NCBI GenBank assembly: GCA_029777855.1
Contig: JAKORL010000179.1
Location: 1,356 to 65,355 of the forward strand
Origin: Pseudomonadota bacterium
GTDB lineage: Bacteria; Pseudomonadota; Gammaproteobacteria; JAIEPX01
Length of the DNA stretch: 64,000 nt
Direction: 5' to 3'
Shown here: positions 1-64,000 of the stretch, piece after piece
Layout of the letters: the number at the start of each line of letters is the position of its first letter
How positions within the stretch are numbered: the first letter of the stretch is position 1
Notes under the pieces: generated by a model
What the model was told of the DNA's origin: nothing
The model's input: only the letters and a program-made list of their open reading frames with translations
Database searches by the model: none
Position numbers and translations under genes: made by a program

Positions 1-6
1 ACTGAG

Positions 7-1407
7 TTGAAAAAAATTGGCAATGAGATATCAAGTGTAATTGCTGATTTGCTAGACGATGTTCCGGAACCATTAAAAAAACGTTTTGGATATTATAATC
101 CACAGCAATGTGTTTACGATTTGTTTACTACGATGGCACTTATAGATCCAGAAAATTTCACATATGAATGTTTGAATGTTTCATGTAGAGGCGAAAAAGA
201 CGGGCAAAAAGGGCGTGTTGAATTAGATAATACAGACAAGTCGCCTGGTAATGTGCTGGTCTTGTCAACCGTTGTTGATCAAGATCGCTTCTATCGTAAT
301 TACATTGAATCTCTACGAAGCCACCCCGTGACCCGTATACAATCACCTCGCTCATCAGGTTTTTTTACGGTTAGACAATTAGAAAATAAAAATCTGACCT
401 CAATCCAATCAGACATTAAAAAGCAATTAGCTGAAAAATTAGAAGCCTTGTTGGGTGAATCAAAAAAAATCGTTTCACAGTTAGATCATATGGATTGTGG
501 GGTAGCATTGAATTTGCACACTATGCATCAAATTTTTTCTAGAATGGTTAATTTGTGTCAAGATAATAATTTTTTTGAATTAGAAGGTGTTCAGAGAAAA
601 TATCGGCGTTTTATACGTGACCTAGAGTTTGTGGCGTGTGAAAATGATCGCAATCGACAAGGGATTCTTTCTGCATTTGGTGAAAAATTTATGGTTGATC
701 TTGATGCACAATTACCCAAACTGAAAATGCACGAAACTGAATTGGTGAGTGATTACGATAAGGTACAAAAATTAAAAAAAGTCTGTGAATATTATTCTGA
801 AAAATCTGAGGATATTAAACTATCGACTGTGTTGTCTAAGGTTGCTCAATTATCTCAAGGTAAACCTGAGGTATATATAATCCGACCAATGCAATCGAGT
901 CATAATGTAGATGAGCTGTGGGTTGCACCATTCATTGACCGTGTGGTAGTACTGTTGACTATCGCCGGTATAAAGGTAATTACTAAAAAAACGCATGCTG
1001 CAGCTGGAACTTCCAAGGTTAAATTTTATAATCTTGCGAGAGAATCGGACTTTGTGTTGATATTTCAAACACCATTATTAAAACAGCAACATGAAAGTAA
1101 TGAATGGGACATTGCGGGAGCGCAATTTATTCATGCAATTAATAAGAAAAATCAAGAGCTCTCAAAAGACCTGCATCGTGTTATCCCTATACGTCTTTGT
1201 GGTATGGAACATGAACAACCACTATTTGGTGCCTGTATTGAAAATAGAGATTGGCCAGAGTTAGGTTTTATTCAAGGATTTATGATTATTCTGGGTGATA
1301 TCTTATTTCAGGGCAGACCAACACCTGAATTTTTGCAACTCTGGACTGAAATTGAACAAGAAGCTGATGACATGAATATTGCCCATGGTAAAACTGGACT
1401 AAAATAA
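7..1407 (+). CDS. Hypothetical protein with C-terminal SEFIR/TIR-like domain. The gene may extend upstream of the window: the first in-frame start is TTG at 7 and there is no upstream stop.
   Basis: 466-aa ORF. The C-terminal ~130 aa (EVYIIRPMQSS...DFVLIFQTPLLKQ...RVIPIRLCG) share a motif pattern with the N-termini of the two NB-ARC proteins downstream (xYxSYAWP, FVLLxGTPSLRxK, RVLPIxLIG). Confidence 0.5.
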   Translation: MKKIGNEISSVIADLLDDVPEPLKKRFGYYNPQQCVYDLFTTMALIDPENFTYECLNVSCRGEKDGQKGRVELDNTDKSPGNVLVLSTVVDQDRFYRNYIESLRSHPVTRIQSPRSSGFFTVRQLENKNLTSIQSDIKKQLAEKLEALLGESKKIVSQLDHMDCGVALNLHTMHQIFSRMVNLCQDNNFFELEGVQRKYRRFIRDLEFVACENDRNRQGILSAFGEKFMVDLDAQLPKLKMHETELVSDYDKVQKLKKVCEYYSEKSEDIKLSTVLSKVAQLSQGKPEVYIIRPMQSSHNVDELWVAPFIDRVVVLLTIAGIKVITKKTHAAAGTSKVKFYNLARESDFVLIFQTPLLKQQHESNEWDIAGAQFIHAINKKNQELSKDLHRVIPIRLCGMEHEQPLFGACIENRDWPELGFIQGFMIILGDILFQGRPTPEFLQLWTEIEQEADDMNIAHGKTGLK

Positions 1408-1545
1408 AGAGGTTTTTTGCCGATACATTTGTTACTGGACTTGAGATGAAAAAACCGTATACCCAGGTTAATCTATTCGACAAAAAACTCATTTTCAATA
1501 TCACATCATATTTTCGAATATGTTGATGTATTTGCAAAATTCGCC

Positions 1546-3402
1546 TCAAATTATGAGTATTGGATTAACACTTAATAGCTCCAGAATAGTAGGATCATTT
1601 GTAAGGTCTGCAGGCCGCTTACCATTTTTATCGAGTGTATGTGGTTGAGCTCCGGCACCCAGCAATAATCTGACACAATCAGTGTAACCTTTGACTACAG
1701 CGCGATGCAATGCAGTTTGACCGGTCGACGGTCCTGGTTGATCTATATCAGTTTTGAGAAAAATTAATAGCTTCAAACTTTCTTTATCGCAACTATTCGC
1801 GCACAATCTTGCTATCTTTGGAAGTTGAGTTTCATCTAGAATATTTTCTGAATAGCGAAGACACACAGCCTTTTTAAAAATCTCAATCAATTCAACATTA
1901 CCACTTCGAAGCAAATAGTCCATTGCGGTGCACTTTTCAATATCAATAATATCAAATTTAGCGTGGTGAGAAAGTAAACACTCGACTTGCGGTGCTCGAT
2001 TTTTTATAACAGCCAAATGTAGTGCCGTATACCCTTTTGTTTTATTTGAGTCTTGTTTATCGATATCTGAATGATGTAATACTAGTACATCTTCCAGCTC
2101 TTTTAATGTACCTAATACTGTTATTCTTCGAATTACCTGCCCCATATCTTGAGACTGTGTAGGCTCTTCATTTGAAAGTGCTGGGGTTGAGGAAAGTTTA
2201 GCTTGAATATTAGCTAGCATCTCAGTGGCTTCCATAGTTTTGGGATGTCTTGGTCCCAAAGTTGTGTTGAACGATTTTATACAATCGAGAAGAATATCAC
2301 ACGCTCTTTTTAAATTATTCAACCCTTTGTAAACATAGGCGAGCATGAATTTAGCAGAAGATATTTCAGGATGACCCTGAGGAAAAAATGATTCGATAAT
2401 TTTAAGATTTTTTTGATAATAGACTTCGGCTTGTGAATAATTTTTTTTACGTAAGTGAATATTGCCAATGCTGCGCAAGGTAGTTGCTATCTCAATATGC
2501 CCAGGTCCGTAGGCAGCCTCTTCGATGTTGAGTGTTTGTAGATAACATTCTAGTGCTTTGTCTAAGTCCCCTTGACAACTATGAACAGTACCAATACTGT
2601 AAATAACCATACCAACTTGACGACTTTGGGGTCCATAATGTTTCACTAAAATTGGCATGGCTCTATTAAATACCCCAAGAGCACGATCAAATTCTTCAAG
2701 ATTTTTATATGCATTACCTAAATTGGAAAGCACATCACCCACTTTAGCAGAATTACTGCCGTACTCTTTCTCGTATATTTGAAGAGCATGGGTCAAATGA
2801 TCTTTTGCGATATGCGGTTGATGCAGTAGTGCGGCACCTAAATTTGTTTCCACAAGTGCATATTCAACATGCTCAGTACCATAAACCCTCTTTAATATTA
2901 CCAAGGCATCTCTGAGATATTTAATTTGTAACTCAGGAAGTTTTAAATAAAAACATGTTGCAGCTAAGCTATTTAACGTTTTTGCAACTTGGGGATGATT
3001 TTCGCCGTGGGCTTTTATGAGAAGTTTTAGGGCTCGCTCGAGTATCTCCCTGGCTTCGTTAGAATGACCTAAAGTATTATAACAACTTGCAATGTTATGC
3101 AATGTAGATGCGATCTGAAAACTATCCTTCCCATATGCATGTTCTAAGATCTTTAATGCACGTGAATGCAATTCAAAGGCCTTTTTTGTCTCTCCAGATG
3201 AAAAATGTGCGTTCCCACAGTTACTCAGTTGGTAAGCAACATTTACATGAAATTTCCCAAATTTTTTTTCAAGAATATCTAAGGCTTTTTGATGAAAACG
3301 CTTTGCTAGATCATAATTGCCTAGATCAAGATGACAGCACCCTATATTTGTAAAAATGGCTTCAAACTTTCCAGGACTTTCGCCATATTTTTTTTTCTTC
3401 AC
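1546..3402 (-). CDS. TPR-repeat plus ankyrin-repeat protein. It is probably the C-terminal portion of the upstream NB-ARC-TPR gene, separated from it by a frameshift at an A9 tract.
   Basis: 617 aa with many TPR_12-type repeats (YAxxLxNLGxxYxxxGxxxxAxxxxxxAL) and C-terminal ankyrin repeats (GYTALHLAV..., GQTALHRAV...). It starts at GTG and overlaps the upstream ORF by 41 nt across a T9/A9 homopolymer. Confidence 0.6.
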   Translation of the reverse strand: MKKKKYGESPGKFEAIFTNIGCCHLDLGNYDLAKRFHQKALDILEKKFGKFHVNVAYQLSNCGNAHFSSGETKKAFELHSRALKILEHAYGKDSFQIASTLHNIASCYNTLGHSNEAREILERALKLLIKAHGENHPQVAKTLNSLAATCFYLKLPELQIKYLRDALVILKRVYGTEHVEYALVETNLGAALLHQPHIAKDHLTHALQIYEKEYGSNSAKVGDVLSNLGNAYKNLEEFDRALGVFNRAMPILVKHYGPQSRQVGMVIYSIGTVHSCQGDLDKALECYLQTLNIEEAAYGPGHIEIATTLRSIGNIHLRKKNYSQAEVYYQKNLKIIESFFPQGHPEISSAKFMLAYVYKGLNNLKRACDILLDCIKSFNTTLGPRHPKTMEATEMLANIQAKLSSTPALSNEEPTQSQDMGQVIRRITVLGTLKELEDVLVLHHSDIDKQDSNKTKGYTALHLAVIKNRAPQVECLLSHHAKFDIIDIEKCTAMDYLLRSGNVELIEIFKKAVCLRYSENILDETQLPKIARLCANSCDKESLKLLIFLKTDIDQPGPSTGQTALHRAVVKGYTDCVRLLLGAGAQPHTLDKNGKRPADLTNDPTILELLSVNPILII

Positions 3403-6400
3403 TTTTCAGTAGTTTCTCCAGAATATCTAGCGCCTTACCAGGTTCAGCTAAACTCAAATAGTTATTCGCTAGAGCAAAATTAATTTCAGTAATATTGTGC
3501 TGATTTTCTGCTTTGGAAGCCTCTATAGTTTTGTAGGTATTAATAAGCAATTTTTTGGCACGTTCAATGTCTCCAAGAGAGTTATAAGTGTCGGCAAGGC
3601 GGATAGCCGTTTTGATCACAGTTGTATTACTCTCACCAAAGGCTAATTTTTGTATTCCCAAAACCCTTTCATATCTTTCTTTTGCTTTTTCAAATTCACC
3701 GATATCTTCGCTGACATTAGCAAGAAGGAATAATGCTTCCGTAACTTTAATATGATGCGGCCCATATTTTTTTTCTACAAGCTCGAGAGCTAACAACAAT
3801 TGTTTTTCAGCGTCGTTATATTCACCGAGATCTGAAAGTGTTTCACCTAATTTGTGTAATAGCTCTAGACGTTTTGGGCTGTCAATGGTCAGCAGGGATT
3901 TACTAGATTCTATCGCACTATTGATATATTTTTTTGCAGAAAGAGAGTCTCCATCCTCTATAGCCAGAGAGGACAAATTAAGCTCATTATATATAACAGA
4001 TAAGTGAGCTTTGCCATAAAATTTGAGATTGATTCTATAGGATTCCTCTATTAAAGATTTAGCTAATTTCAGCTTGCCTAGTTTGAGAAAAGCACCGCCG
4101 AGCCCATTAAGTGTACTTGCAACCAATGGATGCTCTTCGCCATAAGTAGCTTTTTTAATTGCTAGAGCGCGTTCTAGAAAACGTATTCCTGTTAGTAAGT
4201 CATTTTGCTGACAATAAACATTTCCTAAATTATTGAGTATGTTAACAATTTGAATATTATCATCTCCGTAGAGTATTTCGGCCATTCTTAGTGCTTCTTC
4301 TAGAAAGTGTTTTGCTGCCTCTAGTTGACCGCCTACTCTATTGAGCGATCCTAGTGTACATAATACGGTACAAATACTAGATGGGGGGGTATCGGATTGA
4401 TTCTTGAATAGTTGATATGCGGTATTTAATAATTCTGTTGCTCTGTCATAATCATCGACATTCATGCAACTCAAGGACATATTATGTAGAATTTCGGCTT
4501 TTACAGGTAGTAGTGTGTCATCCGAGTTTATTATAGGGAGGATGCTTTCATACAGGCTGAGTTCCTTTAGGCTTTCTCCTAGTAGACTGTAAGTTGAAGC
4601 TAACATCACTTTTAAAGGTACTAAGAAATGAATTTTGATATCATTTTGATCCTTGCCATATTTCTCAAACAAACGAATACATTCTTGAAGATGAGGAAGA
4701 AGCCTTTTTTTTCTTGTCTCATTACGCAGTGGATTCTCAGTATAGAAAAAATGATGCATGATAACTATTCTTATGGCTTTTAAATAATCAACAGATTGAT
4801 CGATACTGTCAGATGCTCTTAAGATCTCTCTGATTAAATTATGGACCTCGATATGGTTTTCGATGGACGCGTTTTTAAGAAGGCCATAACGTCTTAATTC
4901 TCTTATTGCTTTGTCGCCAGAGAATGGATCTTGTGTAAAACAGTATAGCATCATCACATCAATAGGAACTTCAGAAGCGAGATAAGCACAAGCGTGGAAT
5001 ACTTGTTTGCAAGTATCACCTTTCAGTTTAGACAATGCTAACTGCACAGTGGTCCATACAGTTACTTGATGTGATGTAAAATCAGAGTGGGCGCTTTTTT
5101 CTTTAACATAAGGATCATTTATTGAAGGTATATCCAGTAAGCTTTGCTTTTTAACGTCGAATTCACAAATAAAATCTTTTATGCTTAGCGCATTTTCACA
5201 TATGTACGACAGAGCTTGTGTCAATGCCAATGGAAAGCGCCCTAATATCTCGACTAAGTTAACGATATTATCGTCCTCATCAAACAAAGACCCGTTTCTT
5301 TTTAAAAATTTTCGTGCATAAGCGACAGCATCTTCTAGTGTAAATACAGATAATATCACGGGATCAAATTCCGTAGGCCAATCATTTTGATTTGAGTTTC
5401 TTGTAGTGATTAATATATGAAAAGCTTTGTCATTTGGCAAAAATGGTGTAATGGGTTTTATTTTAAGAACATTATCAAACACTACTAAACACTTTCCGTC
5501 CCTTTGAGCGAGCTTCTTGTATACCTGTTGGTATAGATCATCACCTGTAAAGATCTCAGTATCAATTCTAAGTTGTTTGGCAAGTGTTGAAAATTGAATA
5601 GCTAACAAACCTGTTGAATTATGAAAATCATCGGTCCCGGCGTGGAACCATATGACACTACTATAACCAGATTGAGATGTAATTTGATTAATTGCTCGTT
5701 GACGATTTGCAAACATAGAAGCTAATACTGTTTTTCCCACGCCACCACTGCCACTGATATTTTTTCCTTGGCTGATAACTACCATGCTTTGATTTTCGAA
5801 TTTAGATAGTTTATTTAACTCAGCTTCTCGACCAGTAAAATCTTCAAATGGAAGTGGTAATTGAAAGCTACCATTAAAGCTTTCATTTTGAGAAACGGGT
5901 GAACTTTCAGATTGATTACTTAACTTGAGGTACAAAATCTCGTTTGATCGTTGCGTCTTGACATGTTTGTAAGATGTTAATTGCTCCAATTGACTTTGTT
6001 GTTCGGCAAAGTAGAGAGCTATCCTACTTTTATCCGGTGATCCAAGGGTACTTGGGTTGATAGAGTATCTCTTTAGATGTTCTGATTCAGATTCCCAGCA
6101 TTCCTCATATTCCTCCATACTAATGGCAGCAGAAAGTAATTGTGATAGGATACGTTTGAGTTGAAAGATGTAACTGTCATCTCTCCAGTCCCCTGCTACG
6201 GTAAATTCTTGTTGATACGCTGAAAATGTATCCAAGGGTGTGCCAATCAAGCGAAAAGGAATTACTTGCTGAAGAACTTGGTGTTGTGAAAGTTTATCTA
6301 TTCTCCAATAGGGATCTGATAATTTATCACGTAAAGAAGGTGTACCAGTCAGCAAGACAAATTGACATTTATCAGCCTCATTTGTGAAATCGGTTATGAG

Positions 6401-7078
6401 TTGATTTTCGTTATCTAATATATCAATTACGGAATGAATACCCGCGCTTCTTAGGTGTTGATGCACTTGAGATAAAAAAGCTTGAATATTTGATTCTTGT
6501 AATCTGAATCGTGGACTTGGCCAAGCATAGCTTAAATAACATGAAATTCTTATGTCATTTTTCTCTAAATGTTTTTTTATCTTAGATAATATAGTCCTTA
6601 ATGCTCCGTTGGCTAAGTCGTCACTCATGAATAGCACAAATTGGTGCATAAATTGGTCAGTTTTTTTCTGGTATTCCTCAAATCTTAAACTTCCGAAAGT
6701 AATCTGCTCATCGACTGGAATTAAACAATGATGAATTTTTTCACTAAGAGTCCTTGTTAGTTCTTCATGAATATCAGAAGAAAGACCATCTATCTCTCCA
6801 ATCGTTGCAATAAACCTGTTGGCCTGCTCAAGTTGATTACGCAAGGTAATAAAGTCGATTTGATCACTAAAAGAGCTTTTTGTGGTATTCAGTATATTAA
6901 GTATATATTGTAAATGAATGTTAATTTCTAAGTAGCAAGTCTTGTTAGAATGGCTGAATGATTTTTGGTATTCTTTGATTTCAGCAACGACCTCTATCAA
7001 CCGTTTATTAGCTTCCGCAGAATTTTTTTCATATAAACTCTGGACTTCAATTTCATGATATGAAACAGTCGATTTCAT
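3362..7078 (-). CDS. STAND NTPase: SEFIR/TIR-like N-terminal domain, NB-ARC ATPase, C-terminal TPR repeats
   Basis: 1238 aa. Motifs: P-loop SGSGGVGKT, Walker B CLVVFDNV, hhhhTTR (ILITTRN), GxP-like GRFPLALTQAL, then many kinesin-light-chain-type TPRs. The N-terminus carries CYLSYAWPS...FVLLTGTPSLRDK...QVIPFRLIG. Confidence 0.7.
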   Translation of the reverse strand: MKSTVSYHEIEVQSLYEKNSAEANKRLIEVVAEIKEYQKSFSHSNKTCYLEINIHLQYILNILNTTKSSFSDQIDFITLRNQLEQANRFIATIGEIDGLSSDIHEELTRTLSEKIHHCLIPVDEQITFGSLRFEEYQKKTDQFMHQFVLFMSDDLANGALRTILSKIKKHLEKNDIRISCYLSYAWPSPRFRLQESNIQAFLSQVHQHLRSAGIHSVIDILDNENQLITDFTNEADKCQFVLLTGTPSLRDKLSDPYWRIDKLSQHQVLQQVIPFRLIGTPLDTFSAYQQEFTVAGDWRDDSYIFQLKRILSQLLSAAISMEEYEECWESESEHLKRYSINPSTLGSPDKSRIALYFAEQQSQLEQLTSYKHVKTQRSNEILYLKLSNQSESSPVSQNESFNGSFQLPLPFEDFTGREAELNKLSKFENQSMVVISQGKNISGSGGVGKTVLASMFANRQRAINQITSQSGYSSVIWFHAGTDDFHNSTGLLAIQFSTLAKQLRIDTEIFTGDDLYQQVYKKLAQRDGKCLVVFDNVLKIKPITPFLPNDKAFHILITTRNSNQNDWPTEFDPVILSVFTLEDAVAYARKFLKRNGSLFDEDDNIVNLVEILGRFPLALTQALSYICENALSIKDFICEFDVKKQSLLDIPSINDPYVKEKSAHSDFTSHQVTVWTTVQLALSKLKGDTCKQVFHACAYLASEVPIDVMMLYCFTQDPFSGDKAIRELRRYGLLKNASIENHIEVHNLIREILRASDSIDQSVDYLKAIRIVIMHHFFYTENPLRNETRKKRLLPHLQECIRLFEKYGKDQNDIKIHFLVPLKVMLASTYSLLGESLKELSLYESILPIINSDDTLLPVKAEILHNMSLSCMNVDDYDRATELLNTAYQLFKNQSDTPPSSICTVLCTLGSLNRVGGQLEAAKHFLEEALRMAEILYGDDNIQIVNILNNLGNVYCQQNDLLTGIRFLERALAIKKATYGEEHPLVASTLNGLGGAFLKLGKLKLAKSLIEESYRINLKFYGKAHLSVIYNELNLSSLAIEDGDSLSAKKYINSAIESSKSLLTIDSPKRLELLHKLGETLSDLGEYNDAEKQLLLALELVEKKYGPHHIKVTEALFLLANVSEDIGEFEKAKERYERVLGIQKLAFGESNTTVIKTAIRLADTYNSLGDIERAKKLLINTYKTIEASKAENQHNITEINFALANNYLSLAEPGKALDILEKLLKSEEKKIWRKSWKV

Positions 7079-7155
7079 TTTCCGTTCCCCCTATTAATGC
7101 CAGTTTCTCTAAGTGCAATGAGTGCGCATGTTAATTAAAAATACCTCAATCAGCA

Positions 7156-9291
7156 TTATTTATTCAAATTTTCCGGTTGAGCGCATGATTCTGAGGTTAT
7201 CGCATACGCATGATTATGTCTCTTTTCGCTCGAAGATACGTGAAAACCTTGTTGGGTCATCAAAGTACCTTGCGCTGATTCAGCGTGTTTAATTTGTAAA
7301 TACCTGTCTGCAAAGGTTTTCGCAATAGGGAGATGGCTTTGTTGCGATGTTTCACAAAATAGTTGATAAAAGACAATTTTTAAGACCCTATTTATAGAGA
7401 TTGTCTCCGTTTTGCAGGATGCCACAACGATGCCAGACTTTAATAATTCAGTTAACTGTTCTTGGATTGGCTCATTGGGTAGTGATTTTCTTAATATCGT
7501 TAAATCGAGCGTTTCAAAGTTTGGAATTAATATACAAACTGATAATAGTGTTTTTGCTTGTGGTGACAGTCTGGAGAATATGGATTTAAGTACGCCATGT
7601 AAAGTGGCGCTTATAGGTTGATATAATTCATGTTCGTTGTTTTTTTCTAATTTATAGGGGTCATTTGAAAATAGTTTTGTTGAATATATCTTGTCTGGTG
7701 AATTGGTTAAGAGTGAGAGATACGAAGGAATTGTTTTGTTATTGTTCAGTATATAAGCAAGTGCTTGTGATAGCATCAGTGGATATCGTCCACATGTAGT
7801 GGCTAATTCTTTAATATCATGAGTCGAATATTGAGATTGGGGTTTTTTATTTTCTAGGAAACTACTGATATATCTAACCGCAGTCTCAAGTAAGAAATTA
7901 TCTAATAATAATAGATCAAATTGCTCACGCCATTCTGCTGATAAAGAATTTCGCGTCGTTAACAGTACGCTAAAACATTCATTATTGGGTGGCATAAAGG
8001 GCGATAGTTGTGATGGGCCATGAACATTGTCGAATACGATTAGGCATTTTCCGCGAAAGCCTAATTTTTCGTAAACGTATTGATAGACTTCATTATCACT
8101 TGTTGCGCGTACAGTATCCATTTCGAGTGAATTGGCGAGTTTGATAAATTGGCGCCGCAACAACTTTGGAGTATCTTCAGGATTTTCAGAGCCAGCTAAC
8201 ATCCAAATTACGTTTTTAAAATTTTTACTGGCTTCAGTCAGGTCTTCGTCCGTAATCATTTTTAGGTACATAGCAACGAGTTGAGTTTTTCCTATGCCCG
8301 GGAACCCTGTGATGCATACCCCCAATTTTTTATTTTGCAACGTGTTATTTAGCATGGTGTCAATTTGAGAAAGCTCAATCTGCCTACCAGTAAAAAAGTG
8401 ACTGACACGAGGTAGTTGAAAACTCCCATGAAAAGCAACATGTGTTGGTGGTAATCCTTGTCTTTCTTTCAGTAAAATTTTGCGGCAAACAGACTCCAGA
8501 TGCCTCTCTTTGTGTAGATATGACAATCTTGCGTCAGTACAGTTGATACTAATGCATTGTTTAAAAAACAGTTTTACTTTGGGTATGTGGTCTTCTAATT
8601 TCTCGGGCGTTAGTGAATGAGGGAATTGTTCCTTAAACGATGACCATAACTTGTTATACTCATGGCTGGGGTGTTTTTGAAAATAAATATCGCTTAATAA
8701 ATTTTGTAGTTGTGCAAGGTACTCTCCAGCGCACCAATCAATAACTTCTATATTCTCGAAAATGGATATAAAACTGTCGACTATTGCACCTATTAATATG
8801 ATGGGTAAAACTCGGTGTTGAGATGTAAGAGTATCTCGATGCTGTTTAGAAATAGTATTTGCCATAACTATTTTTTCAGGATTCCAATAGGGATCCTCAT
8901 GTTTTGAACGTAGTGAAGGTGTGCCAAACAGTAGGACAAAGTCAGTATCATTTGCCATAGAAGAAAAAGAGTAAATATCGTCGGTATCACGGTAGTTAAT
9001 AAGATCTAAAATTGGGTATATGCCAGCAAGTTTTAAATGAGCGTGGAGATTAATTAAGAATGGTTGCACCAATGATTCAGTTTCAGAATTACTCTCTATT
9101 GGCCAAGCATAGCTCATGTAACATCTGTAACCAGGTTTAGGAACGCCTTTTAGACGAGCGATATTTATCAGTAGCTCCTCAAAAGAGGATTTCATTTTCT
9201 CATTCATCATGAGACAAGCTTGTTGATACATCGTAATCGATATGTCAGAGAACTTTATATTCATGGCAATGACTCCTTGATATAACTTCAA
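7156..9291 (-). CDS. STAND NTPase: SEFIR/TIR-like N-terminal domain plus NB-ARC ATPase, with no C-terminal repeats. Paralog of 3362..7078.
   Basis: 711 aa. Motifs: P-loop GFPGIGKTQL, Walker B CLIVFDNV, VLLTTRN, GRYPLMLSQALAYI. The N-terminus carries YRCYMSYAWPIE...FVLLFGTPSLRSKHEDPYW...RVLPIILIG. Confidence 0.7.
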   Translation of the reverse strand: MKLYQGVIAMNIKFSDISITMYQQACLMMNEKMKSSFEELLINIARLKGVPKPGYRCYMSYAWPIESNSETESLVQPFLINLHAHLKLAGIYPILDLINYRDTDDIYSFSSMANDTDFVLLFGTPSLRSKHEDPYWNPEKIVMANTISKQHRDTLTSQHRVLPIILIGAIVDSFISIFENIEVIDWCAGEYLAQLQNLLSDIYFQKHPSHEYNKLWSSFKEQFPHSLTPEKLEDHIPKVKLFFKQCISINCTDARLSYLHKERHLESVCRKILLKERQGLPPTHVAFHGSFQLPRVSHFFTGRQIELSQIDTMLNNTLQNKKLGVCITGFPGIGKTQLVAMYLKMITDEDLTEASKNFKNVIWMLAGSENPEDTPKLLRRQFIKLANSLEMDTVRATSDNEVYQYVYEKLGFRGKCLIVFDNVHGPSQLSPFMPPNNECFSVLLTTRNSLSAEWREQFDLLLLDNFLLETAVRYISSFLENKKPQSQYSTHDIKELATTCGRYPLMLSQALAYILNNNKTIPSYLSLLTNSPDKIYSTKLFSNDPYKLEKNNEHELYQPISATLHGVLKSIFSRLSPQAKTLLSVCILIPNFETLDLTILRKSLPNEPIQEQLTELLKSGIVVASCKTETISINRVLKIVFYQLFCETSQQSHLPIAKTFADRYLQIKHAESAQGTLMTQQGFHVSSSEKRHNHAYAITSESCAQPENLNK

Positions 9292-9470
9292 ATTCCCGGG
9301 CCGAATATCTGTGTTAAAATTTCAACATATAGTTAGCATCTTATGCAAGTTACTTGCTATTATGAAAATAGTCAAATTACTTTTCTTGTGGGCATATATG
9401 TGGTATGTAATTATCATGCTTGTATATAATTTTGGGTAATCAATGGATTTTTGATAAGAAGGTAGAGAAA

Positions 9471-20050: not shown

Positions 20051-21697
20051 TCATTTTTTCTTATCACAAATTGCGCGAGTGATTTCAATCGCCTCTTGGT
20101 AATTGTCCGCGAAAAACACACCGTTTTCACCGTGACGGATACCCGCATTCGTTAACATTTCTTTGGGCTGTGTTTGTAATCCACTGATAACAAGGGCTGT
20201 TCCTTTGGTGTGACAGTCTTTAATTAAATTGAGAAATGTTCGGGCACTCGTTCCATCAAGATAAGGTACGAGGGGCATCCGAATCATCAGCACTTTGGGC
20301 ATTTCACCAATGGGTCTTATTGAATCGATTAAGTCACCCGCCACTGCAAAAAATAACGGACCTGTGATTTTGAACACTTCCACTTTTGGAGGGAGGGTTA
20401 AGCGCTGATTTTCTTCTTCAACCGTGTCGCCATTGACATCAGAGGTAATATCAACAGATTTACTCATTTCACGCATGAACAACAATGAAGCAGCGATGAC
20501 GCCCACAGAAATCGCAGCGTTCAAATCCACCAATATAGTTAAGAAAAATGTGAGAAGTAGTAAAAGTCGATCAGTGTTTGATAATCGAAGGATATGTGCA
20601 AATTGGTGAAGTTCGCTCATCCCCCATGCGACGATAAATAATATGGCAGCCAAGGCAGCCATTGGAATAAAGCTAATATATTTTGTCGCAAATAAAACGA
20701 AGATTAGAATAAAAAACGCATTAAATAACCCAGCAACTGGTGTTGTTGCGCCCGCCCTGATATTGGTTGCTGTTCGAGCAATTGCACCTGTTGCTGGCAA
20801 GCCACCAAATAATGTAGAAGCGATGTTGGCGAAACCGTGAGCAACGATTTCTTGATTTGGACGGTGTTTGTAACCCGTCATACCATCAGCAACGACGGCC
20901 GATAATAATGATTCTATTCCAGAGAGGAATGCAATTGTAAAGGCCAAAGGAACGACATCATTTATTTTGTCCCACCCGATTTCAGGAATAGAGGGTAAAG
21001 GCAGGCCTGATGGAATATTAGGAAATCGAGAGCCTATCGTTTCTGTAGGGATGTTGAAAAAAGCGACGACAACCGATGCTACTATAACAACAACAATATA
21101 TCCGGGTAATTTCGGTGTGAAATGCCTCATTAAAATAATGATAGCTAATGAACCAAGTCCTATCAGCAGGGTAGGCGTGCTCATGCTATGCATATTACTA
21201 AAATACGACATCCATTTCTCAATAAATTCCGCCGGAACAGAATCAATTTTCAAACCAAGAAAATCTTTAACTTGAGAAGAGGCGATAATCACTGCAATGC
21301 CCGAAGTAAATCCAGTAATGACCGAGTGCGGAAAGAAATTAATAATTCTTCCCAATCTAAGATAACCTGCAGCAAGCAGAATAAATCCAGCCATTAAGGT
21401 TGCGACTAGTAGACCATCATAGCCGTAATGAGAAATACCATTGAATACAATGACAACAAATGCACCTGTTGGTCCACTAATTTGTACACGTGATCCCCCG
21501 AGTAATGAAACCAAAAAGCCTGCAATAATTGCTGTGATTAAACCTTTGTCAGGTGAAGCGCCACTGGCAATAGCTAATGCCATTGATAAAGGTAGTGAGA
21601 CGATCGCGACAGTAATACCTGCTATTAAATCACGTCTAAAGGTATTGAGACTGTAACCTTCTTTCAGAACGCTAAAAAGTTTTGGTGTAAATTGCAT
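20051..21697 (-). CDS. SulP-family anion (sulfate/bicarbonate) transporter with C-terminal STAS domain
   Basis: 548 aa and multi-TM. SulP signature regions. C-terminal anti-sigma-antagonist-like domain. Confidence 0.85.
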   Translation of the reverse strand: MQFTPKLFSVLKEGYSLNTFRRDLIAGITVAIVSLPLSMALAIASGASPDKGLITAIIAGFLVSLLGGSRVQISGPTGAFVVIVFNGISHYGYDGLLVATLMAGFILLAAGYLRLGRIINFFPHSVITGFTSGIAVIIASSQVKDFLGLKIDSVPAEFIEKWMSYFSNMHSMSTPTLLIGLGSLAIIILMRHFTPKLPGYIVVVIVASVVVAFFNIPTETIGSRFPNIPSGLPLPSIPEIGWDKINDVVPLAFTIAFLSGIESLLSAVVADGMTGYKHRPNQEIVAHGFANIASTLFGGLPATGAIARTATNIRAGATTPVAGLFNAFFILIFVLFATKYISFIPMAALAAILFIVAWGMSELHQFAHILRLSNTDRLLLLLTFFLTILVDLNAAISVGVIAASLLFMREMSKSVDITSDVNGDTVEEENQRLTLPPKVEVFKITGPLFFAVAGDLIDSIRPIGEMPKVLMIRMPLVPYLDGTSARTFLNLIKDCHTKGTALVISGLQTQPKEMLTNAGIRHGENGVFFADNYQEAIEITRAICDKKK

Positions 21698-21937
21698 GGC
21701 TATTCTCTACTCGTTAGTTTGTGAAAATAATGAAATTTCTTAGACATGTTAATCTTTAGTTAATCTAAATGCAATAAGATTGATTCCTATTTAGGGTAGG
21801 TTCTCAATGAGATTCCGTCAAAGGGCCGAATTTATTGGAACTTGAGGGTGGATCCCATTTGGTAATTATGCTAGGCTCAAAAACTAGCTAATAATGAACG
21901 GAAGTAATTTGCTTAAATTTTCATTAAAGGAGGCATC

Positions 21938-22564
21938 ATGAAACAGAGTTTAAAGAAGATTATAAAAGGTTATCACGTCTTTCGTAAAAAATATGCACAC
22001 GGAAATCGATCTGTCATGCGTGTATTATCCATGTATGGTCAAGAGCCTAAAGTGATGGTTATCGCTTGTTGCGATTCTCGAGTTGACCCCGCTTTGATAT
22101 TACAATGTGATCCAGGGGACCTTTTTGTTGTGAGAAATATCGCAAATATCGTGCCGCCTTATGAAAAAGATAAAGCCCACCATGGTACTAGTGCGGCGCT
22201 TGAGTTTGGAATCACCGTCTTAGAAGTCAAACATCTTATATTGCTGGGGCATAGTCAATGCGGTGGTATGCAGGCCCTGATGGACAAACGAACGGCAACC
22301 GAATACGACTTTATTAACAATTGGGTCTCAATTATTGATGCCCCTGTTACAGCACTTGAAAGTGTAGATGATTGTGCGAAATATGCATTAAATGAATCTT
22401 ATCAACATTGTCTTACTTTTCCATGGATTGCAGATCGAGTTGCCAAAAATGAATTGAATATTCATCAATGGTTTTTTGATATTTCAAAAGGACAAATCTA
22501 TACCTACTCACTCGATGAGAAAGTTTACAAACCACTCGAAGAATACGAGCTGCCTAAAAAATAA
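21938..22564 (+). CDS. Beta-class carbonic anhydrase
   Basis: Zinc ligands CCDSRVDP and HSQCGG. A strong RBS aaaggagg lies upstream. Transcribed divergently from sulP. Confidence 0.85.
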   Translation: MKQSLKKIIKGYHVFRKKYAHGNRSVMRVLSMYGQEPKVMVIACCDSRVDPALILQCDPGDLFVVRNIANIVPPYEKDKAHHGTSAALEFGITVLEVKHLILLGHSQCGGMQALMDKRTATEYDFINNWVSIIDAPVTALESVDDCAKYALNESYQHCLTFPWIADRVAKNELNIHQWFFDISKGQIYTYSLDEKVYKPLEEYELPKK

Positions 22565-22673
22565 TATTTCTATTTTTCATGTAGTTTAAATGAGAAATTA
22601 CTATACTGATAAATATTTTTGCGCTACTTTAAAGGCGGGCCGTAAAAAACTATTTTAACTCGCACTTTGAAAT

Positions 22674-23198
22674 TTAATTTTGAGATGCAGTCTTCAGTGC
22701 AAGATCAATTTCCGTTTCATCGAAAACAGAAATTCCATTATCAGTGAGTATTTTTGCTGTTACCCCCATTCCAGCAACCAATTTTTTGGAATGAGTGCCG
22801 TCATAAACTTGTTTAGATCCGCAAGACGGGCTGCGTGCTTTCAGTATTGCAACTTTGATATTGTGTTTTTTTGCCAGCTCCAATGCTTTTTCTGCGCCCT
22901 TGATATATTCCGAAGAGACATCATCGCCGTGGATTGTTAACACTTTTCCAAGGCCGTTTAATACGTGTTCGGCTGATTTTCCAGGTTCAATTTCTGAAGG
23001 TGGTCTCGGTGTAGGCAACCCCCCTGCCATCTCAGGACATATTGCCACAACTTTGCCCTGTTCAATCCATTGGTGCAACAAATCGTTTGATTGTAGACAA
23101 TCTTTCGCATCAAAACGTACTTTCTGTCCAATCAAGCAGGCACTTACCAATATTTTAGACAAAGCATTCTCCTTAAAAAATATTGCGATATGTCCCAA
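22674..23198 (-). CDS. DUF523-family protein (TudS-like Fe-S protein)
   Basis: N-terminal ILVSACLIGQKVRFD and conserved Cys residues (CPEMAGG, SPSCGS), as in the DUF523 family. Confidence 0.55.
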   Translation of the reverse strand: MGHIAIFFKENALSKILVSACLIGQKVRFDAKDCLQSNDLLHQWIEQGKVVAICPEMAGGLPTPRPPSEIEPGKSAEHVLNGLGKVLTIHGDDVSSEYIKGAEKALELAKKHNIKVAILKARSPSCGSKQVYDGTHSKKLVAGMGVTAKILTDNGISVFDETEIDLALKTASQN

Positions 23199-23301
23199 TT
23201 TAAAGGAAAAAATGATTTTAGTAAATACTTAATGTAAAGTCCTTTTGACAATGAGAATAAATAGATTATGATGCTATTTATAGCAATTTTGAGGTATCAC
23301 T

Positions 23302-23682
23302 ATGTCAATTAAGTCTTACGCTGAGCGTTATAATGAGTTTCAACACCAACTGGGTCAGGGAGTTGAACAAGATTATGAGAGTATTATTAATGCTCTGTTT
23401 GCTCCCGATTTTACAAAGATTGCAAACGGAGACGTTTTGGTCAGCAATCGATCACAATTATTTTCTCAGTGCAAAAATTGCAGAGATATGGCTGGAAAAT
23501 GGACTATCCAAAGCACGGATATTATTCCTTCATCCGATAACACACAATGCACCATTCGATATATGCTAACATCAGAGAAGGCGGGCCAATTTGATGTCAT
23601 TGCTATAATGAGCATTTCTAATGGGCTCATTAATCGTGTCGATGAAATATATTACCAACCAGGGAGTGAAGACGATGAATAA
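23302..23682 (+). CDS. NTF2-like (SnoaL/ketosteroid-isomerase-like) small protein
   Basis: 126 aa. Only the general NTF2-fold pattern is recognisable, so this is a weak call. Confidence 0.35.
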   Translation: MSIKSYAERYNEFQHQLGQGVEQDYESIINALFAPDFTKIANGDVLVSNRSQLFSQCKNCRDMAGKWTIQSTDIIPSSDNTQCTIRYMLTSEKAGQFDVIAIMSISNGLINRVDEIYYQPGSEDDE

Positions 23683-23733
23683 ATCTAAAGGAAAAAAAAA
23701 TGTATTCTGCTGCAAGATAATAGGAATTAAATA

Positions 23734-24516
23734 ATGGGCCGTGTACAAAATAAGGTAGTGATTATTACAGGTGGATCCACAGGAATCGGACAGGCGGCGT
23801 GTCATTTGTTGTCAAAAGAAGGCGCCACAATTGCGCTGGTAGATATTAATGATTCAGCCGGAAAAGAAACTGTTAAATACATTCAAGATCACGGAGGTAA
23901 TGCTGAATACTGGAATATGGATGTTACTGATGAATCTACTATTGAAAAAGTTTTCAAAGAAATTGAACAGAAGTTTTCACGCATTAATGTATTAGTTAAT
24001 AATGCAGGATTTATTGGCAGCAACAAACCGACTCATGAAATGTCAGAAACTGAGTGGGATAAAGTAATGAATATAAATGCCAAAGGAACATTTTTCTGCA
24101 CCAAACATGTAATTCCGTATCTCAAAAAATCCGATGGCGGAAGTATTATTAATATCTCATCCATTCACGGATTGATTGGCTCACCCGACTACCCTGCCAA
24201 CCACGCCTCCAAAGGCGCCATCCGACTCATGAGCAAAACAGATGCCATGATCTATGCAAAAGATAAAATCAGAGTGAATTCTATACACCCCGGCTACATC
24301 AACACCCCCAACCTCGGCGAAAGCCCCCAAAAATCCAACGCTTCGCCAACCGACCCCCGCACAGCCTTCGACAACCTCCAACCCCTCGGCCACATCGGCG
24401 ACGCCAACGACATCGCCTACGGCATCCTCTACCTTGCTTCCGACGAATCAAAATTCGTCACCGCCAGTGAACTCGTCATCGATGGTGGCATCTACGGTGG
24501 GCGAGTGTTTGACTAG
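23734..24516 (+). CDS. Short-chain dehydrogenase/reductase (SDR) family oxidoreductase. The 3-prime third is compositionally distinct.
   Basis: Rossmann motif TGGSTGIGQA. NNAG. Catalytic Y/K pair in SIHGLIGSPDYPANHASKGA. Signature IHPGYINTP. Confidence 0.85.
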   Translation: MGRVQNKVVIITGGSTGIGQAACHLLSKEGATIALVDINDSAGKETVKYIQDHGGNAEYWNMDVTDESTIEKVFKEIEQKFSRINVLVNNAGFIGSNKPTHEMSETEWDKVMNINAKGTFFCTKHVIPYLKKSDGGSIINISSIHGLIGSPDYPANHASKGAIRLMSKTDAMIYAKDKIRVNSIHPGYINTPNLGESPQKSNASPTDPRTAFDNLQPLGHIGDANDIAYGILYLASDESKFVTASELVIDGGIYGGRVFD

Positions 24517-24810
24517 AAAAAATGACAAAGGAAAATTTGGCATGGATGCATTCTTCAATTTTGAGCTAATTTATTTCATTTTAAGGTGCCCTATTGTACA
24601 TAAATTTGAGAGTCATTTTTTAGTTGACCTTATTTTTCAGTGTTCTGACCAAGTAGACAAGAAGTGGTACTACAAATCAAATTCGCGTTTAACTGTTGAG
24701 TTATTAGATAATACCTTACGTAATATTTTGAAAAAATTTTGACTTGAGGTAAGTCACAAGGAGCACAGTGGCAGATCTATGATTGAAACAATGTATCTCC
24801 CAGGATTTTA

Positions 24811-25986
24811 CTAAGCATTATCTGTGTCAGTTGATTCTGTTGTGTAATTTAGCAATTCTGGTAATCGCTTCAAACCTTCTAGTATTGGCAGTGCGGTAAT
24901 ATTGTCGTGGTATTCAGGAGCTTCTCCACCATAAAGTAGATATAATTTAGCCATGGGGTAATCATTGCTGAATGTACGTAGCCCCCTTAAATCTTTTGTT
25001 GAGATTTTTCGTTTTCGCTTAATTTCGAAAGCAATTAATCCGTTTTCGCCATAAACAACAAAATCTACTTCGAGGCCATTACGCGTCCGCCAATAATAAA
25101 TTGTGTAACCTAGATCTAGATAATCATTGATAGCACGAAGATGCTGAACAAATAAAGTTTCCAATGCACGGCCATCGATTTCGGATTGTAGGTCAAGGGG
25201 ACCAGTTGGGCGAATAGCGCGGTACACGCCGACATCGAAGAAATAAAATTTAGGATGAGCAATTAATTGTCTTTGTGCACGTTTCATAAATATAGGCACT
25301 TTAAAACCTATTAATAAATCTTCAGTAATTTGAAAGTAGGTACTGACAATTTTTTGCTTAATGCCTGCTTCTCGAGCAACTTCTGACATATTCAGCACTT
25401 CGCCCTGTGAAAAGCTTGCCACTTCTAAAAAGCGACTAAATTCTCCAATATTCCTCAAAATACCTTCTTGCAGAATTTCTTCTTGTAAATAAGTTCCGAT
25501 ATAGGTTTTTAAATAGTGTTGTGCATTTTCTGAAGAATATACTTTAGGTAATAACCCAAATTTCAGGGCTACATCTAGGCTAAAATCATCTCCCAATTCT
25601 CGACAGGTGAGCGGATGCATAGTGTAGCTTAGTGCACGCCCAGCAAGTAAGTTTGCTCCCTCGCGTTTTAGTTTTCTAGCGCTCGAACCCGTTAAGAGGA
25701 ACTTATAACCTTTTGATTCGATTAGACGATGTACTTCATTTAATAACGCTGGAATTTTTTGCACTTCATCGATTACGATCCAATTTTGGAAATTTGGAGG
25801 GATATGATTTTCTAATCGGCTAGGGTTTGCAATAAACTCGGCGAAAGTTGCGGTTTTTAACAAATTAAAGACCAATGCATCAGGTAGATGGTGTGTTATC
25901 CAGTGCGTCTTTCCGGTACCCCGTGGGCCGAGCAATAAGCAGCTTTCTTTAGACTTAGGATTGATTTTAAGGAGCCGGTTGTACAT
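24811..25986 (-). CDS. AAA+ ATPase with DUF4143-type C-terminal domain
   Basis: Walker A LLGPRGTGKTH and Walker B WIVIDEVQK. This architecture is common in ATPases of unknown function that are often linked to mobile elements. Confidence 0.7.
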   Translation of the reverse strand: MYNRLLKINPKSKESCLLLGPRGTGKTHWITHHLPDALVFNLLKTATFAEFIANPSRLENHIPPNFQNWIVIDEVQKIPALLNEVHRLIESKGYKFLLTGSSARKLKREGANLLAGRALSYTMHPLTCRELGDDFSLDVALKFGLLPKVYSSENAQHYLKTYIGTYLQEEILQEGILRNIGEFSRFLEVASFSQGEVLNMSEVAREAGIKQKIVSTYFQITEDLLIGFKVPIFMKRAQRQLIAHPKFYFFDVGVYRAIRPTGPLDLQSEIDGRALETLFVQHLRAINDYLDLGYTIYYWRTRNGLEVDFVVYGENGLIAFEIKRKRKISTKDLRGLRTFSNDYPMAKLYLLYGGEAPEYHDNITALPILEGLKRLPELLNYTTESTDTDNA

Positions 25987-26262
25987 GTATCTGATTCCTT
26001 CATGAGCCTTACTCGATGATAGCGGATCTTTATAAAACAGTCAATTTGGCGTCAATAATTCTAAAAATGCTGCATTTTTGTCCATTTATGGGATAAAAAT
26101 ACTACCTTTTTTGTCTACAAAGCCCTCTGAAATTCAATAATGTAACAAACGCTGGATAAATGCCCTCGGGGCTTGCTTTTATCAGGGTCATGGTTTACAA
26201 TTTACATAGATAACATCAATTTTGTAAACATTGTTGGTTTTGTGATACAGGAGATAGTAGTC

Positions 26263-27315
26263 ATGTTTAACATTCGACTCCATCGAGCTCGTAAGGCGGC
26301 CGGCTTAAGCTACCGCGCTTTAGCTCAGCTCGTTGGTTTGTCACAAACAGCCATTAAAAAGTACGAGGACGGTATTATGATGCCGTCATCCGACATCCTG
26401 ATACGGCTGTCTCATGCACTTAATGTACGAACGGAATATTTTTTCCGACCCGAAAAACACGCGCTAGAGGGAATCGAATATCGTAAACATAACTCCTTAC
26501 CTAAAAAGCGACTTGATGCTATTGAAAATGAGGTGCTTGATCATATTGAAAGACGAATTGAATTAGAGGAATTATTTCCACAACCACCTGTCAAAGTTTT
26601 TTCTTCCGTTGATGGGTTACCAAAATTAATTACTGATATGAATAAAATCGAATCTGTTGCTGAGCGTGTTCGTGAGGTTTGGAAACTCGGTCTAGACCCC
26701 ATACCCGATTTAATCGATACACTTGAGACCAATGGCATACGAGTCTTCATGATAGATGCAGATGCTGATAACAAATTTGATGGGCTAGCAGCCAGCATTA
26801 ATGGCATGCCGATTATAGTCGTTGGTCTACACTGGCCTGGAGATCGACAACGCTTTACATTGGCACATGAACTTGGGCACCTCATACTTAAAGATCGACT
26901 CTCAAAAGATTTAGACGAAGAAAATGCCTGCCATCGTTTTGCAGGTGCTTTTTTACTTCCACAGACTTCTTTGATGCAGGAACTTGGAAAATATCGAAAT
27001 GCGATAGAGCTAAAAGAACTAGGATTATTGAAAGAAGAATTTGGATTATCCATGGCCGCCATTTTATATCGCGCATTAGATAACAAAATAATTACATCAA
27101 GCTATCACCACAAACAATTCAAGTTATTTCGAAAATTAGGCTGGAATATAACAGAACCTGGACAAATTTATCCAACCGAAAAAGCACACATTTTCGAACA
27201 ATTATTATTTCATGCCCTCGCTGAGGATTATATAGGCGAATCAAAGGCAGCAGAATTGATGAATCTATCCCTTCAACAATTTCGACGCATACGCTCTCTG
27301 GAAAGCAGCTATTGA
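26263..27315 (+). CDS. XRE-family HTH regulator fused to an ImmA/IrrE-family zinc metallopeptidase domain
   Basis: HTH region LSYRALAQLVGLSQTAIKKYEDG and an HEXXH motif (FTLAHELGHLIL). The start was set at MFNIRLH, which follows the RBS ggaga. The track ORF begins 90 nt earlier. Confidence 0.7.
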   Translation: MFNIRLHRARKAAGLSYRALAQLVGLSQTAIKKYEDGIMMPSSDILIRLSHALNVRTEYFFRPEKHALEGIEYRKHNSLPKKRLDAIENEVLDHIERRIELEELFPQPPVKVFSSVDGLPKLITDMNKIESVAERVREVWKLGLDPIPDLIDTLETNGIRVFMIDADADNKFDGLAASINGMPIIVVGLHWPGDRQRFTLAHELGHLILKDRLSKDLDEENACHRFAGAFLLPQTSLMQELGKYRNAIELKELGLLKEEFGLSMAAILYRALDNKIITSSYHHKQFKLFRKLGWNITEPGQIYPTEKAHIFEQLLFHALAEDYIGESKAAELMNLSLQQFRRIRSLESSY

Positions 27316-27458
27316 TTAGTGATGCAAATATATTTATTTGTCAGGACAAAGCCATTAATTAAAATATCAGTCAATATTGAAAGTTTTAGGCATTTTTATC
27401 GCAGAATTTATTTTCGTATAAGGGGCCAACAAGTACTTTCTTAAAAATATAAAATTTT

Positions 27459-28382
27459 TCAAGGACTTTTCTTATATTTCGAATTGAACACTGCTTTTTC
27501 GCCAAAAAGAACAACGTCTTGAGTCATTGCTTTAATGGTTTCCGATTTCGCCGCGCGGTCCATATCTTTTTTATATGATTCGTTTATAATTTTACACTGT
27601 CTTTCAGTCAACTGCCCATTGATTTTCTGACATTCTTGAGCTCTAGTCTTAATATATTCCCGTAACTGAACTGGAGGTGGATATTTCGTTGCACCTATCA
27701 CACCGTGCTTTACATGGATTTTAGAGCCGACCCATTGTTTAGGTTGCATTTCAATAAAGCCGAGTATACAAAAACAGCCAAATTTTACATACGTGAAACT
27801 CAGATCAGTTGAGGTTACAATCTCAAAATCTGTCGCTCTTAAAAGATAACGGTTTATATTTTTCGGCATAGAGACGTCATTAAAGCTATCAATATACCCT
27901 AAATAAATTAGATGTTGTTCATTATTCTTCGGATGAGGTTGCATACCTAAAAGAAACTCTTTCCAGACTATCTCAGTCTGCTTAATATTTGCAAGATGTT
28001 TTTCAGAGAGGTGAGAAAGTCCAGAATTTTCAAGGCTATATATTAGAATTCTCCATGAAAGTGAGACACTAAATTTCAATAGCCAGAAATCATACGATAT
28101 TTTATTGCATTTACCCTCTACCAGAGGGTGAAAAGCAATTGAAGCGAACTTAGTTTCCCATTCATTAAACCGTTGTTCACATTCAATGCACAGCAAATGA
28201 GTTTTAATACCATCCTGTACGCGTTTATTTGGATTTGAGCCCATGCGAATTTGTCCTGTGGCGGATGATTCTTTTTGCCATTTAAAAATGAACTTTGGAA
28301 TTATGTGACTTTTTATTAAGTTGCAATTTTTATTGCAAAGACGACAAATGCCCAAATTTTTTTTAGTCCTAGCCTTACTCAT
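27459..28382 (-). CDS. HNH-endonuclease-like domain protein with N-terminal zinc-ribbon HNH motif and a C-terminal domain of unknown function
   Basis: The N-terminus CRLCNKNCNLIKSHIIPKF...HLLCIECEQRF fits CxxC...HIIP...LCxxC HNH geometry. Confidence 0.45.
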   Translation of the reverse strand: MSKARTKKNLGICRLCNKNCNLIKSHIIPKFIFKWQKESSATGQIRMGSNPNKRVQDGIKTHLLCIECEQRFNEWETKFASIAFHPLVEGKCNKISYDFWLLKFSVSLSWRILIYSLENSGLSHLSEKHLANIKQTEIVWKEFLLGMQPHPKNNEQHLIYLGYIDSFNDVSMPKNINRYLLRATDFEIVTSTDLSFTYVKFGCFCILGFIEMQPKQWVGSKIHVKHGVIGATKYPPPVQLREYIKTRAQECQKINGQLTERQCKIINESYKKDMDRAAKSETIKAMTQDVVLFGEKAVFNSKYKKSP

Positions 28383-28516
28383 AGATACTGCCTACCTCAT
28401 ATTGCTTATTATCTCATATAATTTGCTAAAAGTCAATAAATTTATTAGTTTTATGAAGTTTGGTTTGTAGTCCATGAACGAGGGAAAGATGTTTGTAGAG
28501 AATATAGCCCTTCAAA

Positions 28517-28564
28517 GTACCTGTAATATTGTCATCTTAGTGATAATATTACAGGTACTTTTTT
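28517..28564 (+). terminator. Perfect 14-17-bp hairpin (gtacctgtaatatt ... aatattacaggtac) followed by T6
   Basis: The stem (28517-28530 with 28545-28558) and the T-run (28559-28564) were read directly from the sequence. It lies in the intergenic region between two minus-strand genes. Confidence 0.3.
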
Positions 28565-28570
28565 CTTTAC

Positions 28571-28636
28571 AAGAAACAAGGTGTCAGATCTAAGATTTAT
28601 AAACGCATAAATCTTAGATCTGACACCTTGTTTCTT
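28571..28636. terminator. 30-bp perfect inverted repeat with a 6-nt loop that overlaps the stop codon of the minus-strand gene 28614..29339. It is probably a terminator or recombination hairpin.
   Basis: aagaaacaaggtgtcagatctaagatttat (28571-28600), loop aaacgc, then its exact reverse complement (28607-28636). Confidence 0.35.
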
Positions 28637-29339
28637 CGATAACATCCAAAAACACATAATATTTTGAAACTATTTCAAGTATGTCACTGGGGTATGTATC
28701 GACGAATTTTTTATTTTGTCCGGATTTTACAAGGGTTGGTAAAAAACGGATGATTTCATTGGTTTCTTTGGGGGACAATTCTTGAGAAAAGTGAGCATAA
28801 TTGTTTCTTAATGAATTTAACGCTTGAAAAAATCCGATGTGCATTTGTCTATTTTTATCTGATACCTTTTTAGCTTTTAGGGTATTTTTAATTGAACGAA
28901 TTAAAAAAGTTCCACGATCATGTGAAATTTTGTTTTTTACCCATGTTAAGATTTCGACATAGTTATTATGATTTACTATCTCACAATGCAATATATGGTC
29001 AATAGCTTGTAGCGCTTCGTCCTTTTTATTCAGATCATTAGCGTCATTGCTAATTTCTAAGAGCTGCGTTGTCAATGTAATTATATTTGTTATGAAAGAT
29101 CGTTTAACCAAGCTCCAATATGATTGGACAGCACTATTACTTTTACACATCTTTTTTGGAGATCGTAGCATGTCCATTTGATTAACTGTAAATTTAACAA
29201 AAAATCCAAAGATGTCATGCTTTTCACCGTATTGGTTCATAGGTTTTTCTTCTACGAGTTTAAGTAGGGACTCGGATGCTTTTTCAAGTTCATTTTGAAA
29301 TGCTTCATCCAGTCCAATCTCTAGTATGTTATTGTTCAT
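28614..29339 (-). CDS. Hypothetical protein, possibly a HEPN-like Abi-type protein
   Basis: 241 aa. The only motif found is a C-terminal Rx4H (LRNNYAHF), reminiscent of HEPN RNase motifs. This is weak evidence. Confidence 0.3.
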   Translation of the reverse strand: MNNNILEIGLDEAFQNELEKASESLLKLVEEKPMNQYGEKHDIFGFFVKFTVNQMDMLRSPKKMCKSNSAVQSYWSLVKRSFITNIITLTTQLLEISNDANDLNKKDEALQAIDHILHCEIVNHNNYVEILTWVKNKISHDRGTFLIRSIKNTLKAKKVSDKNRQMHIGFFQALNSLRNNYAHFSQELSPKETNEIIRFLPTLVKSGQNKKFVDTYPSDILEIVSKYYVFLDVIEETRCQI

Positions 29340-29363
29340 AAAAAACAGACAAGTTAAATAAAA

Positions 29364-29645
29364 TTAAATGCTAGTTTCGTAACCGACATGTAGTGTCTCA
29401 ATTTTTACACCGTCCTCTTTCATGGCTTTTTGTCCTTCGTCTGATTGTAGTAATGCATTGAATTTACCTACATCGGCGACTTCGATAATGAGACCTGTTA
29501 AGTTGGGATTTACAGGACTACGGAAAATACGCGCTGTTGCCTCAATGGATGCCATCAGCTCATGACAGCTGCCAGGTTTTCGTTTCCAGCCTTTAATCCA
29601 TCGATTTCCATCTTCTACTTCGTGTGTGGCAATTACTGTTGTCAT
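29364..29645 (-). CDS. Small hypothetical protein (93 aa)
   Basis: Clean ORF with plausible spacing. No motif recognised. Confidence 0.35.
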   Translation of the reverse strand: MTTVIATHEVEDGNRWIKGWKRKPGSCHELMASIEATARIFRSPVNPNLTGLIIEVADVGKFNALLQSDEGQKAMKEDGVKIETLHVGYETSI

Positions 29646-29993
29646 AAGTCACGCTCCTTGTTGGGTTGATAGTAGCACTTTGCAGTGATTGAGGTGGTCA
29701 GTCAAAGTGGATGTGTTAAGTTTAGTATATGTAGGCTAAATGTGCATAACGGCCAAAGCGAGTATATTAGGAGAGAGCTGCCAGAAGAGTAGATTTAGCA
29801 AGGGCTTGAGGCGATCGGGCATAAGATATAAAAAATATGCATTTTGTGTCAATTAAGAAAGGGAATGAGGCAATTGTGTCATTGTTGGTTCAACAAAGAA
29901 CCTATATATTTGTAACTATATGGCAATAATTCCAGTATTTGAGTGTCATATTCCTAGGGTCTATAAATACGCGCATTAACATAGGGAGCTGTT

Positions 29994-40700: not shown

Positions 40701-41168
40701 GTGGCTATAAAAAATTGGTTTAAAGTTCCAGTAGCTATTATGATCATCATTCGACAAGAAGACAGTGTCTTGTTGGGGAAACGAGCGAATACTGGATTTA
40801 AAGATGGATATTTCGCATTACCTGGTGGAAAGCATGATGGTAGTGAGCCCTTAGTAGATGGGGTGATACGGGAAGCAAATGAAGAGTTGGGAATTGTTTG
40901 TAGTGTGAAAGATGTTGAATTTCGTGGCATGATTCACGCTCAAATGCCTGATCCATTCAAAGAAGTGATGTATGTTATTTTTGAAATTGTGAAGTTCGAA
41001 GGATCTGTGATCAATAATGAGCCTCATAAATGTTCAGAAATCCAGTTTTTTCCTGTTGATCGTTTACCAGATAAAATGACGGATGTTTCGCGTCGATGTG
41101 TGTTGAACACTTTTGGGGGCATACAGTATGATGAAGTTGGCTGGGTAGAACCAGTGGATCTGGATTGA
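40701..41168 (+). CDS. NUDIX hydrolase
   Basis: Nudix box GGKHDGSEPLVDGVIREANEELGI. Confidence 0.8.
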   Translation: MAIKNWFKVPVAIMIIIRQEDSVLLGKRANTGFKDGYFALPGGKHDGSEPLVDGVIREANEELGIVCSVKDVEFRGMIHAQMPDPFKEVMYVIFEIVKFEGSVINNEPHKCSEIQFFPVDRLPDKMTDVSRRCVLNTFGGIQYDEVGWVEPVDLD

Positions 41169-41339
41169 ATGCCCTGACTTATGGGTACGTATAGTTATAT
41201 AATCAGTTAATGAGTAGTTGTTTAAGGAATATCCTCAACAGGTGATGTGGAGTCATTATTAATAGACCTGGCTCTTGAAGAGCAGTGGTAGACTTTCAAA
41301 AAAATCATTGTAAATATCAAGTTACTACGGAAATATAGT

Positions 41340-42527
41340 ATGCAATCAGATCTTGAATTACTATTTAAATATTTGGATGCTGGAAATTACGACGCATTTC
41401 AACGGGATCTTAAAAAAGAGCTTGTTAACAAAGTTTGGACAGATGTGCTCTATAATTATAGTTATGTACACTACACTTTTAGTGCTGTAAAAAAGAAAGA
41501 AATACAAAACAATCTTCTGATATTTAGGGCTATGTGGAGAAAGGCATATGGAGCGTTCAAATTATTACTTGAGAATGGTGTTGATCTACTATCGCAGGAA
41601 GTTTTCGAGACATTTGATTATGTCTCTGGAGGGATAAATACAAAGCCAATTATTTCAAAAACTGATATCGCAATTATTTGCATCTCAAATTCTGAGGATG
41701 ATAATTTTATTCAAATGACATTTGATCATATTTGTGAAAAAGGGCTTTATGAAAATCGTATTTTTATAGACTTCATGATTCGACATCTAATTCAGGTAAA
41801 TCGTGATAAATTCAATGTTAAATATTTAAAAATCGATGTTAGAAGTCCTTTGCCATTTTGTTTCAAAACAGTGACTGAATATAAAGATTTTCTAATCGAA
41901 GCTAATATTGACTTGACTGGTGTTTTTTTCGTTAAAGAAGATTATTTGAATTTCATTTTAAATCCCATGAGTGAGTTCGATAAAAATTTTTTGAATCACG
42001 CATTGTTGGTTTGTGACTTCACGCTCGATGAATTGAAACAAATTTATGAATCATTGGGGTTAGAGGATTTAAAATTAGTAGTAGAGAATTTCAATCCTGA
42101 GGTTAATACGGAATTCCTTTTTGCCCTAGATGCATTATGTCAGGCAGAAGAAGAAAAACGATCTCCACAAAAGAGAGCTCGCAGCGAAAGTCCTGAAATA
42201 CCACTGCCAGCTCCTTCACTACCTTCACCTTCAGAACATTCAGCGCCTCTACCAATCCCAAGTAAACCTGCGGTCGATATTTCGGCTGTACATCAACAAG
42301 AATTTAGGCACTTAACTAGTAGAATGGCAGCTCTTGAAAAACAGGAAAAAGCGTTAAGAGAAAAACAGGGGGCAAAAAAACAGCGTCAAAAAGATAAAGA
42401 GGCTCTCAGTTTAGTGTTAAAGAGTTTAAAAGATATTCGAGAGAGACTTTACAATAATCCTTGCTATAAAATAGATAGGGCAGATCAAAATGATGATAAC
42501 ATTGGTGAGAATAGCCCGGATATATAA
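41340..42527 (+). CDS. Hypothetical eukaryotic-like protein with Pro/Ser-rich segment, basic NLS-like motif and C-terminal coiled coil
   Basis: SPQKRARSESPEIPLPAPSLPSPSEHSAPLPIPSKP, then EKQEKALREKQGAKKQRQKDKEAL, and an acidic C-terminus. Confidence 0.4.
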   Translation: MQSDLELLFKYLDAGNYDAFQRDLKKELVNKVWTDVLYNYSYVHYTFSAVKKKEIQNNLLIFRAMWRKAYGAFKLLLENGVDLLSQEVFETFDYVSGGINTKPIISKTDIAIICISNSEDDNFIQMTFDHICEKGLYENRIFIDFMIRHLIQVNRDKFNVKYLKIDVRSPLPFCFKTVTEYKDFLIEANIDLTGVFFVKEDYLNFILNPMSEFDKNFLNHALLVCDFTLDELKQIYESLGLEDLKLVVENFNPEVNTEFLFALDALCQAEEEKRSPQKRARSESPEIPLPAPSLPSPSEHSAPLPIPSKPAVDISAVHQQEFRHLTSRMAALEKQEKALREKQGAKKQRQKDKEALSLVLKSLKDIRERLYNNPCYKIDRADQNDDNIGENSPDI

Positions 42528-43173
42528 GCAAGTTGAATTTGCGGATTATTAGAGACGTTCCTCTTCAGGGGAATCGATGGTAAGCACTAGGTTCACTATT
42601 TTGTTGGTTTGCTTTATAAGGAGCTTCGTTATCGTGGTTTGTGTTTGAGCCCACAGGATTAGATATAGAAAGTTCTCGCACTTTTCGAAAAGCTTCTTCA
42701 GCCATTCTTAAAAAACCAGCCATCTGAGCATTAATATCATGAGTTATTTGAAATGTATTTCTTAATACAGTGTTAGAGGCTGTTGTTGAATCATTGGTAG
42801 AATTTTCGGATTTATCATTCATAGGACACCTTCAATCAATTGATCACAAAACTTTATTGCCAGATTTTTATTAATCATTATATCATCACGTTAACATCAT
42901 ATATCTCAGAAGTAAAGTTGCTTTGATTAATACAGGATCTACTGGTTAGAATTTTTGAGGGTTGTCAAACAAATATATTGAATTTACTGCGGTTAATATA
43001 ATAACCGGGAATTACGAACGAGAATTTGTTAGACACCAAAGCTTTGTTGAGCTTTATCCCTTTTTGCTACTGTATTTGATGAGGGATTTTGGTAGTTTCT
43101 GTGACTTGTATGATAGGTAATATGTTGATAACATCTTGATTTACTTCTAATTTAATTTATCTGAGAAAACCCC

Positions 43174-45054
43174 ATGGATTTTAATAAGACATTTGATGTG
43201 ATTGTAGTAGGCGGTGGGCATGCGGGAACCGAGGCGGCGCTGGCGGCTGCTAGGATGGGAGCTCAAACACTGTTGTTGAGTCATAATATAGAGACGCTGG
43301 GCCAAATGTCGTGTAATCCCGCCATCGGGGGGATAGGTAAGGGGCACTTGGTCAAAGAGATTGATGCGCTGGGCGGGATTATGGCTCGTGCAATTGATCA
43401 AGCGGGCATTCAGTTTCGTATCTTAAATGCCAGTAAGGGGCCCGCAGTTCGGGCTACACGCGCCCAAGCTGACCGAGTACTCTACAAGCAAGCCATTCGC
43501 CATGCGCTCGAGAATCAGCCTAACTTAACGCTGTTTCAACAGGCTGTTGAAGATCTCATTATTGCCAATGGTCGTGTTAGTGGTGTTGTCACCCAGATGG
43601 GATTGAATTTTTACACCAAGACGGTTGTGCTGACTGCGGGTACTTTTCTGGGTGGCAAGATTCACATCGGGCTATCCAATTATCGTGGAGGACGCGCCGG
43701 AGATCCACCGGCATTGGCATTAGCTGAACGGTTGCGAGCCCTACCCTTTCGTGTTGATCGCTTAAAAACAGGGACTCCCCCGCGCATTGACGGGCGTACC
43801 ATTGATTATTCAGAATTACAAGAACAGCCCGGTGATACTCCAACGCCAGTATTTTCTTATCTAGGTAATGCAAAAGAACACCCTACCCAGGTAAGTTGTT
43901 TTATTACTCATACAAACGCAAAAACACACGAAATAATTCGCACAGGATTTGAGCGCTCTCCCCTTTTTACAGGAATTATTGAAGGTACAGGTCCACGATA
44001 CTGCCCATCAATCGAAGACAAAGTGGTGAGATTTGCAGAAAGAGACTCGCATCAAATTTTTATTGAACCTGAAGGCCTTACTACGCACGAAATTTATCCG
44101 AACGGAATTTCTACGAGTCTCCCCTTTGATGTGCAAATGGCTTTTGTACGTAGCATGAAGGGTTTTTCAAATGCGCATATCACGAGACCTGGTTATGCTA
44201 TTGAGTACGATTATTTTGATCCGCGCGATTTGCACCCTTGGTTGGAAACGAAATTAATGCCGGGGCTATTTTTTGCTGGACAAATTAACGGCACTACAGG
44301 TTATGAAGAAGCCGCAGCTCAAGGATTAATTGCGGGTTTAAATGCTGCACGTGTTGCTCAAAATTGCTCAACTTGGTACCCAACGCGTGATCAAGCTTAT
44401 ATGGGTGTTTTAATTGATGATTTGATTACATGCGGTACGACAGAACCTTATCGTATGTTCACATCGCGAGCAGAATATCGGTTATTACTGCGAGAAGATA
44501 ATGCTGATTTACGATTAACCACTATCGGTCGAGATCTTGGCCTTGTTGATGATGAGCGATGGAATGCATTTACTTCTAAAAAAACTAAAATCGAAGAATT
44601 ACAAGAACGACTCAATAAATTTTTAGTTCGCCCAAATTCAGAAATCGCAACTCGGTTTCAGGAACGATTTAATACACCTCTAGAACGAGAATATTTTGCT
44701 GTTGAATTGTTACGTAGGCCAGAAGTCACTTTAGATGGCTTAATGGAAATTCTAAATGATTCAACTGAACTCTCTCCTACTGTAAAAGAACAAGTTGAAA
44801 TTCACAATAAATATGAGGGCTATATCAAACGTCAGCAAGAAGAAATCGATCGGCAAAAACGTCACGAAGAAACAGTGTTATCACATCATTTTGACTATGA
44901 AATTGTGAGTGGGTTATCAACGGAAGTGAAACAAAAACTCAAATCTGTCCGCCCCACTACTCTTGGACAAGCAGCTCGAATTCCAGGTGTAACACCTGCA
45001 GCGATTTCATTATTGTTAGTGCATATTAAAAAAGGTGTTCATACAAGTTGTTAG
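43174..45054 (+). CDS. mnmG: tRNA uridine 5-carboxymethylaminomethyl modification enzyme MnmG (GidA)
   Basis: FAD-binding [14 protein letters not shown]. Full-length conservation over 626 aa. Confidence 0.95.
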
Positions 45055-45092
45055 ATGATCCGATCTTTTGATATGGAAATCATGTAAGGATA

Positions 45093-47105
45093 TTGATTAT
45101 GCATAATCACCATAATGCGGAGCATCACATGAATCACCTTCAAATGGGGCATGGATGCCACGCCGGAATGGCAGGTGATTTTAAAAAACGTTTTTGGATC
45201 TCGATAGTCTTAACAATACCCGTCTTAATTCTGTCGCCTATAGTTCAAAAATTTATTTTATTAGGGAAGACATTTGCTTTTAACGGAGACAGCTCAGTTG
45301 TTTTTGTTTTATCTACTGTGATTTATTTTTATGGTGGTTGGCCATTTCTCAAAGGTTTTTATGATGAATTGATTGAGCACAAGCCTGGCATGATGGTTTT
45401 GATTGCCGTAGCCATTTCGGTAGCATACTTTTATAGCACAATGATTGTTTTTGGTCTTTCAGGCATGTCATTTTTTTGGGAGCTTGCAACATTAATAGAT
45501 ATTATGTTGTTGGGGCATTGGATTGAAATGAAATCAGTTATGGGTGCAGGTACTGCCCTTGAAAAGCTGGTGCGATTATTGCCAGCGGTTGCCCATAAAA
45601 TAATGCCTGACAGTACGATCAAAGATGTGCTTTTGAGTCAATTAACGATGGGTGATCATGTCTTGATCAAGCCAGGAGAAAAAATTCCTGGGGATGGGAT
45701 TGTGTTAGAAGGTAAAACAAGTGTTAACGAATCGATGCTAACAGGCGAGTCTCGGCCGGTTGCAAAACTAGTTGGTGCCCAGGTCATCGGTGGTTCTATT
45801 AATGGGGAAGGTGCAATCACAATTGAGATAAAAAAAATCGGCATGGGTTCTTTTCTTTCGCAAGTGATCGAACTCGTGAGACAAGCTCAAGAGAGTAAAT
45901 CAAAAACACAAGATTTGGCTAATCGCGCCGCCAAGTGGCTTACTTTAATTGCTTTGGGTGGAGGTGCTTTAACATTACTGATATGGATATTATTACAGCA
46001 ATCATTTTCTTTTGCTTTAGAGCGTACAGTCACTGTGATGGTGATTACCTGTCCTCATGCGCTTGGTTTGGCTGTTCCTCTAGTTGTTGCTATATCAACT
46101 GCGATTGCTGCTTCGCATGGTTTGTTAATACGAAATCGTTCCGCATTTGAAACCGCGCGTAATATCGATGCAATTGTATTTGATAAAACAGGGACATTAA
46201 CAGAAGGAAAATTTGGCATAACCGATGTATTGATTTTCGATAAAAATTTAAATCAAGATGAATTGGTGAATTATGCTGCGGCAGTTGAGGCGAATTCTGA
46301 GCATTCAATAGCAAAAGGAATTGTGAATTCAAAGAAAAGCGTACTTAAAGTCGAAAATTTTAGAGCCATACCTGGAAAAGGAGCTCAAGGAAATGTCGAT
46401 AATAAAGAAGTTAAAATTGTTAGCCCGGGATATCTACGTGATGAAAATATACATTTAAATAAAGAAGATGAAACGCATATTATCAATTTAAGTCAGCAAG
46501 GAAAAACAGTTGTATTTGTCATGATAGATAATGAATTAAAAGGCGCAATTGCACTGGCTGATATTATTCGGCCAGAATCAATGGAAGCAATTAAACAACT
46601 AAAGTCAATGAATATCCGCTGTATAATGTTAACTGGGGATAATAAGCAAGTGGCTAAATGGGTTGCTGAATCATTGGGGCTTGATGAGTATTTCGCAGAA
46701 GTGCTTCCTCAAGATAAAGTCAATAAAATAAAAGAAGTTCAGGGGAGAGGATTGATTGTCGGAATGACTGGCGATGGTGTAAACGATGCACCCGCTTTAG
46801 CACAAGCCAATGTGGGGATTGCAATTGGTGCAGGTACAGATGTCGCTATTGAGACAGCTGATATCATATTGGTTAAAAGCAATCCACTGGATGTTGTTGC
46901 GATCATCACACTTGCTCGAGCCACAACCCGTAAAATGATTCAAAATCTTCTATGGGCAACAGGATATAATGTCATCACTATACCTGTAGCAGCAGGTGTA
47001 TTGTTTCATTATGGTATTGTACTATCACCAGCAGTCGGGGCTGTTTTAATGTCTCTTAGTACAGTTATAGTGGCGATTAATGCTAAAATGCTCCGTTTAG
47101 CATGA
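45093..47105 (+). CDS. P1B-type heavy-metal-translocating ATPase (CPH-type, CopB-like) with His-rich N-terminus
   Basis: N-terminus HNHHNAEHHMNHLQMGHGCH. TM6 CPH motif. DKTGTLT. TGDN. GDGVNDAP. Confidence 0.9.
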   Translation: MIMHNHHNAEHHMNHLQMGHGCHAGMAGDFKKRFWISIVLTIPVLILSPIVQKFILLGKTFAFNGDSSVVFVLSTVIYFYGGWPFLKGFYDELIEHKPGMMVLIAVAISVAYFYSTMIVFGLSGMSFFWELATLIDIMLLGHWIEMKSVMGAGTALEKLVRLLPAVAHKIMPDSTIKDVLLSQLTMGDHVLIKPGEKIPGDGIVLEGKTSVNESMLTGESRPVAKLVGAQVIGGSINGEGAITIEIKKIGMGSFLSQVIELVRQAQESKSKTQDLANRAAKWLTLIALGGGALTLLIWILLQQSFSFALERTVTVMVITCPHALGLAVPLVVAISTAIAASHGLLIRNRSAFETARNIDAIVFDKTGTLTEGKFGITDVLIFDKNLNQDELVNYAAAVEANSEHSIAKGIVNSKKSVLKVENFRAIPGKGAQGNVDNKEVKIVSPGYLRDENIHLNKEDETHIINLSQQGKTVVFVMIDNELKGAIALADIIRPESMEAIKQLKSMNIRCIMLTGDNKQVAKWVAESLGLDEYFAEVLPQDKVNKIKEVQGRGLIVGMTGDGVNDAPALAQANVGIAIGAGTDVAIETADIILVKSNPLDVVAIITLARATTRKMIQNLLWATGYNVITIPVAAGVLFHYGIVLSPAVGAVLMSLSTVIVAINAKMLRLA

Positions 47106-47124
47106 TAGTATAGGGTTATGCTAT

Positions 47125-49449
47125 ATGAAACACTGGAAGTTTATGAATTTAAAAGTTCGATTATTTGCCTGCCTTGTGCTTACATTAACTATTTTCACTC
47201 AAAATGCATTTGCTGCCGATCGGATCATCGATTTAGTAGTAGGATATAAAAAAGTAAATTTCGCTGGAAAAGAAAGGTTGGCTATGTCCGTGAACAATGA
47301 GATACCAGCGCCAACATTAAAATTTAAGCAAGGAGATCATGTTCAAATTAATGTCTATAATCATCTCGATAAAGAAACCGCTATCCATTGGCATGGCATT
47401 ATTCTACCATGGCAGATGGACGGAGTCTTAGGCGTTAGTCAACAAGGAATTCCTCCAGGGGGCGTTTTCCATTATCGATTTACACTGAATCAAGCGGGGA
47501 CTTATTGGTATCACGCACACGCCGGATTGCAAGAGCAAGAAGGGTTGTATGGCGCTTTTGTTATCGACCCTCGGACGCCCAGCCAATATCATGCAGACAA
47601 GGATTTTGCCGTAGTATTATCTGATTGGAGTAATACGCCTTCAGATCAAATTCTGGCTAATCTAAAAAAATCAGGCGATTACTACGAATCTCTATTTCCT
47701 TTGCAGCCATCTTTAATAAAATTTTTGCATGATTATCAATGCGCTTCAAAAAAAGAAAAAGAAATGCTGTTATCAGATTATAACATGATGCAACAAATGC
47801 GAATGAGTGTTTATGATTACAGTGACGTAGCGTACGATGCTTATTTGCTGAATGGGCATACAAAGTTTTCTCCCTGGACAGCACCTGTTAAAGTTGGTGA
47901 TATTGTACGATTGAGATTTGTTGGTGCTGCGGGTAGCACCATTTATCGCGTTAAAATACCAGAATCTAAAATGAGGGTTATTCACGTGCAAGGTAATGAT
48001 GTGAAACCATACGAGATAAATGATTTCACAATCGCACCAGGCGAAACTGTGGACGTCTTAGTAAAAATTCAAAAAAAAACCCCTACTATAATTTATGCTG
48101 AATCGAATGATACACGAGGTTCAGCTATTGGAGCATTAATAACCGACACTAATAAAAAAATTAATATTAGCTCGGTTCAGCCATTCAAAGAGCCTTTGCC
48201 TATTTCACGAACCATGATGAAAACAATGATGGAAGGTATGTCACATAATATGCCTATGGATATGCCCACTGAGTCGACAATTGTGGGTGATGAAATGTCC
48301 CGAAAAAGTGTTTCATCTAAAACAACTCACAATACTCAGTATGAAAAAGTAGTCGCCAAAGAGAAAACAAACGATCCTTATAAACCCATAGACAGAGTGA
48401 TAAAAATGGAATTATTCGGTTATATGGATCGATTTATTTGGTTTATTAATGGTGTTCCCGAGTTTAATGCTAAACCTATTGTTTTTGAGCCTGGAAAGCG
48501 ATATCGATTCATCTTTATTAACACTTCCATGATGAGCCATCCCATGCATTTTCATGGACATTGGTTCATTTTCAGAAATGGTCATGGCGAATATGATCCG
48601 TTGTTACACACTATTAATATTCCACCCGGCGCTACTGTTGCTGCAGATGTTGATGCAGATGTGAGTGGTCAGTGGCTATTTCATTGTCATTTGCTTTATC
48701 ATATGATGAGCGGAATGGCACGTGTATTTCAGTATTCAACGTTACTTGATGTTGTAAAGCATAAAAATACACCACAAAAAAGTATCATAAGTTCTCATTA
48801 TATCAACCGACCAATAGTGCATGTTGATGAAATTCGACCTATTAATATTGATCAAGTGAATCATCCAATGCCACATTTAATGAAAACCAGTTTTTCGACA
48901 AATTTAGATGTGGGTGTGAATCCCTTACGCAAGGTGCAAAAATGGGGTTTAAAAGGCCTCTATGGATCTGATTATCACAAACTCGAATTATATACTAATG
49001 ATGCTGAAATTAATAATGGGAAGATAGAAAATGCGGATATCGATTTATTTTATTGGCATTTAATCTATCAATTTTGGGCCATAAAAGGAGGCTTGAATTA
49101 TACGATTAAACCGACAAATACCCCTTATCTTCAAATGGGAATAGGTATAGAAGGAATGATGCCCTATTTTATCGGAACCGATTTGAGAGCATATTATCAT
49201 TCGGGGGTGTTAAAAATTGATTTTGAATTATCTCGAGATACTCAACTGACTAACAATTTTTTCTTACGCACCGCAGTACGAACTATCTTAGAATCGGGAC
49301 TCGATCAGGTGCGATATATTATCCGGCCATATTATCGCTTGAAACCTGGAATTGATATATTTGTCGAATATGAACATGAAAAGGATTATGGCCATTCATC
49401 TGCCAAGTCAACTTTAACCGGCGGTGTATCTTTTGGTGTCGCATCTTGA
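47125..49449 (+). CDS. Multicopper oxidase (CopA-type) fused to a C-terminal CopB-like copper-resistance outer-membrane domain
   Basis: Signal peptide. MCO motifs HWHGIILP and HCHLLYHMMSGM. Met-rich segment MMKTMMEGMSHNMPMDMP. The C-terminal ~230 aa resemble the CopB family (FYWHLIYQFWAIKGGLNY...GGVSFGVAS). Confidence 0.7.
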   Translation: MKHWKFMNLKVRLFACLVLTLTIFTQNAFAADRIIDLVVGYKKVNFAGKERLAMSVNNEIPAPTLKFKQGDHVQINVYNHLDKETAIHWHGIILPWQMDGVLGVSQQGIPPGGVFHYRFTLNQAGTYWYHAHAGLQEQEGLYGAFVIDPRTPSQYHADKDFAVVLSDWSNTPSDQILANLKKSGDYYESLFPLQPSLIKFLHDYQCASKKEKEMLLSDYNMMQQMRMSVYDYSDVAYDAYLLNGHTKFSPWTAPVKVGDIVRLRFVGAAGSTIYRVKIPESKMRVIHVQGNDVKPYEINDFTIAPGETVDVLVKIQKKTPTIIYAESNDTRGSAIGALITDTNKKINISSVQPFKEPLPISRTMMKTMMEGMSHNMPMDMPTESTIVGDEMSRKSVSSKTTHNTQYEKVVAKEKTNDPYKPIDRVIKMELFGYMDRFIWFINGVPEFNAKPIVFEPGKRYRFIFINTSMMSHPMHFHGHWFIFRNGHGEYDPLLHTINIPPGATVAADVDADVSGQWLFHCHLLYHMMSGMARVFQYSTLLDVVKHKNTPQKSIISSHYINRPIVHVDEIRPINIDQVNHPMPHLMKTSFSTNLDVGVNPLRKVQKWGLKGLYGSDYHKLELYTNDAEINNGKIENADIDLFYWHLIYQFWAIKGGLNYTIKPTNTPYLQMGIGIEGMMPYFIGTDLRAYYHSGVLKIDFELSRDTQLTNNFFLRTAVRTILESGLDQVRYIIRPYYRLKPGIDIFVEYEHEKDYGHSSAKSTLTGGVSFGVAS

Positions 49450-49536
49450 GTTGTTAGATGTTTTGCGAATTCGATCATATAATCAGAGGTAATTGTTGAA
49501 TTAAATATTAATTTTAGATGGTTTTGGTGGGTGGCG

Positions 49537-50508
49537 CTAAGAATATTTCGACAAAATATAATTGATTAAATCACGAATATCAGAACATTGAATCGGTTTT
49601 TTTTCTGCATCGGACCTTTTTAGGCAATCAAGTAGTGATGTTAGATTTAAGAGATCAATGGTGGAGTTCCAGTTTTCGGGCAGTTGGAGGCCTCCATCGG
49701 TTAACCCGAGAATAAAGCAATTTTGAAATGCGGGTGGCATTTTATGGGCGTATCGCAACATATTAGCGACGTCCCACAAGTAAGAGCCTGAGAAGGCAAA
49801 TTCCCAATCCAGGATGCCAGATATATGGCATTTATCATTTGTTTTATCTACAAGAATATTAGCTGGATCAAAATCTCCATGGACAAGATATCGCTCGTTT
49901 TCATCGGGGAATAAGTGTTTATTTTGATTGATGAAATTGGATGCATCTTCGATCTTTTCAAGTCCGAGCACGGCAATGACATTTTGGTTAGATAAGCACT
50001 CTTCAATATGCGCTGATAATTTTTCAATAGATGCGCTGCCGGATATAACATTTAAATTTTTATCAAAAAAGCCAGATGTATTAAAACTGTAGGATATAAT
50101 ATTTGATAGTATTTTCCCTGCGTCATACATAATTGCCTCAATATCGTAAGGAACATTACCCAGTAGAAAACTTCCCAGGTGTCTCCCTGGTAATAACTTT
50201 GTAATGGCAAATGTATACCCATCAATTTCGCCTACGTAAAATGTAAGAGGAATCGGTATTTTATCTTTTAACAAAGTTCCTAGGTTTTTTTCTCGAATAG
50301 CAGCATCATTATCATGTATGTAGATACGTAAAATATGAGAAGTAGAGTCTTCCATATCAATTTTAATATTTAAATTTGCACATCCTTCTGGAATTCTTTT
50401 GTAACTAGCCAATTTTTGTTCAGGGAATGCCTTTTTCACCATTTTGTAAATGGTTTTTTCGGGCAATAAAAGCTGCGAATCATTTTTTTCCCAATTCATT
50501 TTAAACAT
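49537..50508 (-). CDS. Aminoglycoside-phosphotransferase (APH)-fold small-molecule kinase family protein
   Basis: The catalytic-loop motif HGDFDPANILV and the downstream D (ILDWEFA) are typical of the APH/choline-kinase fold. Confidence 0.65.
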   Translation of the reverse strand: MFKMNWEKNDSQLLLPEKTIYKMVKKAFPEQKLASYKRIPEGCANLNIKIDMEDSTSHILRIYIHDNDAAIREKNLGTLLKDKIPIPLTFYVGEIDGYTFAITKLLPGRHLGSFLLGNVPYDIEAIMYDAGKILSNIISYSFNTSGFFDKNLNVISGSASIEKLSAHIEECLSNQNVIAVLGLEKIEDASNFINQNKHLFPDENERYLVHGDFDPANILVDKTNDKCHISGILDWEFAFSGSYLWDVANMLRYAHKMPPAFQNCFILGLTDGGLQLPENWNSTIDLLNLTSLLDCLKRSDAEKKPIQCSDIRDLINYILSKYS

Positions 50509-50648
50509 TGATTATTACCAGTGTCATAGTGATCTTCAAAACGACTGTCCGTGGACAGGCATCTATGGAGAAACACGATAGCACTGATTCTTCACATAGA
50601 TCTAGTCTCTTGAATATAGGATTGATCAAATGATAGTCTTGAGGGTCT

Positions 50649-50738
50649 GGAGAGGTGTCCGAGTGGTTTAAGGAGCACGCCTGGAAAGTGTGTGTACGGT
50701 AAAACGTACCGAGGGTTCGAATCCCTCTCTCTCCGCCA
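50649..50738 (+). tRNA. tRNA-Ser (anticodon GGA), long variable arm, CCA encoded
   Basis: GGAGAGGTGTCCGAGTGGTTTAAGGAGCACGCCTGGAAAGTGTGT...GGGTTCGAATCCCTCTCTCTCCGCCA. D-arm GAGTGGTT, anticodon loop CTGGAAA, long extra arm, T-loop GTTCGAATC. Confidence 0.85.
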
Positions 50739-50777
50739 TTTAGCAAGAACGAAGCGAGCCCGAAGGGTGAAGACCAG

Positions 50778-50866
50778 GAGGGTCTGAATAATCCTCTCTC
50801 TCCATAGTGAATAACAACATTTGTTGTTGTTTTATTAGGTGGCGAGGAGAGGGTGCGAACCCGCTC
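50778..50866. repeat. tRNA-Ser-derived fragments. One is a direct copy of the tRNA 5-prime flank and 3-prime end with the middle deleted (50778-50803). The other is an inverted, degenerate copy of the T-arm and acceptor end (50840-50866).
   Basis: gagggtctg...tcctctctctcc mirrors the flank and 3-prime end of the intact tRNA. TGGCGAGGAGAGGGTGCGAACCC resembles the reverse complement of GGGTTCGAATCCCTCTCTCTCCGCCA. Confidence 0.4.
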
Positions 50867-50994
50867 AAAATCTACCCAACATGTCTGTTTCTAATAAAGA
50901 TCTTGCTGTTTTTATTTTGAAAGATCGTGGATTTTACAGAACATCTAACAACTAAAGATGCGACGACGAGGAAGGACGACGACAAGGAGAAGTT

Positions 50995-51441
50995 ATGCGC
51001 GTTTTGCTGCAAAGAGTAAAGCAGGCTCGGGTCACTGTAGATTCGAAAATAATCGGTGACATCGGGTCTGGCTTGTTGCTATTGATTGGCATTAGTCATG
51101 ATGATAACGAGGTCTGTGTTGATCAAATGGCTGAGAAAATTGTGAATTTGAGAATTTTCGAAGATGAGAATGAAAAAATGAATCTTTCTGCGTTGGATGT
51201 AGAAGCAGAAATTTTGGTAGTATCCCAGTTTACATTGTATGCCGACACAAGTAATGGTCGCCGACCGGGCTTTAGTCTTGCTGCGAAACCGGAGTATGCT
51301 GAACCTTTGATTCATTATTGGGTTAATGCATTACACAAGCTGGGAATTACAAAAGTGGCCACAGGTGAATTTGGTGCCCATATGGAAGTGGAGTTAGTCA
51401 ATGATGGGCCAGTGACCATTATGTTGGAAAGTGATGTTTGA
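50995..51441 (+). CDS. dtd: D-aminoacyl-tRNA deacylase
   Basis: MRVLLQRV...ARV. GLLLLIGISHDD. The conserved SQFTL motif and the C-terminal MEVELVNDGPVT. Confidence 0.9.
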   Translation: MRVLLQRVKQARVTVDSKIIGDIGSGLLLLIGISHDDNEVCVDQMAEKIVNLRIFEDENEKMNLSALDVEAEILVVSQFTLYADTSNGRRPGFSLAAKPEYAEPLIHYWVNALHKLGITKVATGEFGAHMEVELVNDGPVTIMLESDV

Positions 51442-51473
51442 ACACTGAGTGATCTTACAATAAGGCAGGGAAA

Positions 51474-64000: not shown

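Follow-up and report, generated by a model that had tools for sequence, protein, structure and literature searches.

Gene content of the locus

The locus belongs to an uncultured gammaproteobacterium of low G+C content, lies at the beginning of a 64-kb stretch of DNA (the window), and comprises three genes, A, C/B, and D, each encoding one copy of a shared TIR/SEFIR-like domain within the window, as well as a gene of a HAD-superfamily hydrolase. The following features were annotated; the Glu column is the alignment position of the glutamate discussed below.

1..1407, + strand: 3' part of gene A, running off the 5' end of the window (end of a nucleoside hydrolase (IUNH) domain, helical linker, C-terminal TIR/SEFIR-like domain)
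13..294, + strand: C-terminal end of the IUNH domain (PF01156, Pfam IU_nuc_hydro), about 94–96 residues
835..1371, + strand: TIR/SEFIR-like domain, A-type (A3 HMM, E=1.4e-49), without the SYAW motif, Q373 at the Glu column
1546..7078, − strand: gene C/B, 1843 aa, present as two ORFs in the window (3362..7078 and 1546..3402); protein P0002 taken from another assembly
1594..4501, − strand: presumed sensor region of C/B (Pfam TPR_12, Ank_2)
1594..2082, − strand: ankyrin repeats of C/B (Pfam Ank_2, E=2.9e-16)
~2257..4501, − strand: TPR array of C/B (Pfam TPR_12, E=3.7e-45 and 2.9e-59)
3388..3396 (+ strand coordinates, gene C/B being on the − strand): homopolymer run, read on the coding strand as A9 in the window and A8 in the independent assembly
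4979..5845, − strand: NB-ARC NTPase module of C/B (Pfam NB-ARC, 31.7 bits; GSGGVGKT, LVVFDNV, ILITTRN, GRFPLAL)
6068..6577, − strand: TIR/SEFIR-like domain, C-type (A3 HMM, E=1e-50), DPYW motif, S264 at the Glu column
7156..9291, − strand: gene D, 711 aa, or 702 aa with the start of the public call (helical C-terminus following the TIR/SEFIR-like domain and NB-ARC)
7489..8403, − strand: NB-ARC NTPase module of D (Pfam NB-ARC, 28.4 bits, residues 320–523; GFPGIGKT, LIVFDNV, VLLTTRN, GRYPLML)
8617..9159, − strand: TIR/SEFIR-like domain, D-type, V142 at the Glu column, E139 three residues earlier
9420..10385, + strand: HAD-superfamily hydrolase (Pfam HAD_2, E=5e-14), divergent from gene D

The 1238-aa ORF, regarded in the original prediction as a whole gene, is continued by ORF 1546..3402. 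In a second, independent assembly of this genome, which differed from the window by one gap and 0 mismatches over 14,717 bp, a single 1843-aa protein (P0002) is encoded; thus, the apparent split of C/B into two ORFs is due to the one-base A9/A8 homopolymer difference. The fused protein consists of a helical pre-domain, the TIR/SEFIR-like domain, NB-ARC, a long TPR array, and ankyrin repeats. Gene D, located 77 bp upstream of C/B on the same strand, lacks a repeat array. The NB-ARC assignment was correct for both C and D, the scores of which exceeded the Pfam gathering score (PF00931, 23.5 bits), and the GxGKT, hhhFDN, TTR, and G(R)xPLxL motifs were present in both proteins. The fused C/B protein also matched the NCBIfam model NF040586 (FxSxx_TPR, FxsT) with 320.5 bits, above its curated cut-off of 300, and the stretch 412–798 covered its NB-ARC; gene D scored 66 bits over residues 297–601, which is under the cut-off.

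No in-frame stop codon was found upstream of the TTG at position 7, and ORF 7..1407 aligned with residues 648–1098 of the 1123-aa protein P0007 (55% identity over 451 aa), indicating that this ORF is the 3' part of a larger gene. P0007 consists of a first TIR-like copy, an IU_nuc_hydro domain (E=5e-49), and a second TIR-like copy; its IUNH domain aligned end to end with RihA (3g5i, E=1.2e-24), retaining the CDPGVDD motif and the C-terminal Asp. Only profile positions 204–296 of 297 are represented in the window, and the Pfam match of gene A itself was below the cut-off (E=4.4e-4); the aspartate of its "VYD" aligned with that of the RihA "LHD". From the 55%-identical ortholog we infer that full-length gene A also carries a Glu-bearing N-terminal TIR-like copy, which would lie off the window together with most of the hydrolase. 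The TIR/SEFIR-like domain of this third gene had been correctly placed at the C-terminus, while the C/B fusion, the cut-off nucleoside-hydrolase gene, and the conserved HAD neighbor had been missed.

The shared domain and its fold

The three genes share one homologous domain, as originally proposed: in BLASTP, D (7156..9291, −) had 32% identity with C (3362..7078, −) over 592 aa (E=2e-68) and 29% identity with A (7..1407, +) over 162 aa (E=6e-18), and C matched A with E=1e-3. The motifs quoted earlier (SYAWP, AGI, FVLLxGTPSL, PYW, RV[IL]P) were found in the sequence, but the domain is larger than the ~130 aa assumed, HMM envelopes giving approximately 170–180 aa. When the 64-kb window was scanned with the HMM in six-frame translation, the domain was found three times and no more. 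The TIR-like domain of C follows a helical pre-domain of about 165 aa, and this pair is kept together across the family. The D, C, and A subtypes are no more similar to each other than to their orthologs elsewhere. The family comprises 539 relatives (clusters at 50% identity); the domain partners among 42 members included NB-ARC (22), NACHT (6), and TPR_12 (19).

Pfam searches matched neither SEFIR nor TIR models, whether the four window proteins were used whole (E<=1) or the D copy on its own (E<=10), so on direct profile search the window copies taken alone did not bear out the predicted resemblance to SEFIR and TIR. The relationship emerged only through the family profile, which matched the prokaryotic SEFIR structure 5Y8E/5Y8F with E=7e-11 over almost the entire domain and the TIR domain of SARM1 with an hhalign probability of 88%. 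Among 49 family members, 40 matched Pfam TIR_2 (PF13676, best E=8e-12) and 6 matched Pfam SEFIR (PF08357, best E=4.6e-7). Since the direct TIR_2 match is absent in the window copies and present in their relatives, their membership in the STIR clan follows only by transitive homology. Structure prediction recovered the expected flavodoxin-like fold: the AF2 model of the TIR-like domain (pLDDT 93.4) is a three-layer alpha/beta structure with a parallel beta-sheet, superimposable on solved TIR/SEFIR domains, and its Foldseek matches were the TIR domains of SPARTA, MyD88, and SARM1. The shared domain is a real, very divergent TIR/SEFIR (STIR clan) fold, the most divergent members of which, including the window copies, are invisible to TIR, SEFIR, and defence models.

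Catalytic glutamate and conserved gene linkage

TIR-fold domains act either as NAD-cleaving enzymes (in bacteria, plants, and SARM1) or as pure scaffolds (MyD88, IL-17R/Act1). Cleavage of NAD+ by the TIR enzymes uses a glutamate located in helix alphaC at the position of SARM1 E642. The corresponding column of the family alignment coincided with SARM1 E642 and with the "GTET" of BcSEFIR, and the glutamate was kept in 114 of 138 family domains (83%), which suggests probable enzymatic activity for the family taken as a whole. The three window copies all have other residues in its place (V142 in D, S264 in C, and Q373, in ORF numbering, in A), as do their nearest relatives. The Glu-less copies form two clades, one of the D and C types and a separate A-type clade of four, and both co-occur in the same loci. 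In the D/C clade, an acidic residue is conserved at −3 relative to the lost glutamate (E139 and D261; alignment column 100, W-x-x-[ED]-K) and could replace it in catalysis. The alignment showed a deletion of ~14 aa in helix alphaC of the C-type copy, and in the A-type copy an acidic residue was present at neither the Glu column nor the −3 position. By contrast, the first TIR-like copies of P0007 and of its homolog on a third contig (L085) keep the glutamate. The loss in all three window copies makes it more likely, judging from sequence, that these domains serve to join the two NLR-like sensor ATPases to a partner protein with a nucleoside hydrolase than that they cleave NAD+. The NAD-depletion function originally proposed for the cluster is thereby weakened.

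The set of A, C-type, D-type, and HAD genes recurs in a second genome. Its cluster (L084) contains P0017 (C-type), P0007, a C-type gene of 1390 aa, P0010 (C-type), and a HAD gene, and P0005 (D-type, 53% identity to gene D) lies on this contig as well, at a distance of about 21 kb. The HAD protein of the window had 50% identity over 296 aa with the one following the L084 cluster, and the HAD hydrolase is possibly part of the module. The C-type paralogs were 35% identical, compared with 50–55% for A, D, and HAD. On contig L085, a C/B-type gene is followed by an A-like gene with two TIR-like copies and no hydrolase domain; thus, the hydrolase is not obligatory. As the linkage was seen in no more than two or three genomes, all related and of low G+C content, it may be inherited synteny; the G+C content was about 37% in the window and 36–40% in the related loci.

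No defence model of PADLOC-DB v2 (SEFIR, Avs, bNACHT, Thoeris, and others) was matched, A and D having no match at E<=1. C gave one weak match in the TPR region (C3a156 "oxidoreductase", E=6e-5), and B gave TPR and ankyrin matches. A neighboring NACHT protein gave PADLOC P-loop matches only (E>=0.005).

Candidate signalling role and rival explanations

We tentatively favor the reading that the chromosome here carries a cluster of genes for NLR-like receptors (STAND, NB-ARC), with Glu-less TIR-like domains that provide the coupling between the sensors and the IUNH protein. A phage- or stress-derived ligand would be sensed by C/B through its TPR/ankyrin region, and NB-ARC-driven oligomerisation would then cluster the Glu-less TIR-like domains, acting as homotypic docking surfaces rather than NADases, as SEFIR domains do in IL-17R/Act1 and TIR domains in MyD88. 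The gene A product could be recruited via its own Glu-less C-terminal copy, and the induced proximity would activate its Glu-bearing N-terminal TIR-like copy (present in orthologs and off-window here) and the Ca2+-type nucleoside hydrolase. Substrates of the activated parts of A might be NAD+, nucleosides, or an ADP-ribose nucleotide produced by TIR activity. The conserved HAD phosphatase may have a part in this nucleotide breakdown, feeding or finishing it, and D, having no sensor repeats, may be a helper or partner of C/B. The predicted outcome is growth arrest or abortive infection. The broader proposition, that the locus is a bacterial counterpart of animal adaptor signalling in which dead TIR/SEFIR-fold docking modules link STAND sensors to an active TIR-like and IUNH effector (plus the HAD phosphatase), is possible but doubtful.

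It is rather unlikely that the TIR/SEFIR-like domains are themselves NADases, with phage-sensing STAND oligomers depleting NAD+ in abortive infection and the shifted acidic residue replacing the glutamate. The fold and superfamily are those of the NAD-cleaving TIR and SEFIR domains, the glutamate is retained in most of the family, and the D/C clade has its acidic residue at −3; moreover, the order of N-terminal effector, STAND, and TPR is that of Avs-type systems, and a bacterial SEFIR defence protein depletes NAD+ through its N-terminal SEFIR domain (10.1101/2024.02.11.579819). The glutamate matching SARM1 E642 is nevertheless absent in all three window copies, C has lost part of the helix carrying it, neither position is acidic in A, PADLOC gave no SEFIR, TIR, or Avs match at E<=1, and the animal Glu-less TIR/SEFIR domains (MyD88, IL-17R/Act1) are scaffolds.

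Two further explanations assign the locus no role in bacterial immunity. That its proteins are eukaryote-like secreted effectors or mimics of a host-associated (Legionellales-like) bacterium, interfering with host TIR/SEFIR, NLR, or ankyrin signalling, appears unlikely. This explanation would agree with the low G+C content, with a window rich in ankyrin repeats, TPR, and large ORFs without known domains, and with the fact that a Legionella plasmid was the only named organism source found to carry a family member; the ankyrin parts were also weakly similar, far below the cut-off, to the Dot/Icm effectors AnkY and AnkH. But in a comparison with 185,579 species representatives MnmG did not exceed 70% identity, the window showed no genes of a secretion system, translocated effectors are not typically as large as 1843 aa or equipped with a functional-looking P-loop, and an effector-like domain joined to STAND and repeats, paralog expansion, and fast divergence are typical of intracellular receptors of conflict systems. 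It is highly improbable that C/B is an FxsT-type NB-ARC-TPR protein without an immune role, regulating or scaffolding an FxSxx-COOH radical-SAM peptide system or other RiPP/SARP-like pathway. In spite of the NF040586 scores of the fused protein and D, and of tblastn matches of D in plasmids to actinomycete fxsT and BTAD/SARP-type NB-ARC-TPR genes (22–28% identity), the NF040586 score of C/B is a sum of five stretches including generic TPR, and the specific match is limited to NB-ARC (profile positions 6–372). Association with an FxsA precursor and FxsB radical-SAM maturase was not evident either, a Pfam scan of 30 window ORFs revealing no radical-SAM/SPASM domain, and this explanation leaves the TIR-like domains and the linked hydrolase gene unaccounted for.

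The proposed coupling of sensors to the hydrolase partner has parallels in known systems. Homotypic adaptor domains common to STAND NTPases and neighboring effector genes are described as the "EAD principle" (PMC8195603), the described EADs being small, mostly alpha-helical, and Death-like (Kaur, Burroughs, Iyer and Aravind; PMC7159879, PMC8195603). As in these, a non-catalytic domain at the terminus of STAND NTPases would also stand at the terminus of a neighboring enzyme protein, in several copies per locus; unlike EADs, it is a degenerate TIR/SEFIR fold of three old subtypes and not of recent near-identical copies. With the animal adaptors (MyD88, TIRAP, IL-17RA/RB-Act1), the bacterial domains of the window share only 9–13% sequence identity, and a comparable assembly is predicted. 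Plant TNLs, bacterial TIR_2-STAND proteins, and TIR-bearing Avs/AVAST have the same order of TIR fold, NB-ARC with TTR and GxPLAL, and repeat sensor, and, as in these receptors, most family members match TIR_2 and keep the catalytic glutamate. The window proteins differ from them in sensors of TPR and ankyrin type instead of LRR, in Glu-less copies, in the helical pre-domain, and in matching no PADLOC Avs model. In comparison with BcSEFIR of Bacillus cereus (5Y8E/5Y8F) and the single-gene SEFIR system, the window copies have neither a Pfam/PADLOC SEFIR match nor the glutamate of "GTET"; they are joined to NB-ARC-TPR modules, as three paralogs beside a nucleoside-hydrolase gene.

The two NLR-like sensors and the tail of their partner protein carry Glu-less copies, and in orthologs the head of the partner carries Glu-bearing ones. 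Both states of the TIR domain may thus coexist in one conserved bacterial cluster, where the transition from enzyme to adaptor would be directly testable; if the reading is true, the locus would represent a new route of immune effector action, by nucleotide degradation, and would stand in evolutionary terms between the enzymatic and the scaffold TIR domains. It also brings two hydrolases, a PF01156 nucleoside hydrolase and one of the HAD superfamily, into association with a STAND/TIR module. XopQ, a plant-pathogen effector of the PF01156 family, is reported to act on the TIR product 2'cADPR (10.64898/2026.06.15.732069, 2026 preprint); since a protein of this fold is reported to cleave a TIR signal, the hydrolase could by analogy be a new effector or signal-processing step. 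Like XopQ/HopQ1 and RihA, the gene A ortholog has a full PF01156 domain with the DPGxDD motif and C-terminal Asp. It differs from them as a bacterial cytoplasmic protein with the hydrolase fused between two TIR-like domains, and the last ~94 residues of this hydrolase lie in the window.

Gene models of the cluster

The relevant frames are listed below.

Relevant frames in region 1..10.4 kb of the window
7..1407, + strand: ORF A
1546..3402, - strand: ORF B
3362..7078, - strand: ORF C
7156..9291, - strand: ORF D
9420..10385, + strand: HAD-family hydrolase (HAD_2), next after D

ORFs B and C are a single gene, C/B. An 1843-aa protein was found in the protein collection, the first 1232 residues of which are C and the rest B from residue 5 on; the contig encoding it belongs to an independent assembly (run SRR15686344) and aligns with the window along 14,717 bp, free of mismatches and interrupted by a single gap. 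This sole gap is a homopolymer, A9 in the window (+ strand positions 3388..3396, A9 being read on the - strand) and A8 in the other assembly, where the gene is intact; in the window, the A9 run breaks the gene up into one ORF of 1238 aa and another of 618 aa. The difference stems from an error in assembly or from heterogeneity of the homopolymer. A genuine, fixed frameshift that turns C/B into a pseudogene was rejected as the default reading because a single homopolymer difference separates two otherwise identical assemblies. ORF 1546..3402 was likewise rejected as a separate gene, and the 1238-aa protein of the original prediction gives way to the joined form. An exact-match look-up with the 1238-aa ORF retrieved zero contigs, and with the 1843-aa form one. 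The C/B protein contains, in order, a helical pre-domain, the shared domain, NB-ARC, a long TPR array, and ankyrin repeats.

ORF A, correctly predicted to carry the shared domain, reads as only the 3' end of a larger gene running past the window edge. No stops were found upstream of its TTG at position 7, and residues 1-96 correspond to the final third of the model for inosine-uridine nucleoside hydrolases (profile positions 204-296 of 297, E=4e-4). The whole ORF aligns with residues 648-1098 of an ortholog, P0007 (1123 aa), at 55% identity over 451 residues. In P0007, a helical region is followed by copy 1 of the shared domain (172-373), a complete PF01156 hydrolase (427-744, E=5e-49), a helical linker, and copy 2 of the shared domain; the hydrolase matches E. 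coli RihA along the full length (E=1e-24), with the motif CDPGVDD as well as the C-terminal Asp retained. By this homology, A is shown to be the tail of a predicted TIR-like, nucleoside hydrolase, TIR-like protein.

D and C/B run in the same direction with 77 bp between them, A is convergent on both, and the HAD gene is divergent from D. Promoter-like sites occurred at a frequency no higher than in shuffled sequence; terminator-like sites were somewhat commoner (12 vs 6.8 +/- 2.4). The HAD_2 protein has an N-terminal extension of ~75 residues with a hydrophobic stretch within it.

Extent and fold of the shared domain

The N-terminal ~600 residues of D and C are paralogous (32% identity, E=2e-68); the stretch common to D and A is limited to ~160 residues (29% identity, E=6e-18), and C matches A at E=1e-3. 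Scanned with a profile in all six frames, the 64-kb window contained exactly three copies, in A, C, and D; the common domain in three genes, as originally predicted, is thus a real feature that chance falls far short of explaining. Every motif quoted for the copies was found in them, and the length of ~130 aa has to be corrected to about 170-180 residues.

Direct searches with the window copies returned little. The four whole proteins had no TIR or SEFIR match in Pfam (E<=1), nor had the isolated D copy (E<=10), and zero PADLOC defence models matched in the shared-domain part of the proteins; A, C/B, and D were rejected both as Pfam SEFIR members and as a known PADLOC system. PDB sequences searched with a three-sequence profile of the window copies yielded nothing relevant, and contigs of GTDB species representatives scanned with a 4-sequence profile yielded zero relatives. 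A word-indexed search of 5.8 billion proteins gave zero matches for the isolated domain and for gene A, and for full-length D only itself and one ortholog, P0005 (53% identity). The family was recovered only by an exhaustive HMMER search with a four-sequence profile against 1.84 billion cluster representatives: 539 proteins passed E<=1e-3, of which 210 also passed E<=1e-10; most were large multidomain proteins, some with two or three copies.

A profile of 49 family sequences (A3) matched the Bacillus cereus SEFIR (BcSEFIR) crystal structure 5Y8E/5Y8F at E=7e-11 (profile 11-154, chain residues 2-137). Individual A3 members matched TIR_2 in 40 of 49 cases (best E=8e-12), SEFIR in six, and TIR in three. 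An AlphaFold2 model of the D copy with the A3 alignment as input reached a mean pLDDT of 93.4 and a pTM of 0.89; a model from only 4 sequences (pLDDT 60) was left out of the fold search. Foldseek placed SPARTA TIR-APAZ, MyD88, Act1, and SARM1 at the top, and a viral fold library gave zero significant matches.

Structures listed with the AlphaFold2 model of the D copy (the figures carry no label in the list)
Act1 SEFIR: 14.1
Hydra TRR-2 TIR: 13.5
SARM1 TIR: 13.0
BcSEFIR: 13.0
MyD88 TIR: 12.9
TIRAP: 12.3
IL-17RA SEFIR: 12.1

The profile match to BcSEFIR, the TIR_2 matches, and the model with its fold searches thus assign the shared domain to the TIR/SEFIR fold (STIR clan). The SEFIR/TIR relationship of the original prediction is borne out by the structure prediction and, of the Pfam scans, by those of the family members and not by those of the window copies alone. 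Placement is at the clan level only; firm assignment to Pfam SEFIR or Pfam TIR is not possible. Three genes are hence shown to carry a STIR-fold domain, two of which encode NB-ARC STAND NTPases.

The family members are mostly STAND proteins: NB-ARC was found in 22 of the 42 full-length members scanned, NACHT in 6, TPR_12 in 19, and ankyrin repeats in 6. A helical region of ~150 residues directly precedes the TIR-like domain even where the pair is internal (P0006, P0047, P0055, P0059, P0123), and giant proteins such as P0006 (5114 aa) contain up to three such pairs. Since the pre-domain is always paired with the TIR-like domain, up to three times per protein, the unit that moves is a two-part module of ~340 aa. 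A stand-alone 367-aa member (A3 HMM E=5e-51) is encoded on Legionella sp. PC997 plasmid pPC997_2 (8566..9669) and consists of the pre-domain and a Glu-bearing TIR-like domain; its RefSeq name is 'toll/interleukin-1 receptor domain-containing protein'. The plasmid is conjugative, and the gene is surrounded by transposase, toxin-antitoxin, and integrase genes.

Loss of the glutamate and possible function

Most family members have a conserved 'x-V-C-T-E-L' helix following the 'GTxSL' strand. Its Glu aligns with the 'VHKEI' Glu of SARM1 TIR, E642 (hhalign, probability 88%, E=3e-6), and with 'GTET' of BcSEFIR in the PDB alignment. This column is Glu in 114 of 138 family domains, and among the 24 exceptions are all of the copies in the window: V142 in D, S264 in C, where ~14 residues of the following helix are also deleted, and Q373 (ORF numbering) in A. 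The TIR catalytic Glu is thereby shown to be lost in all three visible copies. In a neighbour-joining tree, D-type and C-type domains form one clade of 8 sequences, all Glu-less, and A-type domains a separate Glu-less clade of 4. The Glu is still present in copy 1 of P0007 and in that of its homolog on a short contig from a third organism (L085).

Conservation of the gene set, HAD included, extends to a second genome. P0007 and P0005 are encoded on the same 60-kb contig (L084) of a different organism with about 40% GC, where a C-type gene (P0017), the hydrolase gene (P0007), two further C-type STAND genes (1390 aa and P0010), and HAD lie within about 20 kb; the D-type gene (P0005) is about 21 kb away from the cluster. 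The A and D orthologs are 53-55% identical, and the C-type paralogs only about 35%. The window HAD is 50% identical over 296 residues to the last gene of that cluster (22176..23090), so HAD is possibly part of the module. On L085, a C/B-type gene comes before an A-like one, which has two TIR-like copies and is without the hydrolase. The latter (2611..4757) appears as two overlapping frames (292 and 397 aa) broken inside the first TIR-like domain, possibly a further case of frameshifting or misassembly within the gene family.

Our preferred reading, put forward tentatively, is that the Glu-less TIR/SEFIR-like domains may be docking modules through which oligomerised STAND sensors would recruit and activate the enzymatic parts of the gene A product; HAD might be involved in nucleotide breakdown. 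Animal adaptor TIR and SEFIR domains have a docking role, to which that of the window domains is likened. The likeness extends to effector-associated domains of prokaryotic conflict systems, which also act in docking (PMC8195603). A PF01156-fold enzyme acting on a TIR product is represented by XopQ, which cleaves 2'cADPR (10.64898/2026.06.15.732069).

The original prediction of an NAD-depleting module is unsupported for the window copies, since all three lack the Glu; for the family at large, NAD depletion seems plausible. A direct NADase with a shifted catalytic acid, as in the original prediction's model, is rather unlikely. A bacterial SEFIR does deplete NAD+ (10.1101/2024.02.11.579819). 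Three positions before the Glu column, an acidic residue is conserved in the D/C clade (E139 in D, D261 in C; motif W-x-x-[ED]-K), which A-type copies lack. That the proteins are eukaryote-directed effectors of a Legionellales-like bacterium is improbable. A regulatory NB-ARC-TPR role of the FxsT type is very improbable; the fused C/B protein scores 320.5 bits on NF040586 (cut-off 300), but the radical-SAM partner was not found among the 30 window ORFs scanned. TIR-NB-ARC-TPR proteins are a known kind. The divergent Glu-less branch, with its conserved TIR-like/nucleoside-hydrolase and HAD pairing, appears undescribed; no description was found in literature searches or in the Pfam, NCBIfam, and PADLOC libraries.

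Surroundings of the cluster

Between HAD and the next STAND gene, an 89-aa ORF (10682..10951, + strand) with a weak rve_3 (integrase core) match in the public gene call is probably a transposase remnant. The STAND NTPase that follows (11084..15853, + strand, 1589 aa) has N-terminal ankyrin repeats, NACHT (E=1e-11), and a C-terminal part that is long and uncharacterised. The protein is without the TIR-like domain, and its gene adjoins the cluster in the other assembly of this genome as well. An AAA_14 and DUF4143 ATPase (24811..25986, - strand) neighbours an HTH_3 and Peptidase_M78 (ImmA/IrrE-like) protein (26173..27315, + strand), domain types frequent in mobile elements and in stress or defence switches. 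A tightly packed run of four ORFs (1298, 900, 840, and 773 aa; 52495..63983, - strand) had zero Pfam matches at E<=1e-3.

The housekeeping genes rnpA, yidC, mnmE, and mnmG (gidA), typical of the origin region, were found within 16.0-19.8 kb and at 43174..45054; the window is thus an origin-proximal part of the chromosome. G+C content was about 37%. Among 185,579 GTDB species representatives, MnmG identity did not exceed 70%, with the best matches scattered among Gammaproteobacteria.

Follow-up and report, generated by a model that had tools for sequence, protein, structure and literature searches.

The gene at 1546..7078(-) of the analysed window (the whole 64-kb stretch of DNA, with a G+C content of 37%) encodes a protein of 1843 aa when its A tract has eight residues, and it is frameshifted in the present record. 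As a result of the frameshift, the gene appears as the two ORFs listed in Table 1, together with the homopolymer, its sister tracts and the upstream paralogue. The gene is clustered with paralogues and a NACHT-ANK gene.

Table 1. Features at the frameshifted locus, in window coordinates
Feature	Position	Strand	Description
Whole gene	1546..7078	(-)	TIR-like domain, NB-ARC, about 17 TPR units of 42 aa, ankyrin repeats
ORF1, 5' two-thirds of the gene	3362..7078	(-)	1238 aa
ORF2, 3' third of the gene	1546..3402	(-)	618 aa; 10 TPR units and ANK
A9 homopolymer (T9 on the forward strand)	3388..3396	(-)	Differs in length by one base between the assemblies: A9 in this record, A8 in the SRR15686344 Logan assembly
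Sister A8 tract GAA AAA AAA T	3767..3774	(-)	V-E-K-K-Y-G, same position in the TPR unit upstream; identical in both assemblies
Sister A8 tract GAA AAA AAA T	3262..3269	(-)	L-E-K-K-F-G, same position in the following TPR unit; identical in both assemblies
Tandem paralogue upstream	7156..9291	(-)	711 aa; same N-terminal TIR-like domain and NB-ARC, without TPR or ANK repeats

The NB-ARC domain was detected by Pfam with 31.7 bits (cut-off 23.5; E=1.2e-7). Its Walker A motif is GSGGVGKT. The C-terminal repeats were also detected by Pfam, as TPR_12 (E=3.7e-45 in ORF1 and 2.9e-59 in ORF2) and Ank_2 (E=2.9e-16). Two features of a STAND/NLR-like NTPase, the NB-ARC P-loop domain and the C-terminal repeat (sensor) region, are present in the gene. 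The N-terminal domain had been called SEFIR-like in an earlier sequence-only reading of this DNA. No Pfam SEFIR match was obtained, and the match to Pfam TIR_2 reached only E=0.019, which is under the cut-off. In the case of the AF2 model of this domain (pLDDT 77), the best PDB matches are the TIR domains of RRS1, RPS4, Roq1, SARM1 and BtTir (E=8.5e-4, target-normalised TM 0.68-0.70). According to the model, the domain looks TIR-like rather than specifically SEFIR-like, and the SEFIR label was rejected.

Fusion of the two reading frames

The coding-strand sequence at the A9 tract is GTGAAGAAAAAAAAATATGG. ORF1 ends with ...EEKKIWRKSWKV and its stop codon, and ORF2 starts with GTG at 3400-3402, its N-terminus being MKKKKYGESPGKFEAIF.... 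The two ORFs overlap at 3362..3402 (41 nt including the ORF1 stop), and the frame of ORF2 is +1 relative to that of ORF1. The sequence-only reading had placed a T9 run at 3388-3396 inside this overlap, with both frames crossing it, and the sequence confirms this. A 1-nt indel can fuse the two frames in one interval only, 3365..3405 (41 nt), which lies between the TGA of the ORF2 frame (3406-3408) and the stop of ORF1 (3362-3364) and contains the A9 run. The TGA at 3406-3408 lies one codon ahead of the nominal GTG, and the GTG abuts the tract. The chance that a run of at least nine lands in the 41-nt interval is about 0.003. The presence of such a run in the sole fusable interval is not a matter of chance.

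In a sequence of this G+C content, a run of this length is not in itself unusual. According to a first-order Markov model, 6.6±2.4 A/T runs of at least nine are expected in the window and 4 were observed; for runs of at least eight, the numbers are 17.9±4.2 and 16. AAA accounts for 80% of the Lys codons and GAA for 75% of the Glu codons. The A tract arises because the recurrent TPR motif E-K-K-[Y/F]-G uses these preferred codons.

When one A was deleted in silico (A8), a single open frame of 1843 aa was obtained, and the addition of two (A11) gave 1844 aa. In the A8 fusion, residues 1-1230 of ORF1 join ORF2 from Tyr6, and not from its second residue as had been proposed. The last eight codons of ORF1 (IWRKSWKV) and the TGA at 3362-3364 are an out-of-frame read-through past the extra A; thus, eight C-terminal residues are lost instead of the two supposed earlier, and the length is slightly below the ~1850 aa that had been estimated. 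In the A8 frame, the 42-aa register of the TPR units is kept exactly through the junction, and positions 30-34 of the unit carry the [EK]-K-[YF]-G motif, so the earlier statement that the TPR run is unbroken holds in this frame. In the A9 frame, the register is destroyed at the junction. The junction peptide of the full-length protein is ...SEEKKYGESPGK, and that of the truncated form is ...SEEKKIWR. An internal promoter or terminator separating the ORFs was considered and rejected: no promoter-like or terminator-like site is located between ORF1 and ORF2, and the site counts over 1200..7400 are at the shuffle level.

An intact allele in the same clone

A protein of 1843 aa (P0017) was found by cluster look-up, and it is identical to the in-silico A8 fusion, residue for residue. 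The proposal that a one-base slip would fuse the ORFs into one protein, from the N-terminal domain through NB-ARC and TPR to ANK, was therefore borne out. P0017 is encoded on a Logan contig of the SRA run SRR15686344, from a short-read assembly that is independent of the present record but represents the same bacterial clone. The alignment of this run's contig L002 with 17078..1284 of the window has 15,795 columns, no mismatches and one gap, and the gap is the difference between A8 and A9. The contigs of SRR15686344 tile 1284..56059 of the window (54.8 kb). Over this range, the two assemblies differ only in the tract and in one synonymous SNP, A/G at 22024. The ten other A/T runs of at least eight in the 54.8 kb are concordant, including the A9 runs within ORFs at 19521 and 48071. 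The allele comparison that the sequence-only reading had called for comprises two independent sequences of the locus, one with A8 and one with A9. The organism is also contained in two further runs, SRR30350712 and SRR31893847.

The ORFs are consecutive parts of one homologous protein, a one-base change at the run restores the ORF, and the in-frame allele by which a homopolymer-indel gene is recognized is the A8 of SRR15686344. ORF1 and ORF2 are one gene, the frameshift is located at the A9 tract, and an intact A8 allele is present in the same clone. The nearest homologues show 33-36% identity and have NB-ARC and TPR, some of them also ANK, in one polypeptide. The sequence-only reading had left room for orthologues in which the two genes are always separate. 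In P0002, P0003 and the L001 paralogue, however, NB-ARC and TPR are in one chain, and two of the three also have ANK. No close orthologue (>36% identity) was found in genome_contigs, scanned with a four-sequence alignment, or in the JGI metagenomes. A scan with P0017 as the query gave no match, and neither did a scan of the JGI metagenomes with a DNA pattern of the junction in which the tract could be 6-12 bases long. Exact-protein look-ups of P0001 and P0003 gave no place on record, and exact look-ups of three large ORFs gave no match, probably owing to differing start calls or contig breaks. The junction falls in TPR units that are absent from the distant homologues. Since close orthologues were not found in these searches and the distant homologues lack the junction units, the ancestral state rests on the allele of the same clone and on the repeat register. 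Judged from these two, the A8 frame is the native one.

Origin of the extra adenine

In the native gene, the junction reads GAA GAA AAA AAA TAT (E-E-K-K-Y), which gives the A8 tract. In the present record, one extra A shifts the frame, translation terminates eight codons on, at the TGA at 3362-3364, and the 3' third is left as an apparent ORF of 618 aa. The extra A is a length change at the homopolymer, presumably caused by polymerase slippage. It may be a change of the bacterial DNA itself (a recent truncating allele or a polymorphism within the population), or it may have entered the consensus during sequencing or assembly. Since an independent assembly of the same clone carries the intact gene, the event is an ordinary homopolymer frameshift, either a real mutation or a consensus error. 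We conclude that 1546..7078(-) is very probably one STAND/NLR-like gene of 1843 aa, which was split by a non-programmed extra A of slippage origin, in the DNA or in the consensus. The A9 allele would be expected to give mainly a truncated TIR-NB-ARC-7xTPR product, and little or no separate ORF2 product.

Between the two sources, a real DNA variant is slightly favoured over a consensus error, because there is a second difference between the assemblies, a synonymous SNP that looks genuine. Homopolymers are the commonest site of residual consensus errors, which limits the certainty of a real variant. If the extra A were purely an artefact, the cells would have A8, and the A would be present only in the deposited consensus as a homopolymer miscall or as a polishing or assembly error. 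Runs of 8-9 nt are a classic site of residual indel errors. The intact ORF in the independent assembly agrees with such an error, and the 64-kb window shows no other evident split gene. However, all ten other runs are concordant between the assemblies, two of them being A9 runs in ORFs, and thus the record does not look prone to homopolymer errors. These concordant runs argue against a plain artefact in this record. The synonymous substitution is also unlikely to be a consensus error, and it points to real micro-diversity between the sources. We judge a pure artefact to be somewhat less likely than not.

Another explanation is that the tract is an evolved contingency switch between A8 and A9. 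The full-length NLR-like protein would be reversibly turned off or truncated to a TIR-NB-ARC-short-TPR form, so that a TIR-like-NB-ARC-TPR-ANK receptor would alternate with a sensor-truncated form, possibly together with a free TPR-ANK fragment. Phase-variable homopolymer contingency loci are known in Neisseria, Haemophilus, Campylobacter and Helicobacter. As in these loci, a one-base variation of the tract toggles the frame between near-identical genomes, here between two sequences that differ by one SNP in 54.8 kb. The gene is located in an accessory island of NLR-like genes that the nearest MAGs lack within 10 kb of yidC, and it has five of the window's 16 A/T runs of at least eight (binomial P=0.009). 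In a scan with YidC, the matches were gammaproteobacterial MAGs at 72-87% identity, followed by Pseudomonas at about 48%. In contrast to the contingency loci, the tract is short and is fully accounted for by the preferred codons of E-K-K at a recurrent TPR motif, and it is located 67% into the gene, not near the start. The tract is not maintained beyond the prediction from composition and codon usage: the long A/T runs of the window are at or slightly below chance, and the sister tracts at 3262 and 3767 are invariant. Each of the two lengths was seen in one variant. Phase variation is improbable. If it did operate, it would give stochastic ON/OFF control, or control with altered specificity, of a bacterial NLR in an uncultured gammaproteobacterium.

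Programmed recoding is less probable still, and we regard it as very unlikely. In this case, A9 would be the functional state of the genome, and slippage of the RNA polymerase or a shift of the ribosome at the A run would yield the full-length protein. The run at 3388-3396 reaches the length of a slippery run (at least nine A/T) at a frame junction, and it contains the slippery heptamer A AAA AAA. In many bacteria, slippage of RNA polymerase becomes efficient at nine A/T, a run length that is used by Thermus dnaX and Shigella mxiE (PMC1088944). Like the transcriptional-slippage genes Thermus thermophilus dnaX, Shigella mxiE and IS elements (PMC1088944), the present gene has a sense-strand A9 at the frame junction. 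Genes of the dnaX/mxiE type, however, keep the run and the two-frame layout across strains, whereas here the frameshifted state is not even constant within the clone, which has an in-frame A8 in SRR15686344. For rescue, the RNA would have to lose 1 nt or gain 2 nt, or the ribosome would have to shift by +1/-2. When transcripts slip on A/T runs, the result is overwhelmingly a +1 insertion (PMC5574713), and thus the change of -1 or +2 nt that the RNA would need here goes in the disfavoured direction. A -1 ribosomal shift would lead into the third frame and to a stop after about 17 codons. Folding of the downstream 111 nt, 3290-3400(-), gives -15.4 kcal/mol, which is no better than that of shuffled sequences (mean -19.2, z=+1.22). 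Owing to the wrong frame direction and the lack of downstream RNA structure, -1 ribosomal frameshifting was rejected. No orthologue with such a tract was found in the genome_contigs and JGI metagenome scans. The sequence-only reading had listed four mechanisms. Sequencing error and a real frameshift or slipped-strand variation are kept, whereas programmed frameshifting is unlikely in view of the frame direction, the lack of structure and the non-conserved state.

In the least probable reading, gene fission has made ORF1 and ORF2 two functional, translationally coupled genes. This reading could draw on the GTG start at 3402, which is preceded by a GGAG at a distance of 13 nt, and on an ORF overlap as is often seen in coupled genes. 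However, the two ORFs are separated midway through a 42-aa TPR unit, whose K-Y-G motif is thereby lost. The GTG directly adjoins the tract, an in-frame stop precedes it by one codon, and the GGAG spacing is poor for a ribosome-binding site. In addition, an intact allele exists and all the homologues are single chains.

Comparison with known systems and implications

Frameshifts at A/T-run homopolymers were discussed by Baranov et al. 2005 (PMC1088944), and, according to excerpts of PMC3711429, prokaryotic genomes have been surveyed by GeneTack-type analyses for homopolymer frameshifts that split genes. The present gene shares with such genes two overlapping ORFs on the same strand, in different frames, which make up one homologous protein, a change of frame at an 8-9-nt A/T run, and the existence of an allele in which the frame is intact. 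Nothing essential is different, except that here the tract arises from the recurrent TPR motif E-K-K-[YF]-G.

NLR-like STAND proteins of the NB-ARC-TPR and NACHT-ANK types are described for fungi and bacteria in excerpts of PMC4986451 and bioRxiv 10.1101/2020.01.06.895854, and the Avs/AVAST systems are among the STAND comparators in an excerpt of PMC12931631. The present protein shares their tripartite layout, in which an effector-like domain at the N-terminus, here with a TIR-like fold, is followed by an NB-ARC NTPase and by TPR_12-type repeats at the C-terminus, and it differs from them in an extra C-terminal ankyrin module. The PADLOC defence models gave only generic matches to the TPR and ANK regions and none to the NTPase or N-terminal parts of the protein, and they gave no match for the 711-aa and NACHT-ANK neighbours. 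Membership in the known anti-phage STAND systems (Avs/AVAST, bNACHT) was rejected, as no specific PADLOC match was obtained.

Co-existence of both tract lengths at an appreciable frequency would make the locus a candidate for a phase-variable NLR-like gene. Where the recurrent E-K-K-[YF]-G motif is written in preferred codons that are rich in A and T, a TPR gene acquires several A8 tracts that are prone to slippage. For annotation, ORF1 and ORF2 should be treated as one frameshifted gene, or the tract should be corrected to A8, in place of an NB-ARC-TPR protein and a separate TPR-ankyrin protein. If left uncorrected, the split would be counted as a false gene fission in surveys of the domain architectures of bacterial NLR-like proteins.

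Frames and alleles at the A9 tract

The 1238-aa NB-ARC-TPR frame (ORF1) and the 618-aa TPR-ankyrin frame (ORF2) share a 41-nt overlap, with ORF2 read in frame +1 with respect to ORF1. By Pfam, NB-ARC and TPR_12/TPR_10 were detected in ORF1, and TPR_12/TPR_10 and ankyrin repeats in ORF2. On the minus strand, the junction runs ...CTG AAA AGT GAA GAA AAA AAA ATA TGG and then CGA AAG TCC TGG AAA GTT, followed by TGA. The A9 tract and the overlap described by the sequence-only reading were confirmed by the sequence, ORF and Pfam analyses. When one A is removed in silico, a continuous open frame of 1843 aa results; with two A added, its length is 1844 aa. In the fusion, ORF1 loses eight C-terminal residues (IWRKSWKV), not two as first proposed, and ORF2 joins from Tyr6, not from its second residue.

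An exact-sequence cluster look-up was performed from the 1238-aa product (P0001, NCBI). Its 90% cluster has one other member, P0017, a protein of 1843 aa from the Logan assembly of SRR15686344. P0017 is identical to the in-silico A8 fusion, as expected if a one-base slip fuses both ORFs. The Logan contig L002 was aligned to positions 17078..1284 of the window over 15,795 columns with no mismatches and one gap, which is located in the tract (GAAG-A8-TATGG in L002 and GAAG-A9-TATGG in the window). Further contigs of this run (L083, L086, L085, L084 and L087) tile positions 1284..56059 of the window. Over the 54.8 kb compared, one synonymous substitution is the sole further difference; it suggests that genuine micro-diversity separates the sources of the two assemblies. 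The other A/T runs of at least 8 in the compared stretch are concordant (10 of 10), both in-ORF A9 runs included. The comparison of tract alleles suggested earlier thus gives A8 in the Logan assembly of the same clone and A9 in the window. These results indicate that an intact version of the gene occurs in the same clone, and that the gene is split in the window by the expansion of an A8 tract by one base. The earlier main inference, one gene parted at a homopolymer, is supported by the P0017 identity and the A8 allele. Short contigs (loci L088 and L089) from two further SRA runs, SRR30350712 and SRR31893847, are 100% identical to the window at 51201..52789; thus, the same clone recurs in independent datasets.

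Features of the window discussed in the text
Feature	Position	Strand	Remarks
A9 tract	3396..3388	minus	T9 at 3388-3396 on plus; read in sequence
ORF1	3362..7078	minus	1238 aa; ends ...EEKKIWRKSWKV and stop
ORF2	1546..3402	minus	618 aa; GTG start 3402; reads MKKKKYGESPGKFEAIF
Five A/T runs of at least 8 in the gene	2441-2448, 3262-3269, 3388-3396, 3767-3774, 4705-4712		
Sister tract GAA AAA AAA T	3767-3774		encodes VEKKYG
Sister tract GAA AAA AAA T	3262-3269		encodes LEKKFG
711-aa tandem paralogue	7156..9291	minus	N-terminal TIR-like domain and NB-ARC as in main gene, without TPR/ANK
Accessory island	9420..15853		HAD hydrolase, rve_3 transposase remnant, ANK-NACHT protein
rve_3 transposase remnant	~10682..10951		
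ANK-NACHT protein	11084..15853		1589 aa
In-ORF A9	19521		mnmE, ORF intact
Substitution	22024		window A, Logan G; GTA/GTG (Val), synonymous; beta-carbonic-anhydrase-like ORF 21938..22564
P-type ATPase	45093..47105	plus	adjoins 774-aa ORF
774-aa ORF	47125..49449	plus	multicopper-oxidase domains and CopB; contains A9 48071-48079
In-frame A9	48071-48079		Cu-oxidase/CopB ORF, intact; same in both assemblies
Four large ORFs in a row	52495..63983	minus	1298, 900, 840 and 773 aa; tandem paralogues
466-aa ORF	7..1407	plus	

Repeat register, gene product and chance expectation

The fused protein is arranged in 42-residue units with an exact TPR_12-type register from residues ~905 to ~1618, and the [EK]-K-[YF]-G motif is located at positions 30-34 of the units. 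The TPR run is unbroken over the junction, as the sequence-only reading had stated. The junction unit reads INFALANNYLSLAEPGKALDILEKLLKSEEKKYGESPGKFEA, and the E-K-K of its motif is encoded by the A8 tract. In the A9 frame, the Y-G of the motif becomes I-W, followed by a stop. AAA accounts for 80% of the Lys codons and GAA for 75% of the Glu codons in the window. As the A8 tract codes for E-K-K with these preferred codons and the sister tracts are alike, the junction tract is a by-product of the motif and the codon bias. The nearest homologues, P0002 (1439 aa), P0003 (1355 aa) and a 1390-aa paralogue at the related locus L001, show 33-36% identity. All three have NB-ARC and TPR in one chain, two have ANK, and the junction falls in TPR units absent from them.

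The N-terminal domain matches Pfam TIR_2 below threshold (E=0.019). An AlphaFold2 model of residues ~123-337 (pLDDT 77) was compared with PDB structures, and the best matches are the TIR domains of RRS1, RPS4, Roq1, SARM1 and BtTir (E=8.5e-4, TM 0.68-0.70 normalised to target). The domain is thus predicted to be TIR-like, and with the architecture TIR-like domain, NB-ARC, TPR and ANK the protein is an NLR-like STAND NTPase. No specific defence model was found for the protein by PADLOC.

According to a first-order Markov model, 6.6+-2.4 A/T runs of at least 9 and 17.9+-4.2 of at least 8 are expected in the window, against 4 and 16 observed. The A9 run per se is ordinary, given 37% G+C. The ORF2 frame is shut by the TGA at 3406-3408, one codon ahead of the GTG, and the ORF1 stop is at 3362-3364. 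A frame-fusing one-base indel is possible in 3365..3405 only, and A9 lies inside this interval; the probability of a run there is ~0.003. Its placement is not chance. The 5.5 kb gene holds 5 of the 16 runs of at least 8 (binomial P=0.009), and three of the five are GAA AAA AAA T, coding for E-K-K-[YF]-G at one position of the 42-aa unit. Because such tracts recur in the TPR units, the gene has multiple latent sites for frameshifts.

Genomic surroundings

The island of the gene, which also holds the repeat-less paralogue, the NACHT-ANK gene and the transposase remnant, is located directly upstream of rnpA-yidC-mnmE. A comparison of YidC places gammaproteobacterial MAGs closest (72-87% identity). 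These MAG relatives (L003-L006) keep the downstream rnpA-yidC-mnmE-sulP synteny, and no homologues of the island genes were found within 10 kb of their yidC. The gap between the 711-aa paralogue and the start of the main gene is 77 nt, and L001 has three tandem paralogues.

Elsewhere, the four large ORFs gave no Pfam match. The 1298-, 900- and 840-aa ORFs share 54-64% identity across the N-terminal ~570 residues or more, and the 773-aa ORF matches their middle and C-terminal parts (23-49%). The 466-aa ORF, without a match in the family search, shows 55% identity to the C-terminal part of a 1123-aa L001 protein (2114..3466 given for L001) with an inosine-uridine nucleoside hydrolase domain; the window edge may cut away the 5' part of the ORF.

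Origin of the extra base

A genuine slipped-strand variant is slightly favoured; it would be a truncating allele of recent origin or a polymorphism within the population. That the extra A is an error in the deposited consensus is nearly as plausible, as no residual consensus error is more common than a one-base error in an 8-9-mer. However, the deposited record agrees with Logan at all other long homopolymers compared, and the synonymous substitution suggests true micro-diversity.

Programmed recoding on the A9 tract to yield the full-length protein is unlikely. In many bacteria, slippage of RNA polymerase turns efficient once a run reaches nine A/T (PMC1088944), but in genome-wide data the slippage events on A/T runs are overwhelmingly +1 insertions and rarely deletions (PMC5574713), and this direction is wrong for joining ORF1 to ORF2. 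A -1 ribosomal shift at A AAA AAA leads to the third frame, with a stop after ~17 codons; reaching ORF2 takes a +1/-2 shift, or a transcript that lacks one A or carries two extra. Folding of the 111 nt downstream of the tract is less stable than that of shuffled sequences (z=+1.22), and the frameshifted layout is not kept even inside the clone. No promoter-like or terminator-like site was found between ORF1 and ORF2.

Evolved phase variation of the A8/A9 tract is improbable: each tract length was observed once and A/T runs are enriched in the gene, but the enrichment is accounted for by the repeated E-K-K motif.

Whether variant or error, the split is a homopolymer frameshift breaking one gene, a known and ordinary phenomenon, and the chief outcome is an annotation correction.

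Follow-up and report, generated by a model that had tools for sequence, protein, structure and literature searches.

The DNA analyzed here is a 64,000-nucleotide window from a Pseudomonadota genome (GCA_029777855.1) with a low G+C content of about 37%. All of its nearer relatives are uncultured Gammaproteobacteria, and the closest named MnmG proteins among the matches listed, those of Pseudomonas and Kaarinaea, are ~72-73% identical. ARAGORN and Rfam placed a single tRNA in the whole 64 kb, a tRNA-Ser(GGA) gene with an encoded CCA at 50649-50738 on the plus strand (52.1 bits against the Rfam tRNA model). On its 5' side lie gidA, a P-type ATPase gene, a multicopper oxidase fused to CopB and an APH-family kinase gene on the minus strand, and on its 3' side follow dtd, a 103-aa ORF, an Rv2179c-like exoribonuclease gene and four large tandem paralogs, in agreement with the copper genes, APH-like kinase and large paralog array described in the initial annotation. 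The origin-proximal gene region is rearranged in that yidC, mnmE and gidA are present and gidB and parAB do not come after gidA. Downstream the locus is bounded by dtd, the gene for D-aminoacyl-tRNA deacylase, at 50995-51441 on the plus strand (Pfam Tyr_Deacylase, E = 2.5e-57).

The tRNA itself is 100% identical in sequence at three related loci, L001, L085 and L094. Directly 5' of the gene, GATGATAGTCTT is kept in the window and in all three, in a 5' flank of which the remainder is ~65% identical, and from this conservation we place a probable extended -10 promoter element of the tRNA transcript, TGATAGTCT, at 50631-50639 on the plus strand; a consensus promoter scan made no call at these positions.

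Between the tRNA and dtd lies a gap of 256 nt that contains two stretches aligning with the tRNA 3' end. The direct fragment, GAGGGTCTGAATAATCCTCTCTCTCC at 50778-50803, aligns to tRNA positions 63-86, which comprise the T arm and the 3' strand of the acceptor stem. The inverted fragment, at 50840-50862 and extending to 50866, gives GGGTTCGCACCCTCTCCTCGCCA as its reverse complement and resembles tRNA positions 65-90 including the CCA. The direct tRNA 3'-end repeats are spaced 67 nt from start to start with no ORF in between. Each fragment reaches a local alignment score of 26 against the tRNA, as compared with a top score of 21 in the rest of the 64-kb window (986 tile-strands). When the intergenic region was shuffled with its dinucleotides preserved, a score of 26 was reached in 4 of 3000 shuffles for either fragment and in none of 3000 for both strands together. 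The scores and shuffles thus indicate a resemblance to the tRNA that exceeds low-complexity chance. The direct and inverted fragments that the initial annotation had reported downstream of an intact tRNA-Ser(GGA) are therefore real, and their alignment confirms its statement that they come from the 3' end of the tRNA.

Orthologous loci in related genomes were located through homologs of Dtd and MnmG. Two contigs, L081 and L082, belong to the same species as the window and have an identical arrangement, with one SNP in the inverted fragment of L082. L084 represents a sister lineage whose dtd is 96% identical to that of the window at the nucleotide level; here the tRNA end is followed directly by TTTAG, a hairpin and the inverted fragment, and an interval of precisely 67 nt, the one carrying the direct fragment, is absent, and with it the segment that we call B'. 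The complete structure is present in L085, whose dtd is 76% identical to that of the window. In this locus the tRNA is followed by block A1, a 101-nt module B ending in GGTCTGAATAATCCTCTCTCTCCGCCA, block A2, crcB and dtd, such that crcB sits between the tRNA and dtd. Block A1 is made up of TTTAG, a 19-bp perfect hairpin, TAAATG and the inverted fragment, and it is identical to A2 at 65 of 66 positions, giving 1.5 units with a 167-nt period. The L085 unit starts at 9284, directly after the tRNA, and the duplicated block extends 66 nt past the tRNA end. Neither block is found in L001, where the ~4 kb after GCCA hold RibD_C, three GNAT genes and a 330-aa ORF, or in L094, where RhuM and a GNAT gene come straight after GCCA. 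The initial annotation had proposed comparing the flanks of this tRNA among relatives, and the 67-nt absence in L084, crcB in L085, the ~4 kb in L001 and RhuM/GNAT in L094 bear out that they are variable. Further downstream, the order of dtd, the 103-aa ORF and the exoribonuclease gene is kept in L001 and in L083/L084, and in L085/L086 three other genes separate the 103-aa ORF from the exoribonuclease gene. Overall, three lineages of this clade carry the element. Their array sizes differ: L084 has 0.4 unit, in the window 0.4 unit follows a truncated one, and L085, the only lineage with an intact unit, reaches 1.5.

The segment shared between the window and L085 is conserved well beyond its surroundings. 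Window positions 50752-50803 and L085 positions 9394-9446 are identical at 51 of 53 sites (96%; blastn-short E = 1.8e-18), as against 75.6% identity in dtd, 80% in gidA and 50-55% at third codon positions, and, in noncoding sequence, 66% in the tRNA 5' flank and 50% in the spacer hairpin. Conservation of the inverted fragment amounts to 80-86% in L082, L083/L084 and L085, where it reads GGG(A)TGAGAACC and departs from the tRNA by the change of ATTCGAA to ATGAGAA.

The same layout recurs in E. coli. The serX gene is a tRNA-Ser(GGA) gene followed by three tandem 181-nt units arranged as in L085, each with a terminator hairpin, the inverted arm GGGGGGATGAGAAGCCCC, GGGGTTCGAC, a core and AATCCCCCCCTCACCGCCA, the hairpin being a canonical terminator. 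The repeats at tyrT/tyrV measure about 178 nt from CCA to CCA, and these tyrT-type units have arms and core as in the serX and clade units and a spacer without a hairpin. No RtT-type units follow serW, the other Ser(GGA) gene of E. coli. The Rfam RtT model (RF00391) aligns over its whole length to L085 9315-9450, ending exactly on CCA, with 29.4 bits and E = 4.8e-4 to 8.7e-4 (the lower value from a 247-nt search), and the window scores 13.4 bits (E = 9.3); both values are under the gathering score of 45. For comparison, the E. coli K-12 tyrT/tyrV copies score 133-137 bits and the serX copies 46.3 bits in two of three units.

We also built a covariance model from seven E. coli copies only and scanned 183 kb of clade sequence with it. 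Its single significant match in these 183 kb was L085 9320-9450 (21.7 bits, E ~1e-3), and with filters off the truncated unit of the window gave no significant match to this E. coli-only model (2.6 bits). As the model misses the window unit, the link between the window and RtT rests on the pairwise test and on the 96% match to L085. In the pairwise test, in which unit alignments were scored against dinucleotide shuffles, the L085 unit matched a tyrV unit with z = 9.1, a serX unit with z = 8.4 and the tyrT-tyrV spacer unit with z = 7.9, the observed score being reached in 0 of 2000 shuffles each time. The similarity of L085 to the tyrV unit persisted when both tRNA-derived arms were cut out (z = 4.8, 0 of 2000 shuffles) and fell to a modest core-only similarity when GGTTCGAC was removed along with the arms (z = 2.9, 27 of 3000 shuffles). 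Segment B' of the window (50739-50803) aligned to the tyrT-tyrV spacer unit with a score of 126 against 63.1 +/- 10.0 in shuffles (z = 6.3, 0 of 2000). A blastn search of the L085 unit against E. coli genomes returned no match, which is due to the 11-nt word requirement and not to absent homology.

Individual motifs and their order lead to the same family. In 1.6 Mb of compared sequence, CCCGAAGGGYGAAG is confined to the E. coli RtT copies, L085, the window and the same-species contig L081, and CTGARTAATCC occurs, over the same 1.6 Mb, in the three RtT copies downstream of tyrV, L085, the window and the same-species contigs, plus one stray match. The conserved internal core of RtT (CCCGAAGGGYGA..., then CTGARTAATCC or a close variant) is present in the window. 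In the tyrT-type units of E. coli and in this clade alike, similarity to the local tRNA begins at AATCC, and the L085 unit ends in AATCC-TCTCTCTCCGCCA, a direct copy of the tRNA 3' end with its CCA. At the other end of the unit, the 5' arm reads GGGATGAGAACC in L085 and GGGTGAGAACC in L084 and L082, compared with the RtT arm motif GGATGAGAA, and the E. coli 5' arms, GGATGAGAAGC, share the ATTCGAA to ATGAGAA change with the arms of this clade. A small hairpin occupies the same place in the core with a different sequence in each case (GCGCgcaGCGC in E. coli, GACCAaggaTGGTC in L085 and GACCaggagGGTC in the window). The shared arm change, the common start at AATCC and the hairpin position fit common descent and not the independent decay of tRNA copies. 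In addition, the L085, serX and tyrV units have a predicted closing stem that pairs the 5' arm with the 3' arm (z = -2.9 to -3.4).

With these comparisons the parts of the locus in the window can be assigned, all on the plus strand. The L085 and E. coli matches identify 50739-50803 as the RtT-type unit B', which has lost its 5' part and keeps the junction, the core and the 3' arm. Within it, the RtT core motif CCCGAAGGGTGAAG is found as an exact motif at 50759-50772, and 50784-50803 carry the CTGAATAATCC motif and the 3' arm, which repeats the acceptor 3' strand of the tRNA in direct orientation and corresponds to the direct fragment, with an exact CTGARTAATCC at 50784-50794. The 3' arm reads AATCCTCTCTCTCC without the final GCCA, the next letters being ATAG; that of L085 retains CCTCTCTCTCCGCCA. 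There follows at 50810-50837 an inverted repeat forming an A+T-only spacer hairpin, AATAACAACA/TGTTGTTGTT, with a T-rich tail (hairpin proper 50810-50831). It occupies the unit-start position, as in L085, L084 and E. coli serX, and the hairpins in the same place in L084 and L085 are of different sequence (50% identity). A terminator scan did not accept 50810-50837, an A+T-only hairpin that fails the G+C rule. As B' lies between the CCA and this first hairpin, it is expected to be within the tRNA primary transcript. The 5' arm, at 50840-50866, is an inverted copy of the tRNA 3' end and corresponds to the inverted fragment. It reads GGGTGCGAACC and is part of the next, incomplete unit rather than of the unit that bears the 3' arm; in predicted folds it pairs with that 3' arm (50790-50803). 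The content of the window is accordingly one truncated unit and the first 63 nt of another (50804-50866).

This assignment bears on a further claim of the initial annotation, which saw in the direct fragment a collapsed tRNA in which the 5' flank was joined to the 3' end. The match behind that claim is exact, as the 9-mer GAGGGTCTG occurs both at 50641-50649 in the tRNA 5' flank and at 50778-50786. We set aside the joining of 5' flank to 3' end in favor of the RtT 3' motif: the same stretch also aligns with the T arm of the tRNA (GAGGGTTCGAAT vs GAGGGTCTGAAT), the 9-mer is not kept in L085, where the counterpart is GGATGGTCTGAATAATCC and the tRNA 5' flank is GAGGGTCCTG, and this position is occupied by CTGAGTAATCC or CGAATAATCC in the RtT copies of E. 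coli. The 9-mer in common with the tRNA 5' flank is best treated as a coincidence layered on the RtT motif CTGAATAATCC.

Taken together, comparisons at the sequence level establish both the homology and the anatomy of the RtT-type unit, and the locus belongs to the known RtT family, as a divergent member that is partly deleted, next to the same tRNA species as serX. The two fragments are probably the remains of a short tandem array of RtT-type units directly downstream of tRNA-Ser(GGA). The initial annotation had attributed them instead to integrases, an account that we now regard as improbable. In it, a tRNA-targeting tyrosine integrase would have used the tRNA-Ser(GGA) 3' end to insert an island, or several; the direct fragment would be the displaced 3' end (attR), the 40-nt spacer the last remnant of an island and the inverted fragment the product of another event. 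Such an account is consistent with a direct repeat that, like att duplications, spans the T loop to the acceptor end, with the absence from L084 of exactly the interval between the repeats, and with the unrelated cargo that begins directly at GCCA in L001 and L094, which in L094 includes a RhuM-family gene; moreover, serW and serX are known island integration sites in E. coli. However, Pfam searches found no integrase or recombinase domain in 30 ORFs of the window (within 1-1407, 9420-10385, 18451-19809 and 23734-63983, a scan that left out ten ORFs of at least 90 aa in 1546-23682, on the 5' side of the tRNA) and no integrase in the 10 L001 ORFs from gidA to the exoribonuclease gene, and there is none among the called genes of L085 and L094, so that the search for integrase genes further out, which the initial annotation had recommended, came back empty over these genes. 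The repeats enclose no cargo. What does lie between them is a module of 53 nt with 96% identity across lineages in which dtd has 76%, and it is homologous to the core of E. coli RtT. The inverted fragment is conserved in three lineages with the RtT-specific TGAGAA change, and both fragments are defined arms of a unit that is complete in L085 and is seen after E. coli tyrT/tyrV and serX. The duplicated block of L085, reaching 66 nt beyond the tRNA end, is unexpected for an att core. Searched with blastn, 50,697 phage records gave no match to the L085 unit, and exact 20-23-nt motifs had none in viral or metagenome contigs (the neighboring 103-aa ORF, used as a query, likewise had no match in the metagenome contigs). 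In the sequence compared, the inserts of L001 and L094 lack any repeat of the tRNA 3' end. As for the copper genes, they lie on the 5' side of the tRNA, which is not where integrases that target the 3' end put their cargo.

A still less probable account makes the fragments a decayed tandem duplicate of the tRNA-Ser, its 5' two-thirds mutated away, with the inverted piece as the remnant of a convergent third copy. Both fragments do derive from the tRNA 3' end, the L085 unit holds a further T-arm-like GGGGTTCGAC, and the L085 module is tRNA-like at its ends, with GGAG first and CCTCTCTCTCCGCCA last. Yet the similarity to the tRNA ends sharply at AATCC, the neighboring non-tRNA core has the highest conservation (96%) and matches CCCGAAGGGYGAAG of E. 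coli RtT, which is no part of the local tRNA-Ser, and neither the Rfam tRNA model nor ARAGORN finds a second tRNA or pseudo-tRNA. The likelihood that the fragments are a chance resemblance of short, low-complexity C+T-rich strings, the outcome that the initial annotation had itself named as refuting its proposal, is vanishingly small: the acceptor 3' strand CTCTCTCTCC is indeed low in complexity, but the fragments outscore everything else in the 64 kb, no shuffle matches the scores of both at once, and they are conserved at the same position in relatives. An inversion between the inverted tRNA copies was also considered and rejected. The idea was prompted by an APH-like ORF of L001 that lies between the tRNA and dtd on the plus strand, the APH gene of the window lying upstream on the minus strand. 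None of the L001 ORFs compared with the kinase of the window is its ortholog (E = 0.003 to 0.07); the ortholog, in L085 (64% identity), is also 5' of the tRNA on the opposite strand.

The RtT-type array that we favor has the following organization, and we propose a history for it. In an intact unit, as at serX and in this clade, the CCA is followed by the spacer hairpin, the inverted 5' arm, GGTTCGAC, the core and the 3' arm, the core running from CCCGAAGGGYGAAG through the small hairpin to CTGARTAATCC and the 3' arm consisting of the last 15-19 nt of the neighboring tRNA with NCCA. From the first unit of the window the hairpin, the 5' arm, the leading half of the core and the terminal GCCA are missing, which leaves 50739-50803, and the direct fragment is the last 14-26 nt of this remnant; the second unit is reduced to its hairpin and 5' arm (50804-50866). 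Unequal recombination or slippage between the copies of the tRNA 3' end may expand and shrink such arrays, as tandem repeats with 15-80-nt identities can be expected to vary in number with no need of a site-specific recombinase. Gain and loss between repeats would explain both the 67-nt absence in L084 and the 1.5 units of L085. The closeness of L084 to the window (dtd 96%) suggests that both deletions are probably recent. By analogy with E. coli, a unit would be transcribed behind the tRNA, its arms would pair as an acceptor-stem-like helix with a 3' CCA tail, and the enzymes that process tRNA ends could then release it, as is reported for E. coli rtT RNA; the resemblance of paired arms and a 3' NCCA tail to an acceptor stem would account for processing by tRNA-maturation enzymes. 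The copy in the window appears to be a recent remnant, probably non-functional and probably of little consequence for the organism, and a recent loss would leave the core of the remnant still conserved from selection that acted while the unit was whole.

The broader implications are of different strength. A tentative idea, to which we give rather less than even weight, is that RtT-type units are an ancient selected module kept at tRNA-Ser(GGA) and other tRNAs from Enterobacterales to this probably host-associated lineage, with the core under purifying selection and the arms re-copied from the local tRNA. If this were true, the re-copying of arms would imply active templating or recombination, possibly with excision and amplification of units via the tRNA-end repeats, and not passive decay. 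More directly, copies of a tRNA 3' end beside a tRNA gene are usually taken as integrase footprints; as those described here are RtT-type arms, they are unfit for drawing island boundaries. The locus also extends a poorly understood element, expressed in E. coli as RtT/rttR, to a distant gammaproteobacterial lineage, and it could be of use in comparative work on RtT in that the tRNA species is the one found at serX, the arms track the local tRNA, and a 53-nt core is 96% identical where genes are at ~76%.

Among known systems, the attL/attR pair of an integrated element is alike in that an intact tRNA has its 3' end repeated, in direct orientation, farther downstream, that the interval between the repeats is missing in a close relative, and that neighboring genes vary. 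It is unlike this locus in that we find here no integrase, cargo or phage match, that a conserved noncoding module lies between the repeats, and that an att site has no use for the conserved inverted copy. The first origin of RtT repeats may nonetheless lie in an ancient recombinase-mediated event. A second parallel is provided by the 3' external transcribed spacers of tRNAs, which yield small RNAs such as 3'ETS-leuZ of E. coli, as the position of B', after the CCA and before the first hairpin, puts it putatively inside the tRNA primary transcript. A third is the Xanthomonas small RNA sX4 (Rfam RF02223), the consensus of which includes a tRNA-Ser with the same acceptor stem, GGAGAGG, and has a GGGGGGUGAGA arm ~55 nt downstream that pairs with the T-stem strand of the tRNA. 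The matches to sX4 are weak (30.7 bits for the window and 28.6 for L085, against a gathering score of 70) and mostly tRNA-driven, and the sX4 paper describes no link to a tRNA (PMC3300014).

The closest counterpart is RtT RNA itself. Processing is reported to release RtT RNAs from the transcripts of tyrT and many other E. coli tRNA operons, and members of the family to adjoin tRNA-Asn and tRNA-Lys genes in Pasteurellaceae (PMC4986893). A link to the stringent response has been proposed for RtT, for which the same paper cites Bosl and Kersten 1991, and a preprint on the product of E. coli rttR agrees with its account (10.1101/2024.07.17.603846). The units described here differ from the E. coli family in scoring below the gathering threshold of 45 (29.4 bits for L085 and 13.4 for the window) and in their host, an uncultured low-G+C gammaproteobacterium with a distant MnmG. 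The window copy differs further in its truncation, which leaves a unit without its own 5' arm and terminal GCCA, and in a spacer hairpin of A and T only. A small protein was considered as a product, as E. coli RtT contains the tpr ORF, and was rejected: there is no tpr-like or conserved ORF, translation from the ATG in the L085 arm would end at a stop four codons on, and the two sequences, window and L085, differ by a frame-shifting 1-nt indel. As for the likenesses, in the window (from 50739), in L085 and in E. coli the unit adjoins the 3' end of a tRNA gene of the same orientation and starts at the CCA; in L085 as in E. coli, it closes with the final 15-19 nt of the local tRNA, CCA included, its 5' arm is an inverted tRNA end with ATGAGAA for ATTCGAA, and GGTTCGAC, CCCGAAGGGYGAAG and CTGARTAATCC follow in identical order; and serX, where the units are likewise hairpin-first, is also a tRNA-Ser(GGA) gene.

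In the window's clade, gidB, parA and parB do not lie behind gidA, the gene encoding MnmG, and their place is taken by variable cargo, the tRNA-Ser and dtd; in the next-closest lineages, whose MnmG proteins are 88-90% identical, gidA is followed by gidB, parA and parB (loci: window 43174-45054 and relatives L095-L098). The window carries between gidA and the tRNA a copper block at 45093-49449, which encodes a P-type ATPase (670 aa) and a 774-aa fusion of a multicopper oxidase with a CopB-like C-terminus. Among the orthologous loci of relatives, the gidA-tRNA interval of L001 and L085 lacks the copper genes, L094 has the oxidase-CopB gene with the ATPase absent, and both genes are present in L099 of the sister lineage. 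Beside the copper genes of L099, the place of the APH kinase is taken by a toxin-antitoxin pair made up of DarT and a Macro-domain (DarG-like) protein (10762-12576). The dtd leader motif AACATCTAACAACTAAAGATGCGACGACG (window 50940-50968) recurs in inverted orientation at the end of the L099 contig, which suggests that it is a regulatory motif present in more than one copy or that it marks the breakpoint of a rearrangement.

Unrelated cargo is also found directly behind the tRNA in two relatives, beginning in both cases from the GCCA of the tRNA onward. In L094 (19561-21869) it consists of a RhuM-family gene and a GNAT gene, and in L001 (5909-9893) of RibD_C, three GNAT genes and a 330-aa ORF. 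The sequence examined around it in L094 and L001 contains neither an integrase nor a second copy of the tRNA end.

Four tandem large paralogs of 1298, 900, 840 and 773 aa occupy the minus strand of the window at 52495-63983. Three of the four share 54-64% identity across the N-terminal ~570 aa, and none of the four has a Pfam match. Members of this family in relatives occupy different positions, and one in L085 (4150-8913, minus strand) is located 5' of the tRNA. The window additionally encodes a Ras-like small GTPase (37549-38154), a gene type better known from eukaryotes.

A collapsed mini-helix similar to the window's junction of the tRNA end with B', the 5'-truncated RtT-type unit, lies ~150 nt upstream of dtd in the L092 locus (1-300). 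It consists of GGAGGTGG, 20 nt and then AACCTCCGCCATTAAGCAAAAAC, and ahead of it lie two ~60-nt direct repeats (ATCGATAATAG...TTTCTTATCACCAC).

Behind serX, a tRNA-Ser(GGA) gene of E. coli K-12, stand three tandem RtT-type units of 181 nt each (L104, the serX locus at NC_000913.3 1096500-1098700, minus strand 1065 to 523), every one of which starts with a copy of the serX tRNA's terminator hairpin; no feature is annotated at their site in the NC_000913.3 record, and serW, the second E. coli Ser(GGA) gene, is without such units. Weak matches to the Xanthomonas small RNA sX4 of Rfam were obtained at window 50638-50847 and L085 9182-9341. The sX4 model consensus is itself a tRNA-Ser, with an acceptor stem identical to that of the window, followed downstream by a GGGGGGUGAGA arm that pairs with the tRNA T-stem strand, and this tRNA-then-inverted-arm layout in Xanthomonas may be the same as that in the window and L085.
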